NCBI GenBank assembly: GCA_030694465.1
Contig: JAUXYJ010000018.1
Span: 6,355 to 70,354 of the forward strand
Direction of reading: 5' to 3'
Source of the DNA: Deltaproteobacteria bacterium
GTDB lineage: Bacteria; Myxococcota_A; Polyangia; Polyangiales; Ga0077539
DNA: 64,000 nt
Under the pieces are notes generated by a model. It was not told the origin of the DNA, did not search any database, and saw nothing but the letters and a program-made list of their open reading frames with translations. Shown piece by piece: positions 1-64,000 of this stretch; position 1 is the stretch's first letter, and each line of letters begins with the position of its first letter. The translations under genes were made by a program, and so were the position numbers.

Positions 1-2
1 GC

Positions 3-230
3 GCGCTCGAGGCCGAGCTCGCGGCGATGCACTGGCATCCCGAGGTGGGTGAGAGCGTGCGAGAGCTCGCGACAGGTCTCTGCGGCGTCGTCTGCGACGT
101 GCGGCAGACCGGCGACGATCTGGCGCTGGTGATTGTGGCAATCCAGGTCGGCAATTCACGCGCCGCAGATGCGTGGCGCGTGGTCGAGCGCCTCACCGCT
201 GAGCTCGAGCCCGACGAGACGGAGCCGTGA
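3..230 (+). CDS. 3' end of an unidentified ORF entering from upstream of the window
   Basis: The frame is open from nt 3, with no stop before the listed ATG at 27, and ends at TGA 228-230. No recognisable motif. High G+C, unlike the following 3.4 kb. Confidence 0.3.
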   Translation, partial: ALEAELAAMHWHPEVGESVRELATGLCGVVCDVRQTGDDLALVIVAIQVGNSRAADAWRVVERLTAELEPDETEP

Positions 231-304
231 TGCTGCTGGGGCTGATCATCGCCGCGGGGCTGGGGTGGCTCGATTGGGTGAGCGGGCTCAAGCGGCACGC
301 GTGA
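230..304 (+). CDS. possible 24-aa membrane peptide (MLLGLIIAAGLGWLDWVSGLKRHA)
   Basis: Read by hand and too short for the ORF track. Its ATG overlaps the upstream stop as TGATG (228-232). It has one hydrophobic helix followed by a basic tail. No SD seen. Confidence 0.15.
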   Translation: MLLGLIIAAGLGWLDWVSGLKRHA

Positions 305-366
305 AGTGCCCCGGCCTGCGAGGTGTCCACGAAATCCGAGGATCAGCAGTTGGGGCGGGCGGGGCT

Positions 367-810
367 CTACGTTGGCACGATCTCGACCCGCATTTTACGC
401 GCGAGCCAGTGCTTGAGTTCGAGTTTGGCCGCGGGACTCTTAGGCCTCCATGCCTCTTGGTTGGGACGATCCGACGTACGACGCGTGCGGACCTCCGCGT
501 GTGCGTTATCTTCGGTCAGACTGGGGGCATCAAGCGCAATCGCCTCGCACTCGCTGCCATTGCTCAATGTAATTGGCGGCGGGAGACAAGCAGGGCTAAC
601 GACGACCACTCCCGAGTCTGTGCGTCCGCGCGCTTGGCTCCGCTTGAGAGCCTCCGCCGCGGTCGCGCAGTACTTCTGGCGAAACATGGACATCCCCTGG
701 AGATCGACGGAAGTCTCACGAAGAAAATCGCCCAGAACGTCATCCAGAGTTACGGTTCGAAAGAGTCGTTCATCGTCTGGGATCGGCTCGTCAATCGCAC
801 GCATGCTCAT
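367..810 (-). CDS. hypothetical protein, 147 aa, third gene of the island operon
   Basis: Its start overlaps the stop of the upstream gene as ATGA (807-810). Low-G+C codon usage. No family recognised. A weak ordered R18 / S41 / E87-x-E89 pattern is present. Confidence 0.55.
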   Translation of the reverse strand: MSMRAIDEPIPDDERLFRTVTLDDVLGDFLRETSVDLQGMSMFRQKYCATAAEALKRSQARGRTDSGVVVVSPACLPPPITLSNGSECEAIALDAPSLTEDNAHAEVRTRRTSDRPNQEAWRPKSPAAKLELKHWLARKMRVEIVPT

Positions 811-2123
811 CGATCACCCTTAAGGAAATCAGTCATGCGCTGGAAATGGGCTTCTAGGGCGTCTGAGTCTCTCCGGTCAGAGGGTAGATCCCACGACTCG
901 CTTGTCCCGTCCGGCTTTGCGCAGAGCACACCAACACAACCCTCTAGGTCGCACAGGATGACGAGATAACGTCCAGCGGGGTTGCCTACATAGATGCCCA
1001 CGCCGTCGTCGGCATCAAGTTGGATAGACTCGATCTTGTCGAGGTCAAATAGCCAAAGCCGTTCGAGGATTCCTCGCGCCGAGCTGAAAGCTGAGGCCAT
1101 CGCTGGCGCACTTTCCTTGCCCGTCTCAATCGGGAACCTGCTCTCCAATTGTTCTAGCCGGTCGAACCAGCGATTGAATGGGCTAAGCGTGTGTTGTCGA
1201 TACGCATAGGACTCTTTCGTCTTGCCGAGTGCGGTCGCCTTCGCGATATTCACGTCGAGGGTCAGGGCTTTGCGAAACGTCTTACCGAGTGCATTGAGTT
1301 CGGCTTCTGAGAGGCTAGGCGAGACCTGCGTGACGCTCTTGTCGATGCGAGTGTCGCGGAGGTGTCGAAACCCAAGCGAGACGCTGCCGTTTACGTTCTG
1401 ATTGATGCTGCTGCCAATCACGCGCATCGCGGCGTCTTCGTGTGAGATAGTGGTCCTTGCTGTTGTTTTACGTGCATTCTCAACGCGCGCCCGGTTGAGG
1501 TCGACGCGCTGCTTTGCCGCCTCAATGCGCAGGGTCGCCTTCTCACGATCTAGCTCGTTGCAGAACTTTTTAAGTTTCGCGAGCACCTGATCACTGATCG
1601 TAGATGCTGCATCAAGGAAGTCTTCTTCGGATCTCGCGGCACCTTCGAGGAGACCATTTAGAATCGCAATGTCGTCACTGATCCCGGCGCCGGTCCCCGG
1701 CAACGAACTGTACACCTCTTCTAGCCTGAACCCGAAGCAGCCATGTGCGATTCCGGTAATTGTCAATCGTGTGACGTCGCGGAGCGGGGGAACTCGCTTG
1801 GACTTGTAGGCCGACATGCGGTCGGCATGGATGGAAGCGATAAGATCCTGGTAATCGCCCAATCGATCAGCAGCAAACTTCGCGTCGATGCTGTGATCGC
1901 CCAAGACGGGCTTCCCGCCAAACATGAGACTCACTTCGGCACGTTGGACCACTTGGGCGCCGGCCTGATGCCTGAGTGTTGTGATTTGCGCTGCGAACTC
2001 GTCGCGCTGTGACTCAAGACCGATCCGCTCGAGGACGTTGCCGTCCACTGGCAATTCTTCAAGCACGGCCTCGATCGCTTTGATATTGACTTGGAGTTGC
2101 TCCAGCCCTTCTCGTGTGTTCAT
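807..2123 (-). CDS. hypothetical protein, 438 aa, second gene of the island operon
   Basis: Long ORF in the low-G+C block, with ATGA overlaps at both ends (2120-2123 and 807-810). The N-terminus looks coiled-coil. I found no Walker A, HEPN or nuclease motif. Confidence 0.7.
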   Translation of the reverse strand: MNTREGLEQLQVNIKAIEAVLEELPVDGNVLERIGLESQRDEFAAQITTLRHQAGAQVVQRAEVSLMFGGKPVLGDHSIDAKFAADRLGDYQDLIASIHADRMSAYKSKRVPPLRDVTRLTITGIAHGCFGFRLEEVYSSLPGTGAGISDDIAILNGLLEGAARSEEDFLDAASTISDQVLAKLKKFCNELDREKATLRIEAAKQRVDLNRARVENARKTTARTTISHEDAAMRVIGSSINQNVNGSVSLGFRHLRDTRIDKSVTQVSPSLSEAELNALGKTFRKALTLDVNIAKATALGKTKESYAYRQHTLSPFNRWFDRLEQLESRFPIETGKESAPAMASAFSSARGILERLWLFDLDKIESIQLDADDGVGIYVGNPAGRYLVILCDLEGCVGVLCAKPDGTSESWDLPSDRRDSDALEAHFQRMTDFLKGDR

Positions 2124-2698
2124 CGCGAAGCCTCCGAGGGCTCAAGCACAGCCCACGCGGCTTGGTCATCATCCGAGGTGTCGAGCGGAACCTGGACGAA
2201 CCCCTTCCACACGCGATCGCGTCGATGGGAGAGCAACCCGAACCAGTATGCAGTCAGGCGGACCAAGATGCGGTTGTCTAAGGGCGAGAGGGAGACATAA
2301 AATGCATCACATCCGAACGATTTCTTTGTCTGTTGCCGATCGAACAGATCGAGGCGAGAGCGGACGAAAAGATCCCATGCAACACCGGAGAGACCATCCG
2401 GGGGAACGACATAACTGACAACGTCCAAGTCTCTCGGCTCACGTCCTTCGTGTGACTCGACGTCTTCTAGGAAACTGCCATCGAGCCACTGGAAGCCGTG
2501 GGTGATCTTAACGGCACGAAGGGCGCGACGAAGTTGGAGTAATCCACGGAGCATCCCTCGACGCGTCGGCGTCGTGGCAAATCGCGCGACAAATGCCGTG
2601 AGTGTGACTTGGTAGGGCGATCGGGCTTCGCCTGCGACGGGTGTGCCGGTGAACGGAGGCAGGACGCCATTGATGTCGAAGTCGGGGATGGAGCTCAT
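2120..2698 (-). CDS. minimal nucleotidyltransferase (MNT / Pol-beta fold)-like protein, possibly DUF6932-type, first gene of the island operon
   Basis: I start it at the internal ATG (2698, MSSIPDFDINGVLPP...). DGSF-x14-DLDVV fits the G-S...D-x-D nucleotidyltransferase pattern. The 49-aa upstream extension in the track (to 2845) is Arg-rich and unconvincing. The family name is from memory. Confidence 0.6.
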   Translation of the reverse strand: MSSIPDFDINGVLPPFTGTPVAGEARSPYQVTLTAFVARFATTPTRRGMLRGLLQLRRALRAVKITHGFQWLDGSFLEDVESHEGREPRDLDVVSYVVPPDGLSGVAWDLFVRSRLDLFDRQQTKKSFGCDAFYVSLSPLDNRILVRLTAYWFGLLSHRRDRVWKGFVQVPLDTSDDDQAAWAVLEPSEASR

Positions 2699-3140
2699 GG
2701 TGATCAGGCATTGGGTAGATCGCTCAGGCGGCTCATTATTAGAGGACCGTCTCCCAAGGATGTCATTTGCCAGAACCAGTGCCAGACGGCGATAAAAATA
2801 GAAATGGGGCCCGTTTAGTCCAGTGGGTAATCGCGACCGTCGCACGGCTCATGCGTCATGCTCCGTATCGGGGGGGGAGCGATCGTGAGGACCCTTTGAG
2901 ATCACAAGCAGCGTCCCTCCGTCGCCCACCAAGGTCACTCGGGATGTTTGATATCTTGATCGTGCCCGAGAGCGCGCCCTCACAGCGACATCGCGCGCGT
3001 CCAAACATTAGTGGTCATGCGCAAACGATCGCGTGGATCGAGCCCGCCACGCAAACGGCAGCGCACGGGCAGACGAATCATAATCCCACACGCCGTAGTT
3101 TGTCATTCCGCCAAGTCTGTGGCGTAGTGAAGCCGTTCTA

Positions 3141-3165
3141 GGTTCAAACCGAAAGGTGTTGAACC
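3141..3165 (+). other. stable hairpin with GAAA tetraloop (GGTTCAAACC-GAAA-GGTGTTGAACC)
   Basis: Hand-folded as 10 bp with one bulged G and a GNRA loop. It lies 70 nt upstream of the small ORF at 3236 and has no T-run after it. Confidence 0.4.
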
Positions 3166-3235
3166 CCGCCAGCACCTCTCTACTTGTCGTTCGTCCTGTG
3201 AAAACGGGGGGAATCTCAAGGAAAGGAGGAAAACA

Positions 3236-3316
3236 ATGCTCTATTGGGTACTGTTTGCTGTGCTGTCGATTCACGTCGGCGTGCTCCTTGCGGAGCGTGC
3301 CATGCGTGGGACCTAG
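3236..3316 (+). CDS. 26-aa hydrophobic peptide (MLYWVLFAVLSIHVGVLLAERAMRGT), type I toxin-like or small membrane protein
   Basis: GGAAAGGAGGA Shine-Dalgarno a few nt upstream of the ATG, far stronger than at most genes here. One TM helix plus a charged tail. TAG at 3314-3316 is followed by a terminator-like hairpin. Confidence 0.35.
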   Translation: MLYWVLFAVLSIHVGVLLAERAMRGT

Positions 3317-3322
3317 AACCTG

Positions 3323-3366
3323 AAGCCCGTTGCAACGCAAGTTACCGCGGGCTTTTGCTTTTTCTT
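3323..3366 (+). terminator. putative intrinsic terminator
   Basis: AAGCCCG (3323-3329) pairs with CGGGCTT (3348-3354). There is an inner AAC-GCAA-GTT stem-loop, and TTTTGCTTTTTCTT follows. Confidence 0.45.
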
Positions 3367-3676
3367 CGCGGCAAGCCGGATTGGCGTCACAGTCACCCTG
3401 GGCGACGTGCCTATCTTGATATTGGCCTCGTAAACCTCCACTGCGTGCGGCCGTCGAGTTGATCGAGGCCTTGGCGCGGCTGCTCTCTTGCCGCGAGGGG
3501 GCGCCGGATCTGTGGGTGTTGGGCAGGGTGAGGGCAGGGCGATACGCAGAGCTGCAGGGGAGATTGGACCGGTGTTGGTGCCTCAGCACGGCTCCGCCCC
3601 TACGTATCCACTACGCCTCGTACTCGTCGTGTCACAATGCCCTGGAAATCATCACGCAAAGCCGCCGTTGACATTG

Positions 3677-3724
3677 GGACTGAAAATCCTCGTGTCGGCG
3701 GTTCGATTCCGCCCCTGACCACCA
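3677..3724 (+). tRNA. truncated tRNA-Phe(GAA), 3' 48 nt only (att-like scar), not a functional gene
   Basis: Contains the anticodon loop CTGAAAA, variable GTGTC, T-arm GGCGG-TTCGATT-CCGCC, acceptor 3' strand CCTGACC, discriminator A and CCA. The upstream 28 nt lack the complementary GGTCAGG and any D-arm. Confidence 0.7.
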
Positions 3725-3817
3725 CAACACCCGGGGGCGTGTTGTTTGGGTAGGTTGCTCTGTGTGTCCACGCTTGATTGCGTCGCACACTCGTGGCTGG
3801 ATCACGGCTCGCGGGTC

Positions 3818-4675
3818 ATGACTTCCACACACCACGCTCCCAACAGCCCTTTGATCACCCTGCGCAATCGCAGGCCCGATCACCGCGCGTGGCAACAAAC
3901 CATCCACGAGCGATCACGCGTGTTCGCGCCCTACGCGACCGTGGCAGCGCCGCTGTTTGCTTTGAGCACGTGGCCCACGATGGACGAGCTCACCGTGAGT
4001 CTTCGCGCTCAGTGTCGCGCCGCGCAGCTCGAGCCCCACGCATTTGTGCGCCAGGTGTCCCAGCGTGGTCGAGTGCGAATGCTCAGCGAATCGTATGACG
4101 GATCCATTGTGACTCGTCGCGAGATCCCCACGCGCGATTCGCACTGGCACGACCTGATGAACGCGCTCGTGTGGATCGCGCTGCCGCAGACCAAGTGCGC
4201 GCTTCATACGCTCCAGTATGGGCTCTTGGCTGCTCGCGCCGAGCCCGATGGACGCATGGCGCCTGGCCCTCGGACCCCCGAGCACGACACGGTCGCGATG
4301 CTGGACGAGGGCGGCGTGATGGTGCTCTGTGCCGAATCACTCGTAGAGCCGCTCTGCCGGTCGCTCGCGGCGCTTGATCGCAGCGTGCTAGACGCCGCGC
4401 TGCGCGCAGAGAGCGCCGTGATGCTCGTGCTTGGTCACGGGATTTTAGAGTCTACGGTGCTCGCAGGGGCGCTGCCTGACACACACGCCCTCGCGTGGAT
4501 TTTGCCTGTGGAGTCTGTCTCTGCACACCAGAGCCTCCGGGGGGTGGACAAACGTCTGGCGTGCGCGCTGACGTCCAACGAGGCGCGCCCAACGCGTCGA
4601 GCGCGCCCCTCGGTGCTTCTCCAAGAACGATGGCTCCAGACACTCCCGGCGCACGCTTGGGCCGGACCGAGCTGA
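3818..4675 (+). CDS. DUF3025-like hypothetical protein
   Basis: The segment HWHDLMNALVWIALPQTKCAL resembles the conserved core I recall for DUF3025. G+C is at the host level. Start chosen at ATG 3818. Confidence 0.5.
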   Translation: MTSTHHAPNSPLITLRNRRPDHRAWQQTIHERSRVFAPYATVAAPLFALSTWPTMDELTVSLRAQCRAAQLEPHAFVRQVSQRGRVRMLSESYDGSIVTRREIPTRDSHWHDLMNALVWIALPQTKCALHTLQYGLLAARAEPDGRMAPGPRTPEHDTVAMLDEGGVMVLCAESLVEPLCRSLAALDRSVLDAALRAESAVMLVLGHGILESTVLAGALPDTHALAWILPVESVSAHQSLRGVDKRLACALTSNEARPTRRARPSVLLQERWLQTLPAHAWAGPS

Positions 4676-4753
4676 CGGACCCACGCGCAATAACAGCAAC
4701 CGACCCGTGAGGAGATCAGCGAAAACGCTGACCTTGAGTCGTAATCGGGCGTC

Positions 4754-5071
4754 TTGATCAACAGAATGGTTGTGGTCTTGCGGCTACATAGAATACCGTT
4801 TCGCTTTATGGGTGCTTCTATCCCCGACGATCCGACGCGCGACCTGAAACTTCAGCTCGCGGACGCCATGGCGCGCAAAGTCCGTGTGCGTTTGCAGGTC
4901 GGATCTCGGTCCGATCCCAACAGCACCATGCGCTCTTTCGAGGGCATCCCCATTGATTTTGTCCCCGCTGCGGATGGCCGAACACGCGTCGTGATTGAGA
5001 TCGCTGCGGGCGAGTCCGTGCAAATGGTCCTCATTGAGCGCATCGCGATGGTCACCGAAATTGACCCGTAA
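4754..5071 (+). CDS. hypothetical small protein
   Basis: ORF directly upstream of bpt. Alternative starts at 4766 or 4808. No motif recognised, and it is not ClpS-like. Confidence 0.4.
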   Translation: MINRMVVVLRLHRIPFRFMGASIPDDPTRDLKLQLADAMARKVRVRLQVGSRSDPNSTMRSFEGIPIDFVPAADGRTRVVIEIAAGESVQMVLIERIAMVTEIDP

Positions 5072-5095
5072 AATTGCAGGGTAATCTTCTCTCCC

Positions 5096-5908
5096 ATGGC
5101 GCGTCGTGCGGCGGGTAAGATCGACACGCTTATGGCGAGACTGCTTCGTACGCTGGTGCACCACTCAGATCCTTGTGCGTATCTCTCGGATCGCGCATCG
5201 GATCTTGAGGTCAAGCTCATGCTTGACGTGAACGCGGCCGAGCTCGAGCACTTGCTTGCGCGAGGTTGGCGGCGCTTTGGGCCTAGTTATTTTCGCCCCG
5301 TGTGTAGCCACTGTGCCGAGTGTGTTGGCATCCGTGTGGACGTGTCCGCCTGGCAGCTCACGCGCTCTCAAAAGCGCGTGCTCGCGCGCAACCGCGACCT
5401 CACGTGTGAGTTCGCTAACCCGAGCATCGACGCAAAGCGCTTGGCGCTCTATACGCGGTGGCACCAAGCCCGCGAGCACGCGCGCGGGTGGGAAGCCGCT
5501 CCGCTCAGCGCGCATGATTACGCGACCGAATTTGCATTCGCGCACCCAGCCGCGAGAGAGCTCACGATTTGGCTCGGCCAAGGGAGCGACCGCGAGTTGC
5601 TCGGTGTAGGCCTCTTTGACGAGCTCCCCAACGCGCTCAGCGCGGTGTATTTCTACTACGCGCCCGAACACGCTGAGCGCTCGCTGGGCGTGCTCAACGT
5701 GGTCTCACAGCTCCAGAGAGCGCAGGCCCAAATGCGAGCCCATGTCTACCTGGGCTATCGTGTCAAAGACTGCCCCTCGATGGCCTACAAGACGCGCTAT
5801 CAGCCCCACGAATTGCTGCGCTCTTCTTGTGATCTGCACGAGACGCCGCAGTGGATCCTCGCGAGTGAATGGTCTGAAAATTCTCAGTCCGTTGAGCGTC
5901 CGCGGTAG
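5096..5908 (+). CDS. bpt: arginyl/aspartate-glutamate leucyltransferase (Bpt, ATE family, N-end rule)
   Basis: CAYL...GWRRFG..YFRP.C..C..C N-terminal Cys motif and an ATE C-terminal domain (YYFYYAPE..SLG). Confidence 0.85.
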   Translation: MARRAAGKIDTLMARLLRTLVHHSDPCAYLSDRASDLEVKLMLDVNAAELEHLLARGWRRFGPSYFRPVCSHCAECVGIRVDVSAWQLTRSQKRVLARNRDLTCEFANPSIDAKRLALYTRWHQAREHARGWEAAPLSAHDYATEFAFAHPAARELTIWLGQGSDRELLGVGLFDELPNALSAVYFYYAPEHAERSLGVLNVVSQLQRAQAQMRAHVYLGYRVKDCPSMAYKTRYQPHELLRSSCDLHETPQWILASEWSENSQSVERPR

Positions 5909-7146
5909 ACAATCTGGAGCACCTGCCGAGCCACCGTCGAGGCTTTCACGCGCCACACTGGGTCGTTGGCCACCATCACCGCAAACGAGACGCGCGTGGT
6001 GCTGTCGTGCGCGTTGCCGACAAACCATGTGTACGCCCGATAGGGGGTGGCGGCGGTGAGCGTGCCGGTCTTTCCGCCGACGTCTACGCCCGGCAAAAAG
6101 GGGTGGCCGTGGGGGTCGCGAAACGCACGTGACGCGGTCCCTTCGGACACGCTAAACGCCATCATCCGCGTGAGCGCGGACGCTACGTCGTGGCTCACCG
6201 CGCGGCGCCACGCGCGAGGCGCTTCGTGCTGCGCGACCACGGCGCCTTGGGCGTCCTCGATGCGATCGATGATCCACGGGCGCTGCAGCTCGCCGCCTCG
6301 CGCGATGCCCTGCGCGATCACTGCGCCGTGCAACGGTGAGAGATGGCTATGCCAAAACCCAGCCGAGGCCCTCGCAAACTCGAGTCGATCGCTGGGCATA
6401 TCGATCTGCCCTGCGCTCACCGTGGCCTCAAACGGGACACTCTCGCCATAGCCCCAGCTGTGCGCCGCCGCCAAGAGCGCTGCTGGGCTCAAGCGCTCGA
6501 CCGATCGTCGCGCAAACACGGTGTTCGCGCTGCGCCCAAAGGCCTGCCCAAGCGAGACGCAGTCGCTGTCTCGGCGGGGATTAGGCTCGAGGTCTCGCAG
6601 GGACAACCGGTGCCAGCCGCCCGAAAAACAGGTCTCGGTCTCGACGGACATCCCGTTCGCAGCCAGCGCTCCGGCGGTCACGATTTTAAACACCGAAGCA
6701 GCCGGTGGGGCCGCGTCACGCGCGAGATCCGGCGCACCCGGCTCGCCGTGGGACGCGTACACCCGCACACGCCCCGTGTCGCTGTCGAGCACAACCACCG
6801 AGGCGCGCGGGAGCTGATGGGCCGCAAGGAGCGCGCTGACTCCGCGCTGCCAGGCTGGCTCAAGAGTGAGCACCGCGCGGCGATCCCCAGGCAGCTCCGA
6901 GACGTATCGGTCGCCAAGGCGTCGCGCGTGGCTTGGGTCAAACCCTGCCACGGGGCGCTCAATGCTGGTCACGCGAGGCGCCGGAGTCGCGCTCGCTGTG
7001 GCTCCGGTGCGAGCAGCCTCTTGCGCGAGGCGCGTGTCAGGAGAGCGGCGCTGCGCGTCCGCCACACGGCGGGCGAGCAACACTCCCGGAACAGCGCCCA
7101 GGAGCGCACAACTTACAGCGAGCAGCGATAGTCCACGACGGTGCAT
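5884..7146 (-). CDS. penicillin-binding protein, transpeptidase domain
   Basis: SxxK (ASVFK), SxN (SAN) and KTG (GKTGT) motifs, with an N-terminal signal/TM segment. Confidence 0.85.
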   Translation of the reverse strand: MHRRGLSLLAVSCALLGAVPGVLLARRVADAQRRSPDTRLAQEAARTGATASATPAPRVTSIERPVAGFDPSHARRLGDRYVSELPGDRRAVLTLEPAWQRGVSALLAAHQLPRASVVVLDSDTGRVRVYASHGEPGAPDLARDAAPPAASVFKIVTAGALAANGMSVETETCFSGGWHRLSLRDLEPNPRRDSDCVSLGQAFGRSANTVFARRSVERLSPAALLAAAHSWGYGESVPFEATVSAGQIDMPSDRLEFARASAGFWHSHLSPLHGAVIAQGIARGGELQRPWIIDRIEDAQGAVVAQHEAPRAWRRAVSHDVASALTRMMAFSVSEGTASRAFRDPHGHPFLPGVDVGGKTGTLTAATPYRAYTWFVGNAHDSTTRVSFAVMVANDPVWRVKASTVARQVLQIVYRGRSTD

Positions 7147-7321
7147 TTTTGGCCTCTGGTGACAACTCAGGGCGATAGCGGATCCCTTCCCTGTGGGTCA
7201 AATTCTGTACCAAATCCGAAGCTGCCCACAAGCGCGTCCCTGAGGGCTCTGCGGGAGGGCCTCGCGCACTTCGTCAAAAGTCTGCTGGAGTCTTGGTCTA
7301 TGGCTCTGTTAGTGTGGCCTC

Positions 7322-8233
7322 GTGTCACGAGACTCGGACACCACCAGCCCAGAGCACACCATGATCATGCGCGTCGAGCGCACGGTCTCGGAAGGGCCTA
7401 AGGGCGCATGCCTCGTCGTAATCTACGGCGCGCAGATTGGCCGACGGATTGAGCTGGTCGGTGCTCCGTTAGTTATTGGCCGCTCGCCACGCAGTGATTT
7501 GCAGCTCGACGAAGAGAGCGTCTCGCGGCAACACGTGCGGTTCGAGCCGCTGCCCGAGAGCGTCGAAGGCAATGGCTGGCAGGTGGTCGATCTTGAGAGC
7601 ACCAACGGCACCTACGTCAACGACGTGGTCACCGCGCGTGCGACCCTGAGGCACGGCGACCAGATCCAAGTAGGCCGCTCAATCCTGCGTTTTCTCGAAG
7701 GAAACAGCATCGAACGCGCCTACCACGAAGAGATCTACAACCTCATGTCGATGGACGGTCTCACGCAGCTGCGCAACCGCAGGGCGTTTGACGAGTCACT
7801 CGTCGAAGAGATCCTTCGCAGCCAGCGTTTCGGTCGACCGCTGAGCATCAGCGTCATCGACGTGGACAAGTTTAAGCTCGTCAACGACCAGTACGGTCAC
7901 CTCGCGGGCGACGCGATCCTCCGACAAATCGGCACCATCCTTCGCAATAACATCCGCAAGAACGACATCGCGGGTCGGCTCGGCGGCGAAGAGTTTGGCG
8001 TGATCCTTCCCGAGGTCGATCGCGTCGGCGGCGTCGTGGCGGCAGAGAAGCTGCGGCGCTTGGTCGAGTCCCATCGCTTCGAATTCGATCGCACCGTGAT
8101 CCCCGTCACGATCTCGATGGGGGTCATCGAGCGCTTGCCCAAAGAGCGCGAGCCCAACGAGCTGATCAAGCGCGCGGACGAGCTGCTCTACAGGGCCAAG
8201 CACAACGGCCGCAACCGCGTCGAGAGCGCGTAG
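7322..8233 (+). CDS. FHA domain-containing diguanylate cyclase (GGDEF)
   Basis: FHA signature (GRS...SRQH...STNGTYVN), then RNRRAF...GGEEFGVILP and a C-terminal AD.LLY.AK..GRN. Confidence 0.9.
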   Translation: MSRDSDTTSPEHTMIMRVERTVSEGPKGACLVVIYGAQIGRRIELVGAPLVIGRSPRSDLQLDEESVSRQHVRFEPLPESVEGNGWQVVDLESTNGTYVNDVVTARATLRHGDQIQVGRSILRFLEGNSIERAYHEEIYNLMSMDGLTQLRNRRAFDESLVEEILRSQRFGRPLSISVIDVDKFKLVNDQYGHLAGDAILRQIGTILRNNIRKNDIAGRLGGEEFGVILPEVDRVGGVVAAEKLRRLVESHRFEFDRTVIPVTISMGVIERLPKEREPNELIKRADELLYRAKHNGRNRVESA

Positions 8234-8492
8234 TGAGCCAAGAGAGTCGCTGGATGGTCGAGCCATTCGCGGCGGGTGCGACACGCACTTGGCTTGAATA
8301 TTTGCAGCGCTGAATGGCTCTGCTCGCCGCGCGATTGCGTCGCAGGCTCCCCAATGAATGACAGCGTGTAGAGGCCTTCTTGGTGGCTCTGGACGTTGCT
8401 CTCGCCGACGCTGGGAGGACTGTTCGCAGGGATGATCTTGCACTGGTTCGTCCCCAGTGCTGCTGTCCCCCCGGCAGCTCGCTCAGCCTCGC

Positions 8493-10199
8493 TCAGCCAA
8501 TGGGTGGCTGCGCGGTGTTGGCCGGCACAATGATAAACACGTCGCGGCGGTCCACCTCGGACATCGCGCGCCCAAGCACGACGATGGTCGCGCGATAGAG
8601 CGTCGCGGCGGTCCCACCAGGCTGAAAGTCGTTGTAAAAATCGACTTCGAACTCAACGATCGCGTCGGGCGACACGTTGTAGAACGTGGTCATGTCACGG
8701 CGCGCGTAGCCCGCAGGCGCCTCAGGCGTCGCCCCAACGGGCGTGACCGAGCGCAAGAACTCCGCGGTGGTGCGCCCCATGGGCAAGCGCATCTCCATGC
8801 GATCCGGATCGGTCCGCGTGGTGATGTCCTGCCGCGACTGTCCCGCGATCGTGGTGATCGCCGAGACCACGTTGGCAGCGACCGTAGCAGGGGCCCCGCG
8901 GAATGTGATGGGTTGTCCCATGCCGTCGAAGGTCATGGTCGCGCGGGCGAGAGTGGTCGACGCCGCCTGAGTGCTTCCGCCGCCCACATCAATCCCAATG
9001 AAGTACGCACCTCGCGCGACCATCTCGCGCTGAAGGTCTGAATACACCGGAACAGCGAATGAATAGTTGTTGGGGAGGCCGGGGCCGTTGTGCCATGGAG
9101 CGTCGGAGAAGAGCACCATGATCGGTACACGGCCTGGCAAGAAGCAGCCCCAGCCGTAGGGCGTGGGCTCATCGGGAGCCATCCCGCAGTCCCGTACAGG
9201 ATCCATGCGACGCGTGGCGGTGCCGTAGTACAAAGGATGCCCGCTGCCTTCGATGAGGGCGTGCATCGCGGGCATTTGGGACTCAGGGCCGTCACCACCA
9301 CCATTGGCTGCCAGCCGACCGGTCGCGGTCTGCACCAACGCAGCGTTGGGCGTAAGTCGCTGATGCACCCTCACACAGCCGTCGGGGTTGCTCCCGCCTC
9401 GGTCAAAGTCCCCGTGCGCAGCGAGTCCGTAGCGGATGTTGCCCATCGGCCCGATTGCGCTCACGATGCCTGGGACGATCGTTCGCATCAGGCTGCTCTG
9501 GACCGCGGCAATCGTCGCTCCCATCGAGCCCGTTGTGTCGACCAAGAAGAACACGTCCGCCGCACGAATTCGGGTCTGAAACGTAAACCGCCGCTGCACG
9601 TGGGGGCCCATCTCCGCCGGTGGGTGGTAGGGCAGGGTCACGTAGAGCGAGCCTGTGGGGGGCATGGACGCGGGGTCCGCGGGGTTGCTCCCGGTGACGC
9701 GCTCGGTGAGGTCTGGGACGCCGTCCATGTCGCTGTCTTCGGCGCAAGAGTTCGTGCCCGCCATACGCTCTTCGGCGTCGCTCAGGCCGTCGTTGTCCGA
9801 GTCGAGGTCTCTAAAATTGGGTCGCCCATCGCCGTCACAGTCGTCGGCAGTGATCCCACAGACGAGCGTCGGTCGCGGGGGCATGACGCCCGTGTAATTG
9901 CCCACAGCCTCGTCGATGTCGGGGATGCCGTCACCGTCCGAGTCCGGGTCCATCGAGTCGGGGATCCCGTCCATGTCCGTGTCGCCGTTCTCGAGGTTGT
10001 CGGCGATCCCGTCCATGTCTGTGTCCACACATGGGGGAGGCACGTACGCGTCCGTGCCGCCTCCGCCTCCGTCGACGCCCCCGCCCCCACTGTCGCGTCG
10101 CCCACCATCACCAACAGGGTTTGGTACATCCTCGCCGCAGCCGATCATTGCCACGAGAACAACCGGAGAGAGCACTCCCAACCATCGTTTGCGCATCAT
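8493..10199 (-). CDS. secreted lipoprotein with thrombospondin type-3-like Ca-binding repeats and a VWA domain
   Basis: Lipobox (VAMIGC). DxDxDGxxD repeats (DTDMDGIADN, DPDSDGDGIPD, DLDSDNDGLSD). VWA MIDAS-like FFLVDTTGSM. Confidence 0.8.
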   Translation of the reverse strand: MMRKRWLGVLSPVVLVAMIGCGEDVPNPVGDGGRRDSGGGGVDGGGGGTDAYVPPPCVDTDMDGIADNLENGDTDMDGIPDSMDPDSDGDGIPDIDEAVGNYTGVMPPRPTLVCGITADDCDGDGRPNFRDLDSDNDGLSDAEERMAGTNSCAEDSDMDGVPDLTERVTGSNPADPASMPPTGSLYVTLPYHPPAEMGPHVQRRFTFQTRIRAADVFFLVDTTGSMGATIAAVQSSLMRTIVPGIVSAIGPMGNIRYGLAAHGDFDRGGSNPDGCVRVHQRLTPNAALVQTATGRLAANGGGDGPESQMPAMHALIEGSGHPLYYGTATRRMDPVRDCGMAPDEPTPYGWGCFLPGRVPIMVLFSDAPWHNGPGLPNNYSFAVPVYSDLQREMVARGAYFIGIDVGGGSTQAASTTLARATMTFDGMGQPITFRGAPATVAANVVSAITTIAGQSRQDITTRTDPDRMEMRLPMGRTTAEFLRSVTPVGATPEAPAGYARRDMTTFYNVSPDAIVEFEVDFYNDFQPGGTAATLYRATIVVLGRAMSEVDRRDVFIIVPANTAQPPIG

Positions 10200-10387
10200 G
10201 TCGTGACTCCTTCGAAGGGCGAATCGCTAAAAAAGACAGGTCAAGCAGCGTGGCTTGGGGCCCAGGGTGCAAAGCCCCTGCGCAAGCTACCACAACACTC
10301 TACCTGGAATTTTTCGCGTACGTCACCCCTGCGTACGAAAGATCGCGACGACGCAGCGCTTCTAACGCATGCGATCCGCGTGGAAGT

Positions 10388-12637
10388 CTATTTTAAGAGT
10401 CTCATTGTCCAACGCCCACGGCTATCCACTGCACAGCGCAGCCCCAATCTCCTCACTCGCCGCGCGGCGATCGCGGCTCCGAAGTTGTCGCCTGGAAGCC
10501 CTCGCAGCACTGTGGATGCAACGGCCCGGAGAGCTCCCCTGCTCCCATGAAAAACTCGGACGACTCCCCCTGTGATTGGGAGTGGTGAACCCAACAAGAA
10601 ATCAGAGATCCCATCGCCGTTGATGTCGCCAGAGATGGCGAGCGACTGCCCCAGCCGTTCGGCAGAAGTCGGTCCCTCGATCACCGTTGCGGACGAACTG
10701 AGCATGCCTGCCAATTGTCCGGCAAAAATCAAAGCGCCTCCTGCGTCTGTTCGTGCGGACGGAGACAAGAATGGAACGCCTACGATGAGATCCGCCATCC
10801 CGTCGCCGTTGAGATCGCTGGTTGCACTCATTGGCAAACCGAAAGCGAAGATCATACTGGGCCCCTGCACTCGCTGACGGGGTACTGCCACTGGTCCTGC
10901 ACTGCCTCCAGCAAAGATCCGAATCTCGCCCGTGCCTGTCGGGGTGGTTGCGGCTTGGGCTGTGATTGCCAAGTCTGAGTAGCCATCGGCGTCGAGATCC
11001 CCAGAAGAGATGGCCCCACCAAACAACTCATTCACTCCTCCTTCAATGATTCGAGAAGGCATCATTGAGGGGCCAGTCCTGCTTCCCTGAAAGACACTCA
11101 CCACCCCCGCGGACTGTCGTCCCCCTGGGGTTGCATTGGGTGCTCCGATGGCGAAATCCCCGAACCCATCGCCGTTGAGATCGCCGCCGGACGCCACGGC
11201 TTCGCCAAAGTTGTTGTCTTCTGCTTGTCCGTAAAGCACGAGATAGGGTGTTCTTGCGATCCCAACGCTGCTGCCCAAGAAAACACTTGCTGAACCCACT
11301 CGTGGGAGGCCCATACGAGCTGTGTACGGAGCGCCAATGACGATGTCTGCGTAGCCATCCCCGTTGACATCGCCAACACCTGCAATCGAGCGCCCAAAGT
11401 AGTCGTACTCAGGCGTTGGTCCCTCAAGGACAGCACCTGGTGAGGTCGCCAAACCTCCAGCACCACCCAGGTAAATCTGTGCTTTGTCTCCGGTGTCAGC
11501 CCCCACGATCAAATCCGCGTACCCGTCGCCATTGACGTCCCCTGCGCTCGCAACGGCGCTGCCCAGCCCGTCGCCCGCGTTGACGCCCTCGATCACCGCG
11601 CTCGGGGTGGTCCCGATGCCCGCGGCGCTGCCGTAGAACACCTGCACCACGCCCGCGCCCATGCGCCCGCCTGGGGCGACGTTGCTCGCGCCCACCGCGA
11701 CATCGCCAAAGCCGTCACCGTTAAAATCCGGCTCGGTCCCCCAGGACGTATCCACCGGAGCGCTGCGAAATCCCACGCGAAATTGCCACACAGGGCTCGT
11801 GCGCGATCCCTCGGTTCCGGCTTGTACTCCGCGGAGTCGCCAGTACCAGAGGCCCGGAGCGAGGGCCGCCGCGGGCTGCGCGCGGTTGGCCGCCACGGTC
11901 ATCGATTGGCACATCGCGGTCATCGCGCGATCGCGACACAGCTCGACGCGGGCCATGGTGAGCTCCATCGCGGGTTCCCATCGCAAGGTGGGCCTCTGCG
12001 AGGTGACTGTGCTGGTGCTCATGGGCGCGATCTGTCTGGGAATTCTCAGCTCACACGCGCTGCCCACTCGCTCGTATCCCGGCGCACACGCCACCCCGCA
12101 CATGCCCATCGTGCACGTCGCGATGCCCCCCACAGGGGCCGTGGGACACGCGACGCAGCTCGTCCCACACGAGGCCGGTGAGTCATCCGCCCGGCACTGC
12201 CCATCGCACAGGTGCCTCCCAGGGTTGCACGTGACCTCGCACATCCCCGCGTTGCACGACTCAGTGCCCCCAAGGACCACCGGACACGCGCGCTCACAGC
12301 GGCCACAGTTGCGCGGATCTGTCTGCAAATTTGCACATGACATCCCACATTGAGCTTGCCCTGTCTCGCACCCGGCGACGTCGCCGGATGTCTCGGCTGC
12401 GTCGAAGCTCGCGTCTCGGGTCCCGCCCTCGAAGATCGCGCCGTCGGGGCCGTAGCAGGTCTGCATACGAGTCGAGATTTCACACGATGTAATGCACATC
12501 TCGATCGACGAGAAATACTGCGCGGGCGCAGTGCACCTCGGCGGTGGCGTCGTGCACCCTACGCCCACGAGCCCGATCCCCAACAACCATCCAGCGCCCC
12601 AAGTCCATCGTCCCACCACAGTCATCTGAGCCTCCAA
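10388..12637 (-). CDS. FG-GAP (integrin alpha-like) repeat lipoprotein with a Cys-rich N-terminal region
   Basis: Lipobox (GVGC). NCGRCERAC-type Cys modules. Multiple FG-GAP/Ca motifs (DFNGDGFGDVAVGA, DVNGDGYADLIVGA and others). Confidence 0.85.
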   Translation of the reverse strand: MEAQMTVVGRWTWGAGWLLGIGLVGVGCTTPPPRCTAPAQYFSSIEMCITSCEISTRMQTCYGPDGAIFEGGTRDASFDAAETSGDVAGCETGQAQCGMSCANLQTDPRNCGRCERACPVVLGGTESCNAGMCEVTCNPGRHLCDGQCRADDSPASCGTSCVACPTAPVGGIATCTMGMCGVACAPGYERVGSACELRIPRQIAPMSTSTVTSQRPTLRWEPAMELTMARVELCRDRAMTAMCQSMTVAANRAQPAAALAPGLWYWRLRGVQAGTEGSRTSPVWQFRVGFRSAPVDTSWGTEPDFNGDGFGDVAVGASNVAPGGRMGAGVVQVFYGSAAGIGTTPSAVIEGVNAGDGLGSAVASAGDVNGDGYADLIVGADTGDKAQIYLGGAGGLATSPGAVLEGPTPEYDYFGRSIAGVGDVNGDGYADIVIGAPYTARMGLPRVGSASVFLGSSVGIARTPYLVLYGQAEDNNFGEAVASGGDLNGDGFGDFAIGAPNATPGGRQSAGVVSVFQGSRTGPSMMPSRIIEGGVNELFGGAISSGDLDADGYSDLAITAQAATTPTGTGEIRIFAGGSAGPVAVPRQRVQGPSMIFAFGLPMSATSDLNGDGMADLIVGVPFLSPSARTDAGGALIFAGQLAGMLSSSATVIEGPTSAERLGQSLAISGDINGDGISDFLLGSPLPITGGVVRVFHGSRGALRAVASTVLRGLPGDNFGAAIAARRVRRLGLRCAVDSRGRWTMRLLK

Positions 12638-12781
12638 GCACGATCCTAGTGTCCGTCAGTCGACGCTAGGCACCGATGCCCGCGCGCGTCAATCACTCGC
12701 AGACAACGCACGCAAGGCGGCCGCTGCGAGCGCCAGTGGTCGTGAGGACACGGGCCGAGGTTGCGCGAATTCGGCCTAAAA

Positions 12782-14650
12782 TCAGCGCGAAACACGCACC
12801 GGGGTGTCGCTCCCGTCGGGATTGATCCGAAACGCGTAGCTCTCGCCCGCGACGCCCTTCGAGGTCACCAACACCACGGCGCGCCCGTCTCGCACAAAGA
12901 CCGAAATGGTGTTCTCGATCTGCACGCCCTCGTGCTCGCTGTCATCGAAGATCACGCGATCGCGCGCCTCGGACAAGCCCACCAGGGGCGCCAAGCGATA
13001 GCGCAGACCGCCGCCACCGCGCAGCGAATACACCGCCAGAACTTGGTTTCCCATCGGCGCGATCACTGGGTCTACGTCGACATCGATCGACGCGGCGCGC
13101 TCGTGAGCGCATCCCGTTTGAGTGCATGTCGTGACGTGCGCCATGGGCACCGGCGTGGGCTCAAACCAAGCCATGCGGAGCGTGTCTCCATCGCAGGCGA
13201 TCACGCCTGGCCGACCCTCGGTGCGCACAGGCGCGCGCAGCTCTCCGTTGACGGCCCAGAGCACCGTGGCGTGGTCGTCGTTGCTGTACGCGACCACCGC
13301 GGTCGAACCGTCGCGCGTGCGGCACCCCTCGATGCGCGCGTCCGTCACCCAGGGGCCTCGGACCACGGCGCGCTCGCTCACCGTGCTCAACCGCGGAGCA
13401 CCCTGTGGGTCCGCGGTGATCGTCCCGGCGTACAACACGCCCTCGCGACGATTGCTCGCTGAATTCGCTGCATCGGGCGAGCTCGCAGAGGCATCGGTGG
13501 GCGCCCCCGCGTCGTTTGCGCTGGGCTGTGCGCTGCTGACCGTGCGCTCTCCGAGGGCCACAAACACAGGGCCCACCAGCGCGCTCGCGACCCTGCGCGA
13601 GAGCACCAACGGTTGATCAATCCATCGCCACTCGGGGAGCTGCTCAGCGCTCAGCGTGCTGCGCAAATGCGTCCCGAGCGAGAGCACGTTGGTGTCTGTG
13701 GGCCAGCGCGCGGCGAACACCGTGGACGCGGTCACGTAGGCGCCCACCAGCGGCTCGCTCAGCGCGAGGGCGTCGAGGTAGGCGCGCACGGGAGCCTCAG
13801 CCCCAGCCCCGCGGCCCGAGTAAATCATCGGCTCGCCGTCGTCCGCGCTCGAGATCCACGGCGCGCTCACGCGGTCCATGCTGGCACGACGAACACACGA
13901 GGCGTGGGCGAGGGCAAGCTCGCCCGTGTGATCAAACGTGCAGATGCGGCGCTCGGTTCCCATGAGCAATCGCAGGGCGTTGTGGCTCAGTGGGTCCTGC
14001 GCGACCACGCGCCCATTGTCGGTCCCGGCGACGAGGGCGTCGAGCAGTGGCGCCGCGCGAGGCTCCACCGGCGCAGGCGGAGTCAGGGCCGTGACCGCTG
14101 CGCGCGAAGCGGGCAAGTGTGCCTGATCGACTGCGACGTAGAGCTCATCGAGGTACTTGCGGCGGTCTTCGCGGCCCGTGTGAAGCTCACCGATTTCGAG
14201 GTCCGACGCGGCCTGTGAGACCACCATGGCCAAAATCCGGTGACCACGCTCGTCGCTCTTGGAGTCAAAGAGCGCGCGGGTCATCAGGCTCGCATGCGTC
14301 GCGCAGCGATAGGGCCACTCGCGCAACCTGGCGCGAGCCGGAAGACGCGCATTTCGCGTGGGCATTCCCAGCTCAATCTTGCGCGCGGTGCGGGCAATCT
14401 GGCCCACCGACACGCCCGGGCCCACGAGGCACTGAGACAAATTCGCCCAGGCGTCCGCAGCGTACTGCAGCTGTGTGGCCTTGCGCTCGGCCGCGTTCTT
14501 GTTGTTGAGCGCGAACATCCCCGCCGCGCTCATGCCGACAAGCGCGAGAAGTCCCAGTGTTTTTGCAGACACTCTGCGGTTGACGGGTTCGAGCCCGAGG
14601 TCTTCGTCGGGGCGCTGTGGCTCGGTCGGTGGATCGTCGTGTTCGCTCAT
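12782..14650 (-). CDS. hypothetical single-pass membrane protein
   Basis: 622-aa ORF with an acidic N-terminus followed by a TM segment (LGLLALVGMSAAGMFAL). No family recognised. Confidence 0.6.
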   Translation of the reverse strand: MSEHDDPPTEPQRPDEDLGLEPVNRRVSAKTLGLLALVGMSAAGMFALNNKNAAERKATQLQYAADAWANLSQCLVGPGVSVGQIARTARKIELGMPTRNARLPARARLREWPYRCATHASLMTRALFDSKSDERGHRILAMVVSQAASDLEIGELHTGREDRRKYLDELYVAVDQAHLPASRAAVTALTPPAPVEPRAAPLLDALVAGTDNGRVVAQDPLSHNALRLLMGTERRICTFDHTGELALAHASCVRRASMDRVSAPWISSADDGEPMIYSGRGAGAEAPVRAYLDALALSEPLVGAYVTASTVFAARWPTDTNVLSLGTHLRSTLSAEQLPEWRWIDQPLVLSRRVASALVGPVFVALGERTVSSAQPSANDAGAPTDASASSPDAANSASNRREGVLYAGTITADPQGAPRLSTVSERAVVRGPWVTDARIEGCRTRDGSTAVVAYSNDDHATVLWAVNGELRAPVRTEGRPGVIACDGDTLRMAWFEPTPVPMAHVTTCTQTGCAHERAASIDVDVDPVIAPMGNQVLAVYSLRGGGGLRYRLAPLVGLSEARDRVIFDDSEHEGVQIENTISVFVRDGRAVVLVTSKGVAGESYAFRINPDGSDTPVRVSR

Positions 14651-14662
14651 GATGGGTCTCGT

Positions 14663-15862
14663 TCAGGACACCGGTTGTTCGTCGAGGTTCCCGCTCGCGT
14701 GGGTCTGTTCGCGCTCAATCGCATCGAAGAGCGCGCGAAAGTTACCCTCGCCGAAGCCGGGATAGCCTCGCCGCGCGATCAGCTCGAAGAAGAAGGGCCC
14801 CGCCTCGCGCTCGCTGTACAAGAGCGCCGCTTCTTTCATAAAGATCTGCGTCATGTACTTGTCGTCGCGACCATCGACCAGAATCTGCAGCGCCCGCAGA
14901 GTCTCGATGTCTTCGACCAAGTTGCTCACTTTGCGCTCGGCCATGCGCTCGGGGAGCGCGTCGTAGTAGCTCCCCGGAGTCCCGAGAAATTCCACGCCGT
15001 TCTCGCGCAGGTCGCGCACGGTTGAGACCAAATCGTTCATCAAGAGGGCGGCGTGCTGCACCCCTGCGCCCGCGTTGTCGTCGACAAATTTTGCGATCTG
15101 CGAGGCGTCCCATCGAGGCCGCAGAGGCTCGTTGTTTGCAAACTTAATCCCGGACTCTGGGTCCCACATGACCGTGGATTTAAGACCAGATCCTGCGCCC
15201 TTGCGCAGATCGTCGGTGTGAAATTTTACATCCCAGTAGCGCTCAAACCCCAAGACGTGCTCGAGCCACAACAGGTGCGGTGCCATCGTGCGCATGTTGG
15301 ACGTGATGTGATCAATCAGCGCGATCCCAAACCGGTTGGGTGAGTCGTCATGGGGTACCGCGCGCATCGACGGCGAAAAAAGCGGGTAGTTCTCGCGCTC
15401 GACGAAGCGAAAACGCACCTCGCCCAAGGGGGTCGCGACCTCGAACGCGCGGTAGTGCCCGCCGTCGCGTGTGTCTTCTTCGAGCTCCGCGAGCACCGTC
15501 GCGCCGCGAGACTCCAGGACCCGCAGCGTGTGCGCCGCGTCGCGCACCGTAAACGCCAGCGTTGTCACGCCCGCCGGGTGTCTACGAAGATACTTGGCGG
15601 CCTGCGAGTCGTCGCGCTCGGGGCGCGTGACCACGACCCGCGCGTCGCCCGCGGCGTACACATCCGAGCGCTCGCCCCGCGCCTCGATCGCTGCCTCAGA
15701 GCTCGTCGCGATGAGCCGAAAATCGAGCTTTTCTGCGTAGAAACTCCGCGACCGCTCGGCATCGTGCACCGCAAAGTGAAACGAGTCGTATCCCAATAGT
15801 CCCAGCGATTCTTTGGCCACAGTCGTGCGCTCCTCGGTGGACGATCGCCGCGCGCCATGCAC
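14663..15862 (-). CDS. hppD: 4-hydroxyphenylpyruvate dioxygenase
   Basis: Two VOC-fold halves and the C-terminal FFFELI.RRG..GFGEGNFRALFDAIEREQ signature. Confidence 0.85.
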   Translation of the reverse strand: MHGARRSSTEERTTVAKESLGLLGYDSFHFAVHDAERSRSFYAEKLDFRLIATSSEAAIEARGERSDVYAAGDARVVVTRPERDDSQAAKYLRRHPAGVTTLAFTVRDAAHTLRVLESRGATVLAELEEDTRDGGHYRAFEVATPLGEVRFRFVERENYPLFSPSMRAVPHDDSPNRFGIALIDHITSNMRTMAPHLLWLEHVLGFERYWDVKFHTDDLRKGAGSGLKSTVMWDPESGIKFANNEPLRPRWDASQIAKFVDDNAGAGVQHAALLMNDLVSTVRDLRENGVEFLGTPGSYYDALPERMAERKVSNLVEDIETLRALQILVDGRDDKYMTQIFMKEAALLYSEREAGPFFFELIARRGYPGFGEGNFRALFDAIEREQTHASGNLDEQPVS

Positions 15863-15956
15863 ATCAGCAGGGGCACTGTGCGTCGTGCTGCCAGTGCCCT
15901 ACAGGACTGCACGCGCCGTGGTCAATCGCGCACCGCGGCAGAGCAGCGCTTCGCTC

Positions 15957-17351
15957 TCAGCGCGCCAGGCGTTCGGTCAACCGCGTGATCGCAGACTCGG
16001 CCGCGGCTTGCACGCGGCGCTTGGCCGGCGCACCCAAGAGATCCCTGCGCTCGACCGCGCGCTCGGGCTCTAGCACCGAGTAAATTCCCTGATCAAACGC
16101 GGGGTGCTCTTCGAGGTATACGGGCAGCGGCAGGCTCGCGAGGTCCGTCTTGGCCTCGATCGCGCGGGCCACCAAGCGCCCCGCGACCGCGTGCGCGTCG
16201 CGAAAGGCCACGCCCTTCTCGACGAGATAATCCGCAGCCTCGGTCGCGTTGACAAATCCCGCATCGAGCGCCCGGCGCATGCGCTCTGCGTCAAACCGCG
16301 CGGCCAAGATCACGCGCTCGAGGACCTCGAGGCAGCGATCGACCTGCGAGACCGCGTCAAACACTGGCGGTTTGTCTTCTTGCAGGTCGCGGTTGTAGCC
16401 AAGCGGCAGCCCCTTGAGTGTCACCAACAGCGCCACGAGAGAGCCCACGACTCGGCCCGTCTTGCCGCGTACGACCTCGGCCACGTCCGGGTTTTTCTTC
16501 TGCGGCATCATCGACGAGCCCGTCGTGTGCGCGTCGGCCATCTCGACGAAGGCAAACTCTTGCGTCGACCAGAGCACCAGCTCTTCGCTCAATCGCGACA
16601 GATGTGTCGCGACAATGGCGAGCGCGCTCAAGAGCTCGAGCAAGAAATCTCGGTCGCCCGTTGCGTCGATCGAGTTGCGCATCGGCCTGCTAAATCCCAG
16701 GTCTCTCGCGGTCTGTTCTCGGTCGAGCGCGAAGGTCGTTCCGGCGACGGCGCCCGAGCCCAGCGGACACTCGTTGAGGCGCTGCTCGCAGTCGCTCAGG
16801 CGCCCGCGGTCGCGGTCAAGCATCTCGACGTAGGCGAGCAGGTGATGGCTTAGCCGCGAGGGCTGCGCGCGCTGCAAGTGCGTGTACGCAGGCATGAGCA
16901 CGTCGACCTCGCCCGCCGCGCGCTGCGCGAGCGCGAGGGCCAGCTGATCGACGCGCTTGCCCACGCGTTGGCACGCGGCGCGAGACCACAGGCGCATGTC
17001 CGTGGCGACCTGGTCGTTGCGTGAACGACCGGTGTGCAGCCGCGCCCCGGCCACCCCGATGCGATCGGTGAGGGCGCCCTCGATGTTCATGTGAACGTCC
17101 TCGCGCGCGGGGTCGAAGACAAAGGTTTTGTTAGTGATTTCGCTCGCGATTTGCGTGAGCCCGGCGACGATCGCGTCGCGTTCTTCAGCGCTTAACACGC
17201 CGATGCTGCAGAGCATGGTCGCGTGCGCGATTGAGCCCTGCACATCCACCTCGCCGAGCGCGCCGTCTACCTCGACGCTGGCCAAAAACTTCGAAGCGAC
17301 CTCATCGAGGTCTTCAGAAAACCGTCCGCCCCAAGCCTTGTGTGTCGCCAT
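15957..17351 (-). CDS. argH: argininosuccinate lyase
   Basis: N-terminal WGGRFSE and the fumarate-lyase signature GSSMMPQKKNPD. Confidence 0.95.
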   Translation of the reverse strand: MATHKAWGGRFSEDLDEVASKFLASVEVDGALGEVDVQGSIAHATMLCSIGVLSAEERDAIVAGLTQIASEITNKTFVFDPAREDVHMNIEGALTDRIGVAGARLHTGRSRNDQVATDMRLWSRAACQRVGKRVDQLALALAQRAAGEVDVLMPAYTHLQRAQPSRLSHHLLAYVEMLDRDRGRLSDCEQRLNECPLGSGAVAGTTFALDREQTARDLGFSRPMRNSIDATGDRDFLLELLSALAIVATHLSRLSEELVLWSTQEFAFVEMADAHTTGSSMMPQKKNPDVAEVVRGKTGRVVGSLVALLVTLKGLPLGYNRDLQEDKPPVFDAVSQVDRCLEVLERVILAARFDAERMRRALDAGFVNATEAADYLVEKGVAFRDAHAVAGRLVARAIEAKTDLASLPLPVYLEEHPAFDQGIYSVLEPERAVERRDLLGAPAKRRVQAAAESAITRLTERLAR

Positions 17352-17434
17352 GGATTCTTCTCAAACACTTTCAGAAAGGTAGCTCGCCGCGGCGCGCAGT
17401 GAGCGGGTCTTGACTCAGTAAAATACCTAGCAAA

Positions 17435-19486
17435 CTAGCGTGCGCCCGGGGCGCCTTCGGTGGGCTCTAGCCGCGCTTCAAGCTCAAACGTGCCGCTGCG
17501 TCCACGGTCAAATCCGTCGACGATGACAAAGTACCGCCCAGGCTCGACCGCGAGGTTGACCCGCGCGCTGTTGCCATCGGATCGCAGCGCACACCCGCGC
17601 TCTGTGCCCTGTCGCTCGCACGCACTTCGCACCGACACGACGCCCTCGAAGGTCGGCGTACGGAGCTCTACCGAGAGTCGTCCTGCTCGCTCAATTTGCA
17701 GTGAATACACGACATCAGGGCTCGCCGCACCGCGCCCGCAGCTCGCGTGAAGTCGGTCTGATTGTCCCGCTGTCGTTCCGCTCGCCCGAGCGCCGAGCGC
17801 GAGAGGCTGGGCGTCGCGGCAGGCACGCTCGGTAGGCTCAGCATCTTCGGCATCGAGCTGAACACTGTAGTCGCCGAAGACGTCCGGCGACTCGCTGTCG
17901 ACCACGAGGTAGTAGGTCCCTGCGGCGAGCACCGCGTCGAGGTGCGTATCGCGCGCACAGTAGAGCTCATCGCGTGCTGCGCAGCCGCGCGTGATACCCA
18001 GCGAAATCGCAGCCGAAGCTGTCCCAAGCGAGGCGCTCAAGAGCGTGGCGCGCACCAGGGCTCTGCGTGGCAAGACAAAGCGAAAGAGCTGATCGGGACC
18101 CCGCCCGCCGCAGCGCAATTGGACGTCGTCGCGCGCTGCAAAAGTGTCCCCGGCGCGAGACTCCCCCGGCGCGATGGCAAACGCGTTGCTGCACTGATCC
18201 CCGGGGCCTGTGGCGCCATCCACCGGCGCGCGCTCGACGCCGAGCGAGTACACTCCGCGCGCGTCTTGGGCAAAGCCGTCGACGGTGACCGAGTAGTTTC
18301 CCGCTGGTAAAATCCTGCTGATTCGCGAGTGCCCGCGGTCGTTGTAGTCGTCGTTGCACGCGATCTCCGTGCTCGCCTCGGTGCACGCTGAGCGAAGATA
18401 CACGCCAGTGTCCCAGCCGCCTTCGGCCTCGACGTTGACTCGCACGCGCGACGGCTCAGTCACCCGCAGCGAATAGGTCTGATCGGGCCCCGGAAACCGG
18501 CTCGACGCGCACGTCCCGTGCAACACATCCGAGGCCTCGCTCGTGTTGCCCACGACCAGTGTGCCGGGCTCAAGCGCGGTGCTGCGTGTGCACACGTCGG
18601 TCGCGTCCACGGACTCGACCTCGCTCGAAGCCAGGGTGTACGCGCCCCGGACGCCGTCCCCCACGCCCTCGACGATCACATAATACCGCCCAGGATCCAG
18701 GGTCGTGTCCACGAGCGCGGGTTCGCCCTCGCGTGAGACATTGCACGCCAGCGTAGGCCCCTCAAACGCCTCTGCGCCCTCGCCACCGCCCGCACACGAG
18801 CGTCGAACGTAGAGCGCCATGGTGCTCGTGCCCGTCGCTCGCAATTGCACGCGTTGCCGGCGCTCAAGGTCCAGCACATGCACGACGTCTGGGTTGCGCC
18901 CAGCGACGCAGCGTCCCGCGGCGTTGTCTCGCGCGGTCGTGAGCGACCCGATGACGTCGCCGCCAGCGACCAAGGGCAGCGGGTTTACACACGTGCCGCG
19001 GTCGCGCGCTGCGCCCGAGCGCTCGGCGTCGAGCTCCCACACCCCAAAGATGTACGTGCCCTGCCCAGCGCGCGCTGACACTGCTGCGCGAAATACCCCG
19101 TCGTTGGACGCACAATAGCTGAGGCTTGACCCTGTCCCGCTCGTGAGGCTCTCGCTTGTGCGCCGACCGTCAGGGGCATACAGCGCGAGCTCTAGGTCCA
19201 TGGTGCTCTCGGTCGCGAGCGCCACGACGCGATAGCACTGCCCGGCGCGCAGGGGTGCCGGATGCGACACGGTCGCACCACGCGCGATGGTCTTGTCCTC
19301 GGTGGTTCCGACCCGCGAAAATCCTAGCGAATCCATCGTCGCGCTGTGGCCAGGGAGCACCGTACTTGCGCGTGAAACTGGCGCGCTGCATCCCCATGGC
19401 CCTGCACCGAGCGCCCACGCGAGCAGCCCCATCCGCGCGATGCGCGTCCTCGTGTGTCGCTTCAAGCAGTCCATCAGGGGGTCCAT
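17435..19486 (-). CDS. secreted protein with about six tandem pre-peptidase C-terminal (PPC)-like modules
   Basis: Recurrent G.Y.v.VDGf....G.Y.L module ends (GRYYVIVEGVGDGVRGAYTL, GNYSVTVDGFAQDARGVYSL, GRYFVIVDGFDRGRSGTFEL). Start placed at MDPLMD so it does not overlap the rpoN stop. Signal peptide with Cys. Confidence 0.65.
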   Translation of the reverse strand: MDPLMDCLKRHTRTRIARMGLLAWALGAGPWGCSAPVSRASTVLPGHSATMDSLGFSRVGTTEDKTIARGATVSHPAPLRAGQCYRVVALATESTMDLELALYAPDGRRTSESLTSGTGSSLSYCASNDGVFRAAVSARAGQGTYIFGVWELDAERSGAARDRGTCVNPLPLVAGGDVIGSLTTARDNAAGRCVAGRNPDVVHVLDLERRQRVQLRATGTSTMALYVRRSCAGGGEGAEAFEGPTLACNVSREGEPALVDTTLDPGRYYVIVEGVGDGVRGAYTLASSEVESVDATDVCTRSTALEPGTLVVGNTSEASDVLHGTCASSRFPGPDQTYSLRVTEPSRVRVNVEAEGGWDTGVYLRSACTEASTEIACNDDYNDRGHSRISRILPAGNYSVTVDGFAQDARGVYSLGVERAPVDGATGPGDQCSNAFAIAPGESRAGDTFAARDDVQLRCGGRGPDQLFRFVLPRRALVRATLLSASLGTASAAISLGITRGCAARDELYCARDTHLDAVLAAGTYYLVVDSESPDVFGDYSVQLDAEDAEPTERACRDAQPLALGARASGTTAGQSDRLHASCGRGAASPDVVYSLQIERAGRLSVELRTPTFEGVVSVRSACERQGTERGCALRSDGNSARVNLAVEPGRYFVIVDGFDRGRSGTFELEARLEPTEGAPGAR

Positions 19487-19502
19487 CCAGTGGGCGAGGC
19501 GA

Positions 19503-21353
19503 TCAGTAGTACTGCTTGCGCTTCGCGCTCGAGAGAATCCCAAGCATTTCACGGTACTTCGCGATTGTACGTCGCGCGATCATGATCTTGGATTGCTCTT
19601 CGAGTGTGCGCGCGATGGCTTCGTCTGAGAGCGGACTCTTGGGGTCTTCTTCAGAGATGATTTTCTTAATGGCTTGCTTGACGCTCTCGCTCGCGATGTC
19701 CTCATCGGCCATGCGTCGGATCGAGCTGTTAAAAAAGTACTTGAGCTCAAACGTCCCGCGCGGCGTGTGAACGTACTTGTTGGTCGTCACGCGCGAGATC
19801 GTGCTCTCGTGCATGCCCACGATCTCTGCGACGTCCCGAAGAATCATGGGCTTCAGGTGCTCGATCCCCAGCTCAAAGAACTCGCGTTGGCGCTCGACGA
19901 TGCACTGGGTGACCTTGACAATCGTGCGCTGTCGCTGATCGAGCGAGCGCACAAACCAACGCGCGGATGCCAGTTTGTTCTGAACAAACGCTAGGTTTTC
20001 TACCGAGGCTCGCGCCCGCGCGACCGCCCGCGCGTCTGCGCCCGAGCCGTTGCGTTGCAGTTGCGCCATGAGCTGATCGTCCGTGAGCGCAGGAGCCTTG
20101 GGGTCAGACTCTTCGAGGACCTTCTTCACTGCGCTCTTGACCGATCGGTCCACCGCGTCGTCCTCGTTAATCTGTCGCATCAACGACAACGCTTGCTCGG
20201 CGTTGATCTTGAGCTTCGGCAGCCCATCGTCGTTGGTCGTCACGACGTAGTCGTCGCCCGATTTGATCACGTACACGTCGGGTGTGACGTACGGCGTGTC
20301 CTCGGTCGTAAAGTTGCGCCCAGGCCGCGGCTCAAGCGTAGAGATGAGCTTCGCCGCGTCGTAGACGTCCTCGAGATCGCAGCGTAAATCCCTGACGATC
20401 GCGTTAAAATTGCGACGCTCGAGGTTGGGCAGGTGCTGATCGATCACCTTCCACACGACGTTCTCGTCGTCGTAGCCAAACTCCTCGGCTTGGATCAAAA
20501 GACACTCACGAAGATCTCGCGCCGCCACGCCGACTGGGTCCAACGTCTGGATCAATCGCAGGACCTCTTCGGCGTCTTCGGGATCAAGCCCCGCCCAACG
20601 CGCGATGTCATCCAGCGTGACCGTCTGCCCCTTGCTCTCTTCGTTGTCTGCGATCTCTGACGCGGTGAGCTCGGTCTCGTGCTCGTCGACCTTCTTTTTC
20701 TTGCGTCGCCCCTGCGCCTCGTCCTCGTCCGGCTCGTCTTCGAGGGGCTCCACCAAGACTCCCCAACGGTCTGTGACTGGAGCCGGTTTTTTCTTCGGCG
20801 CCTTGGGTTTCTCAGACGAAACGCCGAGCAACCGCAGGTAGCCGTGCTCGTCCAGGTTGTGCACGATGAAGGTCGCAAACGCGAGCTCCTCGTCGCTCAG
20901 TGGCGTGAGGCGCAACTGGGCCATCAGATGGTCTGAGAGCGACGAGCGGTTGCTCAGCGTTTGCTCAAGCGATGGCATGTCCTCGCTGCTCAACCGCTGC
21001 GCGCCCGAGGGCATCGGCTGCTGGTTCGAGTAGGACTCTAAGAAGCGCTCCCAATACTCGACCTCTTGGGTCTCGCTCACCGCTCGCTTTTCTTCCATCG
21101 ACTGCGTCGCGTGATCACGCTGCGCGTCCGCCGCGGCGACGTCGTCGATCGAGCGAATCTCTCCGTCCGCATCCGACGCGCGTGGATCCTCGCCGCTCGC
21201 CTCGTCCAAGATGGGATTCTCGGTGAGCTCTTCTCGAATTTGATCGATCAGTTCGAGCCGTGAGAGCTGCAAAAGCTTAATGGCCTGCTGCAGCTGAGGT
21301 GTCATCACCAGCTGCTGCGACATGTTCAAGCTGAGTCCAAGCTTGCCTTCCAT
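19503..21353 (-). CDS. rpoN: RNA polymerase sigma-54 factor
   Basis: Region I (LSLNMSQQLVMTPQLQQAIKLLQLS), the HTH region and the RpoN box ARRTIAKYRE. At 616 aa it is unusually long. Confidence 0.95.
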   Translation of the reverse strand: MEGKLGLSLNMSQQLVMTPQLQQAIKLLQLSRLELIDQIREELTENPILDEASGEDPRASDADGEIRSIDDVAAADAQRDHATQSMEEKRAVSETQEVEYWERFLESYSNQQPMPSGAQRLSSEDMPSLEQTLSNRSSLSDHLMAQLRLTPLSDEELAFATFIVHNLDEHGYLRLLGVSSEKPKAPKKKPAPVTDRWGVLVEPLEDEPDEDEAQGRRKKKKVDEHETELTASEIADNEESKGQTVTLDDIARWAGLDPEDAEEVLRLIQTLDPVGVAARDLRECLLIQAEEFGYDDENVVWKVIDQHLPNLERRNFNAIVRDLRCDLEDVYDAAKLISTLEPRPGRNFTTEDTPYVTPDVYVIKSGDDYVVTTNDDGLPKLKINAEQALSLMRQINEDDAVDRSVKSAVKKVLEESDPKAPALTDDQLMAQLQRNGSGADARAVARARASVENLAFVQNKLASARWFVRSLDQRQRTIVKVTQCIVERQREFFELGIEHLKPMILRDVAEIVGMHESTISRVTTNKYVHTPRGTFELKYFFNSSIRRMADEDIASESVKQAIKKIISEEDPKSPLSDEAIARTLEEQSKIMIARRTIAKYREMLGILSSAKRKQYY

Positions 21354-21502
21354 GCTCTATCCACCGTTCTGTTCAGGATCGACCATGACCATGCGAGGAC
21401 TCTAGACGACCCGGTCCGTCGTGGCACGCAAGAAGTACACCGAAGCGAAAGTGTCAGCAAATTTCCTAGAGTGCAGCATGTCGATTCATTGCACAGCCGC
21501 GC

Positions 21503-24142
21503 TTACCCTTCGGTCTTCGCGCTGGGCGTGGCCCTCGCTTGGAGCGTCGTCACCGTCGGCGTGGGCTGCGCGAGCAGCAACCGGTTGGCGACCTCGAGCG
21601 CGACCAACAACAGCGAGCTCTGTCGAGACTCTCTGCGCTCAAGGCTCGAGAGCGCGAGCTCAAGAGGCGCAAACGCATCGCTCCACACGGTCACAAACGA
21701 GGTCGCGGGCCCCACGGTGTCACGCGCGCCATCCGCCGCCGCACGCTCGATCGCGGCGATCACGAGCGCGCTCGCGAGCTGTGAAGATTCACTCACGAGA
21801 AGCCCCGCCTCGACGCTCAGTCTCTCAAGCTCTTGCAGCGCCGGAGCGAGCTCGCTCAGCGCGTGCTGCCGAACTCTCCACGCGATCTCGGCCGCTGCGT
21901 CCGCACGGAGCACCTGCGTGTCCTGTGAGCTCGTGCCCCCGCGCTCATTGCGCTGCAGCAACGTGAGCTGCTCGTGCAGCATCCGTGTCACCTGCTGGCG
22001 CGTCGCGGTAAGCACATCGGGCAAGCGATTTCGCAGACCCATCATCGCGGTCCCGAGCGCATCTCGGCATGCCTCACGTGCGTTCGCCTCGCGCTCGGTC
22101 TGCGCGAGCGCCTGCTGCGCTTGGGTGACCCATGCACGGGCACGCCACGCCACGCGGCGCTGCTTCCACTCGCTGCGCTGCGCGACGAGCTGCTCGTCCA
22201 TCCACGCAAAGAGTGAGGCAAATCCGCTGGCAGCGAGCGCGATTTTCGCCCGCTGGCGGTCACTCTCACTCAGCGCACTGTCCTCAAGCGCGAGCTGCGC
22301 GTTGAGGGCCTCGCGCGACGAGACGCTCATCACCAAGGGGGCACTTTGCCCAAAGCTCTCGCTGAGCAACTGCACGACCTCGCGCAGCTGATCGCCCTGC
22401 AATTGATCGATCTTATTGAGAACGCCGAGCACGACCACGCCCGCTTGTTGGGCCTCGTCGATGGGCTCGGTCTCGCTGGCTTTTCCGGCTTGGCGCGCGT
22501 CGAAGAGCCACAAGCCCACGTCGGCCATCGCGAACGCGCTGCGCACCGCGCGCTCGTGCGAGGCGTCGCCCGCGTTGAAGCCCGGCGTGTCAATGAGCTC
22601 GATGCGCGCGAGCCTCGCGGCCGGCCAAGTCACCTCGACGTAAGCGATTTCGCCTCCTGATTCACGGGTCTTTGCGACCTGTCGCGGCGCCTCGTCGATG
22701 GTGCAATACAAGACCGATCCGCTGCGGTCGACCACGCGCGCCGAGGGGTCTCCGTAGCGTAACCAGTGCACCTGCGCGGTGGTCGGGAGCACGCCCATCG
22801 GTGACACCTTCGCGCCCACCATCGCGTTGAGAAAGGTAGATTTTCCCGCGCTAAATTCGCCCAAAATCGCGACCCTCAGCGGCTCGTCAAGCTCGCGTCG
22901 CCGGGCTCTAAGTTCGGCTACCACCGTCGCGAGCGAGGGCTCGTCCGAGAGCATCACCGCGAGCTCTTCGAGCATCTGCGGCAGGTTGTCTTGCCAACTG
23001 CACGCACACGCGGATTCGTATTGCGTGAGGGCATACGCACGAGTCTGCTCGTCTTCGATCGCGGGCATGAGCGCCTCGCGCGCGCGGCGTCCATCACGCG
23101 CATCGATCCAGCGCTGCGACTGAGCGAGAGCCAAGATCGCCGCCGAGCCGTGTCGCTCAGGCGCTTGTTCGGCCCATCGCGAGGCCACCTCGGGCGCCGC
23201 ACGGAGCGCCGCAGCGAGGGCCAGAGGCCACAGAGTGTCCGGGATTTCGTCTGCCCGAATGCTCTCAAGTGCAGTGGGTCTCTCGCCGCTCTGTCCGAGC
23301 TTTGTCAGCGCGCGCGCCAGCTGCGCTTGGGCCCCTTCGGCGTCGCTCACGACACGCTCGAGCGCTTCTTCATCGCCCGATCGCCAGAGCGAGAGCACCA
23401 ACGGAGCGACCGCTTCTTGGTCCCCCACGAGCCACGCGCGGCGCAAGTGTCGCGTCGCGAGCTTGTGCTCACCGAGGCCCAGCGCGAGCTCTCCGGCGTT
23501 GCGATTGGCGAGTCGATCTGCAGGTCCAATCGACGTTGATGCGCGCTCAAGTGCTCGCCGTCCCTGGGCGAGGTCGCCACGAAACACAGCGTCCTTGGCC
23601 AGGATCAACCACGCGCTCCCGAGCTCGGGGTCCATCACCGTGGCGCCACGCGCGATCTGCAGCGCCGCGGCCCGCTGCCCATGAGACTCGAGCCGCTCGG
23701 CCGCGCGTTGCAATCGCAGCGCGGACTCTCGCTCGGTGCCCACCGCGCGCCCACGCGCCAGCGTTGCAAACTCCAGCGCGCGCGAGACGTCCCCGTGGTG
23801 CGCGGCGTATTCGCAAGCTCGCGCCAAGAGCGCCGACGGGATGGCTCTCTCTCTGGACGCGTCGAGCAGTACGCCCATCGCGTGGGCCGATTCGCCCTGC
23901 GAAAAGAGCGCCTCTGCGCGCAAGGCGACCGCAGGGAGGTACATCGGCGCGGCGGCGAGCGCGTTCTGCGCTTTGTGCAGCGCGCCCGTGGGATCTCCGA
24001 GCGCGAGCAGGGTCTCGCCTCGCTTGACGAGCTGAACCACTTCGTCGGCCGGAGGGATCATCGAATCGAGAAAACGCTCGACACGCTCTAAGAGCGCGAC
24101 GGGTCTACGGGGTGCGTCTGCCACAGGACGGGACCATAGCAA
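21503..24142 (-). CDS. TPR-repeat / dynamin-family GTPase fusion protein
   Basis: The N-terminal ~400 aa are Ala/Leu-rich TPR-like repeats. They are followed by G1 GEFSAGKST, G3 DTPG and G4 NKID, then a helical stalk. Confidence 0.8.
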   Translation of the reverse strand: MLWSRPVADAPRRPVALLERVERFLDSMIPPADEVVQLVKRGETLLALGDPTGALHKAQNALAAAPMYLPAVALRAEALFSQGESAHAMGVLLDASRERAIPSALLARACEYAAHHGDVSRALEFATLARGRAVGTERESALRLQRAAERLESHGQRAAALQIARGATVMDPELGSAWLILAKDAVFRGDLAQGRRALERASTSIGPADRLANRNAGELALGLGEHKLATRHLRRAWLVGDQEAVAPLVLSLWRSGDEEALERVVSDAEGAQAQLARALTKLGQSGERPTALESIRADEIPDTLWPLALAAALRAAPEVASRWAEQAPERHGSAAILALAQSQRWIDARDGRRAREALMPAIEDEQTRAYALTQYESACACSWQDNLPQMLEELAVMLSDEPSLATVVAELRARRRELDEPLRVAILGEFSAGKSTFLNAMVGAKVSPMGVLPTTAQVHWLRYGDPSARVVDRSGSVLYCTIDEAPRQVAKTRESGGEIAYVEVTWPAARLARIELIDTPGFNAGDASHERAVRSAFAMADVGLWLFDARQAGKASETEPIDEAQQAGVVVLGVLNKIDQLQGDQLREVVQLLSESFGQSAPLVMSVSSREALNAQLALEDSALSESDRQRAKIALAASGFASLFAWMDEQLVAQRSEWKQRRVAWRARAWVTQAQQALAQTEREANAREACRDALGTAMMGLRNRLPDVLTATRQQVTRMLHEQLTLLQRNERGGTSSQDTQVLRADAAAEIAWRVRQHALSELAPALQELERLSVEAGLLVSESSQLASALVIAAIERAAADGARDTVGPATSFVTVWSDAFAPLELALSSLERRESRQSSLLLVALEVANRLLLAQPTPTVTTLQARATPSAKTEG

Positions 24143-24265
24143 TCATCGCGCATCCCAGCGCACACCAACGCACGGGTGAGCCAGCCCGAGATCCGCGCAC
24201 CAGGGCTTGTGAGGCGCACTTGACTGGTATTTCTTCGCGAGTGAAGGCACACCCTGCGGATCGCA

Positions 24266-25894
24266 ATGCCGGACGAGACCCAGCCCACCGCCGACAAGCC
24301 CGCATCGGGGGGGCTTGCCAAAAACGCTGCGATCACTTTTGTCGGAACGCTCGCGTCGCGATTGCTCGGGATGTTTCGCGAGGTCTTGATCGCGGTGACC
24401 TTCTCGACCGCGGTGACCGATGTGTTCTTCGTCGCGTGGCGTGTGCCCAACGCGTTGCGCGCTTTGTTGGCAGAGGGAGCAGCGAGCGCGGCGTTGGGGC
24501 CGGCGTTCTCTGAAGCGCAGCGCCCCGAAGCAGGGAGCAACGAGCGCAACCTGCCTCGGTTGCGCGAGGTGATCTCGCGGGTGGGTGGGGCCGCGTTCGC
24601 TACGTTGGCGCTCGCGACGGCGCTAGGGGTGATCTTTGCGCGGCCGATTTTCTCTTTAGTTTCAAAGGGTTTCGCGGGTGACGTGGCGCGCTTTGAGCTG
24701 GGCGTGCTGCTCTTGCGGTTGCTGTTTCCGTTCTTGTTCTTGATGGGCTGGTTCGCGATTGGGCGCACAGCGCTCGAGCGTCTCGGAGACTTTCGGACCG
24801 GCTCGGCCGCGAGTGTTTTGCAGAACGTCGCGTTTGTGTTGGCGCCGTTTGTGTTGGTGCCCTTCGCGCCGTGGCTGGGACTTCCGCCCATCGCGATGAT
24901 GGCCGTCGCTGCGCTTTTGGGTGGTTTTTTGCAGGCGATGTACCTGCGTCCTGCGTTGCGAAGGCGCGGAGTGTTGGTGCGACCGACCCTCGCCAGAGAC
25001 CCGGCCTTGCGTGAGGTCTCGCGCACCTTTGCGACCATGCTCTATGGCCAAGCTGTCTACCAAATCAACGTGGTCTTGGCCTCGCGCTTGCTCTCTTCGC
25101 TCGAGCCCGGCTCGGCCTCTTGGAACAGCTATGCCCAGCGCATCGCCGACATCCCGCAGGGCTTGTTTACCGTGTCCATCGCCGGCGCCGCGGCCGCCGA
25201 AATGGAGCGCTACGCCGTCGACAACGACCGCACCAACGTGGGCCTGACGCTCGAACGCACGATCTCTCTGAGCGCATTCGTCGCCCTCCCAGCGTGTGTG
25301 CTCCTCGCGGTGTACAGCGAGGCCGTCGTGCCGGTGATCTTTGGCTATGGCCGCTTCGCGAGTGGCGCAAATGCCCAGCGAAATCTCATCGAAGTCGCGC
25401 GTTCGCTCGAGTGGCAAGCGCTCACCGTCGCGCTCTTTGCCTTCGTGCACCCCATGAACCGAGTCTTCGCGGCGTTTAAGAACCGCAAGCCCATTCTCAT
25501 CGCGTCTACGCTCGCTTTGCTAGCGTTTGGCCTAGTCAGCGGCCCTCTGACGGTGCGCTACGGGCACGTCGGGGTCGCCATGGCCGGCGCCGTCTCTGGG
25601 GCGGTCCAGCTCGTCGCCCTCGCGGTGCAGGTTCGCGCGCAAGTGCCGCTCGAGCCATGGCGCATGGGTGGTTCTTTGGCTAAGGTGCTCGCTGCGACCG
25701 GCGTGATGGCGCTTGCGGCCCGAGCGGCCGTGCAATGGCTCCCGGTTCGCGAATCACACGCTTCGCACAAGATTTTGGCCGTGGTGGTCGGAGGTGCGCT
25801 TGCGTTGCTCTATGTGGGGGCAGCCTGGATTTTACAATGCAACGAGATCAACGAACTGCGCCAGAAAATCGCGCGACGCCGAAGCCGAAGTTAA
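24266..25894 (+). CDS. murJ: lipid II flippase MurJ (MviN)
   Basis: Polytopic membrane protein with the MurJ N-terminal pattern SRLLGMFRE...DVFFVAWRVPNALRALLAEGA. Confidence 0.85.
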   Translation: MPDETQPTADKPASGGLAKNAAITFVGTLASRLLGMFREVLIAVTFSTAVTDVFFVAWRVPNALRALLAEGAASAALGPAFSEAQRPEAGSNERNLPRLREVISRVGGAAFATLALATALGVIFARPIFSLVSKGFAGDVARFELGVLLLRLLFPFLFLMGWFAIGRTALERLGDFRTGSAASVLQNVAFVLAPFVLVPFAPWLGLPPIAMMAVAALLGGFLQAMYLRPALRRRGVLVRPTLARDPALREVSRTFATMLYGQAVYQINVVLASRLLSSLEPGSASWNSYAQRIADIPQGLFTVSIAGAAAAEMERYAVDNDRTNVGLTLERTISLSAFVALPACVLLAVYSEAVVPVIFGYGRFASGANAQRNLIEVARSLEWQALTVALFAFVHPMNRVFAAFKNRKPILIASTLALLAFGLVSGPLTVRYGHVGVAMAGAVSGAVQLVALAVQVRAQVPLEPWRMGGSLAKVLAATGVMALAARAAVQWLPVRESHASHKILAVVVGGALALLYVGAAWILQCNEINELRQKIARRRSRS

Positions 25895-25932
25895 CCCCGA
25901 AGAGCAGCCCCAAGGACACTCACAACAGCCCC

Positions 25933-26532
25933 GTGGATGTGCTCGAGGCCTCGTTTGTGATGGAGGCCCGCAGCGCCGAAGGGCTCCCGCCCACCACCGG
26001 CGGAGGTCCACACCCGGTGCTCGAGATCGCATTTGCCGGGCGCTCAAACGTCGGCAAATCATCCCTGCTCAACGCGATCGCCCAGCGCAAAGGCCTCGCG
26101 CGAACCTCTGGGACCCCCGGCTGCACGCGCGGTCTGGTGCTCTTTGACCTCATGCTCCGCTCGGGGACCTCGTTGCGGATCGTTGACCTCCCGGGGTACG
26201 GCTACGCTGCGCGCAACCGCGAAGAGCGCACGTCCTGGGGGCCCATGATCGAGAGCTACCTCCAAAAGCGCGAGTGCCTCTCGGCCGTAGTGATCTTGGT
26301 CGACGCGCGACGCGGCCCCGAGGACGAAGAGCGACAGCTCATTGAGTTTCTCTCAACGCTCGGAGTCTCGATGATTTTGGCGGTCACCAAAATCGACAAG
26401 CTCGCCAAGAACGAGCGCTTCGGGGTTCTCAACAGTCTCCGCAAGGCTTTCGGCGCCAAGGTCATCGGAGTCTCCGGGCACACGGGCGAGGGACGCGACG
26501 AGCTCGTTTCCGCGCTGGTCAAGATCGCCTGA
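25933..26532 (+). CDS. engB: ribosome biogenesis GTP-binding protein EngB/YihA
   Basis: EIAFAGRSNVGKSSLLNAI, DLPGYGYA and TKIDK. The start is uncertain: GTG 25933 is preferred, and ATG 25837 would overlap murJ. Confidence 0.85.
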   Translation: MDVLEASFVMEARSAEGLPPTTGGGPHPVLEIAFAGRSNVGKSSLLNAIAQRKGLARTSGTPGCTRGLVLFDLMLRSGTSLRIVDLPGYGYAARNREERTSWGPMIESYLQKRECLSAVVILVDARRGPEDEERQLIEFLSTLGVSMILAVTKIDKLAKNERFGVLNSLRKAFGAKVIGVSGHTGEGRDELVSALVKIA

Positions 26533-26706
26533 GTTGCTAGCCGCACGTTCAGTGCTTCGGGATGTACGGACCGATGGCACATGAGCCAGTGGCCGTGGCG
26601 CAGAGTGGCGCTATTGAGCCGCGGACGTGCCAGCGCGAGCGTTCAATTTTTCGGCGGCAAAACAAGGGCGAAATGGCCCGTTGAGTGGTTGACGCGCTAG
26701 GCCAAC

Positions 26707-27618
26707 GTGAAGGAAAGTGGCACACCCATGTCCTTCGGATTCTTGGCACCTCTCACACTCGCAGCGATGGCGCTGGTCGCGACGCTTTCGGGCGTTCCGC
26801 CGCAGCCGGTGTTTCAGTCAACCATCCGGATTGTGGACGTTCGAGGCGCAGCGTCGCTCGTCGCCCGAGGCGCGAGCGTTTTGGACGGACGTGAGTCCAG
26901 CGCGTACGTGTCGGGTCACCTCCCGGGCGCACAGCTCTACGCGTGGAGCCTCTTTACCCAAGCGGGCAGCCGCCGCGGAGTGCTGCGCCCAGACATGGAC
27001 GCCCTCGCCAGCCGCTTTGCCAGCCTCGGGGTGGACCAAGACCGCCCCACCCTGGTCTATGGGGCCTCAAGCGCGGGGCAGGGCGAAGAAGGCCACGCTG
27101 CGTGGCTCCTGGCGCTCCTGGGTCACGCCGACATCGCGATGCTCGATGGCGGAATCGATGCGTGGCGCGCGGCTGGACGCCCCGTCGTGACCGGCACAAC
27201 CGGCGCTCGCGCAGGGCGCTTCGTCGCCAACGTGAGGCCCGGCCTTAGGGTCGAGCAGGCCGAGCTCGCCCAGCGCACGACGCAGGTGCTGGATGTGCGC
27301 ACAGCTGCAGAATTTGCGGGGAGCACTCCCTGGGGAGAGTCCTGCGGTGGGCATCTGCCTTCAGCCCGACTGATGGACTGGCGCGAGCTCTTGGACGAAC
27401 GCGGTCGCTTCAAGCCCGCTAGCCAAATGCGCGCGAGCCTTGAGCGCGCAGGCGTCGACCCCGCTGCGCCCCTCGTAGCGCTCTGCTCGGTGGGCGTCCG
27501 GAGCGCGTTTGTGTGCGCCGCGCTCGCCGCCCGAGGGGTCAGCCTCGTGGCCAACTACGACGGCTCCATGGTCGAGTGGAGCGCCACCGAGGGCGCCCCC
27601 ATCACGCGGACGAGCTAA
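26707..27618 (+). CDS. tandem-rhodanese sulfurtransferase (thiosulfate/3-mercaptopyruvate type) with a signal peptide
   Basis: Two rhodanese halves with active-site loop CSVGVRS. GTG start. Confidence 0.8.
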   Translation: MKESGTPMSFGFLAPLTLAAMALVATLSGVPPQPVFQSTIRIVDVRGAASLVARGASVLDGRESSAYVSGHLPGAQLYAWSLFTQAGSRRGVLRPDMDALASRFASLGVDQDRPTLVYGASSAGQGEEGHAAWLLALLGHADIAMLDGGIDAWRAAGRPVVTGTTGARAGRFVANVRPGLRVEQAELAQRTTQVLDVRTAAEFAGSTPWGESCGGHLPSARLMDWRELLDERGRFKPASQMRASLERAGVDPAAPLVALCSVGVRSAFVCAALAARGVSLVANYDGSMVEWSATEGAPITRTS

Positions 27619-27715
27619 CGCTGACGATCGTCAGTCAACGCTGGGCAGCCGACGAACCGCCTGCACGCAAACGGACTTCTAGCTCGTTTGCTCCAGAGTG
27701 CGCTAAAACCTCCCG

Positions 27716-29392
27716 GTGCTTCGATGTCCCTTGTGTGCCACCGCGCTCGATCCCGGCGTCACACGTTGCCCACGCGATGGCGTCGCCATTGGTTCTACCG
27801 AGGACCCCCTTGTTGGCGTCGTGCTTGCGAACCGCTACCGCATCCTCGCGCGCCTCGCGCGTGGCGGGATGGCCACAGTCTACCTCGCGACGCACATCCT
27901 GATCGGGCGACACGCGGCGATTAAAATCCTGCGATCCGATCTGTGCCGCGATCCGGTACAGCGCGACCGGTTCTTACGCGAAGCCCGCGCGGTCAACCGC
28001 ATTGACCACGAGAACATTGTCCAGATCGTCGACTACGGAGAAAGCGACGACGGCAGGATCTTCTTGGTCATGGAGTACCTTCCCGGCGAGTCACTCCACC
28101 ACCGCATCTCGCGCGGTGTGCTGCCCCCCTTGCGCGCGCTCGACATCGCATCGCAGATCTCGTCGGGCCTCGGCCGCGCCCACCAAATGGGGGTGATCCA
28201 TCGCGACCTCAAGCCCGACAACGTCTTGCTCTTGCCGCCCGCCGCCGCGGGTGGACGGGACCGCGTAAAGCTCTTGGACTTTGGCATCGCGAAGCTGCTG
28301 GACCAGCCCTCGCTCACCGCGTCGGACAAGATCTTTGGCACGCCGGGTTACATCGCGCCCGAGTATGCGTCGGGTGCCCCGCTCGATCACCGCGCGGACC
28401 TGTACTCGTTGGGCGTGGTGCTGTTTGAAATGCTCACGGGCGAGCTGCCCTTTGAGGCCGAGTTTCCAGCGGATTTGCTGCTCAAGCACATGCTCGACCC
28501 GCCCCGCTCCCCACGGTCGCTGCGCGCAGACATCCCGCTGGCGGTCGAGCTCTTGGTGCTGCGGTTGCTCGTCAAAAAAGCTGACGAGCGGTTTCGCGAT
28601 GCGTTTCACCTCATCGAAGAGATCGACCGCGTAAGCGCGATGGTCAGCGGCCCAGCACCTGAGATCACGTTGGTGGCTCAGTCGCTCCCGTCGATGGTGC
28701 CCGAGCCCGTCATGCCCACGGCGAGCTCGCCCCTGGACGCCGTGGGCTCGTTTGGTCTCGCGCCTCCCGACGAGACGCTGGGCTCGGGGATCCAAGGGGC
28801 GCGTGTCTGGGGGCGCTACCTCGATGCGTTGCGCGGCGCGGTCCAAGAGCGGTTTCGAGGCGCGCCTCCCCAGGCCCTCGTGGCACACATCGCCGCGATG
28901 GACGAGGTCGTTGGGCGGCTCCGGCTCCGCGTCGAGCTCTTGGACGAACACAAGCGAGACATTCTGGAGGTCGAGTCCCGAGGCCGAGACTTTCGGCGCA
29001 CCATGGGCCGCGCCATGGATACGCTCTCGAAAGACGGCTATGCCCTCGCGGCAGAGCGCGATGTGATCGCTCATGAGCGCGAATCCCTGGTGACCGCTCG
29101 AACCCACGCGATGGAGCGGGCCCAGAAGGGCGAGGCCCACGCGGTGGGCATCGCGGACGCGCTCTTGTGGCGGATTGCGGCCAGCGACGAGATGCTCCGC
29201 GACGCTGTGGGCCGCTGCGAAGACGTCGAGTTTCAGCTGCGTGAGCTAGAGACCCAGCTCCGTCGGCTCAATGACACCCATCAGCAAGAGCACGACGCGC
29301 TGTTGGCGGCGATGCAAGACGCGCTCATGGAGTGCGCCGAGGACGACCAAATTCTGCGCTCACAGCTCACCGCGCTGCGCGACGCTGGTTGA
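27716..29392 (+). CDS. Ser/Thr protein kinase with an N-terminal Cys4 zinc-ribbon-like motif and a C-terminal coiled coil
   Basis: CPLC...RCPRDG, then [18 protein letters not shown] and GTPGYIAPE. Confidence 0.9.
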
Positions 29393-29425
29393 ATCTCGCC
29401 CACGTCGAGGTGTAGCCTGCGCGCC

Positions 29426-30349
29426 GTGAAGCCCAAGCGTTCGATGCTTGCCGTACTCGCTGTTGCCTCGTGTGCGACCGCGCTCGCGCAGTCGCCCCTC
29501 GCGATCGCGCAGCGCAACCCACAGACAAGACCGCAGGTTGCTCCCGAAGACCCGCGGATTGCCGAGGCACGGCGAGCCTACGACGAAGGCCGTAGACTCT
29601 ATGACGCGCGCTCGTACGCCGACGCGCTCACGCGCTTTGAGCGAGCCTACGAGCTGCAGAGCCACGCGGATGTGCTCATCCCCATCGCGAATTGTCACGA
29701 AGCCTTGCAGGGCTACCGCGACGCGGTCGGTGCGCTTGAGCGCTATCTTCGGGACAGCCCCCCGACCGCGAGCGAGCGCGCCGCGGTCGAGGCTCGCTTG
29801 CCCGCCCTCCGGGCTCGGATCGCTGCGGCGCCCACGCCTGCGGCTGCGGTGCCCGTCGCTCCGACGACACAAGCTCCCGACAGTCCGCCGGCTACGACCG
29901 ATGCCGCCAGCGCTGCCACAACGCCCGTGGCGGAGCAGCCCGCGAACGCAGACGCAGACGGAGCCGCGACCTCCCCTGTGATGGAACCGTCGCTTCCCCC
30001 ACCACGGGCTACGAGTCCCGTGGTGTGGGTCTGTGCCGGACTCGCTGGGGCGGGGGTGGCTGCGGGCTCGGTCTTGGGCTTTCTGGCGTTGGGTGAGCAC
30101 GCGACGTTCAACACGGCGCCGTCGCGCGAAGTAAAAGATCGCGGCGAGACCTTTGCGCTCTTGGCGGATTTGTCTTTTGCCACTGCAGTGCTCTCGGGCT
30201 TTGTAGGCACGGTGGTCTTTTTGTCCGACCGGGCCGAGGACAACCGCGAGACCGCCCTCGCGGCCAGCCCGGGACGCCGCCGCTTCGCTTCGCGCGCGCT
30301 CCGTCCACGATGGATCGTCACGCCCACGGGCGTAGCCGGAACCTGGTAG
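29426..30349 (+). CDS. TPR-like secreted/membrane-anchored protein
   Basis: Signal peptide, one TPR-like block (YDEGRRLYDARSYADALTRFERAYEL), a Pro/Ala/Thr linker and a C-terminal TM segment. Confidence 0.55.
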   Translation: MKPKRSMLAVLAVASCATALAQSPLAIAQRNPQTRPQVAPEDPRIAEARRAYDEGRRLYDARSYADALTRFERAYELQSHADVLIPIANCHEALQGYRDAVGALERYLRDSPPTASERAAVEARLPALRARIAAAPTPAAAVPVAPTTQAPDSPPATTDAASAATTPVAEQPANADADGAATSPVMEPSLPPPRATSPVVWVCAGLAGAGVAAGSVLGFLALGEHATFNTAPSREVKDRGETFALLADLSFATAVLSGFVGTVVFLSDRAEDNRETALAASPGRRRFASRALRPRWIVTPTGVAGTW

Positions 30350-30372
30350 CGCCTCAAACGGACGTTGCTCCC

Positions 30373-30852
30373 ATGAGATCAAAGACCCACGCGGTGCGTG
30401 CGAAAGATGTGAGTGCTGTGAGTGTGAGGGCGATCATTCGGTCTGGTTTTTTGCTTGGATTATTGGCCTGCCTCAGCGGCTGTGAGCTCATCGTGCGCTT
30501 TGATGAATCGCGCCTGTTGGATGTCCCCGCGGTCGACAGCGCTCGCAGCGAAGCGGGGGGTGACGCCATGCGCGACGACGACGCTCAGGTCGATGCAGGC
30601 GATGGCGACGCGACCAGCGACGCGAGCGACGCGAGCGACGCGACCAGCGACGCGAGCGACGCGAGCGACGCGAGCGATGCCAGCGATGTGCGCGACGCCA
30701 GTGATGCCAGTGATGTGCGCGACGCCAATGACGCCAACGACGCGAGCGATGTGCGTGACGCAAGTGACGCAGCAGCGCTGAGTGACGCGAGCGATGTCAC
30801 CGAGGCTTCGGTGGATGCGAGCGTCGGTGTCGATGTCACGATGGATCTCTGA
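30373..30852 (+). CDS. acidic lipoprotein with a (D-A/V-S/R/N) tripeptide repeat tract
   Basis: Lipobox LSGC. About 20 in-frame 9-nt repeats. Start placed at MRSKTH, since the track start at 30310 overlaps the upstream gene. Confidence 0.55.
   Translation: MRSKTHAVRAKDVSAVSVRAIIRSGFLLGLLACLSGCELIVRFDESRLLDVPAVDSARSEAGGDAMRDDDAQVDAGDGDATSDASDASDATSDASDASDASDASDVRDASDASDVRDANDANDASDVRDASDAAALSDASDVTEASVDASVGVDVTMDL
30607..30801 (+). repeat. about 20 tandem copies of a 9-nt unit (GACGCGAGC and variants)
   Basis: Read directly: GAC GCG (ACC) AGC / GAT GCC AGC / GAT GTG CGC / GAC GCC AAT and so on, all in frame. Confidence 0.85.
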
Positions 30853-30870
30853 GAGATCCAACATTTTTGA

Positions 30871-32202
<1,332 letters not shown>

Positions 32203-32270
32203 GCGAACCGCCCACGGACGCAGCCACCGAGCGCGCCCCGAGCCCAACAGGCCCAACAAGCTCTCCTCGC

Positions 32271-33200
32271 GTGATCTTGCTCTTGCTCGGTGTGCAGCTC
32301 GCGTTTGCGTCCTGGTCCATCGTGGGCAAGGTCACCCTCGGCGTGGTCCCGCCGTTTGCGCTCACCTGGCTGCGTTTGCTCGGTGGCGCGCTCTTCTTTG
32401 GTCTCTTCGCCCTCAAGACGGGCCGCCCGCTGCTGCCCCCGCGCCAAGAGCGCCGCGAGATCGTTGGGCTCTCGCTCTCGGGGCTCGTGATCAATCAGCT
32501 GTGTTTCACCGTGGGACTCGCGCGAACCAGCGCTGTTGAGACCACCCTGCTCGTGGCCACCATCCCGGTGTTCGCCGTGCTCTACGCGGTGCTCTCGGGG
32601 CGCGACCGCGTCTCGTTGCGCCTGGTCCTGGGGATCGGGTGCGCCTTGGCCGGGGTCTCTCTTGTCGCCCTCCGTCACGGCCCCACGACAGCCAGCGCCC
32701 ACACGAGCCATCTCCTCGGAAACATTCTGATTTTGGCCAACAGCGCCTCCTACGCGGTCTACCTCGTCCGCGCCCGCCCGGTGTTCGCACGCCACGGTGC
32801 GTTTACCGTGCTGTCCTGGATTTTTACCGTGGCTGCGCTCTGTGTCGCGCCGCTGGGCTTGCTGTCTCTGTGCTCGGCGGGGTCTCACTTCGGCGCGCGG
32901 ATCTGGTGCGCCATCGCGTACGTCGTGCTCGTCCCAACGCTCTTTGCATACGGCGCCAACGCGTGGGCCCTCGCGCGGGCGTCGAGCACCTTGGTCGCTG
33001 CGTTTATCTATCTGCAGCCAGGGATCGCGGTGATCTTGGCCGTCTCGCTCGGTGACAAGCTCGCGCTCTGGCTTGGCGTGACCCCTCCGCACGAGCGCTT
33101 TACCCTGCGAACGCTCTTGGGCCTGGTCGCGATCTTGTTGGGCGTCGCGATCACAACCCGTCGCTCGCCAGCGAGCAACGCGCGGACTGTAGGCAAATGA
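32271..33200 (+). CDS. EamA/DMT family transporter
   Basis: Ten hydrophobic segments in two EamA-like halves. GTG start. Confidence 0.8.
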   Translation: MILLLLGVQLAFASWSIVGKVTLGVVPPFALTWLRLLGGALFFGLFALKTGRPLLPPRQERREIVGLSLSGLVINQLCFTVGLARTSAVETTLLVATIPVFAVLYAVLSGRDRVSLRLVLGIGCALAGVSLVALRHGPTTASAHTSHLLGNILILANSASYAVYLVRARPVFARHGAFTVLSWIFTVAALCVAPLGLLSLCSAGSHFGARIWCAIAYVVLVPTLFAYGANAWALARASSTLVAAFIYLQPGIAVILAVSLGDKLALWLGVTPPHERFTLRTLLGLVAILLGVAITTRRSPASNARTVGK

Positions 33201-33499
33201 CCGCATCGATTTGCACGATGTGACAGTCTCGCTACTGATTTGCTCGAGGGTGCGGTATGGATAAGCGGATGACGCTGGTCGCGTCCGACGCTGCTTTCCT
33301 TGATCGCTGCACACAACGCGATGCTCGTGCTGTCGTGTGGCGAGGTGGGAATGTGACCCCTCAGACCAGCGTTCTGAATCGGCCGCTTCGGCCGGTAATT
33401 GGCCTGTGGGGCAAGAACACCGAGGCGAGAGCCTTCGGTGAGATTGCCGCATGGGCCTTCAAAAGCGAGCCAAGACTCGCATCGAATGGGAGAGACAAC

Positions 33500-33862
33500 A
33501 TGGGAGTTGCCATCACCTTCCGTCACATGGACTCAAGCGACGCCATCAAGACCTACGCCAACGAGAAGGTCGAGCGTCTGCAAAAGTTCTTGCGTGCACC
33601 TCTGGATGCACACGTGACGCTGTTTTCTGAGCGACATGATTTTATCGCAGAGATTCACTTGTCGTCCGGGGGTCGCCAGTACCACGCGCGCCATGACAGC
33701 GACGACATGTACAAGTCCATTGATCTTGTGACCGACAAGATCCAACAACAGATCTCAAAGAGCCACGACGCCGCCGCGCGCAACGCCAAGGGAGGCGACA
33801 GCGCCGCCGAGCTCGCGCTACGCATGGCTGCCGAGGCCGAGCTCGCTGCCAAAGAGTCCTAG
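33500..33862 (+). CDS. hpf: ribosome hibernation promoting factor (sigma-54 modulation protein family, short form)
   Basis: Internal ATG at 33500 preceded by GGGAGAG. The sequence I.FRH...S.AIK.YA.EKV.RL.KF......HV.L fits HPF/RaiA. The 81-aa upstream extension in the track is not credible. Confidence 0.85.
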   Translation: MGVAITFRHMDSSDAIKTYANEKVERLQKFLRAPLDAHVTLFSERHDFIAEIHLSSGGRQYHARHDSDDMYKSIDLVTDKIQQQISKSHDAAARNAKGGDSAAELALRMAAEAELAAKES

Positions 33863-34007
33863 TCGCCCAAACGCGGACCGCTGAGGGACGGGCGTCGGGT
33901 GGGATCGACTGAGCAAACGAATCCGCAGAGACGCACGCTTCCGCGGTCGATTGTGCGCGGTCGGATCTTTACATTCGAGTGCGCGAGGCGGTATCTGCCC
34001 GGCCGCG

Positions 34008-34475
34008 ATGCGCTTGATGGATCTCGTTGCAGAAGAGCGAATCGAGCCCTCTCTCCGCGCCGCGGATAAGCGCTCGGTGCTCCACTCGCTCGCCACCCTC
34101 TTGGCAGCGGGGAGTGAGTCTCTCCAGCCTGACGAGATCGCGCGGGTCCTCGCCGAGCGAGAGGCTCTTGCGAGCACGGGCGTGGGGGACGAGGTCGCGA
34201 TCCCACACGGCCGCATCGCGGGGCTTGACCACGTCATCGCGGCGCTCGCGATCAGCGATCAGGGCGTGGACTTCGACGCGATTGATCGCAAACCCGTGCG
34301 GATTTTCGTGGCGATTTTGGCTCCCGAGAAGAGCACCACCGATCACCTGCGGGCCCTCGCGCGCGTCTCACGGTTGTTACGCGATGCGCAGCTCCGTGAG
34401 CAGCTCTTGGTCGCCAAGGACCGCAAGAAAATCCTGGCGATCCTAGAAAACGACGCGCACTCGAGCGGAAGCTAA
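34008..34475 (+). CDS. ptsN: PTS EIIA-Ntr nitrogen regulatory protein
   Basis: EIIA(Fru/Ntr) fold pattern with the phospho-His site VAIPHGR. Confidence 0.85.
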   Translation: MRLMDLVAEERIEPSLRAADKRSVLHSLATLLAAGSESLQPDEIARVLAEREALASTGVGDEVAIPHGRIAGLDHVIAALAISDQGVDFDAIDRKPVRIFVAILAPEKSTTDHLRALARVSRLLRDAQLREQLLVAKDRKKILAILENDAHSSGS

Positions 34476-34532
34476 CGATCGCGTCTGGGGGCTTGTAGCG
34501 CGCAGGTGTGATCCAGTGCTTTAATCCCTCCC

Positions 34533-35795
34533 ATGCGATGTGTTGGTTGGGCCATGCGCGTGGGTGTGGGGTTGTTGTCGACAGGGTGTGTCGTCGGGCG
34601 GGCGCAAGCACTGGATGCAACCGTGGTCACCGCGAGCGCCGAGGCGCGGGTGGTCATGACGCACCAAGGGCAGACCGTCGAAGCGCGCGTGCGCGCTGCG
34701 TGCGCGCAGGGGCACGCGGTGGCCGAGAGCGACGTGATCGCGCTCTTGGCGCCGCATGGACAGTGGCGCACCGTCGAGAGCCTCGGCAGCGTCTGGGTGC
34801 CAGAGGTTCAGCAGCGCGAGAATTTTGCACCCTATGTCACCCATGGGCAGTGGCAGCCTGAGCCCACAGGGGTGACCTGGGCGAGCACGTTGCCCGGGGG
34901 CTTTATGACCTTTGCCTATGGCCGCTGGGTCTCGCTAGGAGGCGAGTGGGCGTGGGTGCCGATGAGCCTAGCGCCCGCTGGGGTCCAGTGGCGGCATTCG
35001 GGCGCGTGGGTGGGCTGGTCGGCCGGCGGAACCGGTTGGATTTTTGCCCCCACCGCGTGGCTCTTTGCCCCGGACTTGTCACGCCGGGTAGCGCCCGCCG
35101 AAGAGCGTCCTGCGTTGTTGGCAGCCAGCGTGGCGCTCGATGATCCTTGGCGTGTGGGCTCTCCGGGCGGCGCAGGGGACCTTGGCGCGCGACGGTCGCC
35201 TCGTGGCCCCGCGCCCTATCCCGGCGAGACACGCTCGGACGAGGGCCAAGAGCGCGAGCCTGCCCGAGAGGGCGCGCGCCCGCTGGCCACGGTGGTCATC
35301 CGCGATGACCAAGCGCTGGCCCAATGGCAGTCATGGGTCGACGAAGCGCCTCACGCACAGCCCCCTGTGAGCAGCTCCTTGGTCGCAGCCCCCGCCCCCA
35401 GCGCATACAACCTCGCACGCGCTCCCAGTGCGCCCAACGCAGCGCCCACGAGCGCGTCTTCGATGTGGGGAGACCAAGAGCGCGCACGGGCCCCGCAGGT
35501 CGCGCGGATGGGCGCGTATTGGCAGCCCCAAGGAGCGCTGGCCAACACAGCCATGCCGACAACGAGCGCAAATCTTTCACGAAACGCTGGCCCGCAGCAG
35601 GGGTTTGCCCTCCCGGCGACAGTGACCCCCTCGGGGCGCGGAGGCATTCAGTACGGCACAGGCGTGGGCGTCACGGGGCCTGTAGTCGTCCGCCCTCCGG
35701 CAGCGCAGACGGTGGCGCCGAGCGCTCCGGCGGTGCGTGTGCTTGCCCCTTCGAGTGTCAGCGCGAGCCCCGAGGCGCTGCGAAGCGTGCGTTAG
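34533..35795 (+). CDS. hypothetical secreted Trp- and Pro/Ala-rich protein
   Basis: Signal peptide. Trp-rich block (YGRWVSLGGEWAWVP, GWSAGGTGWIFAP). Long low-complexity tail. Confidence 0.55.
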   Translation: MRCVGWAMRVGVGLLSTGCVVGRAQALDATVVTASAEARVVMTHQGQTVEARVRAACAQGHAVAESDVIALLAPHGQWRTVESLGSVWVPEVQQRENFAPYVTHGQWQPEPTGVTWASTLPGGFMTFAYGRWVSLGGEWAWVPMSLAPAGVQWRHSGAWVGWSAGGTGWIFAPTAWLFAPDLSRRVAPAEERPALLAASVALDDPWRVGSPGGAGDLGARRSPRGPAPYPGETRSDEGQEREPAREGARPLATVVIRDDQALAQWQSWVDEAPHAQPPVSSSLVAAPAPSAYNLARAPSAPNAAPTSASSMWGDQERARAPQVARMGAYWQPQGALANTAMPTTSANLSRNAGPQQGFALPATVTPSGRGGIQYGTGVGVTGPVVVRPPAAQTVAPSAPAVRVLAPSSVSASPEALRSVR

Positions 35796-35798
35796 CGC

Positions 35799-36581
35799 TC
35801 AGTGACGCTCGTTGTCGCGGCGGACGACAAACGTCGGCAGTCGCTCGCGGCTCTCAAAGCTCTGCCGGTAGTTGGACACATCTCGCAGAGAGGCAAACGG
35901 CCCGATCCGTACGCGGTGCCAGGTCCCCGTGGTCGTCGTGGTGGTGCCCGAAGCGACAAACGCACGGTGGCCTCGCTCGCGCAGACGCTGAGCGAACTGT
36001 TGCGCCCCGCCGAGCGCTCGAAACGAGCTGACCTGGAGGGTGTAGTTTCCGTCTTGGCCTTCGCTGGCGGGGGGACCCACGTGCGAATTGACTGGGTTAA
36101 GCCGCACGCTCGCGATGCCATCGGCGATGGGAGCGCGCTGGCCCAAGGGGGCCACGGGAGGGGCCGTTGTGACTCGCAGCGGCGCAGGCGCTGCCACACT
36201 GGGGCTCGCCGCGGAGAGGGTGGTTGGCGTAGGCGCCGACGTGGGGCTCGCGGTGAGCGTTGAAGTGCCAGCCCCTTCGCGCGCTTCGGTCAGGTTCAGA
36301 GGCGAGGCCGCGGGCGTGGGCTGGATCGCGGAGGGATAGGTGACCTGGGGCGAGGGTGCGCGGGCGCTCTGGGCGGCGAGGGCGTCGAGCCGCGCGAGCG
36401 GGTCTTCACGCTGCGTCGCGCGGGTGCTGTCTTGGTCTCGCCCGATGAGCAGCCCGGCGGCAAACAAGACGCACGCGGCGGCGAGGCCTCCGACGGCCAA
36501 CACGACGGTGCGTGCGGGGTCTCTTCCGTCCTCGTGCTCGCGGATCTGGTCAAGGTCGCGCATTGTGCTGGGGGTATCCAT
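35799..36581 (-). CDS. SPOR domain-containing membrane protein
   Basis: TM segment, Pro/Ala/Thr linker and a C-terminal SPOR pattern (YTLQVSSFR....A..FA.RL...G..A.......WHRVRIGPF). Start placed at MDTPST. Confidence 0.75.
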   Translation of the reverse strand: MDTPSTMRDLDQIREHEDGRDPARTVVLAVGGLAAACVLFAAGLLIGRDQDSTRATQREDPLARLDALAAQSARAPSPQVTYPSAIQPTPAASPLNLTEAREGAGTSTLTASPTSAPTPTTLSAASPSVAAPAPLRVTTAPPVAPLGQRAPIADGIASVRLNPVNSHVGPPASEGQDGNYTLQVSSFRALGGAQQFAQRLRERGHRAFVASGTTTTTTGTWHRVRIGPFASLRDVSNYRQSFESRERLPTFVVRRDNERH

Positions 36582-36747
36582 GGCGTGTGCTCTCTGCTTC
36601 TGCGCGGCGAGGGCAAGGGGCAAGGCAGGACCACGAGTCCTGGGGCACCGACTGCTGCGCTCCAGAGCACCTACACCGAGGCTCGGAGAGGGCGACAGTT
36701 TTTGACTGCTTTTACCCCCCTGCAGTCCCCTGCGCCCCCGGTGCTCT

Positions 36748-37239
36748 TTATCGCGGCGGAACGCGCAGCGTCACCCAGTCGCTGACCGCGTAGTTTCCCT
36801 GCGAATCCGGGATGAGCTGGCGGATGATAAAGCTGTCTCCCCGCTGCGAGATGGTCACCGTGCCCCCCGCGACATCACGGATGGGCCCGAGGCGCGCGTA
36901 GAAGCTCCCACGTGACAGCACGCCTCCGTCCCCCACCGAGGCGTCACTCACGCCGGCCTCGGTCTCGCTCCGCCGCGCAAACGTAGACACCGCATAGCTC
37001 CCCCCGCTGGGCAGCGTGCGCGTGGTGTTCTCGATGAGCACTAGCGCGCCGGGGACCGCAAAGCCCTCGAAGTCCACGATCACGCCATCCGCTGGGCACT
37101 GGTCCGTGGGTGCACAGTCTGTGAGCCCCTGGACTGACGCCATCGGCGGCGGGATGGGCACCGGGCGATAGAGGCAGCTCGATGACACGAGCGCCGCCAC
37201 GGCGAGGAGCGCGAGCTTGGGTCTTGCGGCGTGAGTCAT
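36748..37239 (-). CDS. hypothetical lipoprotein
   Basis: Signal peptide ending in Cys (LVSSSC). No family recognised. Confidence 0.55.
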   Translation of the reverse strand: MTHAARPKLALLAVAALVSSSCLYRPVPIPPPMASVQGLTDCAPTDQCPADGVIVDFEGFAVPGALVLIENTTRTLPSGGSYAVSTFARRSETEAGVSDASVGDGGVLSRGSFYARLGPIRDVAGGTVTISQRGDSFIIRQLIPDSQGNYAVSDWVTLRVPPR

Positions 37240-37338
37240 GCGAGCTGCGTTCTGGGCGCCTGAGTCACGCGAGATGCGTTCGGAGCCCTACCGGTGCGCA
37301 GCATGACATGTGCCGTCGGCGAGCGCCGTCCCTCGTAG

Positions 37339-37408
37339 CTAAGTTAGTAGTTTAACAAACATGTGCTAGAGGCCTTCGATCTAAGATAAATCGCAGGGAT
37401 TTATGTGC
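37339..37408. promoter_or_regulatory. AT-rich patch with a bipartite direct repeat (CTAAGnTA-N15-ATGTGC, twice, 42-bp period)
   Basis: Read directly at 37339-37366 and 37381-37408. It lies in the 486-bp intergenic region between the divergent lipoprotein gene and gyrA. Function unknown. Confidence 0.25.
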
Positions 37409-37725
37409 CGAATGGCTCGCGTAAGTGTGGGTCCGTCCCCTGGGCTTGGGCACCGACAGGGTGTCCGTGGCGCCAACGCGAGTTACGTCGAGCGCCAACT
37501 CGAGGTGACAGTCGCCCCATGCCCCAACGAGACCCTTTGAGGAGCCAGGGTTGACCCCTCGAAGCGCGCGTGCGCGATCATTATTATGCGAGGGTACTTT
37601 GGAGGGGGGTGTGCTAGGGTCTGGCCCTGGTTTTTGCCGCGCGAGACGCGCTTCAAGGCGAGCGCGTGTTGTGTCTTTCTGGCGCAACGGGCTCGCGGCA
37701 TGCGAACGCAGACGGATCCATCTTC

Positions 37726-40500
37726 ATGAGCAACGAAAACGAAGGTCCTAAGACATCCCCTGACGAGACTCCTGAACCCGGCGCGGTGCCTGCGGCTGCC
37801 TCTGGGGGCGGCGCTGGCAACGGAAGCCCTGGCGTCCCCGTGGCAGCGGCCGCAGGCGCAGGCGGCGGAGACACCCGCGGGACCGTGCAGCCGGTGATCT
37901 TCGAAGAAGAGATGCAGAAGAGCTACCTGGACTACGCGATGAGCGTGATCGTGGGGCGCGCGATCCCGGACGCGCGCGATGGGCTCAAGCCCGTGCACCG
38001 CAGGATTCTCTACGCGATGCACCAGCTTAATCTCACGCCGGGGGGCAAGTTCGTAAAGTGCGCCCGGGTCGTGGGAGACGTGCTGGGTAAGTTTCATCCG
38101 CACGGAGACTCCAGCGTGTACGACGCGCTCGTGCGCATGGCGCAGGACTTCTCGATGCGCATGCCCTTGGTCGACGGCCAGGGAAACTTTGGCTCGGTCG
38201 AGGGCGACCCCGCCGCGGCGTATCGATACACCGAGTGCAAGCTCACGCGGTTGGCCGAAGAGATTCTCAAAGACATCGACAAAGAGACCACGGACTACTC
38301 GCCCAACTACGACGGCTCGACCGAAGAGCCCGACGTGTTGCCCGCGCGGTTTCCGAACCTGCTTGTCAACGGGACCAACGGGATCGCCGTGGGCATGGCG
38401 ACCAACATCCCGCCGCATAACCTCGGCGAAGTGATCGACGGGACGCTGCATCTCATCGACAACCCCGACTGCGACATCGAAGCGCTGATGGGCTTTGTCA
38501 AGGGCCCGGATTTTCCGACTGGGGCGTCCATTCTCGGGATCGATGGCGCGCGCAAAGCGTACCTCACGGGCCGCGGCAGCGTGACCATGCGCGCCAAGTG
38601 CGAGGTCGAGACCTACGGCAAGGGTGAGCGCGAGCGCATTGTCATCACCGAGATCCCCTACCAGGTCAACAGCGCCAAGCTCATCGAGCACATGGCCGAG
38701 CTCGTCCACGACAAAAAGATCGACGGCATCTCAGACCTCCGCAACGAGTCCTCGCGTGAGGGCATGCGCATCGTCGTTGAGCTCAAGCGCGACGCGGTCG
38801 CGCAGGTCGTGCTCAACCGGCTCTACAAACAGACGCAACTGCAAGACAACTTCGGTGTCTCGGCCCTCGCGATTGTCAACGGACAGCCCCGCGTGCTCGA
38901 CCTCAAGCAGCTCTTGCAGGTCTTCGTAGACCACCGCCGAGATGTCATCACGAGACGCACGCGCTACGAGCTTCGCAAGGCCGAGGGAGAGCGCGAGATC
39001 GTGCTCGGGTTGGGCATGGCGACCACCGAGATTGACTTGGTGATCGAGACCATCCGACGCTCGCCAGACTCCGAGGCCGCGCGCGAGGCGCTGATGGCGC
39101 TTCCGCTCAAGGGGCTCGAAGATTTTGTGCGTCGCGCGGGCCGCCCCGAGAGCGAGATCGAAGAGGCCTCGAAGGTCAAAGACTTTAGGCTCAGCGAGCG
39201 CCAAGCCAAGGCGATCTTGGACATGCGTCTCGCGCGGTTGACCGGCCTTGAGCGCGAGCGTTTGGCCACCGAGTATGGCGAACTCTCGAATGTTATCGCG
39301 TGGTTGCGTAGCATCCTCGGCGACGAGAGCGTCCTCCTTGGGGTCATCAAGAAAGAGCTCGAAGAGGTCCGCGCGAAGTACGCCGAGCCGCGTCGTACGC
39401 GCATCGAGGCCGCCGAGGGCGAGTTTACGATGGCAGACCTCGTGGCCGAAGAAGAGGTCGTGGTGACCCTCTCGCACCAGGGGTACGTCAAGCGCACTTC
39501 GCTCAGTGATTATCGCTCGCAGAACCGATCGGGCAAGGGAAGCTCGGGGATGGCTGTGCGAGACGCCGACTGGGTGCACCAGCTCTTTGTCTCAAGCTCG
39601 CACGACACGATCTTGATTCTCACCGACAAGGGCAAGGCGTTTACCAAAAAGATCTACGAGATCCCCGAGGCCGCGCGTGCGGCGCGTGGGCGCTCGATCG
39701 TCAACTTCTTGGGCCTAAGTGAGGGCGAGCGCGTGCGCGTGGTGCTCCCGGTCAAAGAGTTTAAAGAGGGCCTGGATTTGCTCACCGTTTCGCGCAACGG
39801 GCTGATCAAGCGCACAGACCTTACGGCCTATGGGCACATCCGGCAGACCGGGATCATCGGTGTCTCGATCGAGGACGATGACATGCTCTTGACCGCGGTC
39901 GTCGCCGATCCCGAGCAAGAGATCATGCTCGGCACTCTGAAGGGCATGAGCATTCGGTTTGCGATCACGGACGTGCGGCAGACGGGCCGAGACTCACGTG
40001 GAGTGAAGGGCGTCGAGCTGCGTGAGGGCGACCGCGTCGTGTCCGCCCGCGTGATCGAAGACCCGGCGAACCAGCACGTGCTCGCCGTGTGCGAAAACGG
40101 CTTCGGAAAACGCACCGAAAACAGCGAGTTTCGCACACAGCACCGCGGCGGCGTAGGGATCATCGCGATCGACGCCAGCGATCGCAACGGCGACGTCGTG
40201 GACCTGGCGCTCGTGCGCGAAGACGACCAGCTCATGGTGGTCACCGACAAGGGCCAGATCTTGCGGACTTTTGTCGCGCAGGTGCGCTTGGCCGGGCGCA
40301 ACACCCAGGGCGTCAAGATCATTGATGTCAACGATGGCGAGAAGGTCGTCGCGGTCGAGCGTGTCGAGCGCGGTGTGGGCGACGAAGAAGAGCTGGTGCC
40401 CGGCGTGGCCTCTGAGGGCGCATTGGCCGCGGCCGAGGGCGCCGCGACGAGCGAGACCGCCCCAGTGACCGAGAGCGCCGTCCCTGAGCCGACAGAGTGA
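37726..40500 (+). CDS. gyrA: DNA gyrase subunit A
   Basis: [32 protein letters not shown], a GyrA-box region and an acidic tail. The ATG at 37726 gives a ~50-aa low-complexity N-terminal extension. An in-frame GTG at 37885 would give the canonical length. Confidence 0.95.
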
Positions 40501-40610
40501 GCTGTACTTCGCAAAATGCGCTATGGTCCCCGGGATTTCGGTAGCGAGAGCTCTGGGTGATCACTGAGGGTGAGCGCGCCGGGGTGATCACAGCGCGCTG
40601 GGTGCATGCG

Positions 40611-41312
40611 ATGACGACCATTGTTCCGCCTCCCTCGAGTGTCCCGTACCCGCCGGTCGAGCCGGAGGTGGTCGCGGTGCACTTTCCAGACACACAGAAG
40701 CTCGGGCTTGATGAGCTCGCGGCGGTGTCGCGCACAATGTCCCCGGGGATGGTGCTCGCGGCCTATCGCCGTGGGATCTTCCCGTGGCCAGTGAATACGC
40801 GCGTAATCCCCTGGGTTTGTCCACGCGAACGCGCGGTCTATCGCTTGGATGAGCCCGACAGCTTCTCGCGCTCGCTGCGCAAAGTGGTCGCGCGTGGGAC
40901 CTTCACCGTGACCTTTGATCGCGCGTTTGAGCAAGTGATCGAAGCGTGCGCGACCTACCGGGACGGTGGCACCTGGATCACCCCGGCGGTGTTTCGCACG
41001 TACATCGAGCTGCACCAGCTCGGCTGGGCCCACTCGGTCGAGGTGTGGTCCGAAGACGGCCGCCTCGCAGGAGGGCTCTATGGCCTCGCCATCGGGCAAG
41101 CCTTCGCGGGCGAGAGCATGTTTCACCGCTGTCCCGATGCGTCCAAAGTCGCTTTTGTACACTTGGTCCAGCACCTTCGGGCGAGGGGCTTCACCATGCT
41201 CGACGCGCAGGTCGCCACGGACCATCTTCGCTCGCTTGGGTGCACGGTGATCCCGCGGACGACCTTCTTGACGCAGCTTGAGCAAGCCCAGCGCGAGACC
41301 GCCCGCTTTTAG
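40611..41312 (+). CDS. aat: leucyl/phenylalanyl-tRNA--protein transferase (N-end rule)
   Basis: AYRRGIFPW, W..P..R.V, and GG.YG..IG..F.GESMF...DASK pattern. Confidence 0.9.
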   Translation: MTTIVPPPSSVPYPPVEPEVVAVHFPDTQKLGLDELAAVSRTMSPGMVLAAYRRGIFPWPVNTRVIPWVCPRERAVYRLDEPDSFSRSLRKVVARGTFTVTFDRAFEQVIEACATYRDGGTWITPAVFRTYIELHQLGWAHSVEVWSEDGRLAGGLYGLAIGQAFAGESMFHRCPDASKVAFVHLVQHLRARGFTMLDAQVATDHLRSLGCTVIPRTTFLTQLEQAQRETARF

Positions 41313-42412
41313 AGCCCCGCGTGGCCCACGACGTGCGCGAGCTTCTCGTGCAAATTCTCTGGCGAAATATCGCTCACAAGCGTGTCAAACGCGGGCCGCA
41401 TGGCTTTGTACGCGAGGTCGAGATAGAGCGCCTCGTCGACAAAGTTTGTATCCAACGCGGGCATGGTCTCTTGGGCTAATTGCGCGAGGTTTTTGTAGGT
41501 CCCCGCGCGGATCATGAGCTCGGCAGAGCCCGCGAATTTGAGCAATCCGCCAGGGATCGCGCCGATCGCCGTGGTGCACATGGGCGGATAACACAGCCGC
41601 GTGGTGCGCACTCCGTACGCGCTCTGGATCCGCGCCAGACTCTCGCGTTGCATCAGCTTCGCGGCGGACAACGGGCCCATGCCGTAGACCGGGTCGCTGG
41701 GCTCAAACTCGTAGTCTGCAAACGCCACCAAGCTCTCGCCCGCGATGAGCAAGCCCGCTTGCGCGAGCGCATCCGCCCATGGATCGGTCGAGCGCCCCAT
41801 GAACTTGTTCGTGCGCTCGATGTCCTGCGCGGTGGCCACATCGACTTGGACAACGCCCACGCGGCGTACGCACTCCCAGGACGAATAGTCTGGCGTTTGC
41901 CTCACCGAATCAAACGCGACGTCGAGGTCTGGGACCTGCGTGGGGCCGTGCTCTTCGAAGCGCTTGGGCGCGCCCGCCGCGATGCCATTGATCAAGTGCA
42001 CCGCGCGGTAGCGAGCCTTGAGCTCTGCCACCACGCGCTCTAGGGTCGCCGGTGCGGTCGCGTCCGCGTTGACAAAGGTCGCGTCGAGGCCCGCCGCCAG
42101 CGCGCTCTCGGTGATGGCCCGCGCGTGGTGTGGACCGATTTGCAGCTTCTCGCTGTCGTAGTGCACCGCGTAGACGGGCACGCTCTCGCCAAACAAGAGC
42201 TGGATGGCCACCGCACGCAGGATGCCATTGGACCCACCGAGCAAGAGCACACACGCGCCGGGTTTTACGCCCGTGCCCACGCGCTTGAGCTGAGAGATCG
42301 CGTGCGCGAGGTCGTCTCGAGCGACCTTGGGGCCCTGTGTGGCCAGGACTTCAACGAGCGAACGTCGGTCGACACCCCCGAGGGGCGCCTTGGCAAAGAG
42401 TTGCAGGCTCAT
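41309..42412 (-). CDS. divergent FabV/TER-like enoyl reductase family protein (tentative)
   Basis: The ORF is solid. Rossmann-like VLLLGGSNGILRAVA, then TNKFMG..DPW..AL..AGLL..G...VA and PLSAAK, colinear with the FabV motifs I recall. This is a distant match at best. Confidence 0.5.
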   Translation of the reverse strand: MSLQLFAKAPLGGVDRRSLVEVLATQGPKVARDDLAHAISQLKRVGTGVKPGACVLLLGGSNGILRAVAIQLLFGESVPVYAVHYDSEKLQIGPHHARAITESALAAGLDATFVNADATAPATLERVVAELKARYRAVHLINGIAAGAPKRFEEHGPTQVPDLDVAFDSVRQTPDYSSWECVRRVGVVQVDVATAQDIERTNKFMGRSTDPWADALAQAGLLIAGESLVAFADYEFEPSDPVYGMGPLSAAKLMQRESLARIQSAYGVRTTRLCYPPMCTTAIGAIPGGLLKFAGSAELMIRAGTYKNLAQLAQETMPALDTNFVDEALYLDLAYKAMRPAFDTLVSDISPENLHEKLAHVVGHAGL

Positions 42413-42503
42413 GAGGGGGCTCTGTACTCCGAACCGCGCGCAGTTGTCTCGGTTGCTCCGAACGAGCGCCCGAGTCTTCGGTGTCCCACCCCAGAGCGCG
42501 CAG

Positions 42504-43199
42504 TTATTGCGCGTTCATGTCGGCCCCGGGCGTGACGGCGACGCTGTACGCGCCGGTCTTGAGCCCGTTGCCGTAGGTGGTCACACGCAGCGTGTGCATC
42601 GCGGTGGTCGTGGGGGTGTACACGATGCGGCTGTTGCGGTTCTCGGGCGAGATGTCGTCGTGCTCTTGGAGCGTCGCGCCGTTGAGAATCAGCAGGGCGT
42701 ACGTGTCGAGCACTTCGCCGGGCGAGCTGGTGCTCGGGCCGCCACGGATGACAAAGGTCACGGGCTGTCCAGCGGTGAGCATGATCTGATAATCATCGCC
42801 CACGGAGCCGTCTTGCAGGTGCGTGTCAGTGGTGTCGAGCGAGCCTGACTCGTTGCTCCCTACCTGGAGCATCCCCGCCGGAGCGCCTTGGCCCATGTTC
42901 GTGGGCTGCGCGGGCGGCGCACCGGGCTGTGCGGCCTGTGTGGGATCGGTGGGCTGTGCGCCGGGCATCATGCCGGGGGCCATCCCTGGCTGCGCAGCGG
43001 GCTGTCCAGCGGCCTGCGGCGCGGCCTGCGGCGCGGCCTGCGGGGCCATGGGCTGCTCGGGCGTCGTTGGGGCGCCAAGGGGCTGTCCAGCGGCGTTGGG
43101 GGCATTGTTGGGGTCGTTGTCGCGGTTGTTGCGGCGGCGATTGCAGCCGGTTGCGGCGAGGGCGACGAGGCAGAGCGAGAGGGCGAGGGTGCGTTTCAT
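42504..43199 (-). CDS. lipoprotein with a Pro/Ala/Gln-rich linker and a PPC-like C-terminal domain
   Basis: Internal ATG 43199 gives MKRTLALSLCLVALAATGC (lipobox). The 66-aa upstream extension in the track is Arg-rich. The C-terminus ...LRVTTYGNGLKTGAYSVAV is PPC-like. Confidence 0.65.
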   Translation of the reverse strand: MKRTLALSLCLVALAATGCNRRRNNRDNDPNNAPNAAGQPLGAPTTPEQPMAPQAAPQAAPQAAGQPAAQPGMAPGMMPGAQPTDPTQAAQPGAPPAQPTNMGQGAPAGMLQVGSNESGSLDTTDTHLQDGSVGDDYQIMLTAGQPVTFVIRGGPSTSSPGEVLDTYALLILNGATLQEHDDISPENRNSRIVYTPTTTAMHTLRVTTYGNGLKTGAYSVAVTPGADMNAQ

Positions 43200-43434
43200 G
43201 GGACTGTCGGGGCTCCTTCGGGGAGATTGGGATCGCCGCAGACGCACCGGTCTGACCCACAGCTTGGGCCTCGGTCTGCTGGTGCGATGCTCTCTGAGCG
43301 CGAAGAGACTACGCCTGCCGACAGCGAGGTCAACGAGTCTACGCAAGATTGGCCGCTCCGAACGCAAGAGATCACAAAGCGCGTGGCGACTTTTCATCTT
43401 TGCGAATCGTGTGGTTTATACTGCAAAATTATAG

Positions 43435-44508
43435 ATGGCGATGCGTTGGCTTAGCGTGGGGATTTTCTCAATGGTTACGGCAGGCTGTGCCATCCCGACC
43501 TTGGTGTTTGACAGCGGCCGACCCGACCGCGAGGATCCGCCCGAAGACACAGCGCCACGTCTGGATGCGGGGATGGACGCGAGGTTTGACAGGTCGGACG
43601 ACGCCGCGATGGACGACGCTCGCCCAGTGCGCGATGTCCCCGTGGTGGGCGTCGACCGGGCAAACCTCGATGCGCTCTCGCCGTGTCCCGCGGGGCAGAC
43701 GCTGTGCGGCACGGCATGCGTGGACACGCAGACTCACTCCAGCCACTGCGGTGCGTGTGGCATGGTCTGTACTCCCAGTGACGCCGGAGCGGTCTCGTGC
43801 GTCGCGGGGGCGTGTGTTCGCACGTGCCTGCCCACGCAGCGCTGTGGTGGGGAGTGCGGGATTAACTCTGGATGTTCGGTGCTTTTTTTAGAGACTCCCG
43901 CATGGCGAACGCTCTCGGCGTCCGCCGCCGAGTGCAACTTTGGGACGTACCAAATTAACGACACGTATTCTCCGTTTCGGTGCGGGCACGCTGCGCACGA
44001 GTACTGTGTGAGCCAGGGGTATTCGAGCGGCTGGGGGCCCATCTCGGCCTCGGCGACCGCGGCTACGGTGATCTGTGCTGTCGCAGGGTTCTACAGCGAG
44101 ATGGTCAATCTCTCGATTTTGGCCGCTGAAAACGCAGGGTGTACTGCCGGAGCGATCGGGAACCTCCCCTGTGCCAACGCGGCGGATCGCTACTGTCGCT
44201 TGCCCGCCGTGGGGCGCGCTTCAGGGTGGGGTGTGGCGCGCTGGGAGCCAGGGACTCAGCGCGCGGGGGTGCTCTGCCAGCCAACATGGTCGTCGGTACC
44301 CGCGATGGTCTCGCAGGCGACTATTCAGGCGCTGCCGTCGCCCTTAAACCAGTGCAACGCGGGGACTTTTAACGGCGCGCGGAGCCCCAACTGCATGGCC
44401 GCGGCCCACCAGCTCTGCCGAACGATGGACTTTGCTACCGGTCTCGGCCCCATCGGCGGCAGCATGGCTGCGGGCTGGAACCTGCTCTGCCTCCGCGCGC
44501 GGCCCTAA
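43435..44508 (+). CDS. Cys-rich lipoprotein with one HCGACG module and three 4-Cys repeats
   Basis: Lipobox VTAGC. HCGACGMVC....C..G.C...C module. Threefold internal repeat at aa 166-352. Confidence 0.6.
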   Translation: MAMRWLSVGIFSMVTAGCAIPTLVFDSGRPDREDPPEDTAPRLDAGMDARFDRSDDAAMDDARPVRDVPVVGVDRANLDALSPCPAGQTLCGTACVDTQTHSSHCGACGMVCTPSDAGAVSCVAGACVRTCLPTQRCGGECGINSGCSVLFLETPAWRTLSASAAECNFGTYQINDTYSPFRCGHAAHEYCVSQGYSSGWGPISASATAATVICAVAGFYSEMVNLSILAAENAGCTAGAIGNLPCANAADRYCRLPAVGRASGWGVARWEPGTQRAGVLCQPTWSSVPAMVSQATIQALPSPLNQCNAGTFNGARSPNCMAAAHQLCRTMDFATGLGPIGGSMAAGWNLLCLRARP

Positions 44509-44563
44509 CGCGCGCTCGGTGATCGCGGTCGAGCGCGTTGCGTGATAGAGCACCGCCACTGTC

Positions 44564-46060
44564 ATGGCTGAGAGCATTACGACGCGCGCAAAAGACTTTG
44601 CACAATGGTACCAAGACGTCATCCGGCAGGGGGACTTGGCAGAGAACGCCGAGGTCGTCCGCGGGTGCATGGTGATCAAGCCCCACGGGTACGCGATCTG
44701 GGAGAAAATCCAGGCCGATCTTGATCGTCGCTTCAAAGCGACGGGGCACAAGAACGCGTACTTTCCGTTGCTGATCCCGAAGAGCTTCTTGGCGAAAGAA
44801 GCGCAGCACGTGGACGGGTTTGCGATGGAGTGTGCGGTGGTGACCCACAGCGGGCTGCGCGCGGTCAAAGACGCCTCGGGCAAGGTCAGCATCGAGGTCA
44901 AAAACAAGCTCGAAGAAGAGTACGTGATCCGTCCCACCAGCGAGACGATCATTGGGCACTTCTTCGCCAAATGGATCCAGAGCTACCGCAATCTTCCGCT
45001 GCTGATTAACCAGTGGGCCAACGTGATGCGCTGGGAAATGCGCACGCGATTGTTTCTACGGACCACTGAGTTCTTGTGGCAAGAAGGGCACACGGCGCAC
45101 GCGGATCACGAAGACTCGCTGCGCGAAGTGCACCGCATGCTCGACGTGTACGCGGACTTTGCCGAGAACGTGATGGCCATGCCGGTCATCCGCGGCAAAA
45201 AGACCAACAGCGAGAAGTTCGCCGGCGCCCTCGATTCGTTTTGCATCGAGGCCATGATGCAAGACGGAAAAGCGCTGCAAGCCGGAACGTCGCATGACCT
45301 TGGGCAGAACTTTGGCCGCGCGTTTGACGTGAAGTTTCAGAGCAAAGAGGGCCGCGAAGAGTTTGTCTGGCAGACCTCGTGGGGCGTCTCGACGCGCCTT
45401 GTGGGCGGGCTGATCATGACCCACTCGGACGACGCGGGGCTGGTGCTTCCGCCCAAGCTCGCGCCGATTCATGTGGCGATTGTCCCGATTTTTAAGAGCG
45501 ACGACGACAAAGCGCGTGTGCTCGAGGCGTGTGTCAAAGTGCGCGACGCGGCGGTCGCGGTGGGCCTCGTGTGCGAGCTCGATGATCGCGACGACATGCG
45601 CCCTGGGTCCAAGCACTACGAGTGGGAGCAGAAGGGGGTGCCCGTGCGCATTGAGCTCGGGCCGCGCGATGTGGACGGTGGCGTGTGCGTGGTCAAGCGC
45701 CGCGATCGCGATCCCAAAGAGAAGACCTCGGTGGCGATCGAGGGCATCGGCGCGGTGCTCACGGGCTTGATGGACGAGATCCAAAAGGGGCTCTACGAGC
45801 GCGCGCTCGCTTTTCGCAAGGCGCACACGGTGCGGGCCGACACGTACGACGAGCTCAAGACCGCGCTCGATGGCGACGGAAAAATCGGAAACTTCGTCCT
45901 AGCTCACTGGGACGGGACCGCCGAGACCGAGGCCAAGATCAAAGAAGAGACCAAGGCCACCATCCGGTGCATCCCGTTTGAGCACGACGGCGAGACCGGC
46001 GTGTGTGTGTTGACGGGCAAGCCCAGCGCGCAGCGGGTGATCTTCGCGCGGGCCTACTAG
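44564..46060 (+). CDS. proS: proline--tRNA ligase (archaeal/eukaryote-like type)
   Basis: The N-terminus FAQWYQDVI....L......V.GCMVIKP.GYAIWE.I and its ~500-aa length fit the ProRS type that lacks the INS editing domain. Confidence 0.95.
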
Positions 46061-46065
46061 CGAGC

Positions 46066-46953
46066 TCAGTGCGACAGGGCGCCTCGGAGGGCGCTCAGGG
46101 GGCTCCAGTGGGTCGCGGGGCGGGGCGCGGCGGCGAGGGTGTCTAAGTCCCGCTGGATGCTCGCGCGGACGACCACGTCGAGGGCGTCGGGCTCACGAAG
46201 CGAGAGGCTTGCCCGGGGGTCGAGCGCTTCGCCCACCCGGTAGCGCAGGGTCGCGGGCAGGGGGATGTGCGGCCAGGGCCCAATCGCGAGCCCAAACGGC
46301 AGCGAGAGATGCACCGGAAAAATCTCAGCCCGGGCGAGCTTGTGCAGGCCCACGGCGCGCGCAAACCGGTTGCCATCGCTGAGCACCATCAGGGTCTCGT
46401 GCGCCCCGGCGTGAGCCACCGGGACCACCGGGACACCGTACTCAAGGGCCATGTGCGCGTAGCCCGTTCGGCCAGAGAAATCGCACTCAAAGCGCTTGCT
46501 GTACGGGCGCCAAGTCTCGCGGTCTCCGCCGGGCAAGACCAGCACATCGCGCTTGTAGTCACAGAGCACTTTGCGGCAGGTGTCTCGGGTCGCGCGGAGC
46601 ACGCCGCGGCGGGCAAAGAACTGCCCCGGCGCGTTGAGCGAGAAGATCATGTCGTGGGCCATCACGTGCAGCGGCCGCGCGGTGCCAAAGCGCTGGTACC
46701 ACCCGATCATCACGCCCCAGACATCGGGGATCGTGGTGCCGCCCGAGTGGTTCATGACGAGCATGGTGGGCTCGTCAGGGATGTTCTCTAAGCCATTGTA
46801 TTCACAAGGAAAATAGCTCTTCTCGCCGGTGAACATCGGCCGCACTTTGCGCAAGGTCTCTTCGACCGCGTCGCGCTCAAACTCGCGCGGGTCCAGCCCG
46901 TGTTGCGGTCCGCGGTCGCCATGAAGCCATCGGGTGAGTGTGCTCTGTTTCAT
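46066..46953 (-). CDS. lysophospholipid acyltransferase (PlsC/LPLAT)-like protein
   Basis: NHSGG...PD block and a downstream VLPGG motif. Tentative. Confidence 0.6.
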   Translation of the reverse strand: MKQSTLTRWLHGDRGPQHGLDPREFERDAVEETLRKVRPMFTGEKSYFPCEYNGLENIPDEPTMLVMNHSGGTTIPDVWGVMIGWYQRFGTARPLHVMAHDMIFSLNAPGQFFARRGVLRATRDTCRKVLCDYKRDVLVLPGGDRETWRPYSKRFECDFSGRTGYAHMALEYGVPVVPVAHAGAHETLMVLSDGNRFARAVGLHKLARAEIFPVHLSLPFGLAIGPWPHIPLPATLRYRVGEALDPRASLSLREPDALDVVVRASIQRDLDTLAAAPRPATHWSPLSALRGALSH

Positions 46954-46968
46954 TTGGTTGACTGACGT

Positions 46969-47922
46969 ATGTCAATGTCACGACTTTGCGCAATGTGCAA
47001 GCACCGGGCAGAGTCCCTGGCTGTGGCTACGCTGTTTGCACCCGAGCGTTGGATGCTCTCGAACTTACGCTTGCGGGGGTTTCGCACGCACCAGGTGCGC
47101 ACCTCGGTGGGCGACGTCGCGGCGGTCTCGGCCAAGGGCACCGGAGTGCTCCCGCCGATGGTGCTCTTGCATGGGCTCGGCTCGGCGGCGCTGCACCTTG
47201 GGCCGCTGCTGGTGCGCCTGCGCAAACACGCGCAGTCGGTGCTCGCGCTGGACCTTCCGGGGCATGGCGACAGCGCGGTGCCCGAAGACGGGCTCACGCC
47301 GGACTCGCTTGAGCGCGGGATGCTCGAAGCGCTGGACTCACTGGTGCTCTCTCCCAGTGTTTTTGTTGGCAATTCGCTCGGGGGCGCGGCGGCCCTGCGC
47401 TACACCCTCGCGCGCCCAGCGCAGGTGCGCTCGCTGGTCTTGCTCTCGCCCGCGGGGGCCTCGATGGGCTCTGAAGACTTCGCGCAGTTTCGGGCAAGCA
47501 TGAGCGTGGGCAACCGCGCCCAAGCCCGCGCGCTCATTGAGCGTGTGTTTGTGCGCCCGCCCATGCCCAAGGCCATGTTGGCCTGGGGCGCCGAGCGCAA
47601 GTTTGCCTCGCCCTCGGTGCGCTCGTTGCTGTTGCACTCGACGCAGGCCCACACGTTCTCGGCGGCCGAAGTGCGGAGCGTGAGCGCGCCCTCGCTCTTG
47701 CTCTGGCCCAAGGGCGACAAGGTGTTTCCGCCGGGATGCAAAGAGTTCTTTGCGACGCACTTGCGCGGAGTGAGCGTGCACGAGCCCGAAGACCTCGGCC
47801 ACAGCCCCTATCTCGAAGACCTCGGTGCGGTGACCGAGACCATGCTTCGGTGGCTCTATTTGCAGCACGAACGCGCTGACTCGGTCACCGAGCCCGCGGT
47901 GATCGAGCCCCCGCTGGGCTAA
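46969..47922 (+). CDS. alpha/beta hydrolase
   Basis: LLHGLGS, nucleophile elbow GNSLGG and a C-terminal HSP. An alternative ATG at 47053 would leave room for divergent promoters. Confidence 0.8.
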   Translation: MSMSRLCAMCKHRAESLAVATLFAPERWMLSNLRLRGFRTHQVRTSVGDVAAVSAKGTGVLPPMVLLHGLGSAALHLGPLLVRLRKHAQSVLALDLPGHGDSAVPEDGLTPDSLERGMLEALDSLVLSPSVFVGNSLGGAAALRYTLARPAQVRSLVLLSPAGASMGSEDFAQFRASMSVGNRAQARALIERVFVRPPMPKAMLAWGAERKFASPSVRSLLLHSTQAHTFSAAEVRSVSAPSLLLWPKGDKVFPPGCKEFFATHLRGVSVHEPEDLGHSPYLEDLGAVTETMLRWLYLQHERADSVTEPAVIEPPLG

Positions 47923-47928
47923 GACAAC

Positions 47929-48438
47929 TCAGGCCGCGGCGTGCTGTGCGAGCTGCCCCATCAGAGCCCGGGCCTCGCCGTCAAACCACTGCTGCAACGT
48001 TCGCACGATGTAGCGCTCGGCCATCGCGCGCCCAATGGGGATCTGGAGGTTAAGCGTTCCCTCAATGATCCGAGCCGTGCGCGCGCCTTGCGGCTGCAGA
48101 CGGTAGACGCCTTGCGAGGCAAACACCTCCTTCCATTTCTCTGGGAGGTTGGGCTCGATCACAAACTTTGCGGCGTGCGTCGTGAGGTCCCACGTGACGT
48201 GCTCGACCCACTGGGTCATGTCTTGGCTGACCCCACGGGCGAAGCTCGGGATCTCGACGGAGGGGGTAAACCGCTTGCGAATTTTCACGGTATTCGCGTT
48301 GTGCTCGCGCGCGATGATCTCAACCGCAGAGATCCCTGGCATAAACCGCGCGAGCACGGCGGTGGTCGCAGGGGCCAGCACGGTCTGCTCGACCTCGTGC
48401 AGCGACGCGTTGATCGTGTGTTCGATGCGCCAATCCAT
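47929..48438 (-). CDS. SRPBCC/DUF2505-like hypothetical protein
   Basis: 169 aa from the internal ATG (MDWRIEHTINASL...). The family guess is from general resemblance only. Confidence 0.45.
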   Translation of the reverse strand: MDWRIEHTINASLHEVEQTVLAPATTAVLARFMPGISAVEIIAREHNANTVKIRKRFTPSVEIPSFARGVSQDMTQWVEHVTWDLTTHAAKFVIEPNLPEKWKEVFASQGVYRLQPQGARTARIIEGTLNLQIPIGRAMAERYIVRTLQQWFDGEARALMGQLAQHAAA

Positions 48439-48652
48439 GGTGGACAGTCTCTCTTGGATGGAGTTCGTGTAGAAACTTCTGCGCAATCGCAGCAGCCCTC
48501 TGAGGGGCTATTGCACGACGGCACTACGCGCCGCGGTGTGTGAAGGGTTTCGATGCCCTGGGGGAGGCGCCCGTTGCGTGCTCGCGTTGAAGTGCGCCCT
48601 TAGGGGGGTCGCTCGCTGTGCGACGCCCGCCGATTGGTCGTACACTGCGCGC

Positions 48653-49141
48653 GTGACCGACACGGCCCCCGTAGATGCGCCCGAGAGCCCCGAATCGCTG
48701 GACAAAGACAGCGAGCCCCACAACACGTCCGAAGCGTCCCAAGCGTCCAGCGAGCCCACGCGCGAGGGCTCTGCGCGGCCCACGGTGCAGCGCTCGCCCC
48801 TGCGGCCCGCAGGAGACGTCCAGGACACCCGCCGCGAGATGGCCCTCGGGCTGCTGGCGGGCTCGCTCACGGTGTATGTGGGCTATCGCATCGTGCGCTT
48901 TGCCTTGCTTTCGTTCTTGAGCGGAGGCTCTTCGACGCTGCTCGCGCTCTCGGTGCTTACGCCCATTAGCGTCCCGTTGCTGGCGGGCTCGATCGCGGCC
49001 GAGCGTGGCCGCAAGGCCTTTGGCTACACGATGATCGCCGCGGTCGCGCTCGCAGCCTTGGTGGGCAGCATGTACTTCTGGGCGACCTATCGGCACGTCC
49101 CCGCGGCCCTCCAGCCACGCTCGGCGGTGGTCGCGCCATGA
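48653..49141 (+). CDS. small membrane protein (acidic N-terminus, 3 TM segments), first gene of the radical SAM operon
   Basis: Its stop overlaps the next start as ATGA (49138-49141). TM segments follow residue ~100 of the track ORF. The start is uncertain: GTG 48653 or ATG 48839. Confidence 0.45.
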   Translation: MTDTAPVDAPESPESLDKDSEPHNTSEASQASSEPTREGSARPTVQRSPLRPAGDVQDTRREMALGLLAGSLTVYVGYRIVRFALLSFLSGGSSTLLALSVLTPISVPLLAGSIAAERGRKAFGYTMIAAVALAALVGSMYFWATYRHVPAALQPRSAVVAP

Positions 49142-49749
49142 CCCTGACGAGCGCAGAGATCCCTGCCATCAACGCGGCGCTTGTGATCGAAGAGACCGAG
49201 GCCGAGGGCCCAGGGATGCGCTTGGCCCTGTGGGTCCAGGGCTGCCCGATGCGATGCGCGGGGTGCTGCAATCCCGAGTTTTTACCGGAGGTTCCAGCGC
49301 GAGAGATCACCGCGAAGTTTGTGCTCGCGCGTGCGGTCGCGCGCGGCGTCGAGGGGCTGAGCCTGTTGGGTGGAGAGCCCTTTGCGCAAGCAAAATCCCT
49401 GGCGAATCTCGCGCAGGGTGCACAAGCGCTGGGGCTCAGCGTGATGGTCTATTCTGGCTACACCCTCGCAGAGCTGCACGCGATGCCCGACCCGGACGTG
49501 CACGCCCTGCTCGCGGCGACGGACCTGCTCGTGGACGGACGCTACGACCACACGCGCCGAACGACCACCCGACGCTGGATCGGAAGTGACAATCAAGTGC
49601 TGCATTTTCTCACGTCAAAGTACGTGAGCAGTGATCCAAGGTTTGCGCAAGCGAACACCGTCGAGCTGCGCATGGTGGGCGGGAGACTGCTGCTCAACGG
49701 GTGGCCCACGCTGGGTGCGCGCACGCGCGTCGAAGAGAGAAAGCGATGA
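49138..49749 (+). CDS. NrdG-like radical SAM activating enzyme (4Fe-4S single-cluster domain)
   Basis: GPGMRLALWVQGCPMRCAGCCNPE (CxxxCxxC), GLSLLGGEP, YSGYT and GSDNQ, colinear with anaerobic RNR / glycyl-radical activases. Confidence 0.8.
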   Translation: MTLTSAEIPAINAALVIEETEAEGPGMRLALWVQGCPMRCAGCCNPEFLPEVPAREITAKFVLARAVARGVEGLSLLGGEPFAQAKSLANLAQGAQALGLSVMVYSGYTLAELHAMPDPDVHALLAATDLLVDGRYDHTRRTTTRRWIGSDNQVLHFLTSKYVSSDPRFAQANTVELRMVGGRLLLNGWPTLGARTRVEERKR

Positions 49750-50915
49750 GTGAGATAGACAACCGTGTAGATCCGCCTGCAGAAATGCTCGATGCACAAG
49801 GTCTCTCGATGCACCTCTCGGTCGAAGAAGCCGACGCGCTCGCCGTGCTCGACACGCTCTTGGGCCTCGTGCGCGCAGACACCGTACGCGGTCCATCGCG
49901 CCTTGAGGTGCTGCGGCCGGGCTTTGCAGCGCTCGCGCAGCGACACATCGCCGTCGCGGTCACGCGCTGGCTCGTCGAGAGCGGCGGGCACCGAGAGCGC
50001 AGCGTGTTGCGAGACGATCTCCGCGCAAAAGGCCGCGTGTGGGACAGCGAGATCAATCGCGGGTGGGCGCCAATGTTCTCGGCAGCGACCACCGAGTTTT
50101 GGCTCGCGTGCGCCAAGCAGTTGCCCACGGTCGAGAGCGACAAGCCCGAGATGATGGGCGAGGCTCCCGCGCGGCGTAAGCGCAGGACGCTCAAGGACAT
50201 GTCGCCACGCCCGACAGGGACACTGGATGGCGACTGGCTGTTTTTTCATCTGTGTCATCGCACGATCTCGGGCTTCGCGATCAACGCGGACGAAGAGACC
50301 TTGTTGCTGCGGTCTCTCCGGCGGTCGTCTCCGTTGGCGGGGCTTTTTGCACTGGATATGCCAGAAGCGAGCGTGTCACTCGCGACCGAGAAGCTCTTGT
50401 GGCTCTTTGCCAACGGCACCGTGCGCATGCTCGAGTGCGCACAAGATCGCTTGGCCCAGAGCTGGGAGCAGTCGATCGCGGGGCTCTGGGCGCGCACAGA
50501 CACTGTCGCCAATTTGTTGCCTCTCTGGCGCACTTCAGAGCTCACGCTGCGCGCGTACATCGCGGCCGCGAGTGGCGCTCGGCGGGCGGATTTGCTGCGA
50601 CCGGTGCTGCGCTTTCTCTCGGGGCTCGCGACGCGCGTGTTTGTGGGCGGCAGCGATCACATCCGCCGTCGTGTCGTGGGATTGCCAGGGTGGAGCGCGA
50701 TCCGCGAGCGAGACGAAATGCTCGCCGCCGTGCGCGCGATCCCCGAGCTTGGGCGCATGGTGCAGCGCGCCCGCGATGAGCTCGCGGCCGAGCGCTACGG
50801 CGACGAACGCTACGAAGAATCGCAGGTGCTTCTCGCGGCGTACGCGGACGAGTTTGCTGCGAGCCGCGCGGCCCTGGACGACGTCGTGCGAGCCTTGTCC
50901 AACACGGTTGGATAG
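49746..50915 (+). CDS. hypothetical protein, 389 aa, coupled to the radical SAM gene
   Basis: ATG 49746 overlaps the activase stop as ATGA. Helical Ala/Leu/Arg-rich sequence. No family recognised. Confidence 0.65.
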   Translation: MSEIDNRVDPPAEMLDAQGLSMHLSVEEADALAVLDTLLGLVRADTVRGPSRLEVLRPGFAALAQRHIAVAVTRWLVESGGHRERSVLRDDLRAKGRVWDSEINRGWAPMFSAATTEFWLACAKQLPTVESDKPEMMGEAPARRKRRTLKDMSPRPTGTLDGDWLFFHLCHRTISGFAINADEETLLLRSLRRSSPLAGLFALDMPEASVSLATEKLLWLFANGTVRMLECAQDRLAQSWEQSIAGLWARTDTVANLLPLWRTSELTLRAYIAAASGARRADLLRPVLRFLSGLATRVFVGGSDHIRRRVVGLPGWSAIRERDEMLAAVRAIPELGRMVQRARDELAAERYGDERYEESQVLLAAYADEFAASRAALDDVVRALSNTVG

Positions 50916-51013
50916 TTGTCGTACGAGCGAACAGTGCATGCAGACATTCGCGGGGGGATCGTGGCTGTTGTATGGACAGTGCCATTGGCTTTTTTGGGAG
51001 AACGGTGGCTGTG

Positions 51014-53974
51014 ATGCGAAATCAGGTTTGGCTTTGGACGACAGTGGCTGGGGTCTCTGCAGGGTGTGCGGTCTCGGACACGCCAGACGTCGCGCGACGC
51101 GATGTGAGCACCGACCAAGCGACCGATGCCACGCGGCCGATGGACGCGATGGTGGACGCGGGCGCCTCTGAGACAAGTACGCCACCCGACGCTGGGATGG
51201 ACGTGGTCACGCCCCCCGCAGACGTGGTTCCGGAGATCGCCTGCACGACCATGTGTGGGGGCTCGTGTACAGACACCAACATCGACCCACGCAATTGCGG
51301 CGCGTGCTTTCGAGACTGCGCGAATTTGATGGGCGTCGACCCTGCGCGGGCGCGGTGCATGGCAGGGTTTTGTCAGATCCGCGACGCGTGCATGCCCAAC
51401 CGCGGGGACTGCAACAACGACGCGACCGATGGCTGTGAGACCGACCTTGGGACCGCTGCCAACTGTGGGGTCTGTGGGACCGCCTGCGTAGAGCCGTCGC
51501 CCATTTGCACGATGATGGCGGGGGGAGGCCCGACGGGCTTTCGATGTGGCACCGGCTGTGTCGCTCCGACGGCGGACCGCTGCGCGTCGCGGTGTGTGGA
51601 TTTTCAGACAGATTCGCGCAACTGCGGGAGCTGCGGCACCGTGTGTCCCACGGCGATTAACGGCACGGGCGCGTGCGTCGCGGGGCGCTGCGCGGTGATG
51701 TGCAACCCAGGGTTTGGCGACTGCGACGGGCTCGCGACCAACGGCTGCGAGACCTCGACCAACACAAGCACGGTCCACTGCGGGACCTGCGGCAACGTGT
51801 GCCCTGGGATCATGGGCGCGACCCCCGCGTGCAACACCGGCGTGTGCGGAATCCGCTGCACGACCGGCACAGGCGACTGCGACATGAACCCGGCCAACGG
51901 CTGTGAGACCAACATCACCAACCAGCCACAAAACTGCGGCGCGTGTGGGCGGGTCTGCGGCGCTGCACCCAACGCAATGCCGACCTGCTCGTCCAACATT
52001 TGCTCGTTCGCGTGCATGACCGGCTTTGGCAACTGTGACTTCAGCTCGATCAATGGGTGTGAGGCAGACCTGAGCACCAACGCGCGCGCGTGCGGCGCGT
52101 GTGGGCGGATTTGTACAACCCCAGCGAACGCAGTCGCGACGTGCGTGTCGAGCGCATGCAGCTTCACGTGCGCGGCGAATTTTGGCGACTGCAACATGCT
52201 CGGGACCGACGGCTGCGAGGCCGCGTTTGCGAGCAACGTCCTGCACTGCGGCGCGTGCAACAACGCGTGCCCCACGCCTGCCAACGGCACGCCTTTGTGC
52301 ACCGCCGGCACCTGCGGCGCGCGCTGCACCACGGGCTTCGGGGATTGCGACGGCAACGCCGCGAACGGCTGCGAGACTGCGACCACGACGGCGATGGCGC
52401 ACTGTGGCGGCTGCGGGATGGCGTGTGCTGCGCCCGCCAACGCGACGGCGATGTGCGCCGCGTCTCGCTGCGTGATCACCTGCGACGCGGGGTTTACGCT
52501 CTCTGGGGCCACCTGCCTCCGCTCGCCGCCCCAGCCGGTCACCCCGTGGAACGGCGCCGTCGTCACAAGCCGCCGCCCGATCTTTCGCGTGGCCCTCGCC
52601 CTGGGCCAAGACGCCGCGCAGATCGAGGTCTGCGGCAACCGCACGTGCACGATCATCGCGCGCACCTTCGACGTGATGGGACCGACGGGCGTGTTTCCTG
52701 TGGATTTGATCCCGGGGATTTACTACTGGCGCGCCCGCGGTCGCATCGCCGGAGGGGTCGTCACGAGCGAGAGCCCAGTGTTTCAGTTTAGCGTGCCCAA
52801 CCTCGCGGTGACCGCCACGGTAGCCGGGCAGTGGGGCACGACGCTCAACCCCAACGGGGACGGCGTCGCGGACGTGATCATTGGCTCTCCGAGCGCCAAT
52901 CGCGCGGACTTTCGCTTCGGCCCCACGATCTCAAGCGGCGCCGCCATGACCGGAACCACCGGCCACGGCACCTCGGTCGCCTCTGCGGGCGACGTCAACG
53001 TCGACGGGTTTACCGATGTGGTCATCGGCGGACCCACCAGCACTGGGGGTGTGGTCAACATTCACCATGCGGTGAGCAGCACCTTCTCAGCGGCCGCGAG
53101 CGTGAGCATCCCGGCGCCTGCGGCCACGGTTCGCTTCGGCGCCTATGTGACCTCGCTCGGCGACGTCAACGCGGATGGCTACGCGGACATCGCCGTCGCG
53201 ACCGGCTCAAACCGCGTGTACGTCTATCACGGCAGCCCCACCGGGGTGAGCAGCACCCCGGCCACGGTGATCAGCCCCCCTGCGGGCGCGACGGGCGTGT
53301 TTGGGTCGACCCTCTCCCGCGCGGCGGATTTTAACCACGATGGCTTCGGCGACCTCGTCGTCGGCCACGATGGGTCGAGCCAGTCTGCGTATCTCTATCT
53401 CGGCTCGGCCTCGGGCTTGGGCGCCACGCCGATCGTGATCTCAGGGCCTGCTTCGTCGGGCTTTGGCCGCGCGGTCGACGTCGCTGGCGATGTGAACGGA
53501 GATGGCTACCTCGACCTCGCTGTGGGCGCGTACGCAGCGAGCCGCTTGTACGTGTTTCACGGCAGCGCGGGCGGCTTTGCGGCGGCTCCGTCGACCATTG
53601 TGGGTGTCACAGCGGGGCTCTCGCAGCTTGGGTTGACCGTCTCGTTTGGCGGGGATACGGACGGCGATGGCTACGGAGATGTGCTCGCCGCGAGCCCAAG
53701 CAACGGAGTCACCCTGTTGTACTTCGGCAGCGCAACGGGGCTTGATGAAGCCACACGGCTCACGTTCTCACTCGGCGCAGGCGCAGGGACCTCGCTGAGC
53801 GCAGGGGACATCTACGCAAGCGATGGGCTCTTTCTCTCGGACGTCGTGATTGGTCGCCCCGCCGCCAACGTTGTCTATCTCTATCGCGGGAGCCGGACCC
53901 GCTCGGCCATCACGACGCTCTACACATCCGCCACGATCACGACGAGCACGGGGACCTCGGTCGCGGCGCAGTAG
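51014..53974 (+). CDS. large lipoprotein: 52-aa Cys-rich module array plus FG-GAP repeats
   Basis: Lipobox VSAGC. CGxCG motifs recur every 52 aa. The C-terminal half has FG-GAP/Ca motifs (GDVNVDGFTDVVIGG, GDVNADGYADIAVA, GDVNGDGYLDLAVGA). Confidence 0.85.
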   Translation: MRNQVWLWTTVAGVSAGCAVSDTPDVARRDVSTDQATDATRPMDAMVDAGASETSTPPDAGMDVVTPPADVVPEIACTTMCGGSCTDTNIDPRNCGACFRDCANLMGVDPARARCMAGFCQIRDACMPNRGDCNNDATDGCETDLGTAANCGVCGTACVEPSPICTMMAGGGPTGFRCGTGCVAPTADRCASRCVDFQTDSRNCGSCGTVCPTAINGTGACVAGRCAVMCNPGFGDCDGLATNGCETSTNTSTVHCGTCGNVCPGIMGATPACNTGVCGIRCTTGTGDCDMNPANGCETNITNQPQNCGACGRVCGAAPNAMPTCSSNICSFACMTGFGNCDFSSINGCEADLSTNARACGACGRICTTPANAVATCVSSACSFTCAANFGDCNMLGTDGCEAAFASNVLHCGACNNACPTPANGTPLCTAGTCGARCTTGFGDCDGNAANGCETATTTAMAHCGGCGMACAAPANATAMCAASRCVITCDAGFTLSGATCLRSPPQPVTPWNGAVVTSRRPIFRVALALGQDAAQIEVCGNRTCTIIARTFDVMGPTGVFPVDLIPGIYYWRARGRIAGGVVTSESPVFQFSVPNLAVTATVAGQWGTTLNPNGDGVADVIIGSPSANRADFRFGPTISSGAAMTGTTGHGTSVASAGDVNVDGFTDVVIGGPTSTGGVVNIHHAVSSTFSAAASVSIPAPAATVRFGAYVTSLGDVNADGYADIAVATGSNRVYVYHGSPTGVSSTPATVISPPAGATGVFGSTLSRAADFNHDGFGDLVVGHDGSSQSAYLYLGSASGLGATPIVISGPASSGFGRAVDVAGDVNGDGYLDLAVGAYAASRLYVFHGSAGGFAAAPSTIVGVTAGLSQLGLTVSFGGDTDGDGYGDVLAASPSNGVTLLYFGSATGLDEATRLTFSLGAGAGTSLSAGDIYASDGLFLSDVVIGRPAANVVYLYRGSRTRSAITTLYTSATITTSTGTSVAAQ
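51464..52516 (+). repeat. tandem array of about seven 156-nt (52-aa) Cys-rich coding modules
   Basis: CGxCG motifs sit at residues 165, 217, 269, 321, 373, 425 and 477 of the track protein. Each is followed by C..G.C...C..GFGDCD....NGCE. Confidence 0.7.
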
Positions 53975-54124
53975 GCGCACACCGGTGGGGGAGCGGGGGA
54001 TGGGGCGCTCAGCTCTGTAGGCAACCACGGCGGCTGCGTCGGCGGGGCGCCGGTGATCGCTGGAGCGTCTGTGCAGAGCGCGTCGACCGAGTGATTCACT
54101 CGATGAATTGCAGCTCCGAGTGGC

Positions 54125-54520
54125 TCAGACCGAGAAGCTTGAGCCGCAGCCGCAGCTGCCCTTGACGTTGGGATTGACGAACTTGAACCCTGCGCCGTGC
54201 AAGCCCTCGACGTAGTCGATCTCGGTGCCTTCGAGGTACTGCAGGGAGAGCGGGTCGACGAAGAGCTGGATGCCGTGCGACTCAAGGATGAGGTCCATGT
54301 CCGTGGCCTTCTCGTCGAAGAACAGGTCGTACTGAAATCCCGAGCATCCGCCGCCCTTGACCTGCACGCGGAGCCCCTGGCCATCAAGGCCCTCTTCTTT
54401 CGAGATCTCGTGGACCTTGGCCGCGGCCGTGTCCGTGAGCTTGAGCGTGGGGAGCTCTTCGGCGTGCGCGTGTGCGTGGGTGGTGGTCTCGGTGGTGGTC
54501 TCGGTGCTGGCCATCGTCAT
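54125..54520 (-). CDS. erpA: A-type iron-sulfur carrier (HesB/IscA/ErpA family)
   Basis: Internal ATG 54520 with a GGAG upstream. GGGCSGFQY and the C-terminal CGCGSSF. The N-terminal Thr/Glu/His-rich extension is unusual. Confidence 0.85.
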   Translation of the reverse strand: MTMASTETTTETTTHAHAHAEELPTLKLTDTAAAKVHEISKEEGLDGQGLRVQVKGGGCSGFQYDLFFDEKATDMDLILESHGIQLFVDPLSLQYLEGTEIDYVEGLHGAGFKFVNPNVKGSCGCGSSFSV

Positions 54521-54775
54521 GATGCAATACTCCTTGGAGGTGAGATCGGTCGCTTGATTAACAGGGGATCGCGAAGTCTTGAGGGATGCCTCGAAGCCCC
54601 AAGGTCGACCGAACAACACGAACACTAACGTGAGGGTGAGTGTTCGTCCAGCGGGGACATGCACTACGCGCTCAAAGAGCGTGCAGGGTCGCGTCGGTGG
54701 TGCAGTCTCAGGGCGCTGTCGATTGCGTTGGTGACACAACCGCCAAGCGTGCAAAGAAAGCGGTGAGCCTTAGGC

Positions 54776-55972
54776 ATGAGAATCGCGATGATCGCGCCGT
54801 ATTTTCCGGCCCCCGAGAACACTGGGGGGCGCATTCGCATGGCGCAGCTGGCGCGTGCCCTGGCAAACACGCACGAGGTCGAGCTCTTTGCGTGTGGGGG
54901 GGAGCGCGAGGTGAGCGAGGCACAGCGCGACGGTTCGCTGAGCATTTATGCAGGGCATCACGTGCGTGGGCGCAAACCCGGGCGCTACCCTTTTGCGTGG
55001 ATGGCCCCCGAGCGCGTGCGCAGCGCGTCGCCGGTGGCGCTGGTCTGGGACCTCGCCAGAGCGCACCGCGCAAGACCCTTTGACGGGGTCTTTGTCTGTC
55101 ACTCGTACGCGATGGGCTTGGCCCTCCCGCTGGGCCTCGCGGTGGTCTTGGACGAGCACAACGTCGAGAGTGACTACGCCGCGCAGACACGCCTAGACGC
55201 CGCGAGCGCCCGCGAATCCGAGCGGTTGCGCGCGTGGGAGCGCATGTGCTGGCAGACCGCGCGCTTGGTCACCTGCGTGAGCGAGACGGACGCCGCGTGC
55301 GTGCGTGAGAGCCTCGGCGCGCAGGGCACAGTGGCGGTCGTGCCCAACGGGGTTTCGCTCGAGAGCGTGGATTTTTGCACGCCAAGTGAGCGAGCGAGCG
55401 CGGGCCGTCGCGATGTGCTCTTTGTAGGGCTCATGAGCCACCCGCCCAACGAGCGCGCGGCCGTGTGGCTCGTGGACAAGGTCTTTGCGCGGGTGTGGCG
55501 CAGCGTTGCAGACGCGCGCTTGGTGCTCTGTGGGCGCCAGCCCTCGGCCACGGTGCAGGCGCTGGCCAAGAGCGACCCGCGCATCGTGGTGACCGGTACC
55601 GTGCCCAGTGTGCGGCTTTTTTTGCAGCAAGCGCGCGTGGTTACCGTGCCCTTGGGCCACGGGGCGGGCTCTTCGCTCAAGAGCGTCGAGGCCCTCGCGT
55701 CGGGCGCCCACGTTGTGTCCACCCCGGTCGGAATGCGCGGGATCTCAGGCACGCAGCCAGGGCTCACGCACGCCGAGACCGACGACCCGGACGCGTTCGC
55801 TGACGAGATTATTCGTGGATTTTCGCAGGATATTTCGGTGCTTGCGGCGCTCGATGCGCAGGCACTGCGCGCCCGCGAGGTGGCCCGCGCGTACGACTGG
55901 CCCACGATCGGTGCGCGCTTTGCGCAGCTCGCCACAGAGCACTGGTCTCAGTCCGCCGTGAGGCCACGATGA
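54776..55972 (+). CDS. glycosyltransferase family 4 (GT-B, group 1)
   Basis: N-terminus MRIAMIAPYFP..NTGG. C-terminus G.G.SLKSVEALASGAHVVST. Confidence 0.85.
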   Translation: MRIAMIAPYFPAPENTGGRIRMAQLARALANTHEVELFACGGEREVSEAQRDGSLSIYAGHHVRGRKPGRYPFAWMAPERVRSASPVALVWDLARAHRARPFDGVFVCHSYAMGLALPLGLAVVLDEHNVESDYAAQTRLDAASARESERLRAWERMCWQTARLVTCVSETDAACVRESLGAQGTVAVVPNGVSLESVDFCTPSERASAGRRDVLFVGLMSHPPNERAAVWLVDKVFARVWRSVADARLVLCGRQPSATVQALAKSDPRIVVTGTVPSVRLFLQQARVVTVPLGHGAGSSLKSVEALASGAHVVSTPVGMRGISGTQPGLTHAETDDPDAFADEIIRGFSQDISVLAALDAQALRAREVARAYDWPTIGARFAQLATEHWSQSAVRPR

Positions 55973-56850
55973 GCGAGCCTCCACAGTGTCCGCTCTGTGA
56001 TCGCCCGATGATCGCCAGGTTTTCATCAGGCGAATTCACTATGATGCGCTGCGCTGCGTGCGACCTCGAGTGCGCTCATCCCATGCCCACACCCGAGGCG
56101 CTCACCGCGTTTTATACGCACGCGTACTTTGACGGCAGCAGGCCAGGGCACGGCTACGAAGACTACTTTGGCCGCGAGCGCGCGATCGCAGACGACAAGG
56201 CGACGACGCGAATGGAGCTGCTTTTTCGCTGCGGATTGCGCGAGGGCGACACGCTGCTTGAACTCGGAGCTGCCGACGGGCGTGTGCTGTTAGAAGCACA
56301 CCGTCGCGGAGTGCAGTGCGTGGGGGTCGAGGCCTCGCAGCACGCGCGCACACAAGCAGACCCCGTGGTGCGCGACGCGCTCTATGAGTCCCTGGATGAG
56401 GCGCTCGATCGCGAGACGAATTTCGAGTGTTTTGCCGCGTTTGATGTGCTCGAGCACTTGATCGACCCCGTCGCGACGCTCACGCAAATCCGCGCCAAGC
56501 TCGCGCTCGACGCCCTCGTCGCGGTGGTGGTCCCAGTGACTGACAACGGCAACGCGCGCTGGTGGCCCACGAGCTGGGATCAGTACAAGCCCCCCGAGCA
56601 CCTGTGGTATTTTTCGCGCGCGAGCATGCGTACTCTACTAGCAAAAACACTGGGCGCACGCATGATCGAAGAGCGCTCGGCGTGGACGCGATCGTCGCGC
56701 GTGTGCGACGCGTGGCTCGGTCGCCGCGGAACGCTCGCGCGCATCGAGGGCCGTCTCTGGGACGCGCTGGTCCAGCGCAAGCTCGTAGATCCCGCGCGGA
56801 TTGTCGACTCGGTGTTGTTCGTCGCGCGGCGAGAAGTGAGCGCGATGTGA
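55969..56850 (+). CDS. class I SAM-dependent methyltransferase with an N-terminal zinc ribbon
   Basis: CPLC...CAAC, LLELGAADG and FDVLEHL. ATGA overlap with the upstream gene. Confidence 0.8.
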   Translation: MSEPPQCPLCDRPMIARFSSGEFTMMRCAACDLECAHPMPTPEALTAFYTHAYFDGSRPGHGYEDYFGRERAIADDKATTRMELLFRCGLREGDTLLELGAADGRVLLEAHRRGVQCVGVEASQHARTQADPVVRDALYESLDEALDRETNFECFAAFDVLEHLIDPVATLTQIRAKLALDALVAVVVPVTDNGNARWWPTSWDQYKPPEHLWYFSRASMRTLLAKTLGARMIEERSAWTRSSRVCDAWLGRRGTLARIEGRLWDALVQRKLVDPARIVDSVLFVARREVSAM

Positions 56851-58058
56851 GCGAGCTCTATCAGCAAATTCGCACATTGATCGCCTCGGTGATCCCGGCG
56901 CGCGGGGGCGCTTCGGGCGCGGTCACGCACTTGCTTCCGTCCGTGGGCTGGGGCGGCAACGAGCGGCTCGCGTGCACGCTGCACCGCCTAGCGCAGGAGG
57001 GCGGGTGGCGCTCGCGGATGGACGCACCGATGCACCCGCGATTGCACCCTGGCCTGTGGGAAGACGGCGGGGCAGATAGCGACGAATCACAGCAATTTCG
57101 CTCGCAAAGCAGCGCGCTCTCGGACACGCAGGCGCTCGTTGCGTGGGCCCGCGCGGCGCGCAGACGAGCGAAGATCGAGCGCCCCGCGGTGGTGCACGCG
57201 CACTTGGCCTGGCCCGACCGCGCGGGTCTCGCGCTGTATGCCTCGGCGGGGGCTCCGCTGGTGCTCACCTTTGGGCTGCTGCCTGCGCCCAATGCGCACT
57301 ACAGCTCGGATGAACTCTTGCGGTGGCGCAGTGACAACGTGCTCGCCAACGTGCACGCGAGGCTCTCGCGTGTCTGGTTTGTCGCGCCCAGCGAGGCCGA
57401 CGCCGCGAGGCTCTGCGCGCTCGTTGGGCCCAGGGCCAGCGCGCGCGTGAGGCACATCGCCAACTGCGCGCCCTTGCCCAGAGTGCACCGCAAGAATCCC
57501 CAGGGATTTCGCTGGCCCGAGGACACCCTGCGCGTGCTCACCGTCGCGCGCTTGGTGCCGCAAAAAGGGCTCTCTCGCGCGCTCGAAGCGATGGCCCACC
57601 CAAGCCTGCGTGCGCTGCGGTGGCACTGGCTCATCGCAGGCGAGGGCGAATTGCAGCGGGCTCTGCGAGCGCAAGTGAGCGCCCTGGGGCTCGCAGACCG
57701 GGTCACCTTCGCCGGAGATCTGCGGGCCGACGCGCTCTATCCCGACGCGGACGTGCTCTTGTCCACGAGCCACACGGAGGGCTTTGCGCTCGTCCCGCTC
57801 GAGGCCATCGAGGCGGGCTGCCCGGTGCTGCTCTCGCCCATTGTCGCGCACCATGAGCTCCTCGGCGCACACACGCCCGAGGCGCTCTTGCCGCGGGACG
57901 AAACGCAGTGGCCCGATGCGCTCTTGTCCTGGTTTTTATCTCGCCAAAGGCTCAAAGAGCTCGCGCTACAGCAGGGCTCAATCCTCGCGCAAGACCCCCG
58001 CGCTGCGACGCGCGAGGCCTATGATCTTCTCTATCGCGAGGTCGCGCGCTGTGCGTGA
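56847..58058 (+). CDS. glycosyltransferase (GT-B, group 1)
   Basis: GTG 56847 overlaps the upstream stop as GTGA. C-terminus SHTEGFALVPLEAIEAGCPVL. The upstream 95 aa of the track ORF lie out of frame across the methyltransferase gene. Confidence 0.75.
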   Translation: MSELYQQIRTLIASVIPARGGASGAVTHLLPSVGWGGNERLACTLHRLAQEGGWRSRMDAPMHPRLHPGLWEDGGADSDESQQFRSQSSALSDTQALVAWARAARRRAKIERPAVVHAHLAWPDRAGLALYASAGAPLVLTFGLLPAPNAHYSSDELLRWRSDNVLANVHARLSRVWFVAPSEADAARLCALVGPRASARVRHIANCAPLPRVHRKNPQGFRWPEDTLRVLTVARLVPQKGLSRALEAMAHPSLRALRWHWLIAGEGELQRALRAQVSALGLADRVTFAGDLRADALYPDADVLLSTSHTEGFALVPLEAIEAGCPVLLSPIVAHHELLGAHTPEALLPRDETQWPDALLSWFLSRQRLKELALQQGSILAQDPRAATREAYDLLYREVARCA

Positions 58059-58088
58059 GGGCCCTGGCGGTGATAGACCTCGGGCGCC

Positions 58089-58784
58089 TTGGTGTCGTTG
58101 CTCTATCGTCCTTCGCCGGTCCCGTTTGTTCCGCACGTGCCCGATTGGCGTCAGCCGCTGTATTTGCACTACAAACCGCTGATGCGCGTGCTGGCTCCGC
58201 GGCTGGCGACGCTGCACGGGCGCGTGGTCGATGTGGGCTGTGGGCTGCAGCCCTATCGTGCGCTTTTGTCCCCCGCGGTCACCGAGTACGTGGGCGTCGA
58301 CCGCGAGGGCCCGCTGTGTACACCCGATGTCGTGGGCTCGATCGAGTCGCTGCCCTTCGAAGCGCGCACGTTTGACGGGCTGATGAGCACGCAGGTGCTC
58401 GAGCATGTCACGCAGCCCCACGAGGCCCTGCGCGAGTGCGAGCGGGTGTTGCGCCCCGGAGCGCGCATGGTGCTCACGGTCCCGGGCGTGTGGCCCGCGC
58501 ACGAAATCCCGCATGATTACTGGAGATTTACGCGCTACGGGCTGCTCGATGCGCTCACGCGCGCGGGCTTTGAGCGCGTCGAGATTGAGCTCGCCGGAGG
58601 GCTCTGGGCCTCGGTGGGCCAGCTGATCAATCTTGAGCTTCAGCGTGGGCGCTGGCTGCGCGAGCTCGTCCCGCTGGTGAATCTTGGCGCGGGCTGGCTC
58701 GACAAGCGCGGCGCGACCGAAGAGCTCGCCCTCGCGTGGGTGGTCACCGCGCACACGGGCGAAGGCACGCGCGGCCCGCGATGA
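58089..58784 (+). CDS. class I SAM-dependent methyltransferase
   Basis: VVDVGCGLQPY, QVLEHV and LRPGARMVLTVP. Confidence 0.75.
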   Translation: MVSLLYRPSPVPFVPHVPDWRQPLYLHYKPLMRVLAPRLATLHGRVVDVGCGLQPYRALLSPAVTEYVGVDREGPLCTPDVVGSIESLPFEARTFDGLMSTQVLEHVTQPHEALRECERVLRPGARMVLTVPGVWPAHEIPHDYWRFTRYGLLDALTRAGFERVEIELAGGLWASVGQLINLELQRGRWLRELVPLVNLGAGWLDKRGATEELALAWVVTAHTGEGTRGPR

Positions 58785-60286
58785 GCGCTCCCGAGGCCCC
58801 CGAGGACGACGGCACCGCAGAAGAGCCCGCGGACGCCTCGATGCTCCAAAAAATCATCACCGAGACCAGCATTTTTGCTGCGCTCAGCGTGATCTCTTCG
58901 GTTCTCGCGTGGGCTGCAAATCTCTCGCTCGCGCGCTTGCTCTCGAAGCGCGATTTCGGAGTCTACGGGATCTGCACGTTCTTCTTGGGGCTGGGTTCGC
59001 TCTTGGGCGATGGGGGGCTCGCCGCGGCGCTCTTGCGACGCAAACAAGGGCTCGACCCGCTGGCCCTTCGCGCGGCGGCTACGTTTGCGGTGATGGTGGG
59101 TGTGGTGCTGTCGCTCGCGATGGCCCTGTGTGCGCCGTGGCTCGGGCCTGCGTATCACCTCACGCCGGCTGAGACCCGAGTGTTGCAGGTGATGTCGCCG
59201 CTGTATCTCGTGAGCGCGCTGCGCATGGTGCCCTACGTGCGCATGGAGCGCGCCCTGCGGTTCTCGTCCATCGCGCGCATTGAGCTCGCGGCCTCGCTGG
59301 TGCGCCATGTGCTCGCGATCGGCGTAGCGTTTACCCACGGCGGCGTGTGGGCCTTGGTCTGGTCCAACATCGCCTCGGCGCTGGTCCAGCTGGGCTTGGC
59401 TTACCGCAGCGCCCCCGGCTGGCCCGGCCTCCAGTGGCAATGGAAAGTTCTCCGCCCACTGCTCGGATTCGGCACCAAAGTCCAGTCCCTCGGCATGCTC
59501 GCGTTTGTCAAAGACAACATCTCGCGGGCTCTCTTGGGCAAAGCCTTTGGCCCAGCCTCGGTGGGCGTCTTTGACTTTGGCCTCGCGTACATCCAGCTCC
59601 CGGTGCTCGCGGTCAACAGCCTCGCGCGGGTGCAGCTTCCCATCTATGCGCGGCTCAACGCGCGTGACCCGGTGCTGTTCGCAGCAGTCCGAGGGGCGCT
59701 GCGGGTGGCGGGGTTGCTCGGGGTTCCGTCACTGATTTGCCTCGCGATCGCGTCGCCGTGGGTCATCCCTACGCTCTATGATCCCAAGTGGCTGCCCGCG
59801 TATCCGGTGATCTTGGGCCTCGTCGCCAACATGATCGCGGGCCTCGCCGCTTCGCCCTTGTTTGGGCTCATGCAGGGCCAAAACCAAGCGGGTCGCGCGA
59901 TCTTTGTCTTCGCCGGCTGGACCGCGGTCACCTGGATCTTGTCGCTCGTGAGCGTGTACGTACTCCCGCGGGACCTTGGTGCGATCGCGTGGATCTACAG
60001 CGCGGTCACCGTGGCCGTCGTCGCGGGGATGTTTGTGTGGGCCAAGAGGCTTCTCGGTCGCAGCTTGTTTGGAGCCGTGCGCGGGCCGCTCTTGGCCGGC
60101 GCGGCGTCCCTGGTGATGTCTTGGTTGCTTAGCCAATACACCGTGGGATGGTCTGCACACCCCTTGGCGCGTGCGGGCGCATCACTGAGCGCGTACATCA
60201 CAGCGTTGGTACTTCTCGAAGGCCGTGATGTACTGCGCGAGGCGCACCAGCTATTGCGCCGCAAGACACCGCCGGTCTCAACGTAG
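58781..60286 (+). CDS. polysaccharide flippase (MOP/Wzx family)
   Basis: ATG 58781 overlaps the upstream stop as ATGA. About 12-14 TM segments with a Wzx-like layout. Confidence 0.8.
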   Translation: MSAPEAPEDDGTAEEPADASMLQKIITETSIFAALSVISSVLAWAANLSLARLLSKRDFGVYGICTFFLGLGSLLGDGGLAAALLRRKQGLDPLALRAAATFAVMVGVVLSLAMALCAPWLGPAYHLTPAETRVLQVMSPLYLVSALRMVPYVRMERALRFSSIARIELAASLVRHVLAIGVAFTHGGVWALVWSNIASALVQLGLAYRSAPGWPGLQWQWKVLRPLLGFGTKVQSLGMLAFVKDNISRALLGKAFGPASVGVFDFGLAYIQLPVLAVNSLARVQLPIYARLNARDPVLFAAVRGALRVAGLLGVPSLICLAIASPWVIPTLYDPKWLPAYPVILGLVANMIAGLAASPLFGLMQGQNQAGRAIFVFAGWTAVTWILSLVSVYVLPRDLGAIAWIYSAVTVAVVAGMFVWAKRLLGRSLFGAVRGPLLAGAASLVMSWLLSQYTVGWSAHPLARAGASLSAYITALVLLEGRDVLREAHQLLRRKTPPVST

Positions 60287-60323
60287 ACTCCAACACTCTT
60301 CGGATCTCACCGTACGCCGCCCG

Positions 60324-61721
60324 ATGCGACTTGGTTATTTCAGCACGTTCTTGGCTACCACGATCGCGAGCGTCACGCTGACGCTCTGCGCGCGCGACGT
60401 CTGTGCGCAGCCGCTTCGCGTCGCTGTGGGCCCCGTGAGCGGCCCGCAAGGCGACGAGGTGGCCGAGCGCCTAGGGTCAATCCTTGAGCTTCACACTGGA
60501 GAAGTGCAGGCGATTCCTGCAAGTACGTACTACGGAGTGGCCTCGCGCCTAGGCGTGGTCTCACGCATCGGCGAGTCGGATTTGGCCTCGGTCGCGCACG
60601 AGCTTCGGCTCGACGCGATCATCGTGGGGGAGCTCACGCGCCGAGGCCGTGCCTACGGGATGCGCCTGCGAATCGCGCGGGGACGCGACGGGGTGATCAT
60701 CGGCACGGTCAACCTTGAGCTCGGTCACATCAACGATTTAGACAGGCTTGAGCCAGACCTCTGGCAAGAGCTCCGCACGCACTTTCTCGCCGCCGCGCCC
60801 GAACGAGCAGGGCGAAATCCCAGCAATTCTTCAGGGCAGAATCCCAACACGTCCAACACCACTACGTCTAATCCTAGCTCCGGCAGCACGGGGGACCCCA
60901 ACACGGGGACTCCTCCCGAGACCGGACCCAGTGCGGTGACCCCGACGATCACGCCGACCACCGCGGGCCTTGGATTTGTGCAGCTAGGATTGACTGCGGG
61001 CTTGTCAGGGCGCTCGTGGCGCATGCCCGTTTTGGGCGAGAGCACGCCTCGCAGCTACGACAACCCGGGCTTCTTCGAGGGACGCATCGAGGCACGCGCT
61101 TACTACCGCGCACAACACGATCGTCTCGGGATCGGCGCATACGCGACAGGCGCGATGCCCCTGGTGATTTCCTCGCGAGGGACGAGCACCGAGGGGACCT
61201 CGATCGCGCTGCAGACCACCGCGTACGACGTGGGCGGGGGCCTGGCGCTCGCGTACCTCCCGCCCGGCGGCGGAGCGTTTCGCGGTGAGCTCGGCTTCGC
61301 GCTGCACTCGTTTGACATCAACACGTCACGATTGCCCGCCGGCAGCCAGCTCGCCCGCATGAGCTACCTCGGAGGCCGCGCGCGTGGCGAAGGCGCCGTG
61401 CCGATCGTTGCAAACGCAAGCATTCAGTTCTCGGTCTTGTTTGCTGCCGAGGCACGGGTCACCTCGGTTGGCGCCGAGGCGCGCGCGGCGTTTGGCGACA
61501 ACGCGCTCTTGTGCTGGGGCATCGGCGGCGCAGGCGGCTTCGAACTGCGATTTGACGGCGCCGTCCCGGGTCTGGCCGTGCGCGCGACGGCTGAATGGCT
61601 GCGCTATCGCACGTCGTTTGCGGGCCGCGGACAGCTCGGCACCGGGAGCGACTCGGTCGATGACTACACCAGAATCCACGCGGGGATTAGCTACGCGTTT
61701 GGTGTCCGCGCTGGGCAGTGA
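60324..61721 (+). CDS. putative outer-membrane protein (signal peptide, soluble N-domain, Asn/Ser/Thr/Pro linker, beta-barrel-like C-terminal half)
   Basis: Signal peptide from the internal ATG 60324. The C-terminal half has alternating hydrophobic beta-strand-like segments and ends ...ISYAFGVRAGQ. Confidence 0.5.
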   Translation: MRLGYFSTFLATTIASVTLTLCARDVCAQPLRVAVGPVSGPQGDEVAERLGSILELHTGEVQAIPASTYYGVASRLGVVSRIGESDLASVAHELRLDAIIVGELTRRGRAYGMRLRIARGRDGVIIGTVNLELGHINDLDRLEPDLWQELRTHFLAAAPERAGRNPSNSSGQNPNTSNTTTSNPSSGSTGDPNTGTPPETGPSAVTPTITPTTAGLGFVQLGLTAGLSGRSWRMPVLGESTPRSYDNPGFFEGRIEARAYYRAQHDRLGIGAYATGAMPLVISSRGTSTEGTSIALQTTAYDVGGGLALAYLPPGGGAFRGELGFALHSFDINTSRLPAGSQLARMSYLGGRARGEGAVPIVANASIQFSVLFAAEARVTSVGAEARAAFGDNALLCWGIGGAGGFELRFDGAVPGLAVRATAEWLRYRTSFAGRGQLGTGSDSVDDYTRIHAGISYAFGVRAGQ

Positions 61722-61723
61722 GC

Positions 61724-61747
61724 CACGCGGAGGGCGTGCGCTTTTTT
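61724..61747 (+). terminator. weak intrinsic terminator candidate
   Basis: CACGC-GGAGG-GCGTG (5-bp stem) three nt after the stop, followed by CGC TTTTTT. Confidence 0.3.
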
Positions 61748-61823
61748 GCGAGAATGCTGCGGTCTGGCGCCAATGGCCTCTGGTGTTGTGCGCGCAATAG
61801 CGTTACGCAGGCGAGCAACGAAC

Positions 61824-64000
61824 ATGTCACAGAGACCCATGACTGCAGACGCATTGCGCCGGGCTTTTCTCACGTTCTTTGAAGGCAAAGGGCACACCGT
61901 GGTGGCCTCAAGCGGCGTGGTCCCGCGGGGCGACGCGACGCTGCTCTTTGCCAACGCAGGGATGGTGCAGTTCAAAGACGTCTTTACGGGCAAAGACAAG
62001 CGCTCGTACACGCGCGCGGCCACCGCACAGAAGTGCATCCGGATGTCCGGCAAGCACAACGACCTCGAGAACGTGGGCCGCACCGCGCGCCACCACACCT
62101 TCTTCGAGATGCTCGGAAACTTCTCGTTTGGTGACTACTTCAAGCGCGATGCGATCACGTATGCGTGGGAATTTCTCACGCAAGTGTGCGGTATCCCCAA
62201 AGAGCGCTTGGTGGTCTCGGTCTTTGGTGGCGAAGACGGTCTCCCTGCGGACGACGAAGCGCGCGCGATCTGGAAAGAGGTCACAGGCTTCGGGGATGAC
62301 CGGATTTTTGGGCTCGGCAAAGCGGACAACTTCTGGAGCATGGGTGACACCGGGCCCTGCGGCCCTTGCACCGAGATCCACTACGCGATGGGCGACGCGA
62401 CGCTCGATCCCGCGCAATTTGGCCAAGAACCCGGCCCCGACGGCGTGGGCTGGGTCGAGATCTGGAACAACGTCTTCATGCAATTCGATCGCGCTGCCGA
62501 CGGCACGCTCACCCCGCTGCCGAGCCCCTGCGTGGACACCGGCATGGGCCTTGAGCGTCTCTGTGCGGTCATGCAGAACGTGACGAGCAACTACGACACG
62601 GACCTGCTGCGTCCCCTCGCCGAGCTCGCAGGCGAGCTTGCTGGCAAAGCCTACACGGCCACCGCGAGCGAAGACAATGTGTCCATGCGCGTGATGGCGG
62701 ACCACGCACGATTGACTGCGATTTGCCTCAGCGAAGGGGTTACGCCCTCCAACGAGGGCCGAGGCAGCGCGCTGCGCTCGGTCATGCGCCGCGCGATCAG
62801 GCATGCCAAGAAGCTCGGCCTCGAAGAGCAGGTGTTCTACCGCGTGTGTGACCGTGTCGTGGACATGCTCGGCGAGAGCTACCCTTCGCTTCGCGATCGT
62901 CGCGCGTTCATCGAGCAGCAAGTGCGCGCAGAAGAGCAGCTCTTTCGCGAGAAGCTCCCGCTGGGCTTGGCGCTCATCGCTGAATTTTCGCAGTGGCGTG
63001 TCGAGGGCACTGTGCGCACGATGCCCGGTGATTTTGCTCACAAACTCTACGCGACGTATGGGTTTCCGCTGGACCTCACCGAGGTGATCGGCCAAGAGCA
63101 GGGCTTTGTCATCGATCACGCCGAGTTTGCAGCGGCCAAAGAGTCCCACGCCGAGGTCTCGAAGGGCACCAAAGGCTCGATCGCCAAGGGCACCGAAGAG
63201 GTCTTCAAGCAAGCGCGCCTCGCGCTCACATCGCCGGTGACCTTCACGGGCTACGACTCCGAAGAGGCTCAGTCATCGCTAACCCAGGTGATCGTAAACG
63301 GTGAGCTCGTTTCCAGCGCAAACGAGGGCGACGCCGTGATCTTTGTGACCCGCGAGACGCCCTTCTATGGCGAATCGGGTGGCCAGGTCGGCGATGTCGG
63401 GAGCGCAGAGACTCTCTTGGGTCGCGTGACCATCACTGACACTCAGAAGCCCGTCGAGGGGCTCACCGTTCACGTCGGCGTAGTCACGCACGGCTGCGTC
63501 ACGGTGGGCGAGACCGTGACCCTCCGCGTGGATCACAGCGCGCGAAGCGCCACCCGTCGCAATCACTCAGCGACGCACTTGCTGCACTGGGCCCTGCGTA
63601 AGGTGCTCGGCAGCTCGGCGACCCAGCGCGGATCCAAAGTGGGCCCAGACACGCTGCGCTTTGACTACGCGACCGACCGCGCGCTTACGCTCGATGAGCA
63701 GCGCGAGATCGAGGACCTGGTCAACGCGGATATCCTTGCGAATTTGCCGGTGACTACCGCAGTGACCTCCCAAGACGAGGCGCGCAAATCGGGCGCCATG
63801 ATGATTTTCGAAGAGAACTACGGCGACGTCGTCCGCATGCTGCACATCGGCAGCGAGTCCATTGAGCTCTGTGGCGGGACGCACGCGTCTCGCACGGGAG
63901 ACATTGGGCTCTTTAAGCTCGTCAGCGATGAGCCTCTGGGTCGTGGAGTGCGTCGTGTGATGGGTGTCACTGGGCTCAACGCCCTCGCGCTCTTGCGAGA
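61824..64000 (+). CDS. alaS: alanine--tRNA ligase, 3' end beyond the window
   Basis: FL.FF..KGH, LLF.NAGM.QFK, KHNDLENVGRTARHHTFFEMLGNFSFGDYFK and HSATHLLH.ALR.VLG. The frame stays open to the window end, which is why it is absent from the ORF track. Confidence 0.95.
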   Translation, partial: MSQRPMTADALRRAFLTFFEGKGHTVVASSGVVPRGDATLLFANAGMVQFKDVFTGKDKRSYTRAATAQKCIRMSGKHNDLENVGRTARHHTFFEMLGNFSFGDYFKRDAITYAWEFLTQVCGIPKERLVVSVFGGEDGLPADDEARAIWKEVTGFGDDRIFGLGKADNFWSMGDTGPCGPCTEIHYAMGDATLDPAQFGQEPGPDGVGWVEIWNNVFMQFDRAADGTLTPLPSPCVDTGMGLERLCAVMQNVTSNYDTDLLRPLAELAGELAGKAYTATASEDNVSMRVMADHARLTAICLSEGVTPSNEGRGSALRSVMRRAIRHAKKLGLEEQVFYRVCDRVVDMLGESYPSLRDRRAFIEQQVRAEEQLFREKLPLGLALIAEFSQWRVEGTVRTMPGDFAHKLYATYGFPLDLTEVIGQEQGFVIDHAEFAAAKESHAEVSKGTKGSIAKGTEEVFKQARLALTSPVTFTGYDSEEAQSSLTQVIVNGELVSSANEGDAVIFVTRETPFYGESGGQVGDVGSAETLLGRVTITDTQKPVEGLTVHVGVVTHGCVTVGETVTLRVDHSARSATRRNHSATHLLHWALRKVLGSSATQRGSKVGPDTLRFDYATDRALTLDEQREIEDLVNADILANLPVTTAVTSQDEARKSGAMMIFEENYGDVVRMLHIGSESIELCGGTHASRTGDIGLFKLVSDEPLGRGVRRVMGVTGLNALALLR

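Follow-up and report, generated by a model that had tools for sequence, protein, structure and literature searches.

A translationally coupled nucleotidyltransferase operon as a candidate mobile conflict cassette built on a widespread two-gene core

We characterized a compact operon of three minus-strand genes in a 64-kb window, the window being the whole stretch of DNA that was analysed. Gene A (2120..2698) encodes a 192-aa DUF6932 protein, an MNT-like nucleotidyltransferase (NTase) of the Pol-beta type, and is followed by gene B (807..2123; 438 aa, without a Pfam family) and gene C (367..810; 147 aa, without a detectable family). The ORF of gene A was listed as 2120-2845 on the minus strand, and the length of 192 aa results from adopting the family-consistent ATG at 2698. 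Adjacent genes overlap by an ATGA stop/start at both junctions, A/B at 2120..2123 and B/C at 807..810, each of which reads 'tcat' on the plus strand. As proposed in a first-pass annotation of this DNA, and in agreement with the ORF list, A, B and C are a single translationally coupled unit. Within gene B, residues 1-313 (1185..2123, minus strand) constitute the core common to a family of ~310-aa partner proteins, and residues 314-438 with the stop codon (807..1184, minus strand) form an acidic C-terminal extension, referred to here as the X domain. Comparison of the window with locus L087, the only other lineage found to carry the full three-gene form (X domain and C included), indicated purifying selection on all three genes. 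In gene C the mismatches fall mostly at third codon positions (pN 0.24 vs. pS 0.75), and judged by this substitution pattern C is a genuine coding gene.

Upstream of the operon, a low-G+C spacer (2699..3676; 58.5%) leads to a tRNA fragment. The spacer contains a 193-aa ORF (3008-3589, minus strand) without a Pfam match, and blastx of the spacer to every fetched locus hit nothing beyond L001, a duplicate contig of the window itself. A promoter and terminator scan returned no more sites than shuffled controls. The spacer, which lacks a credible gene, may be decayed island DNA that includes the operon promoter. The operon itself has a G+C content of 57.7%, relative to 65.3 ± 1.6% for all equal-sized segments of positions 3725-64000 (lowest 60.4%), and its GC3 (0.64) lies below that of all twelve neighbouring genes (0.68-0.82), bearing out the low G+C noted earlier. 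The low-G+C block is ~3.3 kb long and spans ~370-3700. On its left the flank has ~70% G+C (window 1-366 plus 214 nt beyond the window's left end), and on its right, past the tRNA-Phe 3′ fragment at which the block ends, G+C is back up to the genome level. Read by eye, this fragment (about 3674-3724, plus strand) extends from the anticodon arm (GAA) through the variable loop and T arm to the ACCA end, by comparison with E. coli tRNA-Phe, and it agrees with the 3′ fragment previously placed at 3677-3724. ARAGORN called no tRNA gene in the 64-kb window, and the only match from Rfam was T-arm/acceptor-like, obtained via the tmRNA model (3697-3755, E=0.0019). A contig of an independent Logan assembly breaks within the fragment, at window position 3706.

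The compositional deviation is thus bounded by a tRNA fragment, as is characteristic of tRNA-linked islands; the other hallmark of such islands, an integrase together with direct repeats on both sides (a complete tRNA and a partial duplicate of it), was not found. Neither a copy of the fragment nor a direct repeat was detected at the left border, and integrase-like sequence was not found in 2699-3760. The suggestion of a tRNA-linked low-G+C island is therefore upheld as regards foreign composition and the tRNA-Phe fragment, but only ~3.3 kb of it is visible and it has no integrase. We take the fragment as a relic attachment site marking what would be the right edge of an acquired block, and the island is probably a decayed relic. 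No defence gene adjoining the operon was seen in the window, which holds only 366 nt to the left of the operon.

The product of gene A matched Pfam PF22014 (E=4.4e-29; 102 bits, cut-off 27) over positions 1-141 of the 142 in the model, phrog_9194 (E=6e-27) and the PADLOC model PDC-M63A (PDLC04744; E=5.7e-11 over 125 of 152 model positions), the last of which was also matched by plasmid homologs of A (E=2e-12 to 6e-10). Its catalytic-type residues are G74-S75 (nt 2474-2479), D90-x-D92 (nt 2423-2431) and D131 (nt 2306-2308), and G74, S75, D90, D92 and D131 are invariant across 36 family members. The PF22014 match and this invariant GS/DxD/D set corroborate the earlier placement of A among MNT-like members of the Pol-beta superfamily; the motif on which that placement drew is present, but its spacing is DGSF-x13-DLDVV and not DGSF-x14-DLDVV. 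With its catalytic motifs intact, A would be a catalytically competent MNT-like NTase. Matches of A-family members to PDC-M05A (MNT) were weak (E=6e-5). Sequence and profile searches of the PDB with A and its family returned nothing significant (the profile search was empty at E≤10), and no mention of DUF6932 was found in the literature. The first-pass annotation had also stated that familiar motifs were missing from the 438-aa and 147-aa products. None of A, B and C has a Walker A motif. A and B each contain a single Rx4-6H string (R61-H67 in A, R223-H228 in B), but neither His falls in a conserved family column.

The AF2 model of B (pLDDT 88, pTM 0.81) predicts a core composed of a coiled-coil hairpin (residues 3-55), an alpha/beta domain (63-222) carrying the motifs FGGxPVxG and G[SC]FGFxLEE, and an OB fold (225-313; nt 1185-1451). 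The OB fold gave local Foldseek matches to SSB/OB structures with probabilities of 0.9-0.99, its nearest structural neighbours being ssDNA-binding proteins, RPA and ExoVII; against the PDB, the whole B model gave these OB-fold matches alone and no global match. A SLOG- or LOG-like alpha/beta domain, considered because of the Gly-rich motifs, was dropped since the predicted topology is not Rossmann-like. Word-indexed searches for B and C gave almost nothing, and the B family was found by exhaustive HMMER searches (E≤1e-3). These returned 608 representative clusters, nearly all of ~310 aa and matching residues 1-230, so that B alone accounts for at least 608 clusters at 50% identity. B also matched phrog_18731 (E=2e-23). 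No Pfam family was detected in 134 B-family members, and sequence and profile searches of the PDB with B, its family and its C-terminal domain yielded nothing significant. Since the near-invariant residues of the family are F, G and P plus one Glu, B is without an apparent catalytic set, and it is presumably a non-enzymatic partner of A. In PADLOC, the window's B had no match at E≤1, several B-family members matched PDC-M63B weakly (E=1e-5 to 3e-4), and 12 of the 134 members matched PDC-M32A (best E=4e-7). When the B model was compared with BFVD by Foldseek, a DUF6575 protein from a phage ranked first (probability 1.0, E=2e-9, TM-score ~0.3), and fold relatives of B in phage proteomes had E-values of 2e-9 to 6e-7.

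When the occurrence of these genes elsewhere was analysed, gene A together with the ~313 N-terminal residues of B was found to be a nearly obligate two-gene module. An A-family gene immediately precedes B in 72 of the 76 genome loci with enough upstream sequence, in all 48 viral-contig loci and on three plasmids; conversely, a search from the A side found B downstream in 78 of 79 viral-contig loci. Most two-gene loci share the 4-nt A/B overlap, and in protein P0148 the A and B domains are fused in one chain. The module is spread over Proteobacteria, Acidobacteriota, Myxococcota, Planctomycetota, Cyanobacteria, spirochaetes and methanogen MAGs, where it is located in defence islands, prophage-like regions and plasmids. 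Its immediate neighbours include, as raw counts, E1-E2/ThiF-JAB genes (9), integrases (6) and AriA-type ATPases (3), and further neighbours were PDC-M68B, HEC-01, GajA/Old and type I restriction enzymes. Many of the loci with a ThiF link may represent related islands. In ~30 of 48 prophage-like contigs the pair is no more than 7.5 kb away from a contig end. The module was absent from 50,697 deposited phage genomes, even with viral-contig queries. In two isolate genomes, Xanthomonas (L035) and Pseudomonas (L077), A is split or a fragment and B is an intact ORF. No conserved third gene was found in two-gene loci. An apparent third-gene cluster in eight loci, including L003, was rejected; in L003 it overlaps an opposite-strand DUF6527 gene, and the cluster is most likely an antisense shadow of that gene. 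A search for the E. coli PDC-M63 by DNA similarity from the Citrobacter locus gave no match.

The X domain (pI 4.5) is predicted to fold as a helical hairpin, a five-strand beta-meander and a helix (pLDDT mostly 72-93). It is absent from the two-gene family and was matched solely by P0004 (full length), P0005 and P0019, and no homologs were found in plasmids, phages or viral contigs. It also exists as a stand-alone small protein on locus L089, where the next ORF overlaps it by GTGA and starts with (M)RALDL, comparable to RAIDE at residues 4-8 of C, after Met3; the likeness covers six residues in all. From this start, the L089 ORF appears to be a C-like gene. The occurrence elsewhere of a free X domain followed by an apparent C-like gene suggests that X domain and C are probably a grafted accessory pair.

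The sole homolog of C is at L087 11314-11763 (61% identity). C had no matches in Pfam, PADLOC, NCBIfam, PHROGs or the PDB, none in a word search of 5.8 billion proteins, and none by tblastn in plasmids and phages. Scans of metagenomes and viral sequences with an alignment of C and its homolog matched only L087's own lineage, jackhmmer over all fetched loci found no further homologs, and the single-sequence AF2 model had a pLDDT of 37. C had been tentatively likened to R-S-ExE ADP-ribosyltransferase toxins, a lead that finds no support in the Pfam, PADLOC, NCBIfam, PHROGs and PDB searches. R18, S41 and E89 are kept in the one homolog and E87 is replaced by Q, but at 61% identity such retention is expected by chance.

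In L087, where the A homolog is at 9429-10004, identity to the window is 70% for A and 53% for B, and both 4-nt overlaps, A/B and B/C, are shared. An AIPR gene is situated two genes upstream of the L087 cassette, with an MmeI-type restriction-modification gene and a helicase on the other side. The window and L087 are homologous over 370-2725 exactly, up to ~27 nt upstream of A, which suggests that the whole cassette is transferred or retained together. The three genes, whose co-occurrence the first-pass annotation proposed as a check, thus recur as a set in L087 and in a defence-island context, but only A and B 1-313 are widespread. On the distribution of homologs, C and the X domain are a rare add-on to a widespread A-B core.

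How does this cassette relate to known systems? AbiE (AbiEi/AbiEii) and MenAT are mobile two-gene modules in which an NTase-fold protein is active, and they may serve as a model for how RNA or tRNA ends could be nucleotidylated. In both, the NTase is the downstream gene, whereas in the window it is upstream and its partner is unrelated; A, B and C gave no DUF1814/AbiEii, AbiEi or MenA-type matches in Pfam or PADLOC. PADLOC models of CBASS matched neither A, B and C nor the 134 B-family members. The closest parallels are with PDC-M63, which is one of 145 untested 'guilt-by-embedding' PADLOC candidates (bioRxiv 10.1101/2024.01.29.577857). PDC-M63 has been reported within a prophage, and the one test made of it, a deletion of PDC-M63AB from E. 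coli NILS69, showed no defence phenotype (bioRxiv 10.1101/2024.12.20.629700). It is likewise a two-gene cassette with a homologous A, and its PDC-M63B model (309 positions) equals the B family in length. Unlike PDC-M63, the window adds a 125-aa extension of B and gene C, and its B reaches no PDC-M63B model, so that PADLOC would probably miss this locus. Based on the A match (E=6e-11) and the remote links of the B family, the A-B core would be a divergent relative of this computational candidate.

Type VII HEPN-MNT modules, represented in PADLOC by PDC-M05, an NTase and HEPN pair (PMC12988326), resemble the operon in having a small Pol-beta/MNT NTase with GS...DxD...D as the first gene, coupled to its partner. 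In contrast, the window's partner is a predicted coiled-coil/alpha-beta/OB-fold protein without apparent catalytic residues, Pfam and PADLOC gave no HEPN match for B or C, and the RxxxxH of B is unconserved in its family. PDC-M32, a further untested PADLOC candidate reported in Sinorhizobium prophages (PMC12429752), has an A model of 375 positions that some B-family members match and the window's B does not, and no PDC-M32B match was seen among A-family proteins. One of the E. coli PD systems validated by experiment contains DUF6575 (Vassallo et al., 2022, PMC9519451); the likeness is a structural Foldseek lead from the B model alone (TM-score ~0.3), and Pfam DUF6575, PD-T4, PD-T7 and PD-lambda models matched no B-family member. 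Taken as an undescribed combination, the operon indeed fits no named validated system, but its A-B core is remotely akin to PDC-M63 and the B family to PDC-M32A.

Keeping these comparisons in mind, we give roughly even odds to the reading that the operon is a conflict cassette that spreads horizontally and works by abortive infection or in the manner of a toxin-antitoxin system, with A as enzyme and B as partner. This reading draws support from the invariant residues of A, the PDC-M63A match, A-B pairing, the defence and mobile contexts, purifying selection and foreign composition, and we infer from them an anti-phage or toxin-antitoxin role. A would be the core's only enzyme, transferring a nucleotide to a target. 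That target could be B itself, by analogy with the MNT of HEPN-MNT modules. It could also be the end of a tRNA or of a single-stranded nucleic acid bound in B's OB fold, in a MenT/AbiEii-like manner. B would be a regulator or sensor that couples A activity to infection or stress. In the window's form, B would have gained the acidic X domain together with the translationally coupled gene C, probably an accessory antitoxin- or immunity-plus-effector pair grafted onto the A-B core. No recognisable effector or toxin domain was found in A, B or C.

Another possibility, which we consider unlikely though still credible, is a plain type VII toxin-antitoxin or addiction module following HEPN-MNT logic, in which A is the antitoxin that disarms a toxic nucleic-acid-binding B by nucleotidylating it, C is a second toxin held by the X domain, and there is no anti-phage role. 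MNT-HEPN modules have the same NTase-first order and tight coupling as the window operon, the module is present on plasmids and in prophage-like regions, and an acidic X domain ahead of a small gene resembles an antitoxin-toxin pair. Family members are also remotely MNT-like, matching PDC-M05A (PMC12988326). However, B has neither a HEPN domain nor a conserved Rx4-6H, and the defence-island neighbours suit defence at least equally. Moreover, L035 and L077 keep an intact B beside a broken A, a state that cells should not survive with A as the sole antidote, except where B has lost its activity too.

The OB domain, whose closest structures are ssDNA-binding proteins, RPA and ExoVII, could instead point to nucleic-acid processing for a mobile element, with a template-independent A and an SSB-like B acting on element ssDNA or RNA ends in replication, repair or end protection. 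We regard this as improbable: phage proteomes in BFVD do hold fold relatives of B, and A and B both have PHROG families, but the pair itself is missing from all the deposited phage genomes, it tends to lie near contig ends in prophage-like contigs and beside chromosomal defence genes, and in the window it occupies a ~3.3-kb block without other element genes. Least probable of all, and in our view far-fetched, is CBASS-type signalling, where A makes a nucleotide messenger, B with its Gly-rich loops is the receptor and C is the effector of the three-gene form. The active site of A is intact in sequence, the conserved FGGxPVxG and GSFGFxLEE of B are Gly-rich loops without catalytic residues, and the extra gene C could serve as effector. 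Against this, PADLOC returned no CBASS, CD-NTase or effector matches, the common two-gene form is without any effector, and A has only ~190 aa, CD-NTases being far larger.

A bolder version of the conflict-cassette reading, which we hold to be a long shot of about the same standing as the addiction module, is that the A-B pair represents a new and widespread NTase immune mechanism (e.g., infection-triggered nucleotidylation of the partner protein or of a nucleic-acid end). B would then be a new sensor architecture reused with other enzymes, such as the ABC ATPases of L034 and L049, and in the window's form a fused immunity-like domain would couple it to C as an entirely new effector or toxin fold. 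The pair is tied to published defence work only by its remote match to a PADLOC candidate that is itself untested. Candidate defence cassettes of this sort are numerous, so that short of a phenotype the A-B cassette is more a useful lead than a surprise. Finding the substrate of A would give function to a large 'dark' family, B having at least 608 clusters and no Pfam family. A function for A-B would widen the NTase-based conflict repertoire of MNT-HEPN, AbiE, MenT and CBASS, and the three-gene variant would be a natural experiment on how further effector or immunity modules come to be added to such cores.

The operon consists of three minus-strand genes, A (2120-2698, 192 aa), B (807-2123, 438 aa) and C (367-810, 147 aa), with ATGA as the coding-strand sequence of both the A/B and the B/C junction, just as the first-pass annotation had described. 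Although the longest ORF for A extends to 2845, we placed its start at 2698 because the family N-terminus is MxIPxF. The compositional distinctness claimed for the operon was borne out. Its G+C content is 57.7% vs. a mean of 65.3 ± 1.6% (minimum 60.4%) for all equal-sized windows in the remainder of the sequence, and its GC3 is 0.64 vs. 0.68-0.82 in twelve neighbouring genes. The low-G+C island had been said to end at a 3′ fragment of tRNA-Phe (3677-3724), and such a fragment, with anticodon arm (GAA), variable loop, T arm and ACCA end, can indeed be read by eye; Rfam recognized only its T-arm/acceptor portion, and ARAGORN called no tRNA genes across the window. Since G+C content is ~70% directly left of the operon (positions 1-366, plus a further 214 nt taken from an independent Logan contig), the foreign block is short, spanning only about 370-3700. 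It holds the operon and a ~1-kb stretch without a credible gene (2699-3676, 58.5% G+C), located between operon and tRNA fragment, which may be decayed island DNA. A 193-aa ORF in this stretch (3008-3589, minus strand), called by the gene caller on the Logan contig, had no match in Pfam and, judging from its Arg/Ser/Ala-rich sequence, looks like an out-of-frame artefact. The Logan contig breaks within the tRNA-Phe fragment, and neither an integrase (in 2699-3760) nor a second repeat copy (at the left border) was found. Genes to the right of the fragment are ordinary chromosomal ones (DUF3025, arginyl-tRNA-protein transferase, PBP transpeptidase and FHA-GGDEF); FHA-GGDEF (7322-8233), TSP3-repeat/VWA (8493-10199) and FG-GAP-repeat (10388-12637) proteins are encoded there at ~65% G+C. 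On the left, a 113-aa plus-strand ORF without a Pfam family ends at position 230 (within 1-366; 3477-3818 of L001, the window's duplicate contig). Since this ORF lies in the 70% G+C DNA adjoining the operon, the acquired block appears to be inserted between it and the tRNA-Phe fragment.

Gene A encodes a DUF6932 protein (Pfam PF22014, E=4e-29) that also matches PADLOC PDC-M63A (E=6e-11) and phrog_9194. All 36 aligned family members share G74, S75, D90, D92 and D131, which are the hG[GS]...DxD...D signature of Pol-beta-type nucleotidyltransferases (NTases). R46, R57, Q70 and W71 are likewise conserved, as is a near-invariant SH-R...WKG motif. The earlier designation of A as MNT-like is further supported by a weak match of family members to the NTase of PDC-M05, an NTase+HEPN pair (PMC12988326); the motif reported for A is present, but as DGSF-x13-DLDVV rather than with a spacing of x14. 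No solved structure was detectable by sequence or profile search, and a literature search found no mention of DUF6932.

Co-occurrence of the three genes elsewhere, proposed as a check on the module, held for A and B, while the full A-B-C arrangement recurred at a single locus. Genome loci were found by the GSFGFxLEE motif of B (80 loci; 297 confirmed in all). Upstream sequence was sufficient at 76 of the 80, and 72 of these have an A-family gene directly upstream of B, usually with a 4-nt overlap. The same holds for all 48 viral-contig loci, and an independent search with A-family motifs placed a B-family gene directly downstream of A in 78 of 79 viral-contig loci. A DUF6932 gene also directly precedes a B-like gene on three plasmids (Bradyrhizobium, Methylobacterium and P. 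aeruginosa). The A-B pair is thus a nearly obligate, widespread module, with hosts among Alpha-, Beta- and Gammaproteobacteria, Acidobacteriota, Polyangiaceae, Planctomycetota, Cyanobacteria, Leptospira, Latescibacterota and two methanogen MAGs. In one protein (P0148, 468 aa), a single ORF covers the N-terminal region of B together with a DUF6932 domain whose match to A has E=8e-33; because the junction looks odd, this may be a frameshifted pair of genes instead of a real fusion. Two-gene loci show no conserved third gene after B. A ~1093-aa ORF that starts 6 nt past the B-family stop codon in each of two Latescibacterota genomes (L049, 6904-10188; L069, 6904-10185) could be a large third component. 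At L034 (4046-5863) and L049 (4100-5860), a Walker-A coiled-coil ATPase of ~600 aa takes the place of DUF6932 ahead of the B-family gene. The pair of DUF2326 matches among the neighbours probably corresponds to these two ATPases, and B-like proteins may therefore also partner ABC-ATPase conflict systems. At several loci, a split or truncated A-family gene stands beside an intact B-family gene: in the isolate genomes of Xanthomonas bonasiae (L035, 5346-5968) and Pseudomonas brassicacearum (L077, 5700-5852), and also at L043, L048, L050, L057 and L083. This could reflect NTase decay or assembly error.

Gene B has no family in Pfam, NCBIfam or PADLOC, and none of 134 B-family members has a Pfam family; its residues 27-228 match phrog_18731. 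An exhaustive HMMER search found relatives in 608 representative clusters, nearly all ~310 aa and aligning to B 1-230. Only one relative (P0004, 53% identity) is full-length, and two other proteins match the C-terminal part only. The best B-family match that was found lies in a Polyangiaceae MAG (L007), which, taken with the ~65% G+C and the FHA-GGDEF, TSP3-repeat/VWA and FG-GAP-repeat genes right of the block, suggests that the host is of myxobacterial type. The near-invariant positions, which lie in the motifs FGGxPVxG and G[SC]FGFxLEE, are F, G, P and one Glu; no catalytic set is apparent. An AlphaFold2 model built from the family alignment was confident (pLDDT 88, pTM 0.81). From the N-terminus it shows a helical hairpin (residues 3-55), then an alpha/beta domain (63-222) and a barrel of five strands with an inter-strand helix (225-313), and last an additional helical hairpin with a beta-meander and a helix (317-435). 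In the PDB, Foldseek found no global match; its local matches are to the OB folds of SSB, RPA and ExoVII (probability 0.9-0.99). Since Foldseek gives no query coordinates, we assign these matches to residues 225-313 from the topology of the model. Against BFVD, uncharacterised phage proteins rank highest, led by one that is annotated DUF6575 (E=2e-9).

Several B-family members weakly match the 309-position model of PDC-M63B (E=1e-5 to 3e-4), and PDC-M32A is matched by 12 of 134 (best E=4e-7). Given these weak matches and the solid match of A to PDC-M63A, the pair is a remote relative of PADLOC PDC-M63. The view of the gene combination as undescribed thus holds for the three-gene variant, which is new, but not for its A-B core. 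By name, PDC-M63 belongs to 145 untested "guilt by embedding" candidates (bioRxiv 10.1101/2024.01.29.577857), and in the sole experimental test, deletion of PDC-M63AB in E. coli NILS69 gave no phenotype (bioRxiv 10.1101/2024.12.20.629700).

Though rare, the three-gene form is real. P0004 sits on NCBI contig LNEO01000242.1 (locus L087), where the gene arrangement, including 4-nt overlaps, is identical to that of the window. The products are a DUF6932 protein (191 aa, 70% identical to A), B′ (438 aa, 53% to B) and C′ (149 aa, 61% to C). Homology spans exactly 370-2725 of the window, with unrelated flanks. Divergence falls mostly at third codon positions, with pN/pS of 0.21/0.67 for A, 0.32/0.72 for B and 0.24/0.75 for C; C is therefore a genuine gene. 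The defence setting looked for was found here, since the L087 cassette, the only other one found, lies in a defence island, with an AIPR gene two genes upstream and a MmeI-type restriction-modification enzyme and a helicase/methyltransferase gene downstream. The AIPR-domain gene, the 1039-aa MmeI-type enzyme and the 1090-aa DUF4379/helicase/methyltransferase gene occupy 6116-7852 and 11863-18258; two further neighbours (342 and 289 aa) have no Pfam family. Apart from C′, no relative of C was found among proteins, metagenome/viral sequences, plasmids, phages or the fetched loci, and C had no match in Pfam, PADLOC, NCBIfam, PHROGs or PDB; its single-sequence structure model was unusable. The R-S-ExE pattern of C reads R, S, QxE in C′, a retention that carries no weight at 61% identity, and the ADP-ribosyltransferase idea is unsupported. 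The C-terminal domain of B (314-438) is acidic (pI 4.5). It is also found on its own, as a ~100-130-aa protein (P0019, which shares 51% identity with B 352-438), on the 715-nt contig L089 (1-715), downstream of an ORF that starts with a DPPY motif of DNA-methyltransferase type. The GTGA-overlapping ORF after the free domain begins (M)RALDL, which resembles the start of C, where RAIDE (residues 4-8) follows Met3. A second partial relative of the domain, P0005, has a gene 2 nt downstream. These observations weakly suggest that the domain and C are a small two-gene pair fused onto the A-B core.

Among 136 immediate neighbours of the pair, recurrent families (raw counts with no baseline) were ThiF (9), prokaryotic JAB (7), phage integrase (6) and AAA_21/AriA (3), together with type I restriction enzymes, GajA/Old, HEC-01, PDC-M68B and DUF4238. 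Some of the neighbourhoods that contain ThiF, several in number, may represent a single conserved island. At about nine loci from Alpha- and Gammaproteobacteria, a convergent ThiF (E1) gene follows the pair (L003, 5916-8748; L014, L023, L027, L036, L039, L058, L061, L073 and L084, at about 7100-8900, minus strand); L003, the sole annotated one, carries a DUF6527-ThiF-multiubiquitin operon. This linkage may be functional or may reflect one co-mobile island. On prophage-like contigs, the pair lies ≤7.5 kb from a contig end in about 30 of 48, and it was not found among 50,697 deposited phage genomes.

Overall, the interpretation in the first-pass annotation is supported in part. Our best reading of the operon, about as likely as not, is a mobile conflict cassette, in which A would be the only enzyme of the core, B would act as its non-catalytic regulator, sensor or substrate-presenting partner, and the B C-terminal domain and C would supply accessory immunity and effector functions as a pair. 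That the operon is purely a type VII-like toxin-antitoxin module seems rather unlikely; the intact B ORFs beside broken A genes in the X. bonasiae and P. brassicacearum genomes argue mildly against A as an essential antidote to a toxic B. It is more doubtful still that the operon is a nucleic-acid-processing accessory of mobile elements, and a nucleotide-signalling system appears quite improbable. As a conflict cassette or otherwise, the operon represents a new three-gene variant of a widespread NTase-partner module hitherto known only as a remote computational candidate.
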